A DNA stretch of 64,000 nucleotides from Acidobacteriota bacterium (GCA_040755995.1 JBFMAF010000036.1:160001-224000); one strand, 5' to 3'. Counted from the first letter of the stretch, positions 1-64,000 are shown. Notes: generated from the letters alone by a model not told the origin. Made by a program: numbers and translations.

Positions 1-690
1 AAGCGTAGGCCGGCGAAGGCCGAGCTGTCAGGTGGGGAGGGTGCGCATACGGGCCACGTTCACCGAGTGAAACAGGGCGAATGTTTCGAAAGCATCGCCT
101 TCAAGTACGGGTTCAATTGGGAGACCCTCTGGGCGCATCCTCAGAACCAGAGGCTGCGCGAGAAGTCCAAGACGCCGAATATCGTGATGCCTGGGGACGA
201 GATCTACATACCAGAGAAGCGGGCCAAGTCCGAGGCCGGGGCGACCGAGCAGTCGCATCGCTTCAAACTCAAGGGCGTTCCGTCCAAGGTCCAACTTCGA
301 ATGGTCGACTCAGCCGGCAAGATCCGCGCGGGCCTCAGCTACGTCATGGAGATTCAGGACGGCCCCACCTACCGCGGAAAGATACCGGCAGATGGCTGGA
401 TCAGGCATAGCATCCCGCCAAATGCGAAGACGGCCAGACTCGAAGTGACCGACAACGTCGTGACCGAGGAGTATGTTCTTCAACTGGGCGGTCTTGACCC
501 CATCTACGAGGTGACCGGCATTCAGCAACGGCTCAAGAACCTCGGCTATGACCTGGATGATGCCCCGGGCGCGTTCGGCCCGGCTACCGAAGCCGCCATC
601 TGCAGTTTCCAAACGGCGCACGGTCTTACGGAGACAGGCGAGGCCGACAAGCGGACGCTTGACAAGCTGTTGGAGGTCTATGGCTGCTGA
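1..690 (+). CDS. LysM-like N-terminal + C-terminal peptidoglycan-binding (PG_binding_1) protein; probably 5'-truncated by the window edge
   Basis: Frame is open from base 1. HRVKQGECFESIA..YGF.WETLW..PQN...PNIVMPGDEIYIP is LysM-like; IQQRLKNLGY...GAFGPATEAAICSFQTAHGLTETGEAD is the PG_binding_1 pattern. Confidence 0.8.
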   Translation, partial: KRRPAKAELSGGEGAHTGHVHRVKQGECFESIAFKYGFNWETLWAHPQNQRLREKSKTPNIVMPGDEIYIPEKRAKSEAGATEQSHRFKLKGVPSKVQLRMVDSAGKIRAGLSYVMEIQDGPTYRGKIPADGWIRHSIPPNAKTARLEVTDNVVTEEYVLQLGGLDPIYEVTGIQQRLKNLGYDLDDAPGAFGPATEAAICSFQTAHGLTETGEADKRTLDKLLEVYGC

Positions 691-857
691 GGCCGTTCGC
701 ATCCCACTCAACACAGCCTGCCTGAGGCCGTTCACCACGCACAGACGCAAGGGTGTCGCAGGGCGGCCGCAGCTGCTGGGTTGCCGAGAGCCGCACTCGA
801 CCGGGCGCATCAGGCCCCGCTCCATACTCAGTTGTCTTGCCCGGTGAGGTGCCTGCC

Positions 858-2888
858 ATGGGTGACGAACAGGAGAAGCCAGACCCGTATGCGAACGGAA
901 AGGAGCCTTCGACGGAGGGTGCTGGGGCAAAGAGTGCCACCACATCGGAGGGCGCCGGGACGACCAAAGAATACCGGGATGACGATCATGACGACAGCGA
1001 TCACGACAAGGACAAGTCGGAGTTTCCCGGGGACCTCCGTGACGATGACCACGATCACCTGACGGATCACGTAAACGAAGGGGCCCCGCCTCCGGTGCCA
1101 CCTTCTCCGGTTGTCCCTGTCACGCGAACGACCAAGTACCACAGCGTGAACCCACCCGGACCGGCTGAAAGTAGTGCTCAAGTCGAATTCGGCCCCGTCA
1201 AGATCTTCAGGACCCGCGAGGACTGGAAGACGAGGGCCGCCAAACACACGTCCGCACTCGAAGGTCGCATACCGGACATGTATCTCGACCACAAGGGATA
1301 TGTGACGGTGGGTATTGGCCACTATCTGCCGAAGGCGGACAGCGCGAGTCATATCCCCTTCCAGTTCAAAGCGTCTTCAGGCAGGACAGGAGAGGGATCG
1401 GCCAGTGACAAGGCGGACGAGTGGAAGATGGTTTTGGATCATGGAGCGGCTCTGAAGAAGGCCGGAAAACTGAAGTCGCCCAGACGAGTGCCAAACACGA
1501 AGCTCTTCATGTCGGACACCGCGATCGACGAGCTTCTCCGTCGGGACATGGAAGCGCGCTACCCTACACTGGAACGACGCTACGATGCGTTCAAGAGCTG
1601 GAATCCCAAAGAACCGTCCCCTGTCAAGTTCCACAAGTTCAGGGACCTGCCGGACTCGGCCAAGGTAGTCCTTTTCGACATGATGTTTGGACTTGGAGAA
1701 TTCGGCCTGTTCGGAGGAGGAAAGAAGACCGGGTTCCGGATGCTGCTTACCGCCATCAAAGCGGGAGATTGGGAAACGGCAGCCGAGAATTGTCACATCA
1801 CGAACACGGTACGCGAGACGCGGAACAAGAGAAACCGGGCACTGCTCCTGCAGGCGGCCGAGGAGGCCGGCGTAGCGGTGCAGCCGGAGAGCCCAAAGAC
1901 GCCACCGCCGACACCGGCACCCGCCAAGCCGGCCCCCAGCCCGCCTCAGGTCACTCCAAAGACCACCACGGTCAATACCCTCGGTGGCCGAAAGCGGGAA
2001 CCTATCGTCTATCCACGCGTGCGACTCCTGAAACAGTGGGACAAGCGCTGGAATGTTGGAAAGAAGAAGGCCCCGGGCTTACTATGGAAGCCCCCTTGGA
2101 CGAACCTGCGGGAGAAGAAGTACCGACCGTATGCCAACTGGCAGAACTCCGGGTGCTGTCCAACGTCTCTGGCCATGGTTCTGCGTTGGTGGGCCGAGGA
2201 CAACCCCGCCACGCAGGGGAAATTGAGCTTTCCAAAGGGACCCGCCGCCGGGACGTACGGCTCGCCGCCGATGAACCCCGTGGACATCAATCATCGCCTT
2301 CACGGCTCGCTCTATGTTCCGACCAGAGAGGTCGGCGGGTCGCTGAAGATCGAAGGTCGCTCGGTTGTCCCCTACGGCCTGGACTACAAGGCCGTCCTCA
2401 ATGCCGCCCGACAGGTATCGCTGGTGCTTGAGGACGGTACTACCAAGGGCATGCAAGTGCACTACCAGCCGTGGAATCAGGCCAGCGCTAGCAACCCCAA
2501 GCACGTGGAGCTGAAGAAGGAAATGCTACGCAAGGGCCTCTGCTACGGGCCGATGCTCGCGAACATGACCTTCCCAGGTCATTTCGTGGTCGTGCAAGGG
2601 TATCGGGCCGGGAAAATATACATTTGCGACCCCGGCAACGACCTTCATTACAAATGGGGCTCGCCCGTCGAGAGCGAAAAAGAGATGCCGACCAAGGAAG
2701 CTCTCCGCGCCGGCGGGGATGACGTGGATGCCCCGGGGCGAGGTTACAACGCTGTTCCTGAGGGAGCGAAGTTTACGCCCAAACTGAAGCACGGAAGCCC
2801 CAAGCGTCCACTGACGTGGCTCGAGTCCGTGATCGGCCTGGTCTATTTCTACTTCGACGAGAAAGCTATACATCCGGAATGGCGTTGA
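858..2888 (+). CDS. Fusion of a phage-type lysozyme (GH24-like) domain and a C39-like cysteine peptidase; putative cell-wall-targeting effector
   Basis: LEGRIPDMYLDHKGYVTVGIGH (E-x8-D-x5-T lysozyme triad); Pro-rich linker; NSGCCPTSLAMVL ... GHFVVVQGY ... YICDP (Cys/His/Asp). ATG 858 follows a GAGGTG RBS (ORF track starts at 753). Confidence 0.75.
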   Translation: MGDEQEKPDPYANGKEPSTEGAGAKSATTSEGAGTTKEYRDDDHDDSDHDKDKSEFPGDLRDDDHDHLTDHVNEGAPPPVPPSPVVPVTRTTKYHSVNPPGPAESSAQVEFGPVKIFRTREDWKTRAAKHTSALEGRIPDMYLDHKGYVTVGIGHYLPKADSASHIPFQFKASSGRTGEGSASDKADEWKMVLDHGAALKKAGKLKSPRRVPNTKLFMSDTAIDELLRRDMEARYPTLERRYDAFKSWNPKEPSPVKFHKFRDLPDSAKVVLFDMMFGLGEFGLFGGGKKTGFRMLLTAIKAGDWETAAENCHITNTVRETRNKRNRALLLQAAEEAGVAVQPESPKTPPPTPAPAKPAPSPPQVTPKTTTVNTLGGRKREPIVYPRVRLLKQWDKRWNVGKKKAPGLLWKPPWTNLREKKYRPYANWQNSGCCPTSLAMVLRWWAEDNPATQGKLSFPKGPAAGTYGSPPMNPVDINHRLHGSLYVPTREVGGSLKIEGRSVVPYGLDYKAVLNAARQVSLVLEDGTTKGMQVHYQPWNQASASNPKHVELKKEMLRKGLCYGPMLANMTFPGHFVVVQGYRAGKIYICDPGNDLHYKWGSPVESEKEMPTKEALRAGGDDVDAPGRGYNAVPEGAKFTPKLKHGSPKRPLTWLESVIGLVYFYFDEKAIHPEWR

Positions 2889-3025
2889 AGCCGGGCGCAG
2901 CCGCTGCGTGAATGCCTGAGGCTCTCACCCTTCCGCATGAGATGCGGTGCCGACAACATAAGAGTTCCGGTGAGAACTCACGGAATGCCACGACCCCGGC
3001 TGGGTCTAGGTTGAGCGGCGGAGGT

Positions 3026-3805
3026 TCATGATGCGCTGAGGGTATCGCTGCTTCCCGGTCGTATCCAGCGTCCCTCAGGCGTCAGGATCTCGCACGGCAG
3101 GAAGTTCGACTTGTATCGCATCTGGTGGCAATCGCGGACGAAGAAGCCGAGATAGAGATACGGCAAGCGGCGCCGCCGGCACTCCTCGATCATCCACAGG
3201 ATGTTGAACGTGCCCAGGGACCTCGAGGGCAGATAAGGCTCGAAGTAGCAGTACACCGCGCTCATGGCCAGAGGTTCCAGGTCGGCGACGCTCACGGCCA
3301 CGAGCTTCTCCCCGGCTCGGCATACGACCTCGACTGTCTCTACCGAAGACGTGTAGAGGAAGCGTTGGAACTCCTGGAGCGACCCGTCCATGGTTCCATC
3401 GTGGCGGAGGCTCAGGTAGCGCCCGTACAGCTCGTGCTTCTCATCGGTCAGAACCGGTTGGCCGAGCTCGACGGACAGGTCGCGGTTGCGCGTCCAGCAG
3501 CGCCGCTGTGCACGAGACGGCCGGAATTCCTCGACGGGCACTCGAATCATCCTGCACGCGTCGCACCCATCGCACCGCGGCCGATAAAAGAGGTGCCCTA
3601 GTCGCCGGAAGTTCAGATCCATGAGCGAATGGTAAACGCCCGGGAGATACGACGATACGAGAAGGGTGGTGTTGCGCGCCGTTCTGCCCGAAAGATATGG
3701 ACAGGGGAACGGCTCCCCGGGAGCAGGCACGGCACGCTCTATCGCCTGCGCCAGCAGAAGCGTCCGTCGAGCGTGAGCCTGCTCCGTCGGGCTCATGATC
3801 GCCAT
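3026..3805 (-). CDS. bpt: Arginyl-tRNA-protein transferase family (bacterial Asp/Glu leucyltransferase, Bpt/ATE)
   Basis: CPYL, FRRLG..FYRPRCDGCDAC, SAVYCYFEP, SLGTFNILW, YLYLGFFV..C..M.YK..F.P motifs; GAGGTG RBS. Confidence 0.9.
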   Translation of the reverse strand: MAIMSPTEQAHARRTLLLAQAIERAVPAPGEPFPCPYLSGRTARNTTLLVSSYLPGVYHSLMDLNFRRLGHLFYRPRCDGCDACRMIRVPVEEFRPSRAQRRCWTRNRDLSVELGQPVLTDEKHELYGRYLSLRHDGTMDGSLQEFQRFLYTSSVETVEVVCRAGEKLVAVSVADLEPLAMSAVYCYFEPYLPSRSLGTFNILWMIEECRRRRLPYLYLGFFVRDCHQMRYKSNFLPCEILTPEGRWIRPGSSDTLSAS

Positions 3806-3976
3806 TCCTAGTCACCTCAGATTCTACGCCGGAACCGAGACAAACGAACCGATTGCAGATCGTGCGAGCCCGAGGTCCTGGCCGGCACAGCCAGGACGTG
3901 AATCGCGAGAAAACGCATTCGGCGAATCGGCACCTCCTTCGTATCGCGCGAGGAGCCCGCAAACCTCAGACGAAGC

Positions 3977-4420
3977 CTACGTTTCCGAGATCTCCAGGTG
4001 CATGATCTGTCCGCCCAGGTTCGCGGTTCTTGCCATCGTAGCTGCCAGGACGAGGATAAGCAACAACGTGACGTAGAGAAACCATGCCGGGTAGCTCTCG
4101 CGCTTGCGGAAGAGCACGCATCCAGCCAGGCTCCATACACCCAGCACCTCCATGAGCGTCAATGCGAATTCGGCGGCCTCGTGATGCGTTCCTATCTTCT
4201 CGGGCGACGCCATGGGCAGCGAAGCGAGCGCCTCGGCGGCCTCGTCGCCTGAAATGAACGTCGGAATCGTCATCACGGCCAGGAAGACTATGAGCCACAT
4301 CCCTACCGTCTGCAGCTCGCGGCTCCTCCTGACGAGGGCCACCACCCAATAGAGGATGGCCAGAAAAATCCCGATGATCGGGAAATGGTTGATCAAGAGG
4401 TGAAAATGCGGCCAGTTCAT
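3977..4420 (-). CDS. Small 4-TM membrane protein (DUF2231-like)
   Basis: MNWPHFHLLINHFPI..., conserved-looking HHEAA and GGQIMH, four hydrophobic segments; GAGGAGGAG upstream of ATG 4420. Confidence 0.7.
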   Translation of the reverse strand: MNWPHFHLLINHFPIIGIFLAILYWVVALVRRSRELQTVGMWLIVFLAVMTIPTFISGDEAAEALASLPMASPEKIGTHHEAAEFALTLMEVLGVWSLAGCVLFRKRESYPAWFLYVTLLLILVLAATMARTANLGGQIMHLEISET

Positions 4421-4592
4421 CGTCTCCAGCTCCTCCTCTCGCGCAGACTCCCGCGACCCGATGGCCTCAGATCCGGCCCCGCCGCTCCAGCGAATCGACC
4501 TTATCGTGGGCTCCACACCACACGCATTTCATCATAGGAGCCGGGAGACGCCGTGTCAACGCGAAGCCGGCCGCGGGGTCGCTCATCCGAGG

Positions 4593-4601
4593 TGATACAA
4601 T
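4593..4601 (+). promoter_or_regulatory. Extended -10 promoter (TGnTACAAT) for the cyclase-kinase gene
   Basis: TGATACAAT about 28 nt upstream of ATG 4629, followed by a GGAGG RBS. Confidence 0.5.
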
Positions 4602-4628
4602 AGAATAGGTTCGATTGCCGGAGGCTGG

Positions 4629-7600
4629 ATGGAAGAGGATCGAAGAGGGCTCTCGACACCGGTCGTCAGGACACTACTCTTCAGCGACCTCGTCGGCAGT
4701 ACCCACATGGTGGAACAGCTGGGCGATGTCCGTTCGGCTCACCTGTTCGCCCGTCATGACAGGACGGCCCGGGACCTCCTCCTACTCCACGGCGGCCGGG
4801 AAATCGACAAGACTGACGGGTTCCTTCTTCTCTTCGAGCGACCCTTCGACGCGGTCCTCTACGCCGCCGACTACCATCGCGCGCTCGACCAGCTGTCGGC
4901 CGAGGAACGCACACCCCTCAAGGCGAGAGTCGGGATACACCTCGGCGAAGTCATCCTCCGCGAGAATACGCCCGAGGACGTGCGACGCGGAGCCAAACCG
5001 CTCGAAGTCGAGGGCATAGCAAAGCCCGTCGCCGCTCGCGTGATGTCTCTGGCATTGGGAGGGCAGACTCTGCTCACGACTGCCGCGTTCGACCTCGCAC
5101 GCCGTTCGGCGGTGGGTGAGAAGGGAGACGCGGCGTCGCTTGGGTGGACAGCCCACGGGCGGTACGTGCTCAAAGGTGTCGAGGAGCCGATGGAGATCTT
5201 CGAAGTCGGCATCGAAGGGGCTTCTCCGATGACGCCTCCACCCGACAGTGAGAAGGCCCGCCGTGTCCACGAAGAAGACGCCATCCTGGGCTGGCGGCCG
5301 GCTGCCGGGATTCCGCTTCCACAGCGCAAGAGCTGGATCATCCAGCGCAAGCTCGGGGAAGGGGGATTCGGCGAGGTCTGGCTTGCGCGCCACAGCAAGA
5401 CCGGCGTCACAAACGTTTTCAAGTTCTGCTTCGAGGAGGACAAGCTTCGCGCGCTGCGGAGGGAGGTCGCTCTGCTGCGGTTGCTCAAAGACGCGCTGGG
5501 CGACCGGGACGATATCGCGCGCGTCATCGATTGGGAGTTTCAATCCCCGCCGTACTACCTGGAAACCGAATACTCGTCGGGGGGAAGCATTGAGGAATGG
5601 ACCGCCCAGCAAGGCGGCTTGGCGACCATCCCTCTTGATACAAAGATCGACCTGGTGGCTCAAGTGGCCGAAGCACTCTCGGCAGCACATTCGGTCGGGG
5701 TCCTGCACAAGGACGTGAAACCGGCCAACGTGCTTGTCAGAACAACCGCCGACGGCAGGCCTCGAATCCAGTTGACAGACTTCGGCATAGGTCGCGTTAC
5801 GGACCGCGAGCAGCTGGCCCAACGTGGGATCACCATCATGGGGATGACGGAGATCGCCGATGCCTCCACGGGTTCCACATCCGGCACACGGCTGTACATG
5901 GCCCCCGAGCTTCTCGAAGGCAAACCTTCCACCGTCCAGGCGGATGTGTTCGCACTGGGCGTGATTCTCTATCAGATGCTCGTGACAGATCTTCACCGCG
6001 CGCTTGCTCCCGGATGGGAAAGGGATATCCCCGACGAGTTGCTTCGCGAGGATGTTGCGCTTGCCGTAGACGGATCGCCCGAACGCAGGATTCACAGCAC
6101 CGCCGAGTTCGCCGAACGACTGCGCAACCTCGAGACGCGCCGAGCCCAACGACTGGAAGAGCGAAGGCGCAGAGAGGTGGAGGAAGCCACTCGCAACGCG
6201 CTGGCCAAAGCGCGGCGGAGACGCCGGCTCATGATGGTAGTTGCAGCGGCGTCCTTGGCGTTCGGCTCGCTGATGACATGGCAGGCGCGCCGCATATCGC
6301 AGGAGGCGGCCCGAGCGGAGCGGGCGCAGGCCGCCAAGTCGCTCGACCACCGCGCCGAGGCCATGGAATCACTGGCTCGAACCGCGGCCCTCCTGCCGCT
6401 CCACGACGTCGTGCGGGAGCGCGAGCACATTCGGCGCATCATCGGGCTCGTTCAGGAGACGCTGGAGGCGAACCCCCAGCTGGCCGGGCCGGCCAACGCG
6501 GCCCTCGGACGCGGCCACTACGCCCTCGGTGACATCGAGAACGCGAGGTCCCATCTGGAGAAGGCCTGGTCGGACGGCTATCGGGAACCCGACGTCGCGT
6601 ACAGCCTGGGACTCGCTCTGGGAGCCGTCTACCAGCGGCAGAGGGCCGCAGCCCGCTGGATCGAGAACGCCGAGCTGAGAGATCAGCGGATCCGTGAGAT
6701 CGATGAGACGATCAGGAAGCCGGCGCTCGAGTTTCTGAAAATCGGGAGCACCTCCGAGCTCGCATCGAGGAACTACGCCGAGGCCTTGATCCACTACTAT
6801 GCGGAGCAGTTCGATGAAGCACACGACGAAGCGCTCGCGGCGTTGAAGTCCATGCCGTGGCTGTTCGAAGCGCGTTATCTGGCCGGGGCGTCGCGGTTGA
6901 GACAGGCATTCGATGCCATGGAACGCGGCGATTGGTCACGAGCAGACACATGCCTCACTGAGGCCAACGCATGTTTCGACCTTGTGCGCGAGGCGGCTAG
7001 AAGCTGGGCGCCCGCCTTCGACGGCAACTCCGAAATCTCCCAGGCCAGGATGTCTATGGCCTCTTCACAGGGCCAGTCCCCGAAGCCCGCTCTGGATGCG
7101 TGCCTGGACGCATGCGCTCTGTCCGCGCAGGTGTCGCCGGACTCGCCGGAACCGTGGGAGAGGAGAGCGACTGCATGGAAGGATTGGGCGCGATACCAAC
7201 AAGAACACAACGAAGACCCGCGGCCTGCATATGAACAGTCCCGAACCGCTTCGAAGGAGGCTTGCCGGCTTTCCCCACGCCGAGCCCAGGCCTGGGAGAG
7301 CCTGGCGCTCGCGGATGTCGCGCTGGCCAGGTATCTGGCCTTCAGAGGCGAGGATGCGTCCGAAACCTTTTCCGAAGCGCTCAAGGCTCTTGACACTGCA
7401 AGAGATCTCGGTGCCAGCCCGTTCTCAGTGGCCATGAATCGCGGGGCATTCCTTCTGGAACGCGGGAGCTGGGAACGGGCGCGCGGCATTGATCCGTGGC
7501 GGAGCTACGAAGAAGCCATCCAGGCCTGTCAAGCGGCCGCCGGCCTTCAGCCCGGCCTCGTCAGACCCTTTCAAGTCCTCGGGACGATCTACCTGCGGAT

Positions 7601-8531
7601 GGGAAAAGACGAGCTCGCCACAGGCAAGGACCCTCGCCCTTCGTTTCTGAAGTCGAAAGAGGCTTTGACCAAGGCTATTGCGCTGAACCCCAAGCTTGCC
7701 ATCCTCTACAACGCCGCCGGCAACCCGCGGCTCATGCTGGCCAAGACCGAAATGGACAGCGGCCGCGATCCCGTCCAGCTGCTCGACGAAGCTAACCGCT
7801 TCTACAGCAAGTCGATTGAGATAGACCCGAACCTGTTCTTCCCTTATGACAACACGGGTCATGTGGAGCTGTATCGCGGAACCTGGCAGGCCTGGAACGG
7901 GAAGGATCCCGCCGAGACCTTTCGCAAGGGGATTCAGTTTCTCGAGAAAGCCCTCACTCTGCACGGGGATCACGTGGAGACGTACTTCCACCTCTTGGAT
8001 ATCCACATTCAGTGGGCGCTGTATGAGCTCTCGACGGGCCGGTCGCCCGACCGAAACCTCCGCGATGCGGAGTCTCTGCTGCTGCGAACCGAGGCGGCCA
8101 ATCCCAAGGCCTCACCCGAATCCGGCTCCAGCGTTTCGCTGCGGCGAGGTCAAATCGCTTTGGTTCGGGCTGTAGTCGATCTGGAGAACCGGAGAAGCCC
8201 GGTGAAAGCGTTGGCCGATTCCGGGAAGGCCCTGGAACAGGCCCTTCGGCTGCAACCGCGCGACGCGGAGATCCTGCTCGCATTGGGCTACCATCGTCTC
8301 GTCCTGGCGCACTTCCCGGGTTCGCCCCAGGCCCAGAAGGACCAATCCATCCGCGAAGCGGACGACTACCTCTCCCAGGCCATCAAGCTTCATCCAGGCA
8401 TGGCCGAGGCCCTGATCGTCCGGAGTTGGCTTGACGGAGCCTCGGTGGGAGCAGATCAGTCAGCGGGCGCGGCCGCCAATCCGATCCTTGCGCGCTACCT
8501 CGACACGCTTCCCTGGCCGGCCGGTCCCTGA
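4629..8531 (+). CDS. Class III nucleotidyl-cyclase-like domain + Hanks-type Ser/Thr kinase + TM helix + extracytoplasmic TPR array
   Basis: LLFSDLVGST/EIDKTDG/RVGIHLGEV (cyclase); LGEGGFGEVW, VFKF, HKDVKPANVL, DFGIG, YMAPE (kinase); RRRRR-LMMVVAAASLAFGSLMTW (TM); long Ala-rich TPR-like tail. Confidence 0.85.
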   Translation: MEEDRRGLSTPVVRTLLFSDLVGSTHMVEQLGDVRSAHLFARHDRTARDLLLLHGGREIDKTDGFLLLFERPFDAVLYAADYHRALDQLSAEERTPLKARVGIHLGEVILRENTPEDVRRGAKPLEVEGIAKPVAARVMSLALGGQTLLTTAAFDLARRSAVGEKGDAASLGWTAHGRYVLKGVEEPMEIFEVGIEGASPMTPPPDSEKARRVHEEDAILGWRPAAGIPLPQRKSWIIQRKLGEGGFGEVWLARHSKTGVTNVFKFCFEEDKLRALRREVALLRLLKDALGDRDDIARVIDWEFQSPPYYLETEYSSGGSIEEWTAQQGGLATIPLDTKIDLVAQVAEALSAAHSVGVLHKDVKPANVLVRTTADGRPRIQLTDFGIGRVTDREQLAQRGITIMGMTEIADASTGSTSGTRLYMAPELLEGKPSTVQADVFALGVILYQMLVTDLHRALAPGWERDIPDELLREDVALAVDGSPERRIHSTAEFAERLRNLETRRAQRLEERRRREVEEATRNALAKARRRRRLMMVVAAASLAFGSLMTWQARRISQEAARAERAQAAKSLDHRAEAMESLARTAALLPLHDVVREREHIRRIIGLVQETLEANPQLAGPANAALGRGHYALGDIENARSHLEKAWSDGYREPDVAYSLGLALGAVYQRQRAAARWIENAELRDQRIREIDETIRKPALEFLKIGSTSELASRNYAEALIHYYAEQFDEAHDEALAALKSMPWLFEARYLAGASRLRQAFDAMERGDWSRADTCLTEANACFDLVREAARSWAPAFDGNSEISQARMSMASSQGQSPKPALDACLDACALSAQVSPDSPEPWERRATAWKDWARYQQEHNEDPRPAYEQSRTASKEACRLSPRRAQAWESLALADVALARYLAFRGEDASETFSEALKALDTARDLGASPFSVAMNRGAFLLERGSWERARGIDPWRSYEEAIQACQAAAGLQPGLVRPFQVLGTIYLRMGKDELATGKDPRPSFLKSKEALTKAIALNPKLAILYNAAGNPRLMLAKTEMDSGRDPVQLLDEANRFYSKSIEIDPNLFFPYDNTGHVELYRGTWQAWNGKDPAETFRKGIQFLEKALTLHGDHVETYFHLLDIHIQWALYELSTGRSPDRNLRDAESLLLRTEAANPKASPESGSSVSLRRGQIALVRAVVDLENRRSPVKALADSGKALEQALRLQPRDAEILLALGYHRLVLAHFPGSPQAQKDQSIREADDYLSQAIKLHPGMAEALIVRSWLDGASVGADQSAGAAANPILARYLDTLPWPAGP

Positions 8532-8592
8532 GGGCCTCTGGGCAGGGCAGGAGCCGCGGCATTTCGACGGCGTCCTCTCCACTCTCGACTCT

Positions 8593-8868
8593 CTACTCTG
8601 CCTTCGCCAGCACCCGTTCGATGCGAAACACGTTGCAGACCTTGGGGTCCGGGCAGCAGAAATCCCCTTGCCCCTCCACTTTCTCCCACGGGAATGAGCC
8701 GCCGAATCGCAGCGTCGTGAGGTACGGGAGCAGCGTGCCGAATGCGCCGAGGCAGATTCCTTCGGGTGTCTTGCGCCGGACCATGAACTGGTCGCCGACC
8801 TTGTGCCCGTTGGGGCACTTAGCCAGCTGCGAAACAAGGGTGATTTTCACATCGTATCGCTTTGCCAT
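8593..8868 (-). CDS. TIGR04076 family Cys-rich small protein
   Basis: C.NGHKVGD.F, PEGIC..AF, FCCPD...V.FRIER pattern. Confidence 0.75.
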   Translation of the reverse strand: MAKRYDVKITLVSQLAKCPNGHKVGDQFMVRRKTPEGICLGAFGTLLPYLTTLRFGGSFPWEKVEGQGDFCCPDPKVCNVFRIERVLAKAE

Positions 8869-8875
8869 CTGATCC

Positions 8876-9625
8876 TCATAGCATCTGAGTCCCGCCGGAG
8901 ACGGGGAGATATGAGCCGGTCACGAACCGGGACCAATCCGAGCAATAGAAGAGCACAGCGCCTGCGATGTCCTCGGGCTCTCCAAGCCGAGCCAGCGGAG
9001 TGCGCGAGGCGATAGCGCGCCGGGCCTCTTCCGGATGATGTGCCGTTGCGTCCGTGCGAGTCCAACCCGGAGCCACGACGTTGACTCGAATTCCGTGCGG
9101 CCCGAGCTCCAGGGCCAGCGCCTTCGAGAAGGCGTCCAGGGCGGACTTAGCACTGGTGTGAGCGATGAAGCCGGGCCCGGGAACGCGCGAGAGCCCGCTG
9201 CTGACGTTCACGATGCAGCCGCTGCCGCGCCGGATCATCCCCGGCACCACCGCCTGGCAGCAATAGAAGCTCGCCTTCATCTCATTTACGAGCTTGCGCT
9301 CGAAGTCATTCCACTTGAATTCGACGAAGGGCAAGACCGGGAATGCCATGTTCGCGTTGTTGACGAGGATATCTGCCGGTCCCAACTCGGTTTCGGTCTT
9401 GCGGACCAGGGCCTCGACCTGACTCTGGATCGTGACATCGGCCTGCACGAGAATGGCTCGGCCGCCGCCGCGCACGATCTCGTCGAGCACCTGCTCGCCG
9501 CGCTCGCGGTTCTGCGCGTAGTTCACCGCGACCTTGGCCCCGTTGGCCGCGAGCAACTTCGCGGTGGCAGCGCCTATCCCGCGGCTGGAGCCCGTGACGA
9601 TCGCGACTTTGTCTGCCAGTATCAT
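8876..9625 (-). CDS. Short-chain dehydrogenase/reductase (FabG-like)
   Basis: TGSSRGIG, LVNNA, IVNVSS, GIRVNVVAPG, VTGSYLPVSGG; the catalytic YxxxK reads HTSAK. Confidence 0.9.
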   Translation of the reverse strand: MILADKVAIVTGSSRGIGAATAKLLAANGAKVAVNYAQNRERGEQVLDEIVRGGGRAILVQADVTIQSQVEALVRKTETELGPADILVNNANMAFPVLPFVEFKWNDFERKLVNEMKASFYCCQAVVPGMIRRGSGCIVNVSSGLSRVPGPGFIAHTSAKSALDAFSKALALELGPHGIRVNVVAPGWTRTDATAHHPEEARRAIASRTPLARLGEPEDIAGAVLFYCSDWSRFVTGSYLPVSGGTQML

Positions 9626-9940
9626 TCATCTGCCTCCTGCAGTGTTGTGGACCTCGTGTGATCGGGACGAACGACTGCGATGAACATGCAACGGACGAGC
9701 CTAGCACACACCCCGGCCTTAAACTACCGTCCGCAACCATGGGTCTGCTCGCGGTGCACTTCTCGGAGGACGGGCAGTCCCTTCTCTTCCAGGTCTGCCC
9801 TCGGGACTCGAACGATGGCTGCACGTGGCAGCAGCTTCGCCTGTGACTGACCGGAGACGCTGACGCCGCTAGGTGTGCGCACAGCACGCGTAGGCTTCAC
9901 CCCGAGTCGGAGGCTGAGCACTCCCTGGGATCCCCGGGCA

Positions 9941-9968
9941 TTGACAGCGGGTAGCATTATGCTACCAT
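9941..9968 (+). promoter_or_regulatory. Sigma70 promoter with overlapping palindromic operator of the TA operon
   Basis: TTGACA (9941-9946), 16 nt spacer, TACCAT (9963-9968); perfect inverted repeat GGTAGCAT-T-ATGCTACC at 9950-9966. Confidence 0.75.
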
Positions 9969-9974
9969 TCATAC

Positions 9975-10361
9975 ATGAGCCAGCCTGTGAAACTATCCGA
10001 TGCGCTGGTGCTGGACGCCCGGCTGGCAGCCGAAGCGGTGGAACGCTCCATTGCGGGCCAGGTGGAGTTCTGGGCAAGACTCGGGAAGGCCATCGAGCCG
10101 CTGCTCCAGGGGACGCAGGTGATTGCCCTGTGTCGTGATGGTGCGACGAGGCCGCTTTCCGACTGTCTGAAATCCGTGGATTCCGCCGCGGGTCGCCGGC
10201 ACGTCGCAGAGTTCCTCCGGAGCCAGCCCTGGCCGCACTACGAACCGCACGCGAAGCGGGCTGGCCTGCTGGTGCGCACCGAAGCCAGCGGGAGGCGGAC
10301 AGTCGGGCGATTCGTCAATCGGAGGTTTCAAGCGGTGAGGGTGAAGGCCGCCGGGCGATGA
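9975..10361 (+). CDS. ParD-like (DUF3423-type) antitoxin with C-terminal extension
   Basis: MSQPVKLSDALV.DAR..A....RSIAGQVEFWARLGKAIE is the ParD_like ribbon-helix-helix pattern; ATGA overlap with the next gene. Confidence 0.8.
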   Translation: MSQPVKLSDALVLDARLAAEAVERSIAGQVEFWARLGKAIEPLLQGTQVIALCRDGATRPLSDCLKSVDSAAGRRHVAEFLRSQPWPHYEPHAKRAGLLVRTEASGRRTVGRFVNRRFQAVRVKAAGR

Positions 10362-10936
10362 GCCTGTCGCTCGATCGCGGCCCGGTCATAGTCGCACTCG
10401 CGGGACCGAACGGCGCCGGCAAGACGACTTTCTACCACGCCCATCTGCGGCCGGCGGGGCTGCGGTTCATAAACGCCGATGTGCTCGCCCGCGAGCTGGA
10501 CCTCGATGCCTATGCGGCCGCGCGCGTCGCCGATGCGCTACGCCGGCAACTTGTCGACCAACGGGAGAGTTTCGTTTTCGAGACGGTGTTTTCCGATCCG
10601 GTCGGCGACAAGTTGGCCTTCCTGAGAGAGGCGACAGCGGCCGGCTACAACGTTGTCCTCTGCTTCATAGGGATCTCAGGGCCGGATGTCTCCGAGGAGC
10701 GCGTCGCGATGCGCGTTTCGCAAGGTGGGCATGATGTGCCGGCCGAGAAGTTGGTCAACCGGTTCCCCCGCACGCTGGCGAATCTCCGAGCTGCCATCCG
10801 CGCCCTGCCGCATGTGTGGATCTTCGACAACGACGACCTGCGGAGGCCCTTTCGCTTGGCTGCTGTTTTCGAAAACGGCCTCCCTCGGACCCTGAATGCC
10901 CCGGTGCCAGTGTGGCTCAGACCGTTGTTGAGATAG
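10358..10936 (+). CDS. Zeta-toxin-like P-loop kinase/ATPase
   Basis: AGPNGAGKTT, FINAD, SFVFETVFS, RVAMRVSQGGHDVP, FDND. Confidence 0.85.
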   Translation: MSLSLDRGPVIVALAGPNGAGKTTFYHAHLRPAGLRFINADVLARELDLDAYAAARVADALRRQLVDQRESFVFETVFSDPVGDKLAFLREATAAGYNVVLCFIGISGPDVSEERVAMRVSQGGHDVPAEKLVNRFPRTLANLRAAIRALPHVWIFDNDDLRRPFRLAAVFENGLPRTLNAPVPVWLRPLLR

Positions 10937-10960
10937 ACTCGTCTTCCGGAGACGGACACA

Positions 10961-11470
10961 GTGCATACGTATGAGCGAGCCGAAACGCAGACACGCTTTC
11001 TGAACGTCGACGTGGACGTGTTGTCGAAGGTCAGCCTCGAACCACTGCTTGCCGCTCTGGGCTCGAAGATCCTCCCTCTCTATGTGGGACGCGAGGGGAG
11101 ATACTACAGTGCTCACTTCGAATTGGCCGCCTCGTCCGATGAGGACGTGGACAAGGTTACACGCCGGCTGGCCGGGCTCATAGCAGGACTGCGGGGAGCC
11201 GCTCGCAAACTGTGGAAGGAGGCGCGAACTCGGGGCTTCAACGTGGGCATACAGGGCGGCATCAATCCCAGAATGCAGGAGATAGCAATCGAGGAGGACA
11301 CCGTGAATCTTGTCGCTAGGGTCGGGGGCAGGATCGTCGTCACGACCTACGCGGCTGAAATCGCGACCGCTCCGAGAGGCCGGGCTCAGAGCGCGAGAGA
11401 CGCGCCGCCAAATGACTCGCCCGGACGTAAGAGAGCAGCGCGGGCCGGGAACCGCAGAATCCCGCGGTGA
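10961..11470 (+). CDS. Hypothetical protein
   Basis: Co-directional ORF 24 nt after the toxin-like gene, protein-like composition (FLNVDVDV...FNVGIQGG...GGRIVVTTY). Confidence 0.55.
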   Translation: MHTYERAETQTRFLNVDVDVLSKVSLEPLLAALGSKILPLYVGREGRYYSAHFELAASSDEDVDKVTRRLAGLIAGLRGAARKLWKEARTRGFNVGIQGGINPRMQEIAIEEDTVNLVARVGGRIVVTTYAAEIATAPRGRAQSARDAPPNDSPGRKRAARAGNRRIPR

Positions 11471-11518
11471 CTCAACTCGTGGCACCGTGTGGCGCCGCGT
11501 GATATACAATGCGGATGC

Positions 11519-14500
11519 ATGGTGCCAGCATTGCGCATTTGGGTCTATGTCTTCCTCGTCCTCCTGGCGCTCGGCTGGGCCCCGGCCAGATGCGAGTCGC
11601 CTCGCCCCCAGACGCAGAAGGGTGCGGCTGCCAGCGACAGAGGCCAGTTCACCAACGCCAGCGGCGCGGAACTGGTCACGCTGCTCTCGGATGAGGCCAC
11701 ACGGGCGCGTGCCTATCACGAGCTCTGCCGGAGGGCCGATCCCAAGACGGAAGCCGACTCCGATCGTTTCTGCGGCTCGCACAGAAATCCAGAGGTCGTC
11801 GTGTGTCCGCAGGAGGGAAGTAGACCACCTGTCTACGTCGTGCTGAGCGAGTTCCTCACACCGCATCAACCCTCAGGCCGTTTCGGGCGCCTGGGTGCCA
11901 AGGTGCCCGAAGTACCATGGCCGGAGCTGCGGCGGCGCAAGACCCTCCTGATCGACACATACTCATTCGACGGGAGCCCCCTGCACCCGTTCCCCTGCAA
12001 CGATAACGCACTCGACGGAATCATGCTGGACATGAATCGCGACGGATTTGTCGAGCGTGCAAACGACATCCGCCTGGGAGGATACTCGGCCAGCAATGTA
12101 GAAGTGTTCAAGGTGGAGCGAATGGGCGAACTGGCGGAGGTTCGACTCGCTGTGCTCTACAACTGGGGCGAACACGATGACTGGGACTACGCTTTCTCTG
12201 ATCGCGAGGAGGACGGATACGTGGAGGTGGACTTCGGTCCGCTGACTGAGAATGGCGTCATGCCGGAAGTCACCTTCCGCTGGAACGAGAAGAGCAAGAG
12301 CTGGGAGGGCCCGCCGTCCGGCCTGGGTGGTCATCTCGTGTTGTTGGACCCCGCTGACATCCGGGGCGAGATCGACCGTCTTGCCGCCACACGCGAGCCG
12401 TTTGAGGAAGATCCCGATGCCCTGCCGGGGTCTGATCGCTGGTCGGTTCGTGAGACGGGGTCGCTTCCGTGGGGATGGGCCAGGTTCAAGGCCGCTTCGC
12501 AGCCCTATCGGTACGCGTCCCTGAAGGCTCTCTCGGACGAGCAGATTCTCGAGTACATGGGCGAAGCGAAGAGCGTGGACGACCTGGAGCGGGATTCGGT
12601 TATAGCCACCAACATACCCGCGAGCATATGGAACATGGGCGCCAGGGAAGCTGCGCTCGCGGTGGCGAACGCGAACCGGGTTCCCGAGCATCGCGAGGCG
12701 TATGAATTCATCATCGATGCGATGGGGGGCCTGGAGCCGCCCGTTTCCTGCTCCATCGCTTTCTCCGTTCATGCGGCGCATTCGGCCCTGGAGAGGAGCT
12801 ACTTTCTGCGCTGCCATCCGGGTGGTTCTTACATGGTCTATGCGGGCGTCGTCTTGTGTGGCGCCCCGGCATACGATTCCACGTGCACGGGTCGGGAGTA
12901 TGACCTTCGGGTCTGCCTGCTTACGTATGACGAGGCAAGGACCGCCGCGCACACCCTGTGGTGGCTCAACCACGGACGTACGTCACCACCAGGAGAGGCC
13001 GCTGATTCGTACGGGGTTTGGTCGACGGGCGACGGCACGGCAACGCTCCAATGGCTGGGTGAGGATGGACAACTCGAGTGGAGGGTCACCGACTGGCTGG
13101 GCGGGCCGGTTTCGCAACGGTGGACCACGAGCTTCGGCGATGAAGAGTTGATCGGTATCGCCGGCGAGATGTTCGAGGAGGCGCTGCCAGCCAGGCTGGG
13201 CGAGCGCTGGTCGGGGTACAAGGGAATCCCGCTCCCGTACGCGTGCCTTGGGTCGAAGAACCTCAATGTGACACAAGAGCTGCTCAACCAGATCCACGAC
13301 CAGTCGCGACGCATACTTGCGATGTTCTCAATCCCACAAACGCGCGTCTCGTACAAGATCGTGCAGGAGGCGGTTCGGGCGGCGGGCGACCATGCCTTCA
13401 TCGACCTGCTCCCGCGGCTGCGCGTGATGCTGCGCGGGCTGCCGGCACCGTTCGGGCCGGTGCGAGATGAGTGCGCCGTCGAGAAGGAGATCGACGCGTT
13501 GGAGGCCGATGGATCGGCGGCCACACAAGAGCGAGTCTCTACGCTGTACGACGAGATCTCGGCGATCAGGCACGGGGCATTCGAAGCGGCGGCGATCGAG
13601 ACGCTGAGATCGAATCTCAACGAATCGATCCAACGAATCCTCTGTGCCCGCGATACACGGGCACTCTATGACTGGGCTGTCTCTGAGCGGGAAGGGCATG
13701 AGTGGGCCATGTCGATGCTCTTCTATGCGGGCCGGGGGAGACACATAGACGCACTGGAGAAGCGGTTCGACACGGAGGATCCGCCACACAAGGCCTCGAC
13801 ACTTGCTGCGCTCAGCTTGTTGGACAAACGTCGCTGCCTCAAACTCGCGCGGCGCGTCCCCGCAGACTCGGAGGACATCGTCGGGGCTGCCGCTCTTTCG
13901 ATCCTGGCTATGGCCGGGCCCGTGCCCGACGAGAATCGGCGCGTGGCCGCGCTTCTCCGAGGGCTGCTCGATCCTCGAAGAGATGCGGCCTTCCGGGAGA
14001 GCGTCCTGTGGTATCTGGTGCCTATGGGCGATCCACTCAAGTTCAAGAACCCAGAGATCGACGCCACCCTGCTCGCCATGCTTCGAGCGAAACCTGCCAT
14101 GTTCCCTGAAGGGTCCACAAGGCCGGCCGCGGCTCGTGCCCTCTACATGCGCACAGGGATGCGACACTTCGACCCGTTCGTAGAGGCGTTGGACCCCGAT
14201 CTCATGAGCGAGTATCGAGATCTCTTGAATCTCTTGGCTTGGATGACGCCCGAAGCCACCATGGAGCAACGCGCGAAACTGACGGAAGCGATCCGCCCGG
14301 AGTTCACGAGGACGCACGGGGCGCTTGACGAGATCCTCTTGACGGTCTGGGCCGCGGATCTGCGAGATCTCAAACCTGACATCGAGCGGATCGCCACCTC
14401 GGGGCCGGAAGACATCGAGGGAAGCAGGGGAGCCGCTTGGTCCTCCGGCGCGACAGTCCTGCGTGATCGATACCACATGGCGCGCCGCGTCGCGGCCATG

Positions 14501-14779
14501 TGGAACGAAGAAGAGCCCCTCACACGATTGAAGCTGCTGCTAGCGTTTGCACTGCAAGAGACCTACCTGTTCGGATCCTCTGATCCCTCAATGAACCTTC
14601 GCGTGGCGAGGCTCCGACAGCAGATTGAAGCCGATTCGAAGCGGCTAGCGCAGGAACAGCGACAGGAGCTGATCGCATTCATGCGTTGGTGCTGCGAGAT
14701 GCGCCCCGCAAGCGAATGGGAGTCACCGCCGAAACAGAGCGACATCGTGAGAATAGCCGGGTGGTCGCTAGAGAAGTAG
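11519..14779 (+). CDS. Large secreted hypothetical protein with DxNxDG-type Ca-binding loops and a helical-repeat (HEAT-like) C-terminus
   Basis: About 1086 aa ORF; signal peptide LRIWVYVFLVLLALGWAPA; DMNRDGFVE and DREEDGYVE; TACAAT 8 nt before ATG 11519. Confidence 0.65.
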   Translation: MVPALRIWVYVFLVLLALGWAPARCESPRPQTQKGAAASDRGQFTNASGAELVTLLSDEATRARAYHELCRRADPKTEADSDRFCGSHRNPEVVVCPQEGSRPPVYVVLSEFLTPHQPSGRFGRLGAKVPEVPWPELRRRKTLLIDTYSFDGSPLHPFPCNDNALDGIMLDMNRDGFVERANDIRLGGYSASNVEVFKVERMGELAEVRLAVLYNWGEHDDWDYAFSDREEDGYVEVDFGPLTENGVMPEVTFRWNEKSKSWEGPPSGLGGHLVLLDPADIRGEIDRLAATREPFEEDPDALPGSDRWSVRETGSLPWGWARFKAASQPYRYASLKALSDEQILEYMGEAKSVDDLERDSVIATNIPASIWNMGAREAALAVANANRVPEHREAYEFIIDAMGGLEPPVSCSIAFSVHAAHSALERSYFLRCHPGGSYMVYAGVVLCGAPAYDSTCTGREYDLRVCLLTYDEARTAAHTLWWLNHGRTSPPGEAADSYGVWSTGDGTATLQWLGEDGQLEWRVTDWLGGPVSQRWTTSFGDEELIGIAGEMFEEALPARLGERWSGYKGIPLPYACLGSKNLNVTQELLNQIHDQSRRILAMFSIPQTRVSYKIVQEAVRAAGDHAFIDLLPRLRVMLRGLPAPFGPVRDECAVEKEIDALEADGSAATQERVSTLYDEISAIRHGAFEAAAIETLRSNLNESIQRILCARDTRALYDWAVSEREGHEWAMSMLFYAGRGRHIDALEKRFDTEDPPHKASTLAALSLLDKRRCLKLARRVPADSEDIVGAAALSILAMAGPVPDENRRVAALLRGLLDPRRDAAFRESVLWYLVPMGDPLKFKNPEIDATLLAMLRAKPAMFPEGSTRPAAARALYMRTGMRHFDPFVEALDPDLMSEYRDLLNLLAWMTPEATMEQRAKLTEAIRPEFTRTHGALDEILLTVWAADLRDLKPDIERIATSGPEDIEGSRGAAWSSGATVLRDRYHMARRVAAMWNEEEPLTRLKLLLAFALQETYLFGSSDPSMNLRVARLRQQIEADSKRLAQEQRQELIAFMRWCCEMRPASEWESPPKQSDIVRIAGWSLEK

Positions 14780-15082
14780 AACAGGGAGGCGCCGCCGCCC
14801 GCCTCTCATCGTGCCACGCCCCCGCAATTATTTCGCGGACCGAATAGCACAGCAGATGCGTATGTAGAAATGTGATTGTTCCCGGGCAAGAATGGAGAAC
14901 CCTGATATGGTGAATAGTGTGCCAGACAGCGATTCGCTGACGCCCAGATGGACGCGAGCGTTTGTCGCTGCAAAGGCCAGGCCGCCGGAAAAAGTGTATG
15001 CGGAGGCTTGTTGCCTCAGGAGGACCATCCTCCGGCAAGTGGTGCCCAACACGTCGAGCTCTTACGGGAAGGGGTGAATGAA

Positions 15083-17053
15083 ATGTTCTTCAGAGCCATT
15101 CTACTCACATGCATCAATCTGGCTGCCTTCGTCGCAGTCTGCGGGGCGGACCTGCGCTACGAGATCTCAGCCCAGCTCGTTCTGGACGAGAAGCTAATTC
15201 GCGCCCATGCGACGATGACGATTCCTTCCGATTTCCTGGATGTGCAGGGACGGATCAGCCTCGATGCCGAATCCGCAGGTGTCGATGCCGGCGGCAAGGC
15301 GCTGCTTCATGTCAATTCGATCTCCACCATCGCAAATGAGCGCCTCCGTTGGACATCGTCGGGCGGCACGATCACGGTCGAGCTTCCCAGGGAGGCCCGG
15401 GCCTCCACGGAGATCCCGCTCGTGGTGGACTACACCGTTCCGCTCGATCAGGAGGCTCTGAAGGCCTACGGCTACTATCTGCTTATGGGTGTGGATCCGG
15501 GATCGTTCTGGTACCCCGACGTCATCGGGCCGGGTGGAGATCGACCCAGGTTTCGGGATTTCGACGTGACTCTCAAGCATCCAAGAAACATGACGGTCGT
15601 CACGTCCGGCGCCCCTCATGAGGTCCAGACAGTCGGCGCCGATTCACTGGCCTCGCGATGGGTCGCCACACACGTGGAAGGATTCGCGCTGGCGATGGGC
15701 GAGGGGTTCGTCCAGGAACAGGTGGCGGCAGATGGGACGGCTGTGATTCTATTCTGCGAACCCCAGCTGGTCGAGACATACCGAAAGATCGCCGGTTACG
15801 CAGCCGAGGCCGTTGGCTGGTACAAGCAGACATACGGCTTCTTCCCGGTCAAACGAACTACAATTCTTCAGGGTCATTCGCTATGGGCCGGCGGCTATCC
15901 GCTGCCGAATGCCTTCATGGTCCATCGTGGAAAAACGGATCCCGAGTTCATGCGCTGGATCACCGCCCATGAGCTGGGGCACTACTACTGGGGTCTCTAT
16001 GTGCTGGGCTCAACCGAACGGCTCGACTGGCTCCAACTCGCCAACGGCATCTGGGCCGATCAGCTCTACATGGCCGAAAAAACGGGGAGGACCATCGAAG
16101 AACAATGGCGGGCGATGGGAAACGGCGATTGGTTCGTGGACTACTTCAGCGCAATGCTCGGCAACCACCCGCAGAGCCTCGATATTCCACCCGAGGAAGC
16201 AGACAACCTCGGCTTCGACTACAACTCGCTCGTGCGCCATGGCAAAGGAGCAGTCGGTCTCTACCTGCAGGCAAGGGGCCTGGGAAAAGAGAAGTTCCTC
16301 GACCTGCAACGAAGCATATTGAAAGACTACAAGTATCGCCCGCTCCCCTTGAGTGATTTCATCGAGCGGATCGAGAAGAGTGGAGCAGAAGGCGCAACAG
16401 GGTTTTTCAACAAGTGGCGGCGAGGAGACGCATGCATCAACTACTCGATCAGCGTAGACAAGATGGAACGGCACGCCGATATCATGCGCTATGCACTCGC
16501 TCTCACCCAAGACGGCACCGTGCCGTACCCCGTGACGGTCGAGGCTGAGGATGAACGGGGCCGTAAGGTGCGCGTGGAAGGCCACGGCGGCGAAGATGTG
16601 GAGGCGCTCACGGTCGACCTCAACGCTCCACTCTCACGCCTCCGCCTGGATCCCGACGGCATCGTGCCATCGCTGAATGCATCCAATCCGGCCATGCAGC
16701 TGGCGATTCTGAGAGCACTCTGGAACGAGAACCTCATGCCGATGTTCCGAATGATGGCAGCATCCTACCTGCGCGAACACCCAGGCAACGCCGAAGCCCG
16801 CCTGCTCGTAATAGCAGACGCCTTCACGTCCGCCCGATACCGCGACATCACAAGTCTGCTGACTACCGAAGATGCCAGAGCATGTTCCGATCTTGCGACA
16901 TGTCGTGCCGCAATCCTGCTGGCCCGCGCCATGGCTCGAATCGAAAAAGAGCCGGATGCGTCCGGTATCCTCGACGCGATTCGGCCCGTCGCCGATCGGC
17001 TCGGCCTGAAGCGTCGCTGGCAAGAGGCCTTCGACGAGATCGGCCGGCACTAG
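15083..17053 (+). CDS. Secreted M1/gluzincin-like metallopeptidase, atypical
   Basis: Signal peptide MFFRAILL...; SFWYP; AHELGHYYWG (HExxH); YNSLVRHGKGA; TPR-like tail. ORF track starts at 14948. Confidence 0.75.
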   Translation: MFFRAILLTCINLAAFVAVCGADLRYEISAQLVLDEKLIRAHATMTIPSDFLDVQGRISLDAESAGVDAGGKALLHVNSISTIANERLRWTSSGGTITVELPREARASTEIPLVVDYTVPLDQEALKAYGYYLLMGVDPGSFWYPDVIGPGGDRPRFRDFDVTLKHPRNMTVVTSGAPHEVQTVGADSLASRWVATHVEGFALAMGEGFVQEQVAADGTAVILFCEPQLVETYRKIAGYAAEAVGWYKQTYGFFPVKRTTILQGHSLWAGGYPLPNAFMVHRGKTDPEFMRWITAHELGHYYWGLYVLGSTERLDWLQLANGIWADQLYMAEKTGRTIEEQWRAMGNGDWFVDYFSAMLGNHPQSLDIPPEEADNLGFDYNSLVRHGKGAVGLYLQARGLGKEKFLDLQRSILKDYKYRPLPLSDFIERIEKSGAEGATGFFNKWRRGDACINYSISVDKMERHADIMRYALALTQDGTVPYPVTVEAEDERGRKVRVEGHGGEDVEALTVDLNAPLSRLRLDPDGIVPSLNASNPAMQLAILRALWNENLMPMFRMMAASYLREHPGNAEARLLVIADAFTSARYRDITSLLTTEDARACSDLATCRAAILLARAMARIEKEPDASGILDAIRPVADRLGLKRRWQEAFDEIGRH

Positions 17054-17277
17054 AAGCTGCGCGATCAGCATGCCGAGAATGAAGCTGCCGAAATGTGCCT
17101 ATGCCAGCCCTCCGCGGCTCTCATCCCGACTTCCGATTTCCAGCGGCTCATGCCTCTGGCTACGTTCCGCTCGACCATGCCCCAGCGCCCATCGCGCGCG
17201 CAGCGCTGGCAACGGCGGCTGCGAAGCACGCTAAGAGCAGCTGCGCGCAGGGACAAACAACCGAACCGCGTCCAGCG

Positions 17278-17286
17278 TGGTATACT
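17278..17286 (+). promoter_or_regulatory. Extended -10 (TGnTATACT) upstream of the UPF0175/PIN pair
   Basis: TGGTATACT about 80 nt before ATG 17364. Confidence 0.4.
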
Positions 17287-17363
17287 GGCGAAGGATGTAT
17301 TACGGCTTGAACAGCGCAAGTATCCGCTGAGAAAAATAGACAGCCACAGGCGAGGTGAAGTCC

Positions 17364-17630
17364 ATGTCCACGATAACGTTTGCCATCTCCGAGGATCTCT
17401 CTGAACAACTCGCGCCGTACCGCGAGCAACTGGAAACGCTCCTCCGTATTGGGCTGCGCGAAGTAAAAATGGGGGAGAGTCTGGCGCTGTTCAAGCAGGG
17501 CGACATCTCTTTGTGGAAAGCGGCGCGGCTGGCTGGAGTCTCACTCCGCGAGATGACGCAGTTTGCCGTGGCGCACGGGGTGCGCGGAGTGGCCGATGAG
17601 GAGACCTTACGCGAGGAACTTGCATGCTAG
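17364..17630 (+). CDS. UPF0175-family antitoxin
   Basis: ALFKQGDISLWKAARLAGVSLREM...E.L.EEL pattern; GAGGTG RBS; overlaps the start of a PIN gene. Confidence 0.8.
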   Translation: MSTITFAISEDLSEQLAPYREQLETLLRIGLREVKMGESLALFKQGDISLWKAARLAGVSLREMTQFAVAHGVRGVADEETLREELAC

Positions 17631-18139
17631 TCGTGAGCAATGCAGGCCCCCTGATTGCTTTGGGCAAGCTGGGACAGTTGGGCCTGTTGGAAAAGCTCTA
17701 AGGAATCGTCCGCATCCCTCGCGAGGTCTACGCTGAGGTGGTAACCAACGGTTTGCACCTCGGGGCTCCCGAGGCCCAGACGATTGACTGGCTTGTGCGA
17801 CAGGACCGCGTGCAAGTCGTGCCGGTAGCATTGCCGACACCGCTCCCGCCCTGGGCCGGGCCGATTGACATCGGCGAAGTAGAGGTAATCCTGTTAGCGC
17901 AAGTACAGGGAGCAGATTGGGTGCTAATCGACAACGCGCACGCCCGCCGACCTGCGCGCCGAGCCGGGGTGCCGCTCAAAGGCACAATCGGCGTCCTCCT
18001 GGAAGCTTTCCGGCGCCGCTACCTCACGCTGCACGAATTCGAGCTCTTGATGCAGGAGATTCGAGCGAACCCCGAACTATGGATTAGCGAACAGCTCTGC
18101 GAATGGGCCGTCGCGCGTGCTAGAGAGACAAGCAAGTAA
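17624..18139 (+). pseudogene. DUF3368/PIN-domain toxin interrupted by an in-frame TAA
   Basis: MLVVSNAGPLIALGKLGQLGLLEKL*GIVRIPREVYAEV...DIGEVEVI.LA...LIDNAHARR..GTIGVL; stop at 17699-17701. Confidence 0.8.
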
Positions 18140-18216
18140 TTCATCAGAGCCAACTCTCGACACCCTGCGCCGCCAGGACAGCCTCGCCGGATTCATCGGC
18201 CCCGGGCCGCGCCTCG

Positions 18217-20091
18217 CTAGAACTCCCTCAGCGTTTCCTGTATTCCCTTGTGGACCTCGTACCAGTAGCTCAGCGACGCTTCGTGCTTGTCCTTCTCGAA
18301 CTCGTCGATCCAGCGGCGGAGCTCGGCGCTGGCGTCGCCGTCGACCGTCTGCCTGCGCTTCATGAACGCATAGACGAAATCGCTGCACCTCTCGGATTCC
18401 CAGTATAGCGATGCGTTCCGGCTGTTGATCCGGCAGGCGGTGAGGCGAATGCTCGCCAGGAACGCCTCCCTGGCGCCCCAGAGCGTTTCCACGATGTCGG
18501 GCAGCATCTCCTCGGCCCAGTTCCGGTGGAAGCGGCAGGTGCCGAGGTTGTCGAGGATCAGCTCCTGGCGCATCCGTTGGGCGTTCTTCCTGCCGAGCTC
18601 GCGCGGCGGCAGGAACTCGGGGCCGTAGTGCTGATAGTACTTGCCCATGATCGGCATTGGAGCCAGCACGCCCGGCGACCAGTACTGGTTCGGTACTACC
18701 CAGCCTCCTCGCGCGAAAGCGCAGTAGAGAAACGCGTCGAGAACCGCCTTGCCCTTGGCGCGCGCGAGGTGCCTGGCCATCCTGCGAGCGCCCAGGTGAA
18801 GGTCGAGCACCCCGCGTTTCTCGAGGATCGCACCGATGAGATCGATCCCCAGTTCCGCGTTGTGCATCGAGTCTGCCTCGATGCTGAACCCCTTCGGCGA
18901 GAAGACCGGTTTGGTGTCGACACCGAGCTCCTCTGGCGATAGCAGGTCCTTCGAGAGGCACTCGAAGAGCCACGCGAGAACGCCTCCGACAGAGATCGCG
19001 TCGAAGCCGTTCGAATCAGCGGCCCGATTCAGCTTCTCCGCGGCTCGCTGGTCGAAAATGCCTGTGAGCGGTCCCATCGTCTGATATGGCTCGTAATCCT
19101 TCTTGAACTCGTCTCGCATCTTCTTGCAAACCGCGGAACAGGGTTCGCCGCAGTTCCGCTGCTGCTTTGTCGCGATGGTCTCTTCATTGAACTGCTTCAG
19201 GTAGTGATTGACAATGAACTTCTCGTGCAGCTCCAGCCGCTCGGCTTCCTCCATGTAGATGCTGTTGTAGTTGAACGCAATGATTCGTCCGCGCAACGTG
19301 GCGTAGTTCACGCCGAAGGTCCCCCCGGTGTTGAACGCGGGATCGTAACGATACTTGGTCGTGGCTTCGAAGTCCTTCGCAGCGAGCTTCTTGCTGTAAC
19401 GCTCCTGGAACCAATTGTCGGCCACTTTTCGGTCGAGGACGTCCTCGTCGATGGTGGTCCCGCCGTAAATGACGGCGGCGATGCCGTGCTCTCGGAGCAT
19501 CTTCGTGCCGAAGCCGCCTCGTCCCGCCCAGGTGTCCACATGTGTAAGCCCGCTCTCGGAGATGGGAACGGAGCCGATCGCACCGAAGTCGGTATTGCGC
19601 GCCGCCGGGCCCACCGCGAGGATGCGGGGCGGAGTCTTGTAGGAGTCGGCGAATCGCTCGTGGACGTAGTCCATCAGCGAGTAGATCCCGCCGCGGCCCT
19701 CCCGCCAGATGCGTCCCACCTCGATCGGCGTGATCTGCACCTGCACATCCTCGCCGTGCAAACGGTTGAGCGCGAGGACGGACGGCACCGGGGCCTTGCC
19801 CATGAGCGACACCATGTCGACGCCCAGGTTGTTGAACACAAGCCCAGCCCCGCCCATCGACGAAACGTAGAAGCCATGCCAGCACGGCGAGAACCCGCTG
19901 AAGACGAGGCGGTTGGAGCCGGGTATGATCGACCCGGCCAGCAACCCGATGCCGATGTTGAGGCTGTTGTGCTTGGCGGCAAGATGCAGGCCGAGATCGA
20001 CTGGCCCGAAGAAATCCCTCATGCTGAATCGCTCGACCCTGTAAAACCCCGACCGTGCGTCGATCAGCAGAACTTTGAGATGAGGTTCCAT
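18217..20091 (-). CDS. Tungsten aldehyde:ferredoxin oxidoreductase family, GAPOR-like
   Basis: GSIIPGSNRL.F.G.SP, SSMGGAG, WAGRGG.G, TTKYRY.P.FNTGGTFG.NY, CGEPCSAVCKK, YEPY.TMGPL.G, GFDAIS.GG, CRFHR.W; GGAGG RBS before ATG 20091. Confidence 0.85.
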   Translation of the reverse strand: MEPHLKVLLIDARSGFYRVERFSMRDFFGPVDLGLHLAAKHNSLNIGIGLLAGSIIPGSNRLVFSGFSPCWHGFYVSSMGGAGLVFNNLGVDMVSLMGKAPVPSVLALNRLHGEDVQVQITPIEVGRIWREGRGGIYSLMDYVHERFADSYKTPPRILAVGPAARNTDFGAIGSVPISESGLTHVDTWAGRGGFGTKMLREHGIAAVIYGGTTIDEDVLDRKVADNWFQERYSKKLAAKDFEATTKYRYDPAFNTGGTFGVNYATLRGRIIAFNYNSIYMEEAERLELHEKFIVNHYLKQFNEETIATKQQRNCGEPCSAVCKKMRDEFKKDYEPYQTMGPLTGIFDQRAAEKLNRAADSNGFDAISVGGVLAWLFECLSKDLLSPEELGVDTKPVFSPKGFSIEADSMHNAELGIDLIGAILEKRGVLDLHLGARRMARHLARAKGKAVLDAFLYCAFARGGWVVPNQYWSPGVLAPMPIMGKYYQHYGPEFLPPRELGRKNAQRMRQELILDNLGTCRFHRNWAEEMLPDIVETLWGAREAFLASIRLTACRINSRNASLYWESERCSDFVYAFMKRRQTVDGDASAELRRWIDEFEKDKHEASLSYWYEVHKGIQETLREF

Positions 20092-20699
20092 GGCTCCTCC
20101 ACGCCTGCCGTCAATTATAGGCGTTGTGGGCTCCCCGAAGGAAACGACCTGCGATGCCACGGTGACCCTGCTACCGAGCCCCTCTTGCAGAGATAGCGGG
20201 ACCGGGGCTCGGTCGATCCGGCTGAAGCCGGGTGGGGGTGGGGCGGTCGCCTTGCAGCATAACTCTCGGCAAGCACACGAGATGACTACGGCGGATGTCG
20301 CGTTTCCAAGCGAGCATTTCCGCTTACGATTGCGGGGCGGACCAATGTGGAGACGTCGGCCCACGTCACCCGCCGTCGATGCGGAGAGCACAAATCCGTG
20401 GGGGCCGACAGCGCGCGATCCTCGGATGTGCCGACCGAGCGGCCGAGCCCGCGCGCCAGGTACGCCGAAGTGATCATTTGCACTGATCACGCCGACGGGG
20501 CGATCGAGTGTTCCTTCACAACATGGCAGATCTCCAAGTGGTTTTCGTTCCACCCATGACCGGGCTTGCCACGCAGGAGCCGGTGTACCAGCCGCCCAAG
20601 ACCGAGCAGCTCCTCGGCCAGGCGACTCCGGGCGAGGTGCTGCGGAACCTGACCCGATACTGAACCCCCCCTACGAGGAGCCGCGGGAACACTGGAGTA

Positions 20700-22925
20700 T
20701 CATCGAGGGGGAACCGCCACGGAGAGTCCCGGGCCGAGGTGCTGCTCGAGGAAGCGCGCCGTGCGCTTCATCAAATCCATCCGGCACTCCTGCCAGTAGG
20801 TGAGTGTGTGATTGGAGCGTGGATAGAACGCCACGTCGAACGTCTTCCCGGACTCGAGCAGCTTCTGGACGAGCCTGACGGTGTCCTGAAATAGCACGTT
20901 GTCGTCCTGCATGCCGTGGATGATCAGGAGAGGGTCGGCGAGGCCGTTCACGTGCGTGATGGGCGATGTCCGTGTGTAGACGTCGGGGAACTCCACCGGA
21001 CGCCCGAGGCGCTGCGCCGTGTAGTCGTCCGTGTAGAGGCGCCAGTCGCTCACCGGCTTCCAGGCAACCCCCGCCTGGAACGCACCCGGGTGCGTGAACA
21101 GCGTCATGAGTGTCAAGAAGCCGCCGTAGCTGGATCCCCATATCCCGATCCGGGCCGGATCGACGAAGGGCAACGAGCGGAGGTACTTCGCGGCGCTCAC
21201 GGCCTCGGCGGAATCCACGATCCCCATCTTCTGATAGTAGCCGTAGTGAAAGTCGCGGCCGTAACCGGCGCTCGCGCGGAAGTCGACTCGCAGGATGACG
21301 AAGCCCAGCTGCTCTGCCATGTACATGTCGAGCAGGTCGTACTGGTGCCATTCGTTCCTGGCGGTGCCCGCATAGACGTTGCTGACCACCGCCGGGTACT
21401 TCTTCGACGGGTCGAGATCCATGGGTTTGAGAAGCAGTCCGCGCAGGATGCAGCCGTCTTCTTCGTTCGCAAACTCGACGTACTCGGGCTCGGGTCTAAC
21501 CACGGACGCAAGTCCGGGAGGCTCGGTCTTCAGCACTACTCGCGGCGCGCCTCCGGACGGATCAAGCAGCAGCAGGTCGGGCGGGTGCAGATATCGCGAG
21601 TACGTCGCGGCGCATCGCCGTCCGTCGTCCGAGACGGCCGGCAGGTAGCTCCCCGGAGCAGTGCTGAGCCTGCGCGGAGCGCCTCCGGCAGGCGGGAGCA
21701 TGCAAACATGCCTTTCGCGCGGGTCCGGCTGCGACGAGGTGAAGACGATTTCGGATCCCTTCGGTGGCACTGTCAGCGAGAGCACGTCCCAGGGACCTTT
21801 CGTCAGCTGCACCGCGGGTCCTCCGGCGGCAGGCACCGAGTAGATGTGCCGGTATCCATCCTTCTCGGATGTGAGAAGGATGCCCGAACCGTCGGGACTC
21901 CAGAGCGCGTCAATGTGCCAGAAGAAAGGATGCTGCTTCTCCTCGTATACCTTCCTGAGCGCCAGCGTGGCTCGATCCGCCACCAGGATGCGCCGGAGCG
22001 AGTAGCTCCCGTCGTTCCAGTTGATCAGAAGCGACTTCGAATCGGGCGACCACGCGAAGCTCCGATTGTACTCAGTCTCGCTGTTATTGAACCAGGCCTC
22101 GCCGCCCCATTCGACCCACCGAATCCTACCGCCGTCTCGACCTACTACACCGAGCATCGTCTCGAAAACCGGCATGCCCGTGTAACTGCGCTTCCAGGGC
22201 GAGGTCTCCGTACGGTCCGGGAGATAGTCGGGAATGACGATGTCTTCGAGGGCCTTGGTGTCCCAGAGCATCAGCGCGATGGCCGATCCATCAGGACTCC
22301 ACTCGTACTCCTGAATGGGCGAGACCGCGGGGTAGGCTGAGACCGGCTTGTTCGCGCTGAGCGCCGTCAGCTGGCGCGTGCCGCCTGTGCGAAGATCGAC
22401 CGTCCACAGATTCTGCGATCGTACGAACGAAAGCAGCGTCCCATCGGGAGAATACCGCAGGTCTGACTCGGACGTCTGCGAGCGGACGATCTCGCGGACG
22501 GGGTCGCGGCCCGCAGAACCGATCATGAACAGATCACCGTGCAGGACAAAAGCCAGGCTGCGCGAATCCGGAGACCATACGAACTCAGAGATGCCGCGGT
22601 CGTAGGCCTCCTCCTCTGCCTGTTGCTCCGGCGTCTTGACATCGCCTTCCGTCTGGATGCGTGCCATGGTCTTCACGTCAGTCAGGCGCCGTACGTTCCC
22701 ATCGACGGCCCGGACGAGATATATGTCCCGAAATCTCTCACCCTGCGCGTTCCAAAGAAAGGCGAGCGTGGTCGAATCCGGAGACCAAGATAGCGCCGAT
22801 GGCGCGGTTCCGTAAATGTTCGGATAGGCGAACAGCCGGTCGAGCGAGTAGTCCTTCTCTGCGAACGCAGGCGTTCCCAGGAAGAACGAGAACAAGATAG
22901 TTGCGGCACATGTGTTCTTTCTCAT
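20700..22925 (-). CDS. Secreted S9 family (dipeptidyl-peptidase IV-like) serine peptidase
   Basis: Signal peptide; WSPD beta-propeller repeats; GIWGSSYGG nucleophile, HGMQDDNV, YPRSNH. Confidence 0.92.
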   Translation of the reverse strand: MRKNTCAATILFSFFLGTPAFAEKDYSLDRLFAYPNIYGTAPSALSWSPDSTTLAFLWNAQGERFRDIYLVRAVDGNVRRLTDVKTMARIQTEGDVKTPEQQAEEEAYDRGISEFVWSPDSRSLAFVLHGDLFMIGSAGRDPVREIVRSQTSESDLRYSPDGTLLSFVRSQNLWTVDLRTGGTRQLTALSANKPVSAYPAVSPIQEYEWSPDGSAIALMLWDTKALEDIVIPDYLPDRTETSPWKRSYTGMPVFETMLGVVGRDGGRIRWVEWGGEAWFNNSETEYNRSFAWSPDSKSLLINWNDGSYSLRRILVADRATLALRKVYEEKQHPFFWHIDALWSPDGSGILLTSEKDGYRHIYSVPAAGGPAVQLTKGPWDVLSLTVPPKGSEIVFTSSQPDPRERHVCMLPPAGGAPRRLSTAPGSYLPAVSDDGRRCAATYSRYLHPPDLLLLDPSGGAPRVVLKTEPPGLASVVRPEPEYVEFANEEDGCILRGLLLKPMDLDPSKKYPAVVSNVYAGTARNEWHQYDLLDMYMAEQLGFVILRVDFRASAGYGRDFHYGYYQKMGIVDSAEAVSAAKYLRSLPFVDPARIGIWGSSYGGFLTLMTLFTHPGAFQAGVAWKPVSDWRLYTDDYTAQRLGRPVEFPDVYTRTSPITHVNGLADPLLIIHGMQDDNVLFQDTVRLVQKLLESGKTFDVAFYPRSNHTLTYWQECRMDLMKRTARFLEQHLGPGLSVAVPPR

Positions 22926-23134
22926 CTAGTGGCGCTCCAGCCGTTGTAGTAGGTGCTCATCGTGGGTCGCGGTGGCTCCCGTTGGGGAGGGCTCGACTCG
23001 ATCGCAACAATATCCTAGCCTCAAGTTCAACTGAGCTGTGGGATTCTCACACAACACGCGGTAGTACGGCAACATCGCAGGCATCGCAGCATCGCAGGCG
23101 CAGGCAGGCCAGCGTCGTCGTCCGGGCGCTTTTC

Positions 23135-23143
23135 TGTTACAAT
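23135..23143 (+). promoter_or_regulatory. Extended -10 (TGnTACAAT)
   Basis: TGTTACAAT just upstream of the spermidine-synthase fusion gene. Confidence 0.5.
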
Positions 23144-23165
23144 CTCGCGCCGTGTGAGAATCGGG

Positions 23166-25676
23166 ATGAAGTCTCGAGTTCAGCCCGTCTACGTCCTGTT
23201 CGTGGTCTCGGGCTTCTGCGCCCTCGTGTACGAGACGATCTGGCTGCGGATCTTCGCGATCTACTGCGGCAACACCACGTTTGCCGTCACGGCTGTCCTT
23301 ACGGCGTTCATGGCCGGGCTGGGCATCGGAAGCTACCTCATCGGCAAGCTGGTTGACCGTTCGCCGCAGCCGCTGCGCGTGTACGCCTTGATGGAGTTCC
23401 TGATCGCCGTCTACGCCTGGCTGCTGCCGCACTTGACGGCCCAGCTCAAACCTTCTTTCGGGTTCCTCACCAACAGCCTTCAGAACTACTTCTTCCCGAT
23501 GAATCTCGGCCGCTTCGCGCTGGTGCTCGTGCTGCTCCTCTTTCCCACCGCGATGATGGGCGGCACGCTGCCGGCGCTTGTGAAGGCGCTGGGGGGTGAG
23601 CGAGGACAGACGGCAAGCAGGCTGGCCGTCTTGTATGCGATGAACACTCTCGGAGGTGCTCTGGGCACTGGAGTTGCCGGTTTCTACATGATCGGCTCGC
23701 TGGGGCTGGAGAGAACACAGCGGTGGGCAATCCTGATCAACTTCGCGGTGGCTGCCGGCGCCTACCTGATGTCACGGCTCAGCGACTACTCCAGCGCCAG
23801 TGTCCCCCCGATGCAGCTCGCTCCTCCAACCAGGCCGCCGCAGAATTTCCTGCTGGTCTGTTTCGGGCTTGCCGGGTTCGCCGCGTTGGCCTATGAGGTC
23901 GTCTCCCTCCGGTTGCTCCTCTTTCTGCTCCCTTACGGATACAACAACGTCTACGTGTTCTCCACGGTTCTGGTCACATTCCTCTTCGGCATTTTTGCCG
24001 GCAGCATCCTCGTGGCCAGGTACATCGAATCCCTGCGCGACCCGTTGCGCACGGCTGGAGTCATCCAGATCGCACTCGCCTTGAGCACCGGCCTCTCGCT
24101 GCCTGTGCTGGCGCTCCTGCTGAAGGTGGCGCCGGCGGGCGAGGCCGTCCCGGAGTTCTCGACGCGCGCGTTCTACTCGTTTCTGTTCTCCTTCCTGGTA
24201 CTGCTGCCGCCCACCGCCCTGATGGGTGCCGCCCTCCCTGTTTACGGGCGGCTCGGCATGGCCAACTACGCACGCCTGGGCACAGACGTCGGCCGGATCT
24301 ACGCGGCCAACACCTTCGGCAACATCGCCGGGGCTTTTCTCGGCGGGTTCGTCCTGATCCCGTTCCTGGGTCTTCAGAAGTCGTTCGCGCTGATCCTGCT
24401 TGTCTACATGTTCGTAGGCGTGTCACTGTACGGAGCTGCTGAGCCACCCGGGAAGCAGCGCAGGTACAAGCGATACGCCCTGGCCATCTCTCTGGCTGCC
24501 ATACTGGTGGTCCTGATTCTGCCATTCTCGCGCCTCGCCGAGCCCGAGCCCCCGTACAAGCTGCTGCACTACTCCGAGGGAATCAGCTCGACTCTGATGG
24601 TCCTGCAACAGGGTCCGGATTGCGTGCTCCAGATCAACGACTTCGTCGCGGCCGGGACCGATTATGAGCACCTGCGCAACCAGCGAATGATGGCCTATCT
24701 GCCCTTGCTGCTCCACAAGGATCCCAGGAATGCGCTAGTGATATGCCTCGGCACGGGAACAACCGCAGGTGCGCTCGCCCTGTATCCGCCGATGACGAGA
24801 ATCACGGTGGTCGAGATCGACGAGCAGGTTCCCGACGCGCTCAACTACTTCTCCAAGGCCAACTTCAGCCTGCGGCTCTCGCGCAAGGCGAAGGTGGTGG
24901 TCGAGGACGGACGCGCATTCATGGAGTTCGACCCGGGGCGATACGACATCATCACCGGCGAGCCCCTCCACCCCAAGCGCGCAGGAACCGTGAATCTGTA
25001 TACCAGCGAGTATTACAAGCACGGCCTGGATCATCTGGCCGATGGCGGCATCTTCGCCCAGTGGCTCCCCGATCACGCGCTGACCCGGTCCGAGTTCTGC
25101 TCGATAATGAAAGCATTCGGCGACGTCTTCCCCCACTGCTACCTCTGGATGGGCGAGCAGCTGGTGATGCTCGGCACGCGCCAGCCCTTGCGGCCTGATT
25201 TCGAGCAGGTGGTTGCGAGGTCGCAGATGGAGGAGGTCCGGGCAGGGCTTTATGAGATCGACTTCGACGATCCGATCATCGTGCTGTGCGGCTTCCTGGC
25301 TTGGGACGACAACTTCCGCAGCTATGCCGCCCAGGCCAGGCAGCTCACCGACGACCTGCCCTGGATCGAGTTCTCGCGCGACCTGGAGAACCACAACCTG
25401 ATCCGCGACATCTTCTCTCGGCGCGCGAGCTTCCTGCCCATGGTCAATGGGCTTGATGCGAGCTCCGAGGAGTTCGCCGCCGCCTACGCGAGCCAGGTGC
25501 GATACGGTGCCGCCATCGCGGCCCTGCTGGACGGCCAGCTCCCTGCTGCGATCGCAGGGTTTGAAGAGAGCCTGCGGCTCAGGCCCGACCGGCGCGCCGA
25601 GCGCTGGCTCCGGACCGCCCGCGCGATGCTCGCCCAGAGCCGCTCGCAGGCTCCCGCACTACAGGGCCACCCGTAG
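23166..25676 (+). CDS. Fused multi-TM (MFS-like)/spermidine synthase-like protein
   Basis: SGFCALVYE.IW.R, FMAGLGIGS, PTAMMGGTLP, LYAMNTLG (duplicated TM unit); ICLGTGTT, VEID, EDGR, YDII, NLYTSEYY. Confidence 0.9.
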   Translation: MKSRVQPVYVLFVVSGFCALVYETIWLRIFAIYCGNTTFAVTAVLTAFMAGLGIGSYLIGKLVDRSPQPLRVYALMEFLIAVYAWLLPHLTAQLKPSFGFLTNSLQNYFFPMNLGRFALVLVLLLFPTAMMGGTLPALVKALGGERGQTASRLAVLYAMNTLGGALGTGVAGFYMIGSLGLERTQRWAILINFAVAAGAYLMSRLSDYSSASVPPMQLAPPTRPPQNFLLVCFGLAGFAALAYEVVSLRLLLFLLPYGYNNVYVFSTVLVTFLFGIFAGSILVARYIESLRDPLRTAGVIQIALALSTGLSLPVLALLLKVAPAGEAVPEFSTRAFYSFLFSFLVLLPPTALMGAALPVYGRLGMANYARLGTDVGRIYAANTFGNIAGAFLGGFVLIPFLGLQKSFALILLVYMFVGVSLYGAAEPPGKQRRYKRYALAISLAAILVVLILPFSRLAEPEPPYKLLHYSEGISSTLMVLQQGPDCVLQINDFVAAGTDYEHLRNQRMMAYLPLLLHKDPRNALVICLGTGTTAGALALYPPMTRITVVEIDEQVPDALNYFSKANFSLRLSRKAKVVVEDGRAFMEFDPGRYDIITGEPLHPKRAGTVNLYTSEYYKHGLDHLADGGIFAQWLPDHALTRSEFCSIMKAFGDVFPHCYLWMGEQLVMLGTRQPLRPDFEQVVARSQMEEVRAGLYEIDFDDPIIVLCGFLAWDDNFRSYAAQARQLTDDLPWIEFSRDLENHNLIRDIFSRRASFLPMVNGLDASSEEFAAAYASQVRYGAAIAALLDGQLPAAIAGFEESLRLRPDRRAERWLRTARAMLAQSRSQAPALQGHP

Positions 25677-25728
25677 CGGGGCGAAGGGCGGCGACGCTTC
25701 TCAGGTCGAGAGGACGCGCCTCGCGCCC

Positions 25729-26013
25729 CTACTCTTGCTGCGGCTGGAATCCGATGCGCTTCTGCAGTGCGTCCGGCAGGTTGGCAAGGATTCGGGTGTG
25801 TTCGTTCAGTGTGGCGATCACCTGGTCGAGCTTGACTTCGACAACGTCCATTCGCCTGACGAGCTGCAGCCATTCCTTGCGCAACTCGGCCATCTCTGCA
25901 TCATGCTCGGCATGGCGCTTCACGGACCACGCCTGGAGCGTGAGGAGCTCCGACATCTGTCTCTCTATCGTGGTCTGCCATGTGCGGGGGCGACCGTTCT
26001 TGCGTGATGGCAT
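25729..26013 (-). CDS. Small coiled-coil hypothetical protein
   Basis: AGGAGG RBS before ATG 26013; heptad-like sequence ending LPDALQKRIGFQPQQE. Confidence 0.6.
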   Translation of the reverse strand: MPSRKNGRPRTWQTTIERQMSELLTLQAWSVKRHAEHDAEMAELRKEWLQLVRRMDVVEVKLDQVIATLNEHTRILANLPDALQKRIGFQPQQE

Positions 26014-26218
26014 CGTGGCCTCCTGCCCAGAGTATAGCCCACATCGACTCTCCGGACCAGAGTCTTCGAGGCGAAGGAGGCGAAGAAGGGGTAGCGATTC
26101 CACGGCCAAGACACCGAAGCTCCGCGTTTGAAAACGCGTAACCAGTCAACTATAGTGCTCGGTCTTGAGAGGCGAGGCAGTGAGCACAACGGGTGATACG
26201 ATCCAGCATCGCGCGCCG

Positions 26219-26962
26219 ATGGTGATCCTCAGGGAGGTCGTCAAGACCTACGACGGCAAGGTGCGGCTGACAGTCCTGGACGCCATCAATCTCACCATCG
26301 AGGAAGGAGAGATGGTCGCCGTCATGGGGCCGTCGGGGTCCGGCAAGTCGACACTCCTGAACCTCATGGGCGGGCTCGACGTGCCGACGTCGGGATCCGT
26401 GGTTGTAGCGGGCACCGACCTGGCCCGCGAATCCGAAGAGGGCCGATCCCTGTTCCGGCGCAACACGGTTTCGTACGTCTTCCAGGCCTATCATCTCATG
26501 CCCACACTCACCGCCTCCCAGAACGTGGCTCTACCGCTGCATCTCTCCGGCCTTGCCCGCGGCGAGATTGCCCAGCGCGTGCGCCAGGCGCTGGAGGAAG
26601 TCGGGCTCACTGAGCGCGCGGATCATCTCCCGGACGAGCTGTCCGGCGGCGAACGCCAGCGCGTAGCAATAGCACGCGCTGTGGTCACACGCCCGCGCCT
26701 GCTGCTCGCCGACGAGCCCACCGGCAACCTCGACTCCGCGCGCGGCGAGGAGATCCTCCAGGTGCTCGCAAACATCCACAGAAAACACGGTGCGACGATC
26801 GTCATGGTCACGCACGACAGCGGAGCCGCCACGCACTGCAGGCGGATCATTCGCCTGCGGGACGGGCGCATCGCCGGGGAGGAACGGAGAAACGGAGAAA
26901 CGGAGAAACGGAGAAACGGGGAAGCGGGGAAACGGAGAGACGGAGACGCGGTGACGCGCTGA
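26219..26962 (+). CDS. ABC transporter ATP-binding protein (LolD/MacB-like)
   Basis: GPSGSGKST, LSGGERQRVAIARA, LLADEPTGNLD, VTHD; start uncertain (26165-26219). Confidence 0.93.
   Translation: MVILREVVKTYDGKVRLTVLDAINLTIEEGEMVAVMGPSGSGKSTLLNLMGGLDVPTSGSVVVAGTDLARESEEGRSLFRRNTVSYVFQAYHLMPTLTASQNVALPLHLSGLARGEIAQRVRQALEEVGLTERADHLPDELSGGERQRVAIARAVVTRPRLLLADEPTGNLDSARGEEILQVLANIHRKHGATIVMVTHDSGAATHCRRIIRLRDGRIAGEERRNGETEKRRNGEAGKRRDGDAVTR
26883..26962 (+). repeat. Degenerate 8-bp tandem repeat, ten units
   Basis: AACGGAGA x4, AACGGGGA, AGCGGGGA, AACGGAGA, GACGGAGA, CGCGGTGA, CGCGCTGA. Confidence 0.85.
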
Positions 26963-27032
26963 TGAGGCGGGAAACGGCCGTTCGCGAGTACGACAGCCGC
27001 GAGGATGCCGGCATGCTGCAGCGGGGGCGCCG

Positions 27033-29585
27033 GTGAGGTTTCTCCTGAGAACGCTTTCGCTGAGCTACCTGAGGCTTCATCTCGCCAAGACGCTCCTGAC
27101 GCTGCTTGGCGTTGCGGTGGGGGTCTCGACCCTCGTGTCGATCCAGTCGGCCGAGACGGCGCTGATGCGAGGGCTGCGCAATACCGTCGACCGCATCGCC
27201 GGCAAGGCGCAGCTGCAGGTCGTCTGCGACGGTGGAGTCCCCGAGGAGGCCCAGGACCGGATCCGCGATGTCCCGGGTGTGGTCGCAGTTGCGCCGGTGA
27301 TCGAACAGGTCGTCGTGGCCGAAGGGCCTGCCTCCGGCAGCCTGCTGATTCTCGGTGTCGACCTGCTGGGCGATCGCGAGATGCGAGAGTACGGCTTCGA
27401 GGGCGACGACGCGGACATCGACGACCCGCTCCTGTTCCTGGCGCAGCCGGACTCGATCGCCCTGTGCACGACCTACGCGCGGCGCGCGGGGCTCCGTAAA
27501 GACAGCTCGCTGACGCTCCGCATCTCCAACGGCACCAAGCGCGTCGTGGTCCGAGGCCTGATGCGCCCGAGCGGATTCACCGAGGCCTTCGCGGGCAACG
27601 TCGCCGTGACCGACGTTTACGCTGCACAGCTTCTGTTCGGGCGCGGGCGGCGATTCGATCGTGTCGAGGTGCGATTGGAGGAGGGGGTGTCGCTGGAGGA
27701 GGGCACGAGGCGCCTGGCGGCGGCCCTCGGCCCCGGCTATCGAATGGAGACTCCCGAGCGGCGGAGCGCGCAGATGGAGAGGATCATTGAGAACTTCGTG
27801 GCGGGATTCAACGTCACGAGCACGTTCGCTCTGGCGATCGGCGTCTTCCTCATTTTCAACGCGTTCACGGTGGCGGTTACGAGGAGGCGGCGCGACATCG
27901 GCATACTGCGTGCGCTCGGCGCTACACCTCGCCAGGTTCAGGCGCTTTTCCTCATGGAAGCCGCGATCCTGGGAGTTGCCGGCGGTGTCGTGGGTTTGGC
28001 TGGCGGGGCAGCGGCTTCCGGCTTGTCGCTTCGCGCGATGAGCGACCCCGTGCAGAATATTTACGGCCTGACCGAGGGTGCCTCGACTCATGTCGACGGC
28101 CGGCTGGTGGTGCTTGCCCTGACGCTCGGGATCGTGGCTTCGCTGCTCGGAGCCTGGGCGCCCGCACGGAATGCATCGCGAATCGATCCGGTCGAAGCGC
28201 TGGCGAAGGGGACCTACACGGCTCGGGTCCCGCCGCCCACACTCGCGCGCCTCGCCGTGGGCGCGGCCGCGATCGCCGGCGCGATCCTCGTGGCTGTCTT
28301 CCGGCCGCTCACCGGACTCCCCATGGTGGTCAGCGTCATCCTTCTGGGCTTCCTGAGCGCGCTGCTTCTGGTGGGACCCGTATCCTCGCGGTTGGTGCGT
28401 CTGCTTGCGCCTGCCATCAGCCGCCTTTCACCTGTTTCCGGACGTCTCGCTTCTGACTCCTTGCTGGGCAATCCCCGGCGGACGGCCGGCACCGTCATCG
28501 CCATCGCGGCCTCGCTCGCCTTCGTCCTTGGCCTGAGCGGCTACATGGACGCGACACGCCTGGCGCTCTACCGGTGGATCGACAACGTGATCACCTCGGA
28601 CATCTACGTGCGCAGCTCTGCCAAGCTGCTGCGGCCGGATTTCCGGTTCGGGCCGGAGCTGCGCGACGAGCTGCTGGCGATCCCGGGGGTGCGCGCGGTG
28701 GAGAGTTTCCGGTCGGAGCGCGTGTCGTTTCGCGGCGTGGACATCGTCGTGGCCAGCATCGAAATCGAAGGGATGATGCGGCGGACGAAGCACGAGTTTC
28801 TGGAGGGGAACGCGGAGACCTTCGAGCGTGGACTGGTTCGTGAAGGCAAGTGCGCTGTCTCCGACAACTTCTATGGGCTCTATCGCCTGGGCATGGGTGA
28901 TGTTCTCGAGCTGCCAACGCCGAATGGGTTGGTCGGCCTTCCAATCGCTGCGGTTTTCACTGACTACACATCCGATCGCGGTACGGTCTTCATCGACCGG
29001 GCCACTTTCACGAAGCTGTGGAACGACGACCGGGTCGACACGTACGATGTGAACCTGCTGGCGGGCGCCCGTCGCGACCAGGTGATGCGTGACATCCGCC
29101 GGAGGATCGGCGACCGATTCCCCGCGCTGATCTCGACCAGGGAGGAGTTCACGGCCGAGATCCGGCGGGCGCTCGACGCGTTCTTCGCGCTCACGCGCAC
29201 GACCCTGATGACCGCGATACTCGTGGCCTTCATCGGCATCGTCACGTCGCTGCTGATTTCGGTAATGGAGCGGACGCGCGAGTTCGGCATCCTGAAGTCG
29301 CTGGGGGCGGTCAGGCAGCAGGTCCGAAGGAGTGTCGTGATCGAAGCCCTGGTGGTGGGCCTGACAGGCCTGATAATCGCCGTGCCGATGGGCCAGCTGC
29401 TCACCGTTTTCAACACCACTACGGTCGCCGAGACGTTCGCCGGTTGGAGGATGCCCGTGCGCTATCCGTTCACCGCCCTCATCCAGATCCTCGTCGCCCT
29501 GCCATTGGTCTCCGCCGCAGCGGCCTGGCTGCCCGTCCGCCAGGCGCTTTCAATCAAGGTCACCGAAGCTATCTCGTACGAGTGA
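27033..29585 (+). CDS. ABC transporter permease, double FtsX/MacB-type
   Basis: LLTLLGVAVGV, RRRDIGILRALGA, ERTREFGILKSLGA; two periplasmic domains. Confidence 0.9.
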   Translation: MRFLLRTLSLSYLRLHLAKTLLTLLGVAVGVSTLVSIQSAETALMRGLRNTVDRIAGKAQLQVVCDGGVPEEAQDRIRDVPGVVAVAPVIEQVVVAEGPASGSLLILGVDLLGDREMREYGFEGDDADIDDPLLFLAQPDSIALCTTYARRAGLRKDSSLTLRISNGTKRVVVRGLMRPSGFTEAFAGNVAVTDVYAAQLLFGRGRRFDRVEVRLEEGVSLEEGTRRLAAALGPGYRMETPERRSAQMERIIENFVAGFNVTSTFALAIGVFLIFNAFTVAVTRRRRDIGILRALGATPRQVQALFLMEAAILGVAGGVVGLAGGAAASGLSLRAMSDPVQNIYGLTEGASTHVDGRLVVLALTLGIVASLLGAWAPARNASRIDPVEALAKGTYTARVPPPTLARLAVGAAAIAGAILVAVFRPLTGLPMVVSVILLGFLSALLLVGPVSSRLVRLLAPAISRLSPVSGRLASDSLLGNPRRTAGTVIAIAASLAFVLGLSGYMDATRLALYRWIDNVITSDIYVRSSAKLLRPDFRFGPELRDELLAIPGVRAVESFRSERVSFRGVDIVVASIEIEGMMRRTKHEFLEGNAETFERGLVREGKCAVSDNFYGLYRLGMGDVLELPTPNGLVGLPIAAVFTDYTSDRGTVFIDRATFTKLWNDDRVDTYDVNLLAGARRDQVMRDIRRRIGDRFPALISTREEFTAEIRRALDAFFALTRTTLMTAILVAFIGIVTSLLISVMERTREFGILKSLGAVRQQVRRSVVIEALVVGLTGLIIAVPMGQLLTVFNTTTVAETFAGWRMPVRYPFTALIQILVALPLVSAAAAWLPVRQALSIKVTEAISYE

Positions 29586-29600
29586 GTATCGAGCCTGTAA

Positions 29601-30530
29601 ATGGACGCCATTCGACTCTCGAATGTCAGCAAGACCTTCGACGGCCTCCGCGCCGTCGCCGATCTTTCGATGTCTGTTCCGGAGGGTTCGCTCTTCGGCC
29701 TTCTGGGTCCAAACGGCGCAGGCAAGACGACCACCATACGCATGATCCTCTCGATCATCCTCCCCGACGCGGGCTCGATCGCGGTGCTGGGGAAGCCGGC
29801 CGGCCAGGATGTGAACAAGTTCATCGGATATCTGCCGGAAGAGCGAGGCCTTTATCGGAAGATGAAAGTGGGCGACATGCTGATGTTCATGGCCGAGCTC
29901 AAAGGAGTCGACAAGGCCGCGGGGCGGCGAGGGATAGATCACTGGCTGGAGCGCCTCGACCTGCTGAGCTGGAAGAAGCGAAGGGTCGAGGAGCTGAGCA
30001 AGGGGATGCAGCAGAAGCTGCAGTTCATCGCCACGATCCTCCACCAGCCCCGGCTGATGATTCTGGACGAACCGTTCAGCGGCCTTGATCCGATCAACGT
30101 CAACCTGCTGAAAGAGATCGTGCTGGAGATGAGCCGCGGAGGATGCACGGTGATATTCTCGACGCATCGGATGGAGCAGGTGGAGCAGATGTGCGATGCG
30201 ATCTGCCTCATCAACAAGGCCCAGCTGGTGCTGCACGGGGACCCGAAGAGCATCCGGCGCGAATACGGGAAGAACACGGTAGTGGTGGACTTCGAGGGAG
30301 CGCCGGACTCGATCTTGGGGGAATGGCCGGGGGTCGAGAAGTACAACAGCTCGGGGAGATGGGCGGAGGTGCGGTTGAAGCGGGATGCCGACAGCCGCGA
30401 GTACTTGCAGTACCTCGTCCGGCATTTCCGTCTGAATAAGTTCGAGGTGGTCGAGCCGTCGCTCGAAGAGATCTTCATCGAGAAGGTGCGTGCGAGCAAT
30501 GAAGCAGATCTGGACCGTTCTGAAGCGTGA
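29601..30530 (+). CDS. ABC-2 type ATP-binding protein (YhaQ/NatA-like)
   Basis: GPNGAGKTT, GYLPEERGLY, LSKGMQQK, ILDEPFSGLDP, EPSLEEIF. Confidence 0.93.
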   Translation: MDAIRLSNVSKTFDGLRAVADLSMSVPEGSLFGLLGPNGAGKTTTIRMILSIILPDAGSIAVLGKPAGQDVNKFIGYLPEERGLYRKMKVGDMLMFMAELKGVDKAAGRRGIDHWLERLDLLSWKKRRVEELSKGMQQKLQFIATILHQPRLMILDEPFSGLDPINVNLLKEIVLEMSRGGCTVIFSTHRMEQVEQMCDAICLINKAQLVLHGDPKSIRREYGKNTVVVDFEGAPDSILGEWPGVEKYNSSGRWAEVRLKRDADSREYLQYLVRHFRLNKFEVVEPSLEEIFIEKVRASNEADLDRSEA

Positions 30531-31758
30531 GTATCTCTTCCGGGTGAAGTCGAAGGCCTTCATCATCGGGACGCTCTTGGGACCCCTCGCACTGGCGGCG
30601 ATGGTGGGCGTCCCGATGCTGTTGACGAAGGTCGAGGTGAAGGAAGAGCGCCGGGTCGCGGTGCTGGACGACGGGGGTTCGGTCGCATCGGCCCTGCCGG
30701 AGTCTGCCTTTTTCGGCAAGAACTCGACATATCGGGTCACGCGCGTGACGAGCGATAGCACGGGACGCGCGAAGACGCTCGAACGGCTAAAGGGAGACGT
30801 AATCGCCCAGCGGTTGCATGGCGTTCTGATAGTGCCCGAGAAGGGCGAGGAGTTCTTGTATCTCGCGAAAAACGTCGGCAACTTCGTGGAGATCGCCGCG
30901 CTGGAGAACGCGGTCTCATCGATCGTCGTCGAGGCGCGGCTGAAGGCCGAGGGGCTTGACCCGGGACGCATCGAGGAGCTCACGAGGGCCGTGAATCTGC
31001 GCGCCCTGCGGGTCACGCAGGAGGGCGTCAGGGAAGAGAAGGGGCAGACCATCATGCTCACGTACGTGATGAGCCTGATCCTGTATACGAGCCTGCTCAT
31101 CTACGGCGTGTCGATCATGAGGAGCGTCATCGAGGAGAAGTCGACGCGGATAGTCGAAGTGCTGCTCTCATCTGTGAGCCCGTTTCGTTTGATGGCCGGC
31201 AAGATTCTCGGAGTCGGCTCGGTGGGGCTCACGCAGTACCTCATCTGGGCCGCATTCGGAGCGTTGATCTCTGCGTACGGAGCGCTTGTGGCGGGGGCGT
31301 TTTTGCCGCGGCAGGACCTGAGCTCATTCGTGAACATTCCGATCTCGGTGCTGCTGTATTTCCTTCTCTTCTTCGTGCTGGGCTACTTCGTGTACGCGAC
31401 CCTCTACGCCGGTATCGGCGCGATGGTGAACTCCGAGGACGAGAGCCAGCAGGTCCAGCTCATGGTGACTATGTTCCTGGTCCTGCCCATCATGCTTACG
31501 CCGCTCGTGCTGAAGAGCCCCGACTCGAGGCTCTCGGTCGCCCTGTCGCTGTTCCCGTTCTTTTCGCCGGTCTTGATGATGATGCGCGTCTGCATCATAA
31601 ACGTGCCCGCGATTCAGATCGCGCTCTGCGTCGGCTTCTCGCTTGCCGCGACACTGCTCGTCACCTGGGTTGTGGCGCGCATCTACCGCATCGGCATCCT
31701 GATGTACGGCAAGCGCCCGACCCTCATCGAGGTCGTGCGATGGATCAGGTACAGCTGA
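30499..31758 (+). CDS. ABC-2 type permease (YhaP/NatB-like)
   Basis: KREYL.RVKSK.F, SVIEEKSTRIVEVLLSS, GKILG, IYRIGILMYGKRPT. Confidence 0.92.
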   Translation: MKQIWTVLKREYLFRVKSKAFIIGTLLGPLALAAMVGVPMLLTKVEVKEERRVAVLDDGGSVASALPESAFFGKNSTYRVTRVTSDSTGRAKTLERLKGDVIAQRLHGVLIVPEKGEEFLYLAKNVGNFVEIAALENAVSSIVVEARLKAEGLDPGRIEELTRAVNLRALRVTQEGVREEKGQTIMLTYVMSLILYTSLLIYGVSIMRSVIEEKSTRIVEVLLSSVSPFRLMAGKILGVGSVGLTQYLIWAAFGALISAYGALVAGAFLPRQDLSSFVNIPISVLLYFLLFFVLGYFVYATLYAGIGAMVNSEDESQQVQLMVTMFLVLPIMLTPLVLKSPDSRLSVALSLFPFFSPVLMMMRVCIINVPAIQIALCVGFSLAATLLVTWVVARIYRIGILMYGKRPTLIEVVRWIRYS

Positions 31759-31808
31759 ACGGGCAGTTCCGTGTCCGACCCGAGGGCCTGAGTCCGAGTG
31801 CCTCTTGC

Positions 31809-31836
31809 TTGACAAGCCAGCATGCCGAGCTATCAT
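31809..31836 (+). promoter_or_regulatory. Sigma70-like promoter
   Basis: TTGACA (31809-31814), 16 nt spacer, TATCAT (31831-31836), upstream of the DUF4160-like fragment. Confidence 0.55.
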
Positions 31837-31908
31837 TCTTTGCATGACGGAATGAGAGCGAGGTGCATGGACTGTCTGGACTCGGGTATCACGACGAAGG
31901 AGTCGATC

Positions 31909-31947
31909 ATGGCTGTCATCTCAATGTTCTATGGAATCATCATTTGC
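31909..31947 (+). pseudogene. 5' remnant of a DUF4160-family gene
   Basis: AAGGAG RBS + MAVISMFYGIII, matching the usual DUF4160 N-terminus (MPxISMFYGIII); resemblance ends at the stop codon of the opposing kinase gene. Confidence 0.55.
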
Positions 31948-33576
31948 TCAGGAGCTGTCCTCGGGCGCCGTGTCCTGAGAACCCGTCGGATTCTGGTCGA
32001 GCAGATCTCGCACCGCCCGAGCGAGGACCTCGATGCGATATGGCTTTTGCAGTAAACCGCAGATTCCCGGCGCGCGAAGCTCCTTCAACTGCCTGCTTCC
32101 CGCGTCGTAGCCGGTGGTGATGAGCACCTTGACATTCGGATTCAAGCGCCTCAGCTCCCGCAGCGTCTCGATGCCGCCAAGGCGAGGCATCACCATGTCC
32201 GCCAGCACCAGAGAGATCTCGCTCGTGTACTCGCGATACAGGTCCAAAGCGTCCAGACCATTCGAGGCCTCGAGGACACGGTATCCGAGTGTCTCCAGTG
32301 CCAGCCGCGTCATCTTCCGGACGTCCTGGTTATCCTCTGCGACCAGGATCGTCTCATTTCCCCAGGCTACTTCCGATTCCGCTGCGGTCTGATCCAGCGC
32401 CTCAGGCTTCATCAGCGGCAGATATACGTGGACGGTGGTTCCGAGCCCGACCCGGCTGCTGATGTCTACGGCCCCACCGCGGCACTCTACGAGCTGCCTG
32501 GCAATCGTCAATCCAAGCCCTGTGCCCTCTCCTCTTGCCTTGGTAGTGAAGAACGGGTCGAAGATGCGGGATCGGATGTCAGGCGGGATACCTGGTCCTG
32601 AATCCCGCAGGCTGAGGCGCGCGTAGTGGCCCGGCATGAGGGCCGGAGGCGCGGCCGGTGAGCCTTCTCCGACCCAGGCCTCCGCTGTGTCGATGCTCAG
32701 TGTGCCACCTTCCGCCATCGCATCTCTGGCGTTTATGGCCAGGTTCAGGACCACCTGGAGCAGCTGCGTAGGATCCACTTCGACCTGCAAGTCCTCGTCG
32801 GCCAGGTTCAAGGAGATCTCGATCGTTTCAGGGATGACCCGTTCCAGGAACTTGCGGGTCTCTTGGAGGAACGAATGGAGTGACAATCGGATGACGCCCT
32901 GTTCCGTCTCAGGATGGCTGAATGCCAACAGTTGCTTGGCCATCTGCGCCGCCCTCTCGCTCAGAAGCCGAATGTGAAGAAGCGCCTGGTGGGCGTTGCT
33001 CTCCCCATCTACATCCTGCAGGAGCAGCTCTGTGAATCCCATGATGCCCGTCAAGAGGTTGTTGAAATCGTGCGCCACACCGTCGACCAACATGCCCACG
33101 GCCTCGAGCTTCTGACTTCGGATGAGATCTTTCTGGAGACCGCTCACCTGTCCGGGGCTGCTGATGAGGAAGATGAAGATCCACCTCCGCCGAAGCTGGA
33201 GCAGTCTGGGTCTTACCTGAAGGTAGATCGTTCCCCCGTCCTTACGCCTGTATGCCTGCCGGCACCCGTTCCACACGTCCGTCTCCAACACGCGCTCCCT
33301 CTCGGTCCCGTCCCTGGGCGGCCCCGCAAGTTTGATGTCATCGATGGGCTTCCCATAGAGCTCGGCGCGCGAGTACCCAAGCAGCGAGCAGAAGACCGGA
33401 TCAGCATCTATCAGATTCCCATGGTCATCAACCGCGTAGAATCCAATGCCGGCCGGGCTCGTCTTCAGCATGTCCTCGGCGCGTGGCGGGTTGATCGGGT
33501 TGATTGAATGTCCGCTCGCGAAAGACGCTTCCGGCATATCAATCACATAGCTACCCTTCGGAGAGTACCCCTCCAT
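31948..33576 (-). CDS. Cytoplasmic hybrid sensor histidine kinase (PAS-HisKA-HATPase-REC)
   Basis: LLGYSRAEL.G, RRKDG (PAS); SQKLEAVG...GVAHDFNNLL; NLAINARDAM, DSGPGI, FFTTK..GEGTGLGL; LVAEDN, LADMVMP, LQKP. Confidence 0.93.
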   Translation of the reverse strand: MEGYSPKGSYVIDMPEASFASGHSINPINPPRAEDMLKTSPAGIGFYAVDDHGNLIDADPVFCSLLGYSRAELYGKPIDDIKLAGPPRDGTERERVLETDVWNGCRQAYRRKDGGTIYLQVRPRLLQLRRRWIFIFLISSPGQVSGLQKDLIRSQKLEAVGMLVDGVAHDFNNLLTGIMGFTELLLQDVDGESNAHQALLHIRLLSERAAQMAKQLLAFSHPETEQGVIRLSLHSFLQETRKFLERVIPETIEISLNLADEDLQVEVDPTQLLQVVLNLAINARDAMAEGGTLSIDTAEAWVGEGSPAAPPALMPGHYARLSLRDSGPGIPPDIRSRIFDPFFTTKARGEGTGLGLTIARQLVECRGGAVDISSRVGLGTTVHVYLPLMKPEALDQTAAESEVAWGNETILVAEDNQDVRKMTRLALETLGYRVLEASNGLDALDLYREYTSEISLVLADMVMPRLGGIETLRELRRLNPNVKVLITTGYDAGSRQLKELRAPGICGLLQKPYRIEVLARAVRDLLDQNPTGSQDTAPEDSS

Positions 33577-33846
33577 ATATATAGTTTCGCGAGTAGGCCG
33601 ATTCTCGCCGGCCAGAATCGATTTTTTTTGAAATTTTTTTTGTTTTGCCGGGCGAGTTTTGGGGGTTTCGCGAAACTTATTATATAGAGGGGATTTTGCA
33701 AGGATGTACGGCGTGAGAGGTTTTGGGGGTTGCAGGGGCCGAGATCCCGGGTGGACGCCAACGACACGGGTCCTGACCCCCGGCGATTGTCCCAGGCGCC
33801 GGAGACCACAAGTAGTACAATCTCAAGTCAAGAGGAGGACGAGTAG

Positions 33847-34041
33847 ATGACAATAATCAAGTGGGGTTTGCTGGGTTTGCTGCTAAGCCTATTGCTATCA
33901 GGTCCGGCATGGACACCTGCTCCGCCGACAGAAAGCCGCACCACCAGCGGATCGGGGAGCATAGGCCCGGGACAAGGCAATCCGCTGGAGAACGACCCCT
34001 GTTGCGATGTGGGCCTGTCTTGTTGCGAGGTGAAGAAGTAG
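33847..34041 (+). CDS. Small secreted peptide with a C-terminal CC-x5-CC motif
   Basis: AGGAGG RBS; signal peptide MTIIKWGLLGLLLSLLLSGPA; Ser/Gly linker; DPCCDVGLSCCEVKK; TACAAT upstream. Confidence 0.7.
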   Translation: MTIIKWGLLGLLLSLLLSGPAWTPAPPTESRTTSGSGSIGPGQGNPLENDPCCDVGLSCCEVKK

Positions 34042-34095
34042 CCGAGGAGTCTCAGACGCTCGATACGTTCGTCGCGACCCCGTGACGGACTGCCG

Positions 34096-37056
34096 TCACT
34101 GGTGGAATCTGGAGATTCGGCTGGGATCTCCTACGAGAACGAAGGCCGCCCACGTGCACGGGGCGCCGCCCTTTCCGGCCATTTCGACTTTGGCCTGCTG
34201 CAATGCAGATGACACGTCACGGCCGTTGGATAACATGCCACCATACATGTGGTCCATGAGCTCATTCGTCGCCACATCCTCCACGTTCCACAAGGAGGCG
34301 CATACACTGCCGGCGCCGGCAGCCAGGAACGCCCGGCTCAGGCCTATCGTCCCTTCGGCTCTTGTCTTCTGACCAGTGCCGGTCGAGCATCCGCCCAAGA
34401 CCACCAGGTCGGAGTCGACTCTGAGACGTTGAACTTCCGCGGCGGTCAAGACCCCGTCATCGCCTGACCCAGGATCATTTAGGGATAGCACGATCTCGGA
34501 CAGATCCCCCTCGACCGGGTCGGCGATGGCATGTGTGGCCAGGTGCACGATTCGGCTCGGAGTGGAGATGTCCTTCTTGAGGTTGGTTTCGTTCGCGTGG
34601 AAGTCCAGGCGGACTTCCGGATTCATGCCCGATTCCCGCGCCATGCGTGCGATTCCCAGGACTTCATCCCGCGTTGCCGGCAACCTGCGCAGTCCAGTCC
34701 GAAAACTGGGATACGACGCCGTGGAAGCGGGCATGCTCGGGACGCCCCCCGCGAGAAGGCTCTTCCTCGCTCTCTGATCCTCATCGCTGAATACCGGATC
34801 GCCGAACAGCACCAGCCTGTTCCCCGCATCACAATGCTGGCGGCTTCTGTTCTTGTCGATCTCGACCAGGACGGAAACCGACGGAGCATAAGTGACGGCG
34901 TGTTCCTGAACCAGGTATCGGAGTTCTGCGAACCCGGCTGCCCGGCTGTCCTCTGTCACCACAAGCGCCTCGATGGGAAGTCCGGCCAGCAGACTGTCAG
35001 CCACCACAACCAGGTCGCAATCCCGGATCAGACCCTCTGCCGGGAGAATGAGTTCTTTGTATAGGGTGTGTGCCGCCTGAGCATATTCCCGCACGAGCCC
35101 GGGTGGGGGCACACCTGCCGCGTACTGGCGCGCCAGGGCGGCCTGCCACTCGGCCACGTACCCATCCATCTTGTTCCAGTCGGATAGCCTGAACAGCTGC
35201 ACCGTGTCACTCTTCAACACGATCAAATAGCTTTCCCTGATCCCAGTCTGGTAGACGAGAATCGCGGTGCGCGGATGCCTCGATAGGAATTCTCTTTGAA
35301 CCTGGTCGGCGGACAAAGGTCTGATCGAGGGAGCCGCAGGTTCCGACCCGGATTCGATCTCGATTCTCCTTGCCACCAGGCCGCTCCGCCATCCTTCGAT
35401 GCGATCCAACTCAACTCGACTGAGCTCAATACCCGACTGCGCGACTGCAAGCCGCCGCCCGAGCGCCGAGATCCCTCTCAAGAGCGAAGGATCGCTCCAT
35501 CGATCCAGCCTGGTGTCTGCGGGAGCGCATGGTCCGTTGCCGCGCGAAACGTCAACGAGGAGCTCGCGGCTCCGGCACCGCTCCGCGTACTCGAAGGCCT
35601 TCCGAGCGTGCCCGGGGTCGTGGCTCTTCGAATCCAGCCTGTCAAGGCACATGACGATCTCAGTGCAGATGGCCTTCGCCTGGGAGAGGTATCTTTCCCG
35701 CAACTCCGGCACAGTCGCCTGCTCCCACGCACGCTCGACGTCGTCCAATGCCCGCTCGCAGAGGTCCATTGCCGCTCGGTGGTTTCCCGCCGCCATTTCG
35801 CCGTCGGCCAATGTCTGAAGCGCTCTACGGCGCGGCGCCGGATCCGGATCGTGAGGATCGCACAAGTCGGCTGCCTCTCTGGCCGAAAGCATCATCTTCT
35901 GGGCCTCGCCCAACCCAAAGTAGGCCGGGCCTTGGAGGTTGAGCACCGAGGCAATCTCATCTTGGAGGGCCGCTCGCCGAGCAAGCCCAAGCCCGTCTTC
36001 GAGCAGGCGTAGGCTCTCTGCATAGCGCCTGCTCTTCAGATTCGCGCGTGCGAGAGCGCATATGGCCTCCAACCTCGTACGCGGGTCCAGGCCGCTGCTC
36101 AGCTCGTACGCCCTCCTTGCGCAGTCCATCGATCGCTGGGAATCCTGGCCCCCGATCGAGTCGGCGTCGGCCACCCCAAGCAGGACTCGGTGTGTCGCAG
36201 GTGCCTCGACTCCCGCAAGCCGGCCTGCGTTGCGCAAGTGCACGCGGGCGAGCTCGGATCTCCCGAGGTAAGAGAAGATGTCGTAGAGCTGCAGCTGGAC
36301 CATCGCTTCGGAGACGTCTGCGGCCGCCAGCCCTCTAGCGTGCACACGTGCCTCGCGGAACCGGCCGATCGCCTCTGCATACAGCATCCGTCTGGCCAGC
36401 GACCTCCCCCTTTCGAGGGCCACGGCGTAGCTGCCGTATCTGAAATCAGATGCCCGGGCGGCCTCGTCGGCCCGTGCATAGCATTCCTCCGCCTCCGCGA
36501 ATCGCCCTCGCTCACGCAGATACTTGCCCATCGAAACATCGAGCCAGCAGATGGCTCGATCATTCCGGTGGCGTGCGGCCCAGCGCAACCCCTCGTTGTA
36601 CTGGCTGGCCACGTGGGCCTCGCTCCAGTCCTCTTCCATCTGCCCCGCCCTCAGCGAAAGCCAGTAGGTCCCGAACTGATCAGGGTCCAGGCCACACACA
36701 ACGACCATGTACCGCCCCGTCGACGGCAGGGTCGCGCTGATTCTCGGGTTGAAGAAGCAGTCCGAGTCATCACTCCATGCCAACTCGCGGCCCCGAGGAT
36801 CCACCAGCACCATGTGCGAGTTGAACTCGTAAGAACTGCATGCCAGGGTGACCTGTTGGCCGCGGGAGCCGGCGAATGACCAGCACTGGTGCGGACCGCG
36901 TGGCGCCCTGGCCCAGGAGGGATCGGTCTGGAGGAGGCTTCCGTGGCGCGTCTCGTCGAGCTTGATCTGCCGTTCGCCCTGGATGCTGAATCCATTGTGC
37001 AGCGCACAGAGTAGAGCCATGCTGCCGAGTACCGCGACAAACCCGCGCTGCTTCAT
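34096..37056 (-). CDS. Secreted PPC-like + TPR + CHAT (caspase-like) protease
   Basis: Signal peptide; F.GSRGQQVT..CSS.EF...MVLVDP.G..LAWSDD...LPSTGRY (PPC); TPRs; AFEYAERCRSR, LPIEAL, YAPSVS, LPATRDEV, HLATHA, LVVLGGCSTG, GLSRAFLAAGA, WAAFVLVG. Confidence 0.9.
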   Translation of the reverse strand: MKQRGFVAVLGSMALLCALHNGFSIQGERQIKLDETRHGSLLQTDPSWARAPRGPHQCWSFAGSRGQQVTLACSSYEFNSHMVLVDPRGRELAWSDDSDCFFNPRISATLPSTGRYMVVVCGLDPDQFGTYWLSLRAGQMEEDWSEAHVASQYNEGLRWAARHRNDRAICWLDVSMGKYLRERGRFAEAEECYARADEAARASDFRYGSYAVALERGRSLARRMLYAEAIGRFREARVHARGLAAADVSEAMVQLQLYDIFSYLGRSELARVHLRNAGRLAGVEAPATHRVLLGVADADSIGGQDSQRSMDCARRAYELSSGLDPRTRLEAICALARANLKSRRYAESLRLLEDGLGLARRAALQDEIASVLNLQGPAYFGLGEAQKMMLSAREAADLCDPHDPDPAPRRRALQTLADGEMAAGNHRAAMDLCERALDDVERAWEQATVPELRERYLSQAKAICTEIVMCLDRLDSKSHDPGHARKAFEYAERCRSRELLVDVSRGNGPCAPADTRLDRWSDPSLLRGISALGRRLAVAQSGIELSRVELDRIEGWRSGLVARRIEIESGSEPAAPSIRPLSADQVQREFLSRHPRTAILVYQTGIRESYLIVLKSDTVQLFRLSDWNKMDGYVAEWQAALARQYAAGVPPPGLVREYAQAAHTLYKELILPAEGLIRDCDLVVVADSLLAGLPIEALVVTEDSRAAGFAELRYLVQEHAVTYAPSVSVLVEIDKNRSRQHCDAGNRLVLFGDPVFSDEDQRARKSLLAGGVPSMPASTASYPSFRTGLRRLPATRDEVLGIARMARESGMNPEVRLDFHANETNLKKDISTPSRIVHLATHAIADPVEGDLSEIVLSLNDPGSGDDGVLTAAEVQRLRVDSDLVVLGGCSTGTGQKTRAEGTIGLSRAFLAAGAGSVCASLWNVEDVATNELMDHMYGGMLSNGRDVSSALQQAKVEMAGKGGAPCTWAAFVLVGDPSRISRFHQ

Positions 37057-37229
37057 TTGAGACTTCCCGGGCCTCGGAGCGGCGACGCAGCTCTCAAGGC
37101 CTGACCTGCACTCTTCCGACGGGTCCGCGCGGCCTCCGCCGTTCCCACCAGCAAGAGCTGCTATTGCAGGACTATGAACTAGAGCTACTATCTCGACCTG
37201 TGAACTCGATCAGCCTAGCAGACCCCCTC

Positions 37230-37273
37230 TGAAAAAGCAATCGCATGCAAGTGAAAAAGCAATCGCATGCAAG
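37230..37273. repeat. Perfect 22-bp tandem duplication in the CHAT/sigma divergent region
   Basis: TGAAAAAGCAATCGCATGCAAG x2 (37230-37251, 37252-37273). Confidence 0.9.
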
Positions 37274-37661
37274 TGGGTGGTGGTGGCAAGCGCGCAAGCG
37301 GGTGGTGGGCGGGGGCGCGTTGGCGACGGAGCGACGGGAGAGACGAGCAGAGGGGTCCGGCCGACTGTCCAGGCGGATACCCCGCAACGTCACGAGAGGC
37401 CGCCCGTGGAAGCCGCGGCCGCGGCGGTTGTGGTAGTATTCGAGCCATGATCTGGCCCTGGCGCACGCACCGCATTCCTGTGGAGCGAGGGCTCGGGCCG
37501 CCAGAAGGGCCGCCGGAGCCACATCTCGTCACGCAGGACGCGGCCGGCACCGGCCCCGACGGTGGAATGCCACACGGCATGTGCCTCTCCCGGCTGCTAA
37601 CTACTAGAAACCAAAGACAACACATGCGTTTCCGGACCCGTTCCGGCGCAAGGTAGACCTC

Positions 37662-38216
37662 ATGAGCGCCGAGCTTTTCGCCATGATGAAGCGCGCCCAA
37701 GAGGGTGACCCCGAAGAAAAAAACAAACTTTTTTCGTTTTTGCGGGCGAGAATTGGCACTCTCGCGAAACTATATATATGGGGGGATGATATTGAGGAGG
37801 TCGTTCAGGAGACGATGATGGTGGTCACCAGCCAGTTCCCCTCTTTGAGGACCCCCGAGGCTCTGATCGCGTTCGCCAACAAGGTACTTCGAAACAAGAT
37901 GGGGAATTTGTACAAGCGGCGAGATAGCCGAAAGGCGTTGCTGGTGAGCCTGGAGGAGCTCGAGGAGCACCCCTTCTACACCGTCGAAGAATGGGGTCCT
38001 GGAAAGCTTCATGAGATAGTGTTCGAGGCGATCGAGCTGCTTGGGAATTCGAGGCCGGTCTGCCGCGATCTGCTGATGGGGCTGCTGGCGGGGGAGACCA
38101 GCGAGGAACTGTGCCAGAGTCTGAGCATCCCTCCCCACAGGCTCGATGATCGCGTATACAAGTGTCGTAGTGCTTTGCGGCGGATACTCCGTGAGAGGTG
38201 GGGTCTCCGTGTGTGA
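37662..38216 (+). CDS. ECF-family RNA polymerase sigma factor
   Basis: RAQEGD, DIEEVVQET, VLRNK; region 4 CRDLL...GETSEELCQSL......RVYKCRSALR. Confidence 0.82.
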   Translation: MSAELFAMMKRAQEGDPEEKNKLFSFLRARIGTLAKLYIWGDDIEEVVQETMMVVTSQFPSLRTPEALIAFANKVLRNKMGNLYKRRDSRKALLVSLEELEEHPFYTVEEWGPGKLHEIVFEAIELLGNSRPVCRDLLMGLLAGETSEELCQSLSIPPHRLDDRVYKCRSALRRILRERWGLRV

Positions 38217-38408
38217 CGAACGGTCTACAGACGCCGCGCGAACTGAGGAGGTGGCCCAGATGAAGCCAGTGACACCACAACGCGGTCCTGTGCCTGCGGC
38301 GACTGTGCCTCCTGGCACGATGTGCCGCCGTCCGAACAACTGCCGTTCCAGTCGTCCCGTTGCGTCGCCGCCGTCAGAGCGGCAAGGACGATTCTGCGAG
38401 CCACTCCG

Positions 38409-39218
38409 ATGACCGAACTGAAATGCACGAATCCCGAAGCCGGGAAGCTGATCGGGCGGTATGAGCTGGGTGCGCTTGACGATGCTCTGCGCGAGGAGTT
38501 CGTGAAGCATCTGTTGGAGTGTGAGTTCTGCCACAATGAGCTGTTGGTCATGGCCCCGTTCACGGACGTGCTCCGCGAGTATCGCGAGGCGGTCATGCGC
38601 GGCGAGGTGCCTGCGCCTTCACGCCGGGCACCGGCTCAACCAAGGATCGCGGCATGGCGCAGAGCGAATGGAGTTCGGCTGGCCGCTGCTGCGTCACTGG
38701 TCGTAGCCATCAGCGTCGGAGCCCTGATCTGCATGTATCAGCTCATGAAGGAGCCTGGCGAAGATCAAGGCGCTGCGCTGCAGCTGCCGGGCGGTGTGAC
38801 GATCCCCAAGGCGCCGTTTGTCGCGGGCCCCGAGGTGCCGGTCACTCGCAGCCAGGAATTCGGCGACACGTTCCAAAGAGCAATGGCTGCTTACGAACGG
38901 GACGACTTCGCGACCGCAGCCGAGCGGCTCGAGGTTCTGTGCAGGCTTGTTCCAGACCACGCAGATGCACAATTCTACTGGGGGGTATCGCTGCTTTTCG
39001 CCGGAAGACCCGATGATGCCATCGTACCCCTCAGGAAGGCGATAAGGCTCAACACCGGGCACCAACAGGAGGCCTGCCGGTTCTACCTGGCTGCAGCATA
39101 CGTCAAGAGCGGCCGGATGGATGAGGCGCTTGCCGAGTTGGGAAACGTCATTGCCCTGGGCGGGCAACACGGGGAGGATGCCGAGAAGCTCAAGAGTATT
39201 GTGACCCGCATGAAGTAG
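38409..39218 (+). CDS. Membrane-anchored zf-HC2 (ZAS) anti-sigma factor with extracytoplasmic TPR domain
   Basis: YELGAL....EEFVKHLLECEFC (HxxxCxxC); TM LAAAASLVVAISVGALICMY; TPRs (AQFYWGVSL, CRFYLAAAY). Confidence 0.85.
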   Translation: MTELKCTNPEAGKLIGRYELGALDDALREEFVKHLLECEFCHNELLVMAPFTDVLREYREAVMRGEVPAPSRRAPAQPRIAAWRRANGVRLAAAASLVVAISVGALICMYQLMKEPGEDQGAALQLPGGVTIPKAPFVAGPEVPVTRSQEFGDTFQRAMAAYERDDFATAAERLEVLCRLVPDHADAQFYWGVSLLFAGRPDDAIVPLRKAIRLNTGHQQEACRFYLAAAYVKSGRMDEALAELGNVIALGGQHGEDAEKLKSIVTRMK

Positions 39219-39295
39219 AACGCAACCTGAGTGCTCGTTTCGGCGCGGCTTGTACGCGTCGGAACGGCAATGGAATAACCGGGGACTGAGAGGAT

Positions 39296-39481
39296 ATGTT
39301 TGTCAAATCAGAAGAGCTGTTGCTCGCCGCAACAAGACACTGCAACACCAAGTCTGTAGGAACAACTGAATCGGAAGCAGCGAGTCAGATCGGTGTTGTC
39401 GAGGAACATGTCTTGGCGGCCGATCCGGCTCTTAGCTGTGCGTCATTCCTGCAGCGACACTGCGCAAGGGGTCTAGTCTGA
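39296..39481 (+). CDS. Possible small leader ORF coupled to the megasynthase
   Basis: GAGAGGA RBS before ATG 39296; its TGA overlaps the megasynthase ATG (TGATG). Confidence 0.3.
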   Translation: MFVKSEELLLAATRHCNTKSVGTTESEAASQIGVVEEHVLAADPALSCASFLQRHCARGLV

Positions 39482-42400
39482 TGATCAATGAAGAAATGGG
39501 TCCAGCCGTAGATTGTGCGACGCTCCTCGAGCTTCTGAAATCGAGAGCGCGTTCTCAACCTGACCAGCGCGCCTACACCTTCCAGACCGACGGTGCGTCC
39601 GAAGAGCTGCATCTGACGTACGCCGAGCTGGATCGGAGAGCGAGAGCCGTAGCAGCGAAGTTGCAGTCGTTGGGTGCGCCAGGTGGACGCGCCATGCTCC
39701 TCTATCCGCCGGGTTTGGACTACATAGCGGCGTTTTTCGGGTGCCTCTACGCGGACGTCGCCGCCGTGCCCGTCTATCCTCCACGCCCTAACCGCCCCAT
39801 GTCCAGGTTCCTCGCCATCTTCGAAGATGCCCAGGCCGGCGTGGCCCTGACGACCTCCGCGATTCTCCCCGTCGTCGACGCTGTTCTGGGGCGGGATGAG
39901 AAGACGAATTGGATTGCCACCGACGAGACTCCCGGCGACCTGGCACAAACCTGGGATGAACCGCCCGTGCGCGGCGATACCCTCGCGTTCATCCAGTACA
40001 CATCCGGCTCAACATCCAGCCCCAAAGGCGTGATGCTCACGCACGCCAACCTGCTTCACAATCTCGACACGACCTATCACGCGTTCGGGATCACCCCCGG
40101 AAGCCGTGCGGTCATCTGGTTGCCGCCCTATCACGACATGGGCTTGATCGGGGGAATCCTTCAGCCGCTCTATGGGGGCTTTCCGGCGGTCCTGATGTCC
40201 CCCATGACCTTCCTCCAGCAACCGTATCGGTGGCTCCACGCTGTTTCTCGTCACAGGGCCACGGTCAGTGGAGGCCCGAATTTCGCATACGATCTCTGCG
40301 TTCGCAAGATCACGGCCGAGCAGCGAGCGACGCTGGACCTCAGTAGCTGGGTCGCGGCATTCAACGGCGCGGAACCGATCAGGCCGGAGACGATCGATCT
40401 ATTCACGAAGACGTTCGAGCCGTGCGGCTTCAGGAGGGAGGCGTTCTACCCCTGTTACGGGCTCGCAGAAGGCACGTTGATCGTATCCGGCGGCAGCGTG
40501 GCTGACCCGCCGGTCGTGAAGGGGTTCCGGCCGGATGCGCTCGCACAGCACCACGCAGCCGAGTGCGCCATTTCGGACGCCAACGCAAGAAAACTCGTCA
40601 GCAGCGGCCGCGCCGTCGGCCGGCAGCGAATCGTTGTTGTCGATCCCGAGACCCTGATCACGCTGGAGCCCGGCGGCGTCGGCGAGGTCCTGGTATCAGG
40701 CCCGAGTATCGCCCGCGGCTACTGGAATCGGCCCGACGAAACGGCCCGGACGTTTGCAGCCTTCTTGTCGAGCAACGCGGATGGCCCGTTTCTCCGAACC
40801 GGCGACCTCGGGTTTCTTCATGATGGCGAGTTGTTCATCACGGGACGCATCAAGGACCTGATCATCATTCGCGGCCGCAATCACTACCCGCAGGACATCG
40901 AAGCGACCGTCGAGAAGTGCCACCCGGCGATCCGGCCCGGATGCGCGGCGGCATTCTCAGTGGAAGCCGATGAAGAAGAACGTCTCGTGGTTGCCACGGA
41001 AATCAAGCGTGAGCATCGCGGCGAAGACTTGGTTGACGTGATCGACGCCATCCGCCAGGCGATCACAGAGGAGCACGAGATCCAGCTTCACGCAGCGGTG
41101 CTGCTCAGGCCCGGCAGTCTCCCGAAGACATCGAGCGGGAAGGTACAACGTCACGCGTGCCGCGCCGCGTTTCTTGTCGGCGAGCTCGAGGCGGCAGGCG
41201 AGTGGAAGGAGTCTGCGGTCATCACTCAGCCCGACACGCTGGTCGAGTCCCAGGAGCAGTTCGAGAGATGGCTCACGGATCAGCTCGCCGCCCGGCTCAG
41301 GGTCCCGTCCGCGTCGATTGATGCGCACCAGTCGCTGAACCGCTACGCCCTCGACTCCTTGAATGCAATCGAGCTGGCGCATGTGATCGAGCAGCAGGTG
41401 GCCGTTCACATTCCCCTGGAGAGGATCTTCGAGGGGCCGACTATCGCCGAACTGGCTCGCGAGGCGTGGGCACGACGGACAGCACCCGCCCGGCCGTACG
41501 TTCCTGCTCCACCCGCCGAATCGATGACCAAACACCCGCTCTCGGCCGGCCAGCGAGCGCTCTGGTTCTTGCATCAACTGGAGCCCGAGAGTGCGGCTTA
41601 CAACGTCCCCGCCGCCGTCCGTCTTCTGGGCGACCTGGATGTCCCGGCGCTCCATCGAGCATTCGGATCCCTCGCCGGCCGGCACCCCATCCTGCGAATG
41701 ACCTTCGCATCCGTCGGCGGCGAACCCGTCCAGGAAGCTCGTAACGATCCGAGCTTCGAGCAGCTCGACGCATCCACCTGGGACGACGAAGCGGTGCGGA
41801 AGCAACTCAACGACGAGGCCAACCGGCCGTTCGATCTGCAACGCGGTCCCCTGATGCGAGTCCGGCTCCTGCGCAGGTACGATCGCGAGCATCTTCTCAT
41901 GCTCAACATGCACCATATCATCACCGACTTCTGGTCGCAGGCAGTGATCATGCGGGATCTCGGCCAACTGTACGAGGCCGAAAGGAGCGGCCGCGCTGCG
42001 GATCTCCCGTCTCTGGCTCTCCAGTATTCTGATTTCGCTCGCATCCAGGACGAGATGCTGGGCGGGCCGGAAGGAGAGCGGCTCCGAGCCTTTTGGCAGA
42101 AGCAGCTCGCGGGCGAGCTGCCGATCCTGAATCTGCGCACGGATCGGCCCCGCCCACCGGTCCAGACCTATCGCGGTGCGGTGCAGCCCGTCACGGTCGA
42201 CGAGGACGATTGGAGCCGGTTGAAGGATCTCGGCCGCAGAAACAATGCAACCCCGTTCATGACGCTCCTCGCCGCCTTCCACGTCCTGCTCCGCCGCTAC
42301 ACCGGGCAGCGCGACATCGTGATCGGCGCACCCATGGCGGGGAGAAGCCGGGCACAGCTATCCAACATGCTGGGATACTTCGTCAACCCGGTCGCTCTGC

Positions 42401-45400
42401 GCACGGAGTCCTCCGGTGATGCCACCTTTTCCGAGCACCTCGCACGCGCCAGGCGGACTGTGCTCGGCGCCTTCGAACACCAGGACTACCCGTTCGCCAC
42501 CGTAGTCGAACAAATTCAGCCGGCGCGCGACCCGAGCCGCACGCCGGTGTTCCAGGTCATGCTCGCCCTGCAGAATGCGCCTGCATTCGAAGGACAGAGC
42601 CTTACTCCCTTCGCGCTGGGCGCCGGGGATGCTCGTGTCCAGTGGTGCGGGCTTTCGCTTGAATCGTTCCCGCTCGATCATTCGATTGCCCAGTTCGACC
42701 TCACTCTGAACGCCGGCGAAGTCGACGGAGCGCTGCGCGGAGCACTGAACTACAACACCGATCTCTTCGACGCATCCACGATCGCAAGGATGGCGCGGCA
42801 TTTCCAGCAGCTACTCCGGAGCATCGTCGCCGCCCCGCACCAGCGGCTCTCCGAGTTGCCCATTCTCACCGAAGCCGAGGAACGGCGGCAGACGGTGGAG
42901 TGGAACTCGACGCACCAGGAGTTTCCGGTGGACTCCTGCATACACGAGCTGTTCGACGCTCAGGCATCGCAGACCCCCGACTCGGTCGCCGTGATCTTCC
43001 AGGACCAGAAGCTGACCTACCGGGACCTCGCACGAAAGGCGGATCTGCTGGCTGCGCGCCTGCGGGCGCTGGGAGTCGGCCCAGAGGCTCTCGTGGGAAT
43101 CTGCATGGAAGGCTCCATCGAGATGATCGTGGCCATCGCCGGCGTCCTGAAGGCGGGCGGCGCGTACGTGCCTCTAGATCCCCTGTATCCGATCGAGCGC
43201 CTGGCGTTCATGATCGAAGATGCCTGTCCTCAGTTGGTATTGACGCTGGAGAAGCACCAGCCATCGCTTCCACCCGCTGCGCTCGCGATCAGCCTCGATG
43301 CCGCCTGGGACGTACCCATCTACACGGGGGCTGCGGCCCCTGCTGCCGCCAGCAGCAATGCCGCCTGCCTGATCTATACCTCGGGTTCGACGGGCGAGCC
43401 GAAAGGAGTCGTCATTACTCATCGGAGCATTGTGAACCTGATCACGTCTTTCGTGCGGAGCTACCGGGCCGACGAGACTGACCGCGTACTCCCGCTCACG
43501 GCCGCGACTTCGGCAAGCTTTGTCGGCGAGATACTCCCGATACTGTGCACCGGCGGAGCCGTCGTGCTGCCGGACAGGGAGGAGACGCTGGATTTCACCA
43601 AGCTCTTTGAGCTCCTCGCGCGCCACGGCGTGACAATCCTCAGCACCGTCCCTGCGATGGTCCGGATGATCAACCAATTGAAGGACCGGCTGCCGAAGCT
43701 GAGGCTACTGATGAGTGGGGGCGAAGCCCTCATGGCATCAGACATTGACAAGCTTCTCGATACGGCAACGCTCATCAATGGATACGGCCTGACCGAGACC
43801 ACGATCTGCTCCACCTATCGCCGCCTGGACAAGTCCGATCTCATGTCCCCTGGAGCCGTCTCCATCGGCAAGCCTGTGATGAACAACCGGGTCTACATCC
43901 TGGATGAAGATCTCCGCAGTTGCCCGATCGGATCGCCGGGAGAGATGTACGTTGCCGGAGACGGACTGGCCAGGGGCTACCTGAACAACGCGGGATTGAC
44001 GGCGGAGAGGTTCATTCCGTGCCCGTTCGAGCGCGGTGAACGGATGTACCGAACCGGTGACCTGGCCGCATGGTTGCCCGACGGCGGCATCGAGTTCCTG
44101 GGCCGGATCGACCACCAGGTTAAGATCCGCGGCTTCAGGATCGATCTGGGCGAGATCGAGACCGTCCTGGACAGCCACCAGGGCGTGCGGGAATCGCTCG
44201 TGAGGCTCCGGGCTGATGTCCCCGGAGAGAAGCACCTGGTCGCCTATATCGTGCCTCGCGATGAAAAGGCGGCGCCCACGGCAGGCGACCTCCTCGACTT
44301 CCTCCGTTCGAAGCTGCCCGGCTACATGGTGCCGTCTGCATTCGTCGTCCTGGATGCGGTGCCGCGCCTCTCGAGCGGGAAGATCGACTTCAACAGCCTG
44401 CCGGTCCCCGAGGGTGCGCGGCCCGAGCTGAGAGCGGAGTTTGTCGCTCCGCGCAGCGAGCTGGAGGAAATCATCGCGAGGGTCTGGCGGGATGCATTGC
44501 GGGTCGAGAAGGTCGGCATCAACGACAACTTCTTCGACCTGGGCGGGCACTCGCTGCTCCTCACGAAGGTCCACACGCAGATCCGTGACGCGCTCAAGAG
44601 AGACCTGTCGCTGATCGATCTATTCAGGTACCCGACAGTGAGCGCGCTCGCGCGGCATCTGAGTCCGCGAGAGACGGACGAGCCGCTGCAGATTCAGAGG
44701 AGCGTCGAGCACGCGGCACGGCGCCGGCAAGCGAGGGATGTGTCGCAGAGAGAGATCGCCATCATCGGAATGACCGGCCGGTTCCCCGGCGCCAGGGGTG
44801 TTGAAGCTCTCTGGGACAACCTGCGAAACGGCGTTGAGTCGATCACGTTCTTCACGGACGATGAGCTCGAGGCCCTCGGGATCGACCGCTCGCTGTTAAG
44901 CAACCCCGACTACATCAAGGCCAAGGGAATCCTGGGAGACATCGATCTCTTCGATGCCCACTTCTTCGGACTGAATCCTCGCGAAACGGAGCTGATGGAT
45001 CCGCAGCACCGCCTGATGCTCGAGTGCTGCTGGGAAGCGCTCGAACGAGCGGGATACGATGCGGACCGGTACCAGGGCAGGGTGGGCGTCTACGCCGGCG
45101 AGAGCATGAACACCTACTTGATCACGAACCTACTCTCGCACATGGAGCTCGTGGCATCGGTTGACACTCTGCAGGCATCGCTCGGTAATGACAAGGACCC
45201 GCTCACGTCTCGGGTCTCATACAAGCTCAACCTCAAGGGCCCGAGCATCACCATACAATCCGCATCGTCGACGTCCCTGGTCGCAGTACATGTCGCCTGC
45301 CAGAGTCTGCTGGACTACGAGTGCGACATGGCGCTGGCAGGCGGGGCGTCGATACACCTGCCGGAGAAGTCGGGATACCTCTTCCACGAGGGTGGCACCA

Positions 45401-48400
45401 CCTCCCGGCACGGTCATTGCCGGGCATTCGACTCACAGGCGGACGGCTTCGTCAGCGGGAACGGCGTCGGAGTCGTGGTGCTGAAGCGCCTGGCCGATGC
45501 GCTGGCCGACGGCGACAACATCTATGCGGTGATCAAGGGCTCCGCCTGCAACAACGACGGATCGGAGAAGGTGAGCTTCATGGCGCCGAGTGTGGAGGGA
45601 CAGGTGGAGCTCTACACCATGGCCCACGCGATCGCAGGCGTTTCTCCGGACTCCATCTCCTACGTCGAGGCTCACGGCACCGGCACGGCGCTCGGTGACC
45701 CGATCGAAATCGAGTCGCTGACGCAGGCCTTCCGCACAAGTTCCGACCGCAAGGGCTACTGCGCGATCGGGTCGCTGAAGACGAACATCGGCCACCTCGA
45801 CACGGCCGCCGGCGTCTGCGGCCTCATCAAGGCCGCCATGGCACTCCATCACAAGATGATCCCCCCTACGCTCCACTTCCAGGCGCCCAATCCACAGATC
45901 GACTTCGAAAACAGCCCCTTCTTCGTCAATACAGAGTGCCGGGAGTGGAAGACGAACGGAACGCCGAGAAGGGCTGGGGTGACGTCTTTGGGGATGGGCG
46001 GTACCAACGCGCATGTCATCCTCGAGGAGGCGCCGCAGCTGAAGCCGTCGGGTGATTCGAGATGCCGGCAGCTTCTGGTGCTCTCCGCCAAGACCGCCAC
46101 CGCGCTGGAAGCGCAAACGGCGAGCCTCATCGAGCATCTGAAGCGCAGCCCGGACGCGGATCTCGCCGACGTCGCCTACACGCTTCAGTGCGGCCGGCAG
46201 CGGTTCAACCACCGCCGGACGGCGCTCTGCGAGAGCTCGGAAGACGCGATCGCCGCGCTCGAGACGCTCGATCCCGACCGCGTCGCAGACGCGACCGAAG
46301 AACCGGGCGATCGATCTCTTGTGTTCATGTTCACGGGGCAGGGGGCACAGCACGTCGACATGGGGTTGGGACTGTACAGATCGGAGCCGGTCTTCAGAGC
46401 GGAGGTGGATCGCTGCTCCGAGCTGCTGGAGCCTCATCTCGGATTCGATATCAGGACGATCATCTATCCACCCGAGGAATCCTCCGAGACGATGACCGAG
46501 CGGCTTCGGCAGACAGCCGTCGCTCAGCCCGCGCTGTTTCTCATCGAATATGCCCTCGCGAAGCTCTGGACGAAGTGGGGTCTGCGCCCGCAGGCCATGA
46601 TCGGTCACAGCCTGGGCGAGTATGTGGCGGCATGTCTGGCAGGCGTAATGGCGCTCGAAGACGCACTCAAGCTGGTGGCAGTCCGCGGCCGCCTGATGCA
46701 GCAGATGCCGCCAGGCTCGATGCTCGCCGTGCCGCTGCCCGACACGGAGCTCCAGCCTCTGCTGGGTCCCGGTCTCTCGATCGCCGCGATCAACCACCCG
46801 TCGCAGTCTGTCGCCTCGGGCGACGAGGACGCCATCAGGGAGTTGGAGGAGCAGATGGGCGCACGGGGCATCGCATGCCGTCGCCTGCAGACGTCGCACG
46901 CTTTCCACTCGCAGATGATGGACCCGATGTTGGCGGTTTTCACCGAAACGGTGTCGAAGGTGGCGTTGAAGCCCCCAAGACTCCCCTACATCTCGAATGT
47001 GACCGGCACATGGGTTCGACCGGAGCAGGCGACGGATCCGGCATACTGGGCACGGCAGCTCCGCCACGCCGTCCGATTCGCCGACGGGCTGGCCGAGCTT
47101 CTGAGAACCCCGCGGCAGGTGCTCCTCGAGGTCGGGCCCGGAAGCAGCCTCAGCACGCTCGCCCGCCAACACCCAATGCGTGCGACCCATCATGTCGTGG
47201 TCTCGTCTCTCCCGCATCAGAAAGAGCGCAACCCCGACGATGCGCACGCACTGAAGACGCTCGGCAGGCTCTGGCTCGCCGGTCTTGACGTCGATTGGCC
47301 TGCTTTCTACGAGGGAGAACGCCGCCGCCGCGTCTTGCTTCCCACGTATCCACTCGAACGGCGCCGGTACTGGGTCGAGCCGAAGAAGTCTGACGGGGTC
47401 GGCCGCAGGACAACGGGAGGCAGGCGCAAGATCGATGAGTGGTTCTATGCGCCGATCTGGAAACAGTCGCGAATAGCCAACCTGCGCAGGACCGGGAGTG
47501 CCGGCAATGGGACGTCTACGTGGCTGCTGTTCTGCGACGAGCTGGGGCTGGGATCGAGACTGGCAGCCAGATTGAAGGCCGCGGGCCACACGATTGCCCT
47601 GGCAGGCATCGGAGACCGATTCCGAAGGCGCGCCGACGGCCAGTTCGAAATCGATCCGGCGGATCGACGCGACTACGATCTTCTTCTGCAGGCCATCCGA
47701 TTCGAGCCTTCGGCTGTCGTGCATCTCTGGGGCGTCGGCCGAGGCAGGAGCGGGAATGGATCGGACCGCGCCCGCGACGATCGAATCTTCACCAGCCTTC
47801 TCTACCTCGCTCAGGCTCTCGGGAAACAGAGCTCCGCTGGTCCCCTGCGCCTGTGGGTTGTCAGTGACGGCCTTCACGAGGTGACAGGAGAAGAAGTGTT
47901 AAGTCCGGAGATGGCGACGATACTCGGCGCCTGCCGCACGATACCGAATGAGTACGGCAACATCACCTGCCACAGCCTTGACGTTGTGGTCCCGCATTCG
48001 GGGCTCGATGACCTTGCAGATCAGGTACTGCGCGAGCTCACACTGGATGCGCCCGGGACTGTCATGGCGCTGCGAGGGAAGTCTCGATGGGTTCAGAGCT
48101 ACGAGCACGTCGCGCTCAACGGTCTTGATGGACAGACGAGGCGTCTGCGCGAAGGCGGCGTCTACTTGGTCACGGGCGGTCTCGGCGGCATCGGCATGGA
48201 GCTCGCAACGTACCTCGCGCAGCGAGCACGGGCCAGGTTGGTGCTCATCGGGCGGTCACCGTTCCCGCACAGAAACGAGTGGGAGAGTTGGCTCACGTCG
48301 CACGACAGCCATGACCCGACGTGCCGGCAGATCATGCGGCTTCGCGCCCTGGAGCACCTGGGCGCGGAGGTGCTCGTTCTGCGCGCCGACGTTGCGGACC

Positions 48401-49353
48401 TGGAGCAGCTGCGAGCGGTGAAAGCCGCGGCGCGCGCGCGATTCGGAGGGGTGAACGGAATCATCCATGCGGCTGGTGTACCGGGAGGCGGCCTCATACA
48501 GACCAGGACTCCGCAATCGGTTGAGGCCGTGTTCGCTCCGAAGATCCTCGGGACGCTCAACCTCGACGAGGTCTTCAAGGACGAACCACTGGACTTCGTG
48601 GTTCTGTGTTCGTCGATCACCTCGATACTGGGCCATGTCGGCCAGGCGGACTATGCCGCGGCCAGTGCTTTCCTCGACTCCTTCGCTTGCCACAAGACGG
48701 ACACGGATCGAGTCTACTGGGTCTCAGTGAATTGGGATGCCTGGCAATCCGTGGGAATGGCGGTCAACACTCCGGTGCCGGCCGAGCTGCGAGAGTGGCG
48801 GCAGGAGGAGCTGCGCAAGGGGATTCTTCCCGCAGAGGGCGTCGATGTCTTCGCGCGCATCCTTCAGAGCGACCTCCCGCAGGTCGTAGTCTCGACTCAG
48901 GACCTGCAGACGCGGATGGAGCACCGGGGAGTGCCCGTGAATCTGGAGGAGTCAGGGAAGCCGCAGGAGCTTCATCCGAGACCAGTGCTCGGAAACGCCT
49001 ACGTGAGTCCGGCGAGCGAATCAGAACGGACCATCGCGAGAATCTGGCAGGAACTGCTGGGCATCGAGCAGGTCGGAGCCCACGACAATTTCTTCGATCT
49101 GGGCGGCAACTCGCTGATCGCTCTTCGGATCATCGCGCGCATGAAGAGCGAGCTTGGCGTCACGCTGCCGGATGTGAGCCTGTTCGAAGCTCCGACCGTT
49201 CGCAGTCTCGCCAGAATTCTGGCTCCGGCGTCCGCCGGCGAACCCGCTCTCGAAGAGAGCCGCAGCAGGGGCGAGATGCGGAGGGCGCGAGCGCCTCGAC
49301 GTCGTGACCCCCTGACACCACAGCAGCCCGAAGCGGTTCCGGTCAGGAGTTGA
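39481..49353 (+). CDS. Hybrid NRPS-PKS: FAAL-ACP-C-A-PCP-KS-AT-KR-ACP
   Basis: FAAL (QYTSGST, WLPPYHDMGLIG, GRNHYPQDIE); ACP LDSL; C HHIITDFWS; A YTSGSTGEPKG/YRTGD; PCP LGGHSL; KS MDPQHR/HGTGT; AT GHSLG/HAFHS; KR GGLGGIG/HAAG; ACP LGGNSL. Confidence 0.95.
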   Translation: MINEEMGPAVDCATLLELLKSRARSQPDQRAYTFQTDGASEELHLTYAELDRRARAVAAKLQSLGAPGGRAMLLYPPGLDYIAAFFGCLYADVAAVPVYPPRPNRPMSRFLAIFEDAQAGVALTTSAILPVVDAVLGRDEKTNWIATDETPGDLAQTWDEPPVRGDTLAFIQYTSGSTSSPKGVMLTHANLLHNLDTTYHAFGITPGSRAVIWLPPYHDMGLIGGILQPLYGGFPAVLMSPMTFLQQPYRWLHAVSRHRATVSGGPNFAYDLCVRKITAEQRATLDLSSWVAAFNGAEPIRPETIDLFTKTFEPCGFRREAFYPCYGLAEGTLIVSGGSVADPPVVKGFRPDALAQHHAAECAISDANARKLVSSGRAVGRQRIVVVDPETLITLEPGGVGEVLVSGPSIARGYWNRPDETARTFAAFLSSNADGPFLRTGDLGFLHDGELFITGRIKDLIIIRGRNHYPQDIEATVEKCHPAIRPGCAAAFSVEADEEERLVVATEIKREHRGEDLVDVIDAIRQAITEEHEIQLHAAVLLRPGSLPKTSSGKVQRHACRAAFLVGELEAAGEWKESAVITQPDTLVESQEQFERWLTDQLAARLRVPSASIDAHQSLNRYALDSLNAIELAHVIEQQVAVHIPLERIFEGPTIAELAREAWARRTAPARPYVPAPPAESMTKHPLSAGQRALWFLHQLEPESAAYNVPAAVRLLGDLDVPALHRAFGSLAGRHPILRMTFASVGGEPVQEARNDPSFEQLDASTWDDEAVRKQLNDEANRPFDLQRGPLMRVRLLRRYDREHLLMLNMHHIITDFWSQAVIMRDLGQLYEAERSGRAADLPSLALQYSDFARIQDEMLGGPEGERLRAFWQKQLAGELPILNLRTDRPRPPVQTYRGAVQPVTVDEDDWSRLKDLGRRNNATPFMTLLAAFHVLLRRYTGQRDIVIGAPMAGRSRAQLSNMLGYFVNPVALRTESSGDATFSEHLARARRTVLGAFEHQDYPFATVVEQIQPARDPSRTPVFQVMLALQNAPAFEGQSLTPFALGAGDARVQWCGLSLESFPLDHSIAQFDLTLNAGEVDGALRGALNYNTDLFDASTIARMARHFQQLLRSIVAAPHQRLSELPILTEAEERRQTVEWNSTHQEFPVDSCIHELFDAQASQTPDSVAVIFQDQKLTYRDLARKADLLAARLRALGVGPEALVGICMEGSIEMIVAIAGVLKAGGAYVPLDPLYPIERLAFMIEDACPQLVLTLEKHQPSLPPAALAISLDAAWDVPIYTGAAAPAAASSNAACLIYTSGSTGEPKGVVITHRSIVNLITSFVRSYRADETDRVLPLTAATSASFVGEILPILCTGGAVVLPDREETLDFTKLFELLARHGVTILSTVPAMVRMINQLKDRLPKLRLLMSGGEALMASDIDKLLDTATLINGYGLTETTICSTYRRLDKSDLMSPGAVSIGKPVMNNRVYILDEDLRSCPIGSPGEMYVAGDGLARGYLNNAGLTAERFIPCPFERGERMYRTGDLAAWLPDGGIEFLGRIDHQVKIRGFRIDLGEIETVLDSHQGVRESLVRLRADVPGEKHLVAYIVPRDEKAAPTAGDLLDFLRSKLPGYMVPSAFVVLDAVPRLSSGKIDFNSLPVPEGARPELRAEFVAPRSELEEIIARVWRDALRVEKVGINDNFFDLGGHSLLLTKVHTQIRDALKRDLSLIDLFRYPTVSALARHLSPRETDEPLQIQRSVEHAARRRQARDVSQREIAIIGMTGRFPGARGVEALWDNLRNGVESITFFTDDELEALGIDRSLLSNPDYIKAKGILGDIDLFDAHFFGLNPRETELMDPQHRLMLECCWEALERAGYDADRYQGRVGVYAGESMNTYLITNLLSHMELVASVDTLQASLGNDKDPLTSRVSYKLNLKGPSITIQSASSTSLVAVHVACQSLLDYECDMALAGGASIHLPEKSGYLFHEGGTTSRHGHCRAFDSQADGFVSGNGVGVVVLKRLADALADGDNIYAVIKGSACNNDGSEKVSFMAPSVEGQVELYTMAHAIAGVSPDSISYVEAHGTGTALGDPIEIESLTQAFRTSSDRKGYCAIGSLKTNIGHLDTAAGVCGLIKAAMALHHKMIPPTLHFQAPNPQIDFENSPFFVNTECREWKTNGTPRRAGVTSLGMGGTNAHVILEEAPQLKPSGDSRCRQLLVLSAKTATALEAQTASLIEHLKRSPDADLADVAYTLQCGRQRFNHRRTALCESSEDAIAALETLDPDRVADATEEPGDRSLVFMFTGQGAQHVDMGLGLYRSEPVFRAEVDRCSELLEPHLGFDIRTIIYPPEESSETMTERLRQTAVAQPALFLIEYALAKLWTKWGLRPQAMIGHSLGEYVAACLAGVMALEDALKLVAVRGRLMQQMPPGSMLAVPLPDTELQPLLGPGLSIAAINHPSQSVASGDEDAIRELEEQMGARGIACRRLQTSHAFHSQMMDPMLAVFTETVSKVALKPPRLPYISNVTGTWVRPEQATDPAYWARQLRHAVRFADGLAELLRTPRQVLLEVGPGSSLSTLARQHPMRATHHVVVSSLPHQKERNPDDAHALKTLGRLWLAGLDVDWPAFYEGERRRRVLLPTYPLERRRYWVEPKKSDGVGRRTTGGRRKIDEWFYAPIWKQSRIANLRRTGSAGNGTSTWLLFCDELGLGSRLAARLKAAGHTIALAGIGDRFRRRADGQFEIDPADRRDYDLLLQAIRFEPSAVVHLWGVGRGRSGNGSDRARDDRIFTSLLYLAQALGKQSSAGPLRLWVVSDGLHEVTGEEVLSPEMATILGACRTIPNEYGNITCHSLDVVVPHSGLDDLADQVLRELTLDAPGTVMALRGKSRWVQSYEHVALNGLDGQTRRLREGGVYLVTGGLGGIGMELATYLAQRARARLVLIGRSPFPHRNEWESWLTSHDSHDPTCRQIMRLRALEHLGAEVLVLRADVADLEQLRAVKAAARARFGGVNGIIHAAGVPGGGLIQTRTPQSVEAVFAPKILGTLNLDEVFKDEPLDFVVLCSSITSILGHVGQADYAAASAFLDSFACHKTDTDRVYWVSVNWDAWQSVGMAVNTPVPAELREWRQEELRKGILPAEGVDVFARILQSDLPQVVVSTQDLQTRMEHRGVPVNLEESGKPQELHPRPVLGNAYVSPASESERTIARIWQELLGIEQVGAHDNFFDLGGNSLIALRIIARMKSELGVTLPDVSLFEAPTVRSLARILAPASAGEPALEESRSRGEMRRARAPRRRDPLTPQQPEAVPVRS

Positions 49354-49462
49354 GACGGCAATGCGGCCCATTCGTTGTCATCGGCTGCTGAGGGCCGGAT
49401 CGCAGCCGTCGCGTCAGCACACTTCTCGGAGATGGTTCGGGCTATTAAGCGGAGCGTTTGAA

Positions 49463-51820
49463 ATGGAAAAGAAGCAACAAGTGGCACCTGGTTCTCGTGC
49501 CTCATCTCCGACGAGCGGCATTCCGCGCGACGCGCGTGTGGAAGCCTCCCGCCTGCAGACCCGCCGGCCGAGGCGCCCGGCGGCGATACGATGGGCATGT
49601 CCCGTCCCGCTGCTCGCACTGGCCTGGTTCCTCTCGGTTCTCCAGGTGCGCGCCGGCGACGTTCCTCAGAAGTACAGTGTGCCCGCTCAGCCTCTGGCGA
49701 CGGCGCCTATGATCGACGGGCGTCTGGATGATCCCGTTTGGACGAAAGCCACTGCACTCTCGGATTTCACCCAGTACGAACCAATCGAGGGGGCGCCGGC
49801 ATCGGAGAAGACCGTCGTCACACTCGGCTATAACGAGAATACTTTCTTCCTCGGAATCCGCTGCTTCGACTCCCAGCCCGAACGCCGCGTCGAGAAGCAG
49901 ATGCAGAGAGACGGGGACCTCACGTTCGACGACTTCGTCGAGATCATCATCGACACGTACCACGACCGGAGAAACGGCTTCCTCTTTTCGGTCAACGCAC
50001 TGGGCGCGAAGCTCGACGGAATGGTTCGAAACGAAGGCGAGGAGATCAAGACGGAATGGGACGGGGAATGGGAGTGCGTGACCACACGCGATGACCAGGG
50101 CTGGAACGCCGAGATGGCGATTCCGTTGAGCACTCTCAGGTTTCCGACGAAGGAGCCGCAGGCGTGGGGGATCAACATCATGCGCTATCTGCCCCGCAAC
50201 AACGAGAAGCTGTTCTGGAAGCCGCTCACGCGCGCCGACGGCTACAACTACCGGTACCGCATCTCGGCCTACGGCGAGATCACAGGGTTGCAGAACTTGA
50301 AGTCTGGAAGGCGATTCCTCGTGTCGCCCTATGTCACGGGCGTGGCGGCGAATGAGAGCCATCTGCCGTCGGAGCCCGCGTTCAACGGCGGCATCGATCT
50401 CAAAGCCAATCTCGCGTCCAATCTCGTCGCGGACTTCACGTACCGGCTCGACTTTGCCGAGGCCGAGGCGGATCTCAGGCAGATCAACCTCAGCCGCTAT
50501 CCTCTGTACCTCCCCGAGAAGCGGGAGTTCTTCACCGAATCATCGGACATGTTCTACTTCGGCGACCGCCCGGAACCCTTCGAGCTCGCTCAGCGGGAGA
50601 AGTTCAATTTCTTCTTCAGTCGCAACATTGGGTTGACCCCCGACGGCAGACACAAGATCCCGGTTATCGGAGGCGCGAAGGTGACCGGCAAGCTCGGGGG
50701 CACCACTATCGGGTTTCTGAACCTCACGACCGATGCCGCAGCGATCCCTCCGATCGGCGGCGAGGACGCGTACGACGTCCCTCGGACAAACTACGCCGTC
50801 CTGCGGATGCGCCACGATGTCTACTCGAAGTCGAAAGTCGGCCTCATCGTTCTGAACAAGGACGCATCCGGCGACGAATACAATCGCGGCTTCGGCGTCG
50901 ACGGCGACTTCGCCCTCGGCAAGAACTTCACCGTCAGCGGGTTCCTGGCTGCGACTTCCACCCCCGACCTGCGCGGTGAAGACCGCGCCTGGGCAGTCGA
51001 TACCGTCTGGGACAGCAAGCTCTTCCGATTTCGAAACATGTACACCGAAGTCGGAGAGAACTTCAATCCGGAGATGGGCTTTCTCACGCGCCCTGACATC
51101 AAGAAGTTCCATTCGAACCTGCTCATGACCAGAAGGCCCCAGTTCTGGGGGCTGCGCAAGATCAACATCGTCTACGACTTCAACTACGTGACCGACACGG
51201 AGGGACGCCTGCTCACGCAGACGAGCATCTACGAGCTTGGGTTCATTCATAACAAGGGCACTGCCGGGGTCGCGTTTCTCTTCTATGACCATCTGGAAGT
51301 CCTGCCGACCGACTGGACGAAGACGCTCGATGCGTCCTACTCCGTCGTGATTCCACGCGGATCATATCGGTACCGCAACTTCTTCATCGGTGCCGCGACT
51401 GATCGCCGCCAACCGCTCAGCGCCACAGTCTGGTTCGACAAGGGCGGCTATTACAACGGCACGCGTTTCCAGTTCCTCGTCCAGCCCATCTACCGGCCGA
51501 GGGAAGGGGTCGACACATCGATGATTCTGGACCGCCAGGAGTTCCACTTCCCCGACGGCGACCACACTACGTTGCAGATATCGGGGAGTGTCGGGCTGAC
51601 TCTCCCTCACGACACCTGGGTGAAGACTCTGCTGCAGTGGACGAGGGGCGACAACTTCGGCGCCAACGTGATTTTCAACTGGGCTTTCCTGCCGGATGCC
51701 AGCCTCTACCTCATCTACGATGGCACGCGCGATGTCTACGCCGGGACCGCAGATGTCCCAGAACAGATCGTCAACGATCGATCGTTCGTCGCGAAGGTCG
51801 CCTACAACCTCTCTCACTGA
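49463..51820 (+). CDS. CBM9-like N-terminal + DUF5916-type outer-membrane protein
   Basis: PMIDGRLDDPVW, DTYHDRRNGFLFSVN.LG, WNAEMAIP.STLRF, EADLRQINLSRY.L.LPEKREFF, FFSRNIG, NFNPEMGF; C-terminal FVAKVAY beta-strand. Confidence 0.8.
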   Translation: MEKKQQVAPGSRASSPTSGIPRDARVEASRLQTRRPRRPAAIRWACPVPLLALAWFLSVLQVRAGDVPQKYSVPAQPLATAPMIDGRLDDPVWTKATALSDFTQYEPIEGAPASEKTVVTLGYNENTFFLGIRCFDSQPERRVEKQMQRDGDLTFDDFVEIIIDTYHDRRNGFLFSVNALGAKLDGMVRNEGEEIKTEWDGEWECVTTRDDQGWNAEMAIPLSTLRFPTKEPQAWGINIMRYLPRNNEKLFWKPLTRADGYNYRYRISAYGEITGLQNLKSGRRFLVSPYVTGVAANESHLPSEPAFNGGIDLKANLASNLVADFTYRLDFAEAEADLRQINLSRYPLYLPEKREFFTESSDMFYFGDRPEPFELAQREKFNFFFSRNIGLTPDGRHKIPVIGGAKVTGKLGGTTIGFLNLTTDAAAIPPIGGEDAYDVPRTNYAVLRMRHDVYSKSKVGLIVLNKDASGDEYNRGFGVDGDFALGKNFTVSGFLAATSTPDLRGEDRAWAVDTVWDSKLFRFRNMYTEVGENFNPEMGFLTRPDIKKFHSNLLMTRRPQFWGLRKINIVYDFNYVTDTEGRLLTQTSIYELGFIHNKGTAGVAFLFYDHLEVLPTDWTKTLDASYSVVIPRGSYRYRNFFIGAATDRRQPLSATVWFDKGGYYNGTRFQFLVQPIYRPREGVDTSMILDRQEFHFPDGDHTTLQISGSVGLTLPHDTWVKTLLQWTRGDNFGANVIFNWAFLPDASLYLIYDGTRDVYAGTADVPEQIVNDRSFVAKVAYNLSH

Positions 51821-51980
51821 CGTTCTCGATGGAGATGCGTGGTTCCGTGCTGGCGTTCAGGGAGATGCAAGGTGCATTCGGGGACGCGGGTGCGCCCGGA
51901 ACGAGCGGCCGCCTTGCGCAGCGGCCATCATCCGCGAAATGTCCGGCGCGGCCGCCGGTGTCTTGCGGGAGGATCAGGTC

Positions 51981-54900
51981 ATGAGCGCTGAGTCGTCGAG
52001 CTATGACGTGGCCATCGTCGGCATGGTCGGGCGCTTCCCCGGAGCCCATGACATCGAAGAGTACTGGCGCAATCTCTGCGACGGTGTCGAATGTATCCGC
52101 TTCTGCTCCCTGGATGAACCGCGGACGGGTGGCATCGATCCCGGAATTCTCCGGGACCCGCACTTCGTGCCTGCGGTGGCCGAGCTGGACGGGCTGGAGT
52201 CATTCGACGCGGCCTTCTTCGGGATCAGTCACAGGGAAGCCGAGCTGATGGATCCGCAGCAGCGCGTCTTTCTGGAGTGCGCGTGGCAGGCGCTGGAAGC
52301 CGCAGGATATGACGCCGAGACCTATCCGGGAGCGATCGGGGTCTTCGCCGGCGCTACCACCAGTACCTACATGCTGTTCCATCTGGCGACGAACCCGGAG
52401 GTGGCCGATTCGGTCGACCGGCTGCAGCTGCTTATCGGCAACGCCGCGGATTCGCTGACGACCCGCGTCGCATACAAGCTCAACCTGCGCGGCCCGAGCT
52501 TCACGCTCCAGTGCGCCTGCTCCACCTCGCTCGTCGCCGTCCACATCGCCTGCCAGAGTCTTGTCAACAGGGAGTGCGACATGGCCCTGGCGGGCGGCGT
52601 GTCGATCAACCTGAGCCAGAGAACGGGGTACCGCTACGTCGAAGGTTCCATTCTCTCTCCCGACGGGCATTGTCGAGCCTTCGACGACGATGCCCGCGGG
52701 ACCGTGTTCGGCAGCGGCATCGGCATCGTCGTCCTGAAGCGATTGGACGAAGCCCTGAGAGACGGCGACCACATTCACGCGGTGATCAAAGGCACCGCCA
52801 TCAACAACGACGGTTCCCTCAAGGTGGGGTATACGGCGCCGGGCGTCGACGGGCAGGCGAAGGTGATTTCGGAGGCGCTTGCGGTCTCCGGCGTGGATGC
52901 GGCTCGGATCTCTTACATCGAGGCGCATGGGACCGGCACGAACTTGGGTGACCCGATTGAGATACAGGCCCTGACGAAGGCGTTCAGGCCGTACACCCAG
53001 AAGCGGCAGTTCTGCGCGATCGGCTCGGTGAAGGCGAGCATCGGCCACCTCGACGTCGCGGCCGGCGTGGCGGGATTGATCAAGACGGCTCTGGCGCTCG
53101 AACGCGGGCTGATTCCTCCGAGCCTGCATTTCCACACACCGAGCTCGAAGATCGATTTCCTCAACAGCCCTGTCTATGTCAATGCAGCTCTCACCGAATG
53201 GCCGGCGTCAGACGGGCCTCGCCTCGCCGGCGTAAGCTCCTTCGGATTCGGTGGAACGAACGCCCACGCCATCCTCGCACAAGCTCCGCCTTCGAATCGA
53301 TGCCCGGCTGCGCGTTCCCATGAGCTGATCACCCTGTCCGCGAAAAGCCCGACCGCCCTCCGCGCGGCAGCCGCCCGGTTCGCTGAGCACTTGAAGAAGA
53401 ACCCCGGCCTGAACATGGCAGACGCCGCGTACACGCTGCACGTCGGCCGGCGGGCGTTCCCCCATCGCCATGCATTCGTCTGTCGCGACCTCGCCAGCGC
53501 CGTCGCGAGCCTGGAAGCCTTCGACCCCAGTGCCACAAACACTGTCCGCAATGTCAACCCGCCTTTCGTCTTCATGTTCACGGGACAGGGATCGCAGTAC
53601 GTCAGCATGGGTCGCGAGGTATACGACAGCGAGCCGCTGTTCCGCGAGAAGGTCGATCGCTGCCGGGAGATCCTGGAGCCGCTGATGGGGTTCGACCTGC
53701 TGACGGTTCTCTACCCCGGTGACGCAGAACGGGATGACACAGCGCGACGGCTGGATCAGACATCGAGCACGCAGCCCGCGCTCTTCGCCATCGAATATGC
53801 GATGGCATCGCTTTGGATGGACTGGGGCATCCAACCGCACTCTATGATCGGTCACAGCATCGGCGAGTACGTCGCCGCGTGCGTTGCCGGAGTGTTCTCG
53901 CTGGAGGATGCGCTGCGGGTGGTGGCAATGAGGGGCCGGCTCATGCAGACCATGCCTGCGGGTCGAATGGTGGCAATTCCACTGGCGGCCGATGCTCTCC
54001 GGCCGCTCCTGGATGGGGATCTGTCGATCGCGGCCATCAACGAGCCCGGTCGCTCGGTCGTCTCCGGCTCGGAACACGCGATCGTGGATCTCCAGCGGCG
54101 CCTGGCCGACCGGGGCGTGCAGTCGCAAAGCCTGCACACATCCCACGCCTTCCATTCGCCGATGATGGAACCGATGGTCGACGCTTTCGTGACGGAGCTC
54201 CAGCGGGTCCACCTGGGTCGCCCTCGCATTCCCTTCATCTCCAACGTGTCCGGCACGTGGATCACAGAGAGCCAGGCGACAGACGCACGCTACTGGGGCA
54301 GGCATCTCAGAGAAACTGTGAGATTCGCCGACGGCATTTCCCTGCTGTCGAAGATCCCCGATGCGCAGTTCATCGAGGTCGGTCCCGGGAGATCTCTCGC
54401 CACTTTCGCGAAGTCAAATGTCCCGGACGTACACTGCTCGCTGCGCCACCCACGCGAGACCACCTCGGATGTGGCCTTCCTCCTGCGGACCTTGGGCCGG
54501 CTGTGGCTGGCCGGTGCCCCGGTCGACTGGTCCCGTTTCCACGGACGCGAGCGTCGCCAGCGGGTGCCGTTGCCGGTCTACGCCTTCGACCAGCGACGCT
54601 ACTGGATAGAACCGGTCAAGGAAGCGCACACCCGCGCCGAGGTTCGCGCAACCGTGCCGGCCGACCCCGATTCGTCCGAGCCGGTCCTGCCGCTGGCGCC
54701 CCGCACTGCCCGGCAAGGCCAGACGTTCCATCCGCGCCCGGCGCTCTCGACGGCATACGTGGCGCCCCGAGGCGAGCTCGAGCGCGGCATTGCCGCGATC
54801 TGGCGCGAGGCGCTCGGAGTAGACAAGGTCGGGGCGGCAGACAACTTCTTCGAGCTCGGGGGCGACTCGTTGCTCGCAACTCAGGTCGCTTCCCGCTTGA

Positions 54901-55106
54901 ACAAGACGTTCGACGTTGTCGTTCCTCTGGACCAGGTCTTCGATGAGCCGACGGTAGAACACATCGCCGAGCTGATTTTGCTGGCGAGAATGGATCAGCT
55001 CGACCACGAGGCCGTCGCACAGATTCTGGCCGATACCGAGCGGGTTACCTCCCCGGCTCTGAGGCCGGCCGTGACAGGCCCTTGGGCCTCACAGGGGGAG
55101 CTATGA
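51981..55106 (+). CDS. Type I PKS module KS-AT-ACP
   Basis: KS QCACSTS/HGTGT/IGH intact; AT GHSIG + HAFHS (malonyl); ACP LGGDSL; GGGAGG RBS before ATG 51981. Confidence 0.93.
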   Translation: MSAESSSYDVAIVGMVGRFPGAHDIEEYWRNLCDGVECIRFCSLDEPRTGGIDPGILRDPHFVPAVAELDGLESFDAAFFGISHREAELMDPQQRVFLECAWQALEAAGYDAETYPGAIGVFAGATTSTYMLFHLATNPEVADSVDRLQLLIGNAADSLTTRVAYKLNLRGPSFTLQCACSTSLVAVHIACQSLVNRECDMALAGGVSINLSQRTGYRYVEGSILSPDGHCRAFDDDARGTVFGSGIGIVVLKRLDEALRDGDHIHAVIKGTAINNDGSLKVGYTAPGVDGQAKVISEALAVSGVDAARISYIEAHGTGTNLGDPIEIQALTKAFRPYTQKRQFCAIGSVKASIGHLDVAAGVAGLIKTALALERGLIPPSLHFHTPSSKIDFLNSPVYVNAALTEWPASDGPRLAGVSSFGFGGTNAHAILAQAPPSNRCPAARSHELITLSAKSPTALRAAAARFAEHLKKNPGLNMADAAYTLHVGRRAFPHRHAFVCRDLASAVASLEAFDPSATNTVRNVNPPFVFMFTGQGSQYVSMGREVYDSEPLFREKVDRCREILEPLMGFDLLTVLYPGDAERDDTARRLDQTSSTQPALFAIEYAMASLWMDWGIQPHSMIGHSIGEYVAACVAGVFSLEDALRVVAMRGRLMQTMPAGRMVAIPLAADALRPLLDGDLSIAAINEPGRSVVSGSEHAIVDLQRRLADRGVQSQSLHTSHAFHSPMMEPMVDAFVTELQRVHLGRPRIPFISNVSGTWITESQATDARYWGRHLRETVRFADGISLLSKIPDAQFIEVGPGRSLATFAKSNVPDVHCSLRHPRETTSDVAFLLRTLGRLWLAGAPVDWSRFHGRERRQRVPLPVYAFDQRRYWIEPVKEAHTRAEVRATVPADPDSSEPVLPLAPRTARQGQTFHPRPALSTAYVAPRGELERGIAAIWREALGVDKVGAADNFFELGGDSLLATQVASRLNKTFDVVVPLDQVFDEPTVEHIAELILLARMDQLDHEAVAQILADTERVTSPALRPAVTGPWASQGEL

Positions 55107-58100
55107 ACGATCTTCGCGCCGTCGTCAGAAACCTCTCGGCCGAGAAGCGGGACCTGCTCTGGCGGCGCCTGGCGGTGTCGTCGAACAAGGTGAGAGGCTC
55201 GCAGCCGTCGATTGCCATCGCGGCGCGGCCTCAATCAGGGCTGCTCCCACTCTCATACCCCCAGCAGCGGCTCTGGTTCCTCCATCAGCTGGATCCGTCC
55301 TCAGTGGCGTACAACGTCCCCGTCGCCGCACGGATCCGCGGCCCTCTGAACGTGGAGGCGCTAGAATGGAGCCTCAGCGAGATTGTGAGGCGGCACGAGG
55401 CGCTTCGGACAGTGTTCTCACTTGTCGACGGGAAGAGCGTGCAGATCGTCGAGCCCCCTGCTGCGGTGAGGCTCTCAGTGCGAGACGCTCGCGGACTTCC
55501 GGATGCGGAGATCACGCCTCTGATCGACGGCTTCTGCGCCGCCGAGGCGCGGCGGGCTTTCGACCTGACGAAAGATGCGATGCTCCGAGGCAGCCTGCTC
55601 AGAGTGGCAGATGAAGATCACGTCCTGCTGCTGACCGTGCATCACGTCGCGTCGGACGGCTGGTCGATGGGCGTGCTCCTGCACGAGCTCACTGCGCTCT
55701 ACGAAGCCTTTGAGCAAGGGCAGCCTTCGCCGCTGCCCGATCTTGCCGTTCAGTACGCGGACTACGCTCTCTGGCAGCAGCAGCGGGTTCGATCCGGCGA
55801 GCTCCAGACTCAGCTCGCCTACTGGAAGAGGAAACTCAGTGGGGCTTCTCCCTCACTGGCCCTCCCGACAACCTACCCCCGTCCCGAGGTCCAGACCCTG
55901 AATGGTGCCATCGCCTCCACCACCTTCCCTCCCGACCTGACCGCGTCGCTCAAAGACTTCAGTCAATCCAGAGGCGTCACATTGTTCATGACGCTGCTGG
56001 CGGCCCTCAACGTGCTCCTGCATCGGTACTCCGGCCAGGACGACATCCTGGTCGGGTCGCCCCTGGCGAACCGAAACCGGCCTGAGATCGAGAACCTGAT
56101 CGGGTTCTTCGTCAACACGCTCGTCTTTCGGACCGATCTCTCCGGCGACCCGCCCTTCGAGGAACTGCTGGCGAGAGTCCAGCAGACGACCACCGAGGGG
56201 TACGCGCACCAGGATCTGCCGTTTGAGAAGCTGGTCGAGGAGCTGCGTCCGGATCGTGACCTGAGCCGCCCGCCGGTCTTCCAGGTGATGCTCGCCCTGC
56301 AGAATACTCCACGGCCGCCGTTGGAGCTCTCTGGTCTGACGCTGGAACTCCTCGATGTCGACTGTGGCGCCGCCAGGTTCGATGTGACTTTCTTCATGGA
56401 AGACACACCGCGCGGGCTGGTCACGAAGGCCGAGTACAATACCGACCTGTTTGGCTCCGCGACCATCACCGGGATGTTGGAACATCTTCGGGCCGTCCTG
56501 GATGGAGTCCTGCGAAGACCGGATGATCGCGTCTCGCGACTGCCCCTGATGACTCCGTCCGAACGTCATCGGCTCCTGGTCGACTGGAATGACGCTCGCG
56601 CGACATACCCTTCGGATGACGGCCTGCATCGCATCGTAGAGCGCCAGGTCGAGCGCTCGCCCAAAACCGTTGCTGTGGTTCATGGCAACGAGCGACTGAC
56701 ATTCCAAGATCTCAATGCCAGGGCCAACCGGCTGGCCCGCTATCTGCGAACTCTGGGAGTCGGTCCGGAGGTTCTGGTCGGGGTCTGTCTGGGCCGCTCC
56801 GCCGACATGGTTGTCTCCCTTCTGGCTGTTCTCAAGGCCGGAGGTGCCTACGTTCCGCTCGACCCTGCCTACCCGGAGCAGCGGCTCGCGTTCATCCTGA
56901 ACGACAGCAGAGCCTCCGTGGTCATCACGGAGCAATCGATTCTCGGCGCGCTCCCGGCGCACCAGGCGCAGGTCCTCTGCCTGGATCTCGAGCTGGACTC
57001 GATCGCCTCCCAGAGCGCCGAGAACCTCACCGCTCAACCGGCGCCGCAGAACCTGGCGTACCTCATCTACACCTCCGGCTCTACCGGTACTCCCAAGGCA
57101 GTGGCCATCGAGCATCGGAGTGCGGCGGCTTTCGTGCACTGGGCCGGAACGGTGTTTTCGGATGAGGAGCTCGCGGGGGTGCTGGCGTCCACCTCGATCT
57201 GCTTCGATCTCTCGATCTTCGAGATCTTCGTCACGTTGAGCTGGGGCGGGAAGGTTATTCTGGCCGACAACGCCCTGCACCTCACGGCGATCGAATCCGC
57301 CCGAGAAGTGACTCTGATCAACACAGTTCCCTCGGCCATGGCCGAGCTCGTTCGCGCTGGGGCCGTGCCCGCCGGTGTTCGGACCGTGAACCTGGCTGGT
57401 GAACCGATCCCCAGCGAGCTCGTCCGGCAGATCTACTCGCTCGGGACAGTCACACGACTTCTCAACCTCTACGGCCCTTCTGAGGACACCACCTACTCGA
57501 CGTTCATCCCGCTGGATCGATCGGCGACACGGACTCCTCCCATCGGCCGCCCGATCGCCGGCACCCAGATCTACATTCTCGATCGTCATGGGGATCCCGT
57601 GCCGCAGGGGGTTTCTGGCGAGATCTACATCGGCGGCGAGGGCCTCGCGCGAGGGTATCTCGGGCGACCCGACCTGACCGCGGATAGATTCGTCCCCGAT
57701 CCATTCTGCGGCCGGCCCGGCGCTCGGCTGTACAGAACGGGCGACCTGGCTCGATATCTCGCCGACCGGAACATCGACTTCCTCGGCCGCATCGACCATC
57801 AGGTAAAAATCCGGGGCTTCCGCATCGAGCTCGGGGAGATCGAGACGGCGCTTGATCAACACCCAGACGTCGAGAGCTCCGTGGCCGTGCTTCGTGAGGA
57901 CGTCCCCGGGGACAAGAGACTGGCAGCGTACGTCGTCTCGCGGCCCGGATCCGCGCTGACCCCCGGCGAGCTCCGGCATTCCCTGAAGATGAGACTCCCT
58001 GAGTTCATGGTGCCATCGGCCGTCGTCGTGCTGGAAGCCATGCCGTTGACGCCCAACGGCAAGATCGATCGGGCGCGGCTGCCCGCGCCTGATCCGCAGC

Positions 58101-61100
58101 ACAACGAGGCTGTCGTGGATTACGTGGAGCCCAAGGGAGATATCGAGCGAACGATCTCGACCATCTGGAGAGAGGTGCTCCGTGTCGAGAGGGTCGGAGC
58201 GAACGACAATTTCTTCGATCTCGGCGGGCATTCGCTGCTGCTCTCCCAGGTCTACAGCACGCTGGTCAAGACACTCGGGCGGGAGATCAAGCTGCTGGAT
58301 CTCTTCAAGTTTCCCACGGTCGGGGCGCTGGCGCGACACCTGGCACAGCCGGGGGAGGCGACAGGCGCTTCGGGTGCTCGAGGCCACAGAGGTCGCGCCC
58401 GAAGGGATTCGTTCAAGCGGACGGATTTCAACGTCGCTGTCATCGGCATGGCCTGCCGCTTCCCTGGTGCACGAAACGTCCGGCAGTTCTGGCGGAACCT
58501 CTGCGGCGGTGTCGAGTCGATCTCGTTCTTCTCGGACGAGCAGCTGGCGGCCGCAGGGATCGAGGAGCCTTTTCTCCAAAATCCCAACTACGTGAAGGCG
58601 CGGGGGGTGATCGAAGACGTCGACCAGTTCGACGCTTCCTTCTTCGGGTTCAGCCCGCGCGAGGCGGAGATCACGGACCCGCAGCAGCGCCTCTTCCTCG
58701 AGTGCGCCTGGGATGCGCTGGAGGACGCAGGATGTGATCCAACGCGATTCGAGGGGGCAATCGGCGTCTACGCCGGTTCCGGAATGAACTCCTACGTTCT
58801 GAATCTCATTCAGAACAGAGATGTCGTGAACGCAGTCGGGCCCTTCCAGACGATGATCGCGAATGACAAGGACTTCCTCGCTCCGAGAGTCTCCTACAAG
58901 CTCGGCCTGATCGGGCCGAGCGTCAGCGTCCAGACGGCCTGCTCCACCTCCCTGGTCGCTGCTCACATGGCCTGCCAGAGCCTGCTTCTCGGCGAGTGCG
59001 ATGTCGCCCTCGCCGGCGGTGTCTCCATCCGAATCCCGCAGGAGTCCGGATACATCCATCAGCAGGGATCCATCTTCTCCCCCGACGGGCACTGCAGGGC
59101 ATTCGATGCGGAGGCGCGGGGCATGGTGGGCGGGAACGGCGCCGGCATCGTTGTCCTGAAACGGCTCGCCGATGCCGTGGCCGACGGCGATCAGGTCTAC
59201 GCGGTCATCAAAGGCTCGGCCATCAACAACGACGGCTCGCTCAAAGTGGGATTCACGGCTCCGAGCGTGAGCGGTCAGGCGAAGGTGATCGCCGAAGCGC
59301 TCTATGTGGCGAATGTCGACCCGGCCACGATCGGCTACGTCGAGACGCACGGAACCGGGACTGAGCTCGGCGATCCAATCGAGATCGCCGCGTTGACCCA
59401 GGCGTTTGGAGGCCGCACAGGTGTGGCTCCGACCTGTGCGATCGGTTCGGTGAAGACCAACGTCGGTCACCTGGACAGCGCCGCGGGTGTAGCGGGGCTG
59501 ATCAAGGCGGCGCTCGCGCTGCATCACAAGAAGATCCCTCCCAGCCTGCACTTTAAGACCCCCAATCCCAAGTGCGACTTCGAGAACAGCCCGTTCTTCG
59601 TCAACACGGAGCTCCGCGATTGGGACGAGTCCCGGCATCCGCGACGCGCCGGCGTGAGCTCGCTCGGCATCGGCGGAACGAACGCGCACGTAGTCCTGGA
59701 GGAGGCGCCGGCCTTCGAGCGCCGCGAGGACGCCCGTCCGCTCCAGCTCCTGACTCTATCGGCGAAGAGTGAAGCGGCGCTGGTGGACGCCTCGCTGGAT
59801 CTCGCCGCCCACCTGGGATCGGACCCCAATGCCGATCTGGCTGATGTCGCGTTCACTCTCCACGTAGGCCGGAAGGAGTTCGAATTTCGGGAGATTCTGG
59901 TCTGTTCAGATAGGGATGATGCCAGACGGGTCCTCGATGAGCTCGACACACGCCGTCTCTTCTCGGGAACCTCCTCCGAAGCGCCGTCAGTCGCGTTTCT
60001 CTTCACGGGACAAGGCGCGCAGCACGCCGGCATGGGCTGGGATCTCTACCGGAGTGAGAGGCTGTTCCGTGAGCAGGTGGACTACTGTGCCGGCCGGCTG
60101 AAGCCGCGCCTCGGCCTCGATCTGCGCACTCTTCTCTATCCTGACTCCGACGAGGACAGGAAACGGAGCTCCGAGCAGCTCCGCCAGACGCTCTACGCGC
60201 AGCCAGCCCTGTTCACAATCGAGTACGCGCTGGCGCGGCTCTGGATGGACTGGGGCATCCGCCCGCGCGCCATGATCGGGCACAGCCTCGGGGAATACGT
60301 CGCCGCGTGCATCGCCGGAGTCTTCTCGTTGGATGACGCAGTTCAGCTTGTGGCCGCGCGGGGCGCTCTCATGCAGAGCGCTCCGCCCGGAGCGATGCTG
60401 TCGCTGTCGATGTGCGAGAGGGATCTCGGATCGCTCGTGCCTCCCGGTCTCTCCATCGCCGCTGTGAACAGCCCGACTCACTGTGTTGTCTCGGGCCCGA
60501 AGGACCGCGTCGATTCGTTCCGCGAGCGGCTTGTCCACCGGAGTGTGGGATGTTCGACGCTCCACGTCTCGCACGCCTTCCACTCAGACATGATGGATTC
60601 CATCCTCGAACCCTTCGTCGCGGCCGCGAGTGAGATCCGCATGCGGCCGCCGTCGATCCCATTCGTCTCCAACCTGACGGGCAACTGGATCCAGCCGAAA
60701 GAGGCGGCTGACCCCGCTTACTGGGCGCGCCATCTCCGAAGCACCGTCCGATTCGCCGATGGTCTACGCAAGCTACTGGATGCTCCCGGCGTCCTTCTCG
60801 TCGAAGTTGGACCCGGAAACACACTGGCGGCCCTCGCAAAGGAACAGACCAAGGGGTCGTCGCACACGACAGTCCTGTCTTCTATGCGGCACCCGCTGGA
60901 TCAGCGATCCGATGTCGAGTATCTCCTGACGACGCTCGGCAGGTTGTGGGTGGCCGGCGTGCCGATCGATTGGAGCGCTTTTCATCGAGGCGAGAAGCGG
61001 CGCCGCACCAGCCTCCCCGCCTATCCCTTCCAGAGGCAACGATACTGGATTCAGCCGCCTGCGGCGCCGGCCGGAACGGCCGTCTCGCTGGACCAGCAGA

Positions 61101-61504
61101 GTTCCGGCCGCGAGCGCCACGCGCGTCCGACTCTTCGGAGTGCCTACGTCGCCCCTCGAAGCGCCGCGGAACGGTTCATCGCCGAGATCTGCGAAAACCT
61201 CCTGGGCATCGACCGCGTAGGCGTCGAAGACAACTTCTTCGACCTCGGCGGCCATTCGCTTCTCGCCACGCAACTCGTTTCCCGCGTTCGTGAGCGATTC
61301 GGTATCGAGATCCCGCTCCGCTCCGTCTTCGATTTCCCGACCACCGCAGGCCTGGCCCAGCTCATTCAACCGGGTGTCGAGGAGACCGCGGAGAACGATC
61401 CGCTCGCCTCGTTGCTGAGCGAGATCGAAGGGCTGAGTGCCGAGGAGGTCGCTGCCGCGATCGCCGAGGAAGAGGAAATCCACCAGGGTGCAGGAAATGA
61501 CTGA
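55103..61504 (+). CDS. Hybrid NRPS-PKS: C-A(Ala)-PCP-KS-AT-ACP
   Basis: C HHVASDGWS; A code read as DLFNNALTYK (Ala-type); PCP LGGHSL; KS QTACSTS; AT GHSLG/HAFHS; ACP LGGHSL; ATGA coupling to the previous gene. Confidence 0.93.
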   Translation: MNDLRAVVRNLSAEKRDLLWRRLAVSSNKVRGSQPSIAIAARPQSGLLPLSYPQQRLWFLHQLDPSSVAYNVPVAARIRGPLNVEALEWSLSEIVRRHEALRTVFSLVDGKSVQIVEPPAAVRLSVRDARGLPDAEITPLIDGFCAAEARRAFDLTKDAMLRGSLLRVADEDHVLLLTVHHVASDGWSMGVLLHELTALYEAFEQGQPSPLPDLAVQYADYALWQQQRVRSGELQTQLAYWKRKLSGASPSLALPTTYPRPEVQTLNGAIASTTFPPDLTASLKDFSQSRGVTLFMTLLAALNVLLHRYSGQDDILVGSPLANRNRPEIENLIGFFVNTLVFRTDLSGDPPFEELLARVQQTTTEGYAHQDLPFEKLVEELRPDRDLSRPPVFQVMLALQNTPRPPLELSGLTLELLDVDCGAARFDVTFFMEDTPRGLVTKAEYNTDLFGSATITGMLEHLRAVLDGVLRRPDDRVSRLPLMTPSERHRLLVDWNDARATYPSDDGLHRIVERQVERSPKTVAVVHGNERLTFQDLNARANRLARYLRTLGVGPEVLVGVCLGRSADMVVSLLAVLKAGGAYVPLDPAYPEQRLAFILNDSRASVVITEQSILGALPAHQAQVLCLDLELDSIASQSAENLTAQPAPQNLAYLIYTSGSTGTPKAVAIEHRSAAAFVHWAGTVFSDEELAGVLASTSICFDLSIFEIFVTLSWGGKVILADNALHLTAIESAREVTLINTVPSAMAELVRAGAVPAGVRTVNLAGEPIPSELVRQIYSLGTVTRLLNLYGPSEDTTYSTFIPLDRSATRTPPIGRPIAGTQIYILDRHGDPVPQGVSGEIYIGGEGLARGYLGRPDLTADRFVPDPFCGRPGARLYRTGDLARYLADRNIDFLGRIDHQVKIRGFRIELGEIETALDQHPDVESSVAVLREDVPGDKRLAAYVVSRPGSALTPGELRHSLKMRLPEFMVPSAVVVLEAMPLTPNGKIDRARLPAPDPQHNEAVVDYVEPKGDIERTISTIWREVLRVERVGANDNFFDLGGHSLLLSQVYSTLVKTLGREIKLLDLFKFPTVGALARHLAQPGEATGASGARGHRGRARRDSFKRTDFNVAVIGMACRFPGARNVRQFWRNLCGGVESISFFSDEQLAAAGIEEPFLQNPNYVKARGVIEDVDQFDASFFGFSPREAEITDPQQRLFLECAWDALEDAGCDPTRFEGAIGVYAGSGMNSYVLNLIQNRDVVNAVGPFQTMIANDKDFLAPRVSYKLGLIGPSVSVQTACSTSLVAAHMACQSLLLGECDVALAGGVSIRIPQESGYIHQQGSIFSPDGHCRAFDAEARGMVGGNGAGIVVLKRLADAVADGDQVYAVIKGSAINNDGSLKVGFTAPSVSGQAKVIAEALYVANVDPATIGYVETHGTGTELGDPIEIAALTQAFGGRTGVAPTCAIGSVKTNVGHLDSAAGVAGLIKAALALHHKKIPPSLHFKTPNPKCDFENSPFFVNTELRDWDESRHPRRAGVSSLGIGGTNAHVVLEEAPAFERREDARPLQLLTLSAKSEAALVDASLDLAAHLGSDPNADLADVAFTLHVGRKEFEFREILVCSDRDDARRVLDELDTRRLFSGTSSEAPSVAFLFTGQGAQHAGMGWDLYRSERLFREQVDYCAGRLKPRLGLDLRTLLYPDSDEDRKRSSEQLRQTLYAQPALFTIEYALARLWMDWGIRPRAMIGHSLGEYVAACIAGVFSLDDAVQLVAARGALMQSAPPGAMLSLSMCERDLGSLVPPGLSIAAVNSPTHCVVSGPKDRVDSFRERLVHRSVGCSTLHVSHAFHSDMMDSILEPFVAAASEIRMRPPSIPFVSNLTGNWIQPKEAADPAYWARHLRSTVRFADGLRKLLDAPGVLLVEVGPGNTLAALAKEQTKGSSHTTVLSSMRHPLDQRSDVEYLLTTLGRLWVAGVPIDWSAFHRGEKRRRTSLPAYPFQRQRYWIQPPAAPAGTAVSLDQQSSGRERHARPTLRSAYVAPRSAAERFIAEICENLLGIDRVGVEDNFFDLGGHSLLATQLVSRVRERFGIEIPLRSVFDFPTTAGLAQLIQPGVEETAENDPLASLLSEIEGLSAEEVAAAIAEEEEIHQGAGND

Positions 61505-64000
61505 AGTAGCCAAACGCATCGAATCGCTCTCGCCGGAGCAACGCAGACTCCTGGAACTGCGCCTCCGGAAGCGGGGCAAGCAACCAGCCAAGCTCACCCT
61601 CATCCCTCGGCGAGAGAAGAGGGACACCGCAGTTCTTTCCTTCGCGCAGCAGCGGCTGTGGTTTCTCGACCAGCTGGAACCGGGCAGCCCCTCATACAAC
61701 ATCCCGACGGCGATACGGATCCGGGGTGTCCTGGACGTGGGGGCCCTCCAGAGGAGCCTCGACGAAGTCATCCGCCGGCACGAGTCGCTCAGGACCACGT
61801 TCCGAACGTCGGAGGGGCATGCCCTGCAGGTCATCGCGCCTGAGATCGTGCTGCCGATCGAAGTCGTCGAGATGGCCGAGACCTCGCCCGCGGAACAGGA
61901 AAGCGGTCTCCTGCGTCTGGCCGAGGAGCACGCGGGGAGGCCGTTCGATCTCACTCGTGGGCCGCTTCTTCGAGTCACCCTGGTGAGGGCGGATGAGCGG
62001 GATCATGTGCTGCTCGTGACGATGCACCACGTCATTTCGGACGGATGGTCGATGAGCATCCTGGTGCGCGAGATGTGCACCCTGTACCAGGCGTTCGCGA
62101 ACAGCTTGCCGTCGCCCCTGCCGCCCCTCCCGCTTCAGTACGCCGATTATGCATCGTGGCAGCGCGAATGGCTGCAGGGACCGACGCTCGAAGCCCAGCG
62201 GGCCTACTGGAAGACGCAGCTCGCGACGGCCCCTCCCACGCTCGACCTGCCGGCCGACCGTCCGAGCGATCCCGTGCCCGCCGCCAAGAGCGGTACTCGT
62301 TCGATGCGTCTTTCGAAGGAGCTCTCCAAGTCGCTCCGCGAGTTGAGTCAAGAACAGGGCACTACTCTGTTCATGACCCTCCTGGCCGTGTTCAAGCTGC
62401 TTCTCCACCGCCTCACGGGGCAGGAGGACATAGTCGTGGGATCGCCCATCGCCGGGCGGGGCCACTCACAAGTGGAAGGGCTTATCGGCTTTTTCGTCAA
62501 CACTCTCCTCCTGCGTACGGATCTCTCTGGGCGGCCGGCCTTCGCCGCGCTGCTGAAGCGCGTGCGCGACGTCACCCTCTCCGCCTACTCACACCAGGAG
62601 TACCCGTTCGAGAAGCTCGTCGAGGATCTGCACCCCGACCGGGACCTCGGCCGCAACCCCTTCTTCCAGGTCATGTTCAACCTGCTCAACACGCCGCACA
62701 CCTCGCTATCGACGCCGGGCCTCTCGTTCGAAGACGCTGAACTGACCGACACAGCAGCTCACTTTCCACTGACCTGCTACGTCGAGGACTTCGACGAGAC
62801 TCTGAACTTCAGGCTGGTCTTTCAAGCATCGATGTTCTCCTCTTCCCGCGTCGACTGCATGCTCGATCAGTACCGCCACCTGCTCGAACAGATTGTCGAT
62901 GCCCCGGAGAGATCGATCGGGAGCTTCTCTCTGCTGACACCGGCCTCCCGCGCGCTTCTCCCCGATCCATCAATCGCTCTCGATGTTCCAACGCACGCCC
63001 CGGTGACCGAAACGTTCATGTCATGGGTCCGGCGGACTCCGGATGCCACAGCCGTCTCCGTGGACGGTTCCTCCAGGACTTACCTCGAGTTGGGCGAGCG
63101 AGCGTCCGAGATCGCGCAGGTGCTGGTCGATCAAGGGCTGTCTCGCGGAGACGTTGTGGCCGTCGTCGGGTCGCGATGCTTCGGTCTTGTCGCGGGCATG
63201 TTGGGAGTGCTTCGCGCCGGCGGCGTGATGCTCTTGGTCGATCGGAATCTGCCTCTCGAGAGGCAGCGGGTCATGTTCGCGGAGAGCCGCGCGCGGTCCG
63301 CGCTGCTCATCGGCTGCGAGGCGATGGCTGATCCTGAGCTGGATCAGGACCGTTTTGACGTCGTGCGCCGCATCGACCGGGGTTGCGGGCGCGTGATCGG
63401 AGAGCCGGCTCGGTCGGAACATGCACGCCTCCCATCAGTGGGACCGGACGATCCCGCCTACATCTTCTTCACGTCAGGGAGCACCGGAACACCGAAGGGC
63501 ATTCTCGGCTCTCACAAAGGACTGAGCCACTTCGTCGCGTGGGAACGAGAGACATTCGGCGTTACATCCGAGGACAGGGTTGCGCAGCTGATCGCACTGT
63601 CGTTCGACGCCCTTCTGCGGGATTTCTTCTTGCCGCTAGTCAGTGGAGCGACCCTGTGCTTGCCCCCCGACGACGTCGACATGGGAGCCGACCAGATCGT
63701 CCCGTGGCTCGAACGGGAGCGCATCACTATCTTCCACACGGTTCCATCGATCGCGCGCACGTGGCTCGCCAATGCCCCCCGCGTGTCGCTGGGCTCGTTG
63801 CGATGGGCCTTCTTCGCCGGCGAACCGCTTCCCGAGGCGCTTGTTCGTCGCTGGCGGGAGACTTTCCCGGATTCAGGGAAGATCGTCAATCTCTACGGGT
63901 CGACCGAAACGACTCTCGTGAAGTTCTACTACGTCGTGCCCGATGAACCGCTGGCGGGAGTCCAGCCGGCCGGCTGGCCTCTTCCTCAGACGCAAGGGCT
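61497..64000 (+). CDS. NRPS (C-A...), truncated by the window edge; absent from the ORF track
   Basis: ATG 61497 gives MTEVAKRIESLSPEQRRLLELRL; LSFAQQRLWFL, MHHVISDGWS, IGFFVNTL, AYIFFTSGSTGTPKG, SFDALLRD, NLYGSTET. Confidence 0.92.
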   Translation, partial: MTEVAKRIESLSPEQRRLLELRLRKRGKQPAKLTLIPRREKRDTAVLSFAQQRLWFLDQLEPGSPSYNIPTAIRIRGVLDVGALQRSLDEVIRRHESLRTTFRTSEGHALQVIAPEIVLPIEVVEMAETSPAEQESGLLRLAEEHAGRPFDLTRGPLLRVTLVRADERDHVLLVTMHHVISDGWSMSILVREMCTLYQAFANSLPSPLPPLPLQYADYASWQREWLQGPTLEAQRAYWKTQLATAPPTLDLPADRPSDPVPAAKSGTRSMRLSKELSKSLRELSQEQGTTLFMTLLAVFKLLLHRLTGQEDIVVGSPIAGRGHSQVEGLIGFFVNTLLLRTDLSGRPAFAALLKRVRDVTLSAYSHQEYPFEKLVEDLHPDRDLGRNPFFQVMFNLLNTPHTSLSTPGLSFEDAELTDTAAHFPLTCYVEDFDETLNFRLVFQASMFSSSRVDCMLDQYRHLLEQIVDAPERSIGSFSLLTPASRALLPDPSIALDVPTHAPVTETFMSWVRRTPDATAVSVDGSSRTYLELGERASEIAQVLVDQGLSRGDVVAVVGSRCFGLVAGMLGVLRAGGVMLLVDRNLPLERQRVMFAESRARSALLIGCEAMADPELDQDRFDVVRRIDRGCGRVIGEPARSEHARLPSVGPDDPAYIFFTSGSTGTPKGILGSHKGLSHFVAWERETFGVTSEDRVAQLIALSFDALLRDFFLPLVSGATLCLPPDDVDMGADQIVPWLERERITIFHTVPSIARTWLANAPRVSLGSLRWAFFAGEPLPEALVRRWRETFPDSGKIVNLYGSTETTLVKFYYVVPDEPLAGVQPAGWPLPQTQG

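Follow-up and report, generated by a model that had tools for sequence, protein, structure and literature searches.

In the window, the whole stretch of 64,000 nucleotides of an Acidobacteriota genome analysed here, a gene for a 986-aa caspase-like protease of the PPC-like/TPR/CHAT type, predicted to be exported (34096..37056, minus strand), lies divergent from the gene of a 184-aa ECF sigma factor (sigma1; 37662..38216, plus strand). The sigma gene is co-directional with an anti-sigma gene (38409..39218, plus strand) and with the first gene of a hybrid NRPS-PKS cluster (39481..49353, plus strand; Pfam), which is a neighbour and not a conserved part. Tail-to-tail with the protease gene is the gene of a 64-aa peptide (33847..34041, plus strand) that has a good Shine-Dalgarno sequence, a predicted signal sequence, a variable linker and a C-terminal CC-x5-CC with conserved Cys. 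Divergent from it is the gene of a hybrid PAS-HisKA-HATPase-receiver kinase (31948..33576, minus strand; Pfam). A preliminary description had read this region as a protease-triggered cascade leading from the peptide through CHAT and anti-sigma to the sigma factor and a lipopeptide cluster. The open reading frames of peptide, CHAT, sigma, anti-sigma and NRPS-PKS were all found where it had placed them.

By gene content and order, the ECF sigma, the ZAS-TM-TPR anti-sigma, the exported TPR-CHAT and the CC-x5-CC peptide are one conserved, CRISPR-free unit in Acidobacteria. Each of the 18 long loci examined has all four, including the peptide with its signal sequence; the peptide gene is convergent on the CHAT gene in 17, the CHAT gene follows the anti-sigma gene in 14, and CHAT and anti-sigma are separate genes in every case. 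Among 33 loci with a sigma score above 200 bits, a set that includes near-duplicates, the anti-sigma was found in 32 and CHAT in 28, the five misses sitting at contig ends. The grouping is beyond chance because it is present again on another contig (C24) of the same genome, as well as in relatives whose flanking regions are unrelated, and the relatives carrying it are titled Acidobacteriota. Co-occurrence, which the preliminary description had proposed as a check, did not extend to the biosynthetic genes: NRPS/PKS domains are present in just 2 of 24 related loci, never directly after the anti-sigma gene. No Cas family was detected among the 31 proteins of the window or 63 flanking proteins of the relatives, and the three cas1 genes of the genome are all on other contigs, in line with the claimed independence from CRISPR. 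Most of the 14 CHAT matches in the genome lack a sigma of this kind, and CHATs here therefore have other jobs too. A homologue search by word index returned only the query itself, and viral contigs gave no match. We found no description of the cassette in the literature searched, which left most subscription papers outside, so that an earlier mention may be missed.

Protease, sigma pair and peptide

The CHAT domain (Pfam, E 2e-56, 191.9 bits; clan CD, caspase/HetF) contains both HLATH and LGGC, the order of His and Cys being that of caspases according to Pfam, an 18-sequence alignment and fold matches. H838, H842 (codon 34531-34533, minus strand) and C890 (codon 34387-34389, minus strand) are invariant in the 18 aligned CHATs, as is D927 of WxVxD, which may line an Arg pocket. 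A Foldseek search with the model (pLDDT 81.8) gave Csx29 (8eey) as the top match, together with DdvA (8rot) and separase; a sequence search of PDB gave TPR matches only. The His/Cys dyad is intact and the fold is of the Csx29/DdvA/separase type; the conserved Arg in the linker of the anti-sigma suggests a specificity for Arg. The hydrophobic N-terminus (mean KD 2.3) suggests that the protease is exported. While CHAT domain and dyad stood as first described, the PPC profile is weak (E 0.019 here, 0.0002 in the best relative, below cut-off in 5/5 tested), though an all-beta domain was modelled at residues 35-137. A substrate-mimic loop in CHAT (an LR-like stretch before RLPA in some loci) was considered and rejected: over 16 related loci the pairing of own loop with own linker was weak (mean 10.1 vs 8.4, p 0.04), and the best-matching part of the loop was often a different one.

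Sigma1 is a divergent ECF (group 4) sigma factor with the regions 2 and 4 only, in about 180 aa, as is typical of that group. Its Sigma70_r2 and TIGR02937 matches are below cut-off (33.5 bits vs 42.9); a paralogue with 40% identity exceeds the TIGR02937 cut-off at 57.1 bits and also matches r4_2. Homologues of sigma1 number 13 representatives at E<1e-30 and 185 at E<1e-10.

The anti-sigma probably starts at MTELKC (a GTG frame from 38322 is longer). Profiles, alignment and model indicate a ZAS three-helix domain, one TM helix at about 91-109, a linker and three TPRs (149-268), the architecture that had been proposed for it. C6, H34, C38 and C41, corresponding to HxxxCxxC and an upstream ligand, are invariant, and the gene is at +1 from the sigma gene; zf-HC2 scores 20.2 bits here vs a cut-off of 22.2, and 29 bits in L031. 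The linker carries the motif [IV]PKA..P..xR. In the region where the preliminary description had suspected a cut, linker alignment marks Arg147 of PVTRSQ (codon 38847-38849, plus strand) as candidate P1 residue; it is kept in 17/18 sequences and is located, by alignment and model, in an unstructured coil between TM and TPR. The Arg column is Gly in L027. The genome also encodes a 454-aa M50 protease.

The four Cys of the peptide are invariant in 18/18, and Pfam, NCBIfam and ESM Atlas gave no match to it, nor was homology to known pheromones seen in those searches. Blastocatellia-type loci have paired motifs with the same -10 and spacing and a -35 of TG(A/T)AACC in 7/8, and a sigma-type promoter motif precedes the peptide gene in 14/18 loci at 13/16 or better, in a scoring whose -35 classes came from the very loci scored. 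With this motif before its gene, the peptide would therefore be a target and feedback part of the sigma system and not only the upstream trigger that had been proposed. An output and feedback role for the peptide gene is supported by these promoter motifs. The gene divergent from the peptide occupies a conserved output slot, which holds a hybrid PAS kinase here and in L022, L027 and L032, an NRPS condensation gene in L044 and a NusG-family gene in L025, L029, L055, L057 and L059. A NusG-paralogue search of the genome gave no match, at a low sensitivity that missed the housekeeping nusG too.

Promoter motif and its copy in the sigma gene

Two putative promoters stand back-to-back at the output slot. 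The one facing the kinase (33564..33629, minus strand; repeat pairs I1 and I2; PWM 80) has a -35 GGCGAGA (33609-33603), 12 nt and an extended -10 GCGAAACTA (33590-33582). The one facing the peptide gene (33631..33696, plus strand; PWM 91; -35 33651-33657, -10 33670-33678) belongs to repeat family D1 and matches, at 75% over 61 nt, a copy detected by PWM inside the sigma1 gene. This intragenic copy (37725..37790, plus strand; -35 37745-37751, -10 37764-37772) coincides with the codons for residues 22-43, in region 2.1, and faces the anti-sigma gene, about 620 nt ahead of its start.

This ECF-type motif of about 60 nt, at sequence level a bipartite -35/-10 promoter in its own locus, is probably the promoter read by the cassette's own sigma. 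For sigma1, we found six sites in the genome (the back-to-back pair and four more) plus the copy inside the sigma1 gene. The second cassette of the genome (sigma2) has a different motif at ten sites, again matching its own sigma gene; 5/16 motif sites overlap an open frame of at least 200 codons. Genes downstream of the other scanned sites encode hybrid kinases, a CheW cluster, secretin/PKD and TPR-RHS proteins, an ion channel, and another ECF with an S8 protease. The -35 tracks region 4.2 (DDRxY/GCGAGA, DEWL/GCAAGA, DKRL/GGGAGA and KVxTF/TGAAAC), with the exception of L042 and L048, which have the same region 4.2 and a different coding -35.

The intragenic copy was the top non-seed match in the genome when the PWM was built from two peptide-side sites alone, and none of 1e6 synonymous recodings reached its score. 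GC3 is 0.41 across the copy vs 0.74 in the remaining sigma gene. Judged from codon usage, the rare codons in region 2.1 keep the promoter motif. The coding copies score best on their own matrices (82.6 vs 13.5 for sigma1, 61.8 vs 41.0 for sigma2), and with local seeds only, the sigma1 copy led the non-seed matches and the sigma2 copy came ninth, above background. Among 46 sigma region-2 segments, only that of sigma1 had several non-paralogue matches at 44/60 or better.

The copy is not universal: in 14 close loci the model had no match in the sigma gene, and one cassette keeps the upstream motif with the sigma-gene copy missing. G404 has a motif-like segment within the sigma gene and no other site. 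The sigma tree, in which the backbone is weak, gives two changes for the intragenic copy, which may or may not be ancestral. In five other genomes, sites match their own gene by a modest margin (14.6 of 19 core bases vs 13.3; 10/720 relabellings as good), and for 12 sites outside the model it is 14.3 vs 13.5 core bases (44/720 relabellings), the own gene being best in 4/12. In five genomes at a greater distance, no site outside coding sequence matched the motif model, and the two sites already known were the only ones to fit a strict Blastocatellia pattern in a search of 5 genomes. A reading of the motif as an RNA hairpin was dropped, the GCGAGA/TCTCGC symmetry of the sigma1 sites being absent from the sigma2 sites.

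Proposed relay and alternatives

We lean slightly towards a relay by regulated proteolysis, comparable to RseA and DdvA, with an exported TPR-CHAT encoded by its own gene as the site-1 protease. From general knowledge of ZAS and ECF proteins, the zinc domain of the anti-sigma would very probably hold the sigma at the membrane. On a signal, CHAT would with fair probability cleave the anti-sigma in its outer linker, with Arg147 as the likeliest P1 residue, and an RseP-type protease would then free the sigma. The sigma would in all likelihood read the family-wide extended -10 (GCGAAACT) and the paralogue-specific -35, for which sequence support is strong, and would fire the two back-to-back copies (peptide; output gene, here the hybrid kinase) and a few distant sites. 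The third copy, inside the sigma gene, would likely lead to more anti-sigma, a negative loop like those of rseAP3 and PrshA. The sigma-induced, disulfide-closed peptide may, by a narrow preference, feed back on CHAT or on the TPR of the anti-sigma, the roles of autoinducer (activator of the protease) and inhibitor being about equally likely. In the quorum-sensing systems RRNPP, agr and ComCDE, a secreted peptide induces its own gene by way of a cognate receptor; the peptide gene here carries the sigma motif. More speculatively, TPR-CHAT could sense the disulfide-closed peptide outside the cell and cut the anti-sigma after the conserved Arg in a peptide autoinduction. Parallel cassettes would then be insulated at the peptide, the protease-linker pair and region 4.2/-35; each sigma gene would carry the promoter of its own regulon as a brake, and read-through may add the 50-kb lipopeptide cluster.

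That the peptide is an upstream trigger and the cascade exists to turn on the lipopeptide cluster, as the preliminary description had it, we consider rather unlikely. The NRPS-PKS gene is indeed co-directional with the anti-sigma gene and 262 nt past it, close to the 260 nt first given, and no terminator-like site was scored between them, so the intragenic promoter could read through. Relatives have the NRPS condensation or NusG-family genes in the output slot, and PKS, PPTase, thioesterase or RamC-type lanthipeptide genes are found within 10 kb in L025, L028 and L049. The cluster is not, however, supported as a target: no motif was seen upstream of the NRPS gene or at three junctions between genes inside the cluster (scores of -19 at most, vs 79-92 for true sites), no synthetase is among the downstream genes scanned at the other motif sites of the genome, CHAT and not a synthetase follows the anti-sigma in most cassettes, and a 12-bp hairpin without a U-tail follows the anti-sigma stop. 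In this genome the lipopeptide cluster (C36:199-251 kb, at least 50 kb) seems to have taken over the place of the CHAT gene behind the anti-sigma; at most it could be reached by read-through from the intragenic promoter, which is less likely than not.

It is improbable that the substrate of CHAT is instead the peptide, cut perhaps at the Asp ahead of CC, or some other protein of the envelope, with the matured peptide binding the TPR of the anti-sigma and a housekeeping site-1 protease making the cut in the latter. An Asp does occur 1-3 residues ahead of the first CC in most peptides, the three-TPR fold of the anti-sigma ectodomain resembles the peptide-binding SycD/CHIP/Hop domains, and in L001 peptide and CHAT are adjacent although sigma and anti-sigma are 7 kb off. 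Cleavage of the linker by CHAT is favoured over this by the linker Arg, conserved amid varying neighbours as for a P1 residue, and by DdvA, in which, according to the available text of PMC11506125, CHAT and a ZAS-TM anti-sigma form one fusion protein with CHAT turned towards the linker. Least probable is that the motif acts via RNA, or arose as a copy of the sigma gene's own sequence, through self-templated specificity or gene conversion, and is not read by protein alone: the similarity does cover about 60 nt, spacer and flanks included, with 32 identical bases common to coding copy and upstream site in G001, but the promoter family is kept in lineages without a coding copy, the -35 follows the region 4.2 residues, and sigma2 targets are more alike among themselves than to their coding copy.

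Relation to known systems

To our knowledge, thousands of bacterial TPR-CHAT proteases are without known substrate or trigger, and those few that have been studied belong with CRISPR or DdvA. The cassette has the look of a protease-gated gene switch not studied before. It supplies a candidate substrate and bond (Arg147), a candidate ligand (the 40-aa mature peptide) and a three-promoter reporter, with the second cassette (own peptide, linker and -35) as a natural specificity control. Whether an extracytoplasmic CHAT serves as site-1 protease, and what turns it on, become directly testable. The region 4.2/-35 series would give orthogonal ECF switches, and a promoter read from the sigma's own coding sequence would predict regulons in uncultured Acidobacteria.

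DdvA/DdvS of Myxococcus xanthus (PDB 8rot), as presented in the accessible part of PMC11506125, is alike in its ECF sigma, ZAS-type cytoplasmic domain, single TM helix and extracytoplasmic TPR-CHAT with a His-Cys dyad. There, CHAT is proposed to cut the linker close to the TM helix before RseP acts, its activity being unproven. In DdvA, CHAT is fused to the anti-sigma, whereas it is a separate gene here; the anti-sigma here has three TPRs at its end, the cassette includes a secreted CC-x5-CC peptide, and its targets are other than CBASS/CRISPR. The type III-E Csx29/Csx30/CASP-sigma system shares a TPR-CHAT that cuts a sigma inhibitor in trans and a sigma motif in its own locus; the portion of PMC10028731 that describes it gives it as cytoplasmic, gated by Cas7-11 and RNA, with a soluble Csx30. 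Unlike this craspase, the cassette has a membrane-bound ZAS anti-sigma, a predicted export signal and no cas gene nearby, and the III-E sigma model gives sigma1 19.6 bits, against a cut-off of 100.

ECF54, compared by its description, is likewise an ECF group with a conserved TPR-CHAT neighbour for which a regulatory role has been suggested. In the available text of PMC7826278, it is 100% actinobacterial, without an anti-sigma, and has a subtilase and a carboxypeptidase-regulatory-like domain, whereas here an anti-sigma is present and the relatives are Acidobacteriota. Separase, with securin, shares a TPR-like and a caspase-like fold (Foldseek) and cuts after Arg (according to the accessible part of PMC11506125); it is eukaryotic and cytoplasmic and needs an ExxR motif, which is not conserved in the linker here. 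The intragenic copy resembles rseAP3 of E. coli rpoE and PrshA of C. glutamicum sigH, which the available texts of PMC8595263 and PMC3489674, respectively, describe as ECF-read promoters within the own coding region that drive the anti-sigma gene. Unlike these, the copy here, about 60 nt long, lies in region 2.1 some 620 nt ahead of where the anti-sigma gene starts, changes with the paralogue-specific -35 and is present in some lineages only.

The four-gene cassette

In the window, an ECF sigma factor of 184 aa (37662-38216, +) and the ZAS-TM-TPR anti-sigma (38409-39218, +) are divergent from a TPR-CHAT protein of 986 aa (34096-37056, -), beside which lies a 64-aa ORF encoding a peptide (33847-34041, +). 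A hybrid PAS kinase (31948-33576, -) occupies the output slot, divergent from the peptide gene. The CHAT domain is called firmly (192 bits). PPC, zf-HC2, and sigma score under cut-off in the window, but relatives and models support these assignments. Between the CHAT and sigma genes, a 22-nt sequence is duplicated exactly in tandem and a degenerate 25-nt pair comes after it (37230-37318); this may be an operator or a duplication scar.

The same genome encodes a second cassette on contig C24 (locus L001, with sigma2), with approximately 40% identity across all three large proteins. A 20-sequence sigma profile recovered 21 loci from genomes and 48 from metagenomes. Among the 33 loci with a sigma above 200 bits (including the window, L001, and L017 from another genome, near-duplicates retained), the anti-sigma was detected in 32 and CHAT in 28, every miss falling at a contig end. 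We then considered the 18 loci long enough for all parts (duplicates L046, L050, L052, L056, and L058 and truncated loci removed, near-copies L055, L057, and L059 still included). In all 18, CHAT has as its neighbour a peptide whose N-terminus is hydrophobic and which carries a CC-x5-CC pattern, tail-to-tail in 17; four truncated and four distant loci gave no such peptide. Fourteen loci are arranged sigma, anti-sigma, CHAT; CHAT is divergent in three (including the window) and the cassette is split in one. The sigma, anti-sigma, CHAT, and peptide genes form one unit.

Relatives with titles are Acidobacteriota, many of them Blastocatellia; Zixibacteria and Ignavibacteria hold a looser tier with shorter anti-sigmas. 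The close sigma family is rare, since 14 genomes in a phylum sample of 401 matched at 1e-20, and only three of these (five sigmas) exceeded 200 bits. The genome of the window has 14 CHAT-domain matches (12 strong), only two being of cassette type. The window also encodes a ParD-like antitoxin with a Zeta-toxin-family kinase (9975-10936). A Ser/Thr kinase of 1300 aa that contains TPRs, and two long ORFs of 1096 and 701 aa lacking a Pfam match, lie at 4629-8531 and 11489-17053.

Our search of the available literature found no paper on the four-gene cassette. The cassette would work like DdvA/DdvS and Csx29/Csx30, although it is a member of neither. ECF54 is also paired with TPR-CHAT but without an anti-sigma, as given in the supplement of PMC7826278; the term CHAT is absent from the main text.

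The putative promoter motif and its probable targets

A 61-nt stretch of the sigma gene (37725-37785) recurs with 75% identity at 33631-33691. It also recurs, in inverted orientation, at 33569-33617, with 84% over 49 nt. The preliminary description had overlooked this motif, with copies inside the sigma gene and ahead of the peptide and kinase genes. Four further copies, two of them near-duplicates, occur elsewhere in the genome, after which E falls from 1e-9 to 0.005. When 46 sigma region-2 segments were compared, several non-paralogue matches of at least 44/60 were found for sigma1 only; the C24 paralogue gave 39-41. In that paralogue, the corresponding codons contain a distinct version, found at ten other sites, one upstream of the paralogue's own peptide gene. 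With matrices whose seeds were picked with the coding copy in view, each coding copy scored highest on its own (82.6 vs 13.5 and 61.8 vs 41.0). With matrices rebuilt from two local sites alone, the sigma1 copy was the top non-seed match genome-wide, and the sigma2 copy ranked ninth, behind eight other sigma2 sites (30.4 vs 17.2 for the next match). For both genes and with both codon models, none of 1e6 synonymous recodings scored as high as the observed sequence, and the motif codons include rare choices (used at 2-16%). The intragenic match is kept at the DNA level. Of the 16 motif sites, five overlap an open frame of 200 codons or more and eleven are clear of such frames. The intragenic copy is oriented toward the anti-sigma gene, as are rseAP3 and PrshA (PMC8595263 and PMC3489674, respectively).

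In this genome, the sites stand ahead of genes for the two peptides and for four hybrid PAS kinases, of a CheW/CHASE3 cluster, and of secretin/PKD and TPR-RHS genes; others precede an ion channel gene, genes for an S8 protease and another ECF, and unknowns. Near-identical promoter and PKD/secretin genes are present at two contig ends (C20:1-344 and C51:73.7-77.7 kb; L004 and L003), by duplication or an assembly split. In L001:4208-16282 (C24:234-246 kb), cassette 2 is interrupted by genes for a TPR protein and a 1731-aa RHS/Ig protein and by two small toxin-antitoxin-like genes; the site ahead of the TPR-RHS genes is of sigma1 class, and cassette 1 may therefore control genes there. In L002:8551-8718 (C33:60.6 kb), sigma1- and sigma2-class sites stand in tandem, 102 nt apart, ahead of a 223-aa secreted protein without a Pfam family, which would thus be wired to both cassettes. 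In L112:3392-4076 (C3:107 kb), an S8 protease and a further divergent ECF sigma have a sigma2-class site ahead of them, a possible sigma cascade.

The first NRPS-PKS gene starts 262 nt past the ZAS-TM-TPR gene, in a synthetase cluster of at least 50 kb; a CBM9/DUF5916 protein gene (49361-51820) lies between synthetase genes 1 and 2. The first synthetase domain, AMP-binding only in Pfam, we take to be a fatty acyl-AMP ligase, which would make the product a lipopeptide. The preliminary description made this cluster the target of the cascade and proposed a co-occurrence check. Co-occurrence holds for the four cassette genes, but NRPS/PKS domains are present in only 2 of 24 related loci, and no motif site was found ahead of the CHAT, sigma, anti-sigma, or NRPS genes or at three later junctions (best score -19 or lower), which argues against the cluster as target. 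A metabolite switch is accordingly rather doubtful. Read-through from the intragenic promoter into the NRPS is a tentative possibility: no terminator-like site was scored between anti-sigma and NRPS, but a 12-bp hairpin follows the anti-sigma stop. The NRPS of the window occupies the position held by CHAT in 14 cassettes.

The output slot of the 18 loci holds a hybrid kinase (4), a NusG-family gene (5), or an NRPS condensation gene (1), is cut off in two, and otherwise holds an ABC permease, TauD, a sigma-54 activator, or unknowns. From these raw occurrences, the cassette family appears to touch specialised metabolism in some lineages. The NusG-family paralogue (e.g., L025:15130-15630, L029:14967-15485, and L057:15067-15588), presumably RfaH/LoaP-like by resemblance, may be a means of turning on long operons.

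Candidate protease, linker, and proposed relay

The CHAT residues H838, H842, C890, and D927 are invariant. In the CHAT model (pLDDT 81.8), a long TPR solenoid is accompanied by a beta domain and a caspase-like domain. The structures that match it best are those of Csx29, DdvA, and separase, with low whole-chain TM-scores (0.2-0.4). In the anti-sigma model, three helices at the N-terminus are followed by a TM helix, a coil (114-148), and three TPRs. The coil keeps the pattern [IV]PKA..P..x[LMT]R, with Arg147 in 17 of 18 loci, in the segment PVTRSQ where a cut had been guessed. Arg147 is a reasonable candidate P1, because separase cleaves after Arg and the CHAT of DdvA faces DdvA's own linker (PMC11506125).

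By analogy, the best reading of the cassette is a split-DdvA relay. CHAT would cut the anti-sigma linker and RseP cleavage would come next (the genome has an RseP-like M50 protease gene); the sigma would then fire the peptide and output genes and, from the promoter inside its own gene, raise the anti-sigma. Since the sigma would fire its gene, the peptide is probably a feedback part, activator or inhibitor. Its earlier casting as upstream trigger was right about membership of the cassette, but the motif ahead of its gene makes it a probable sigma target. The peptide is the constant neighbour of CHAT, and the linker pattern is kept in the anti-sigma; that CHAT matures the peptide rather than cutting the anti-sigma is quite unlikely.

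The motif across relatives

In seven of eight Blastocatellia-type loci, two sites stand back-to-back ahead of the peptide gene; their -10 and spacing are unchanged, but the -35 is TG(A/T)AACC, a common ECF type. This pattern, derived from the same loci, gave 13 matches there vs 1.15 expected in shuffles. Their sigma genes contain no coding copy (motif scores -5.7 to -18.1). With classes derived from the same set, a peptide-facing site of at least 13/16 is present in 14 of 18 loci, a divergent one in 12, and the two together in 11, which no more than 2% of shuffles achieve.

The -35 class goes with region 4.2 residues across loci: DDRxY with GCGAGA (the window and L021), DEWL with GCAAGA (L001 and L022), DKRL with GGGAGA (L030 and L031), DKRV with GGAAGG (L027), and KVxTF with TGAAAC (seven site-bearing loci). 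The exceptions, at the coding copy, are L042 and L048; in L043, which has KVRTF, the coding -35 misfits. These sequences point to a putative promoter family that is read by protein, and RNA templating of the motif is highly improbable even with the likeness of coding copies to sites.

A 28-site model found further sites in five other genomes. These match the sigma gene of their own genome only modestly better than those of others (14.6 vs 13.3 of 19, n=18), partly because four sites in G001 are of the GGAAGG class, whose sigma gene lacks a copy (L018 and L027, one cassette counted once). For the 12 new sites the values are 14.3 vs 13.5, with 44 of 720 relabellings equally good. In five more distant genomes, the model matched in the sigma gene only (three) or not at all (two). 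The strongest own-gene case is L017, whose coding copy and divergent site have 32 identical bases. Near a distant sigma (78 bits), a downstream stretch (L103:271-336, -) resembles the region 2.1 segment of that sigma gene at both elements, a weak likeness missed by the family model.
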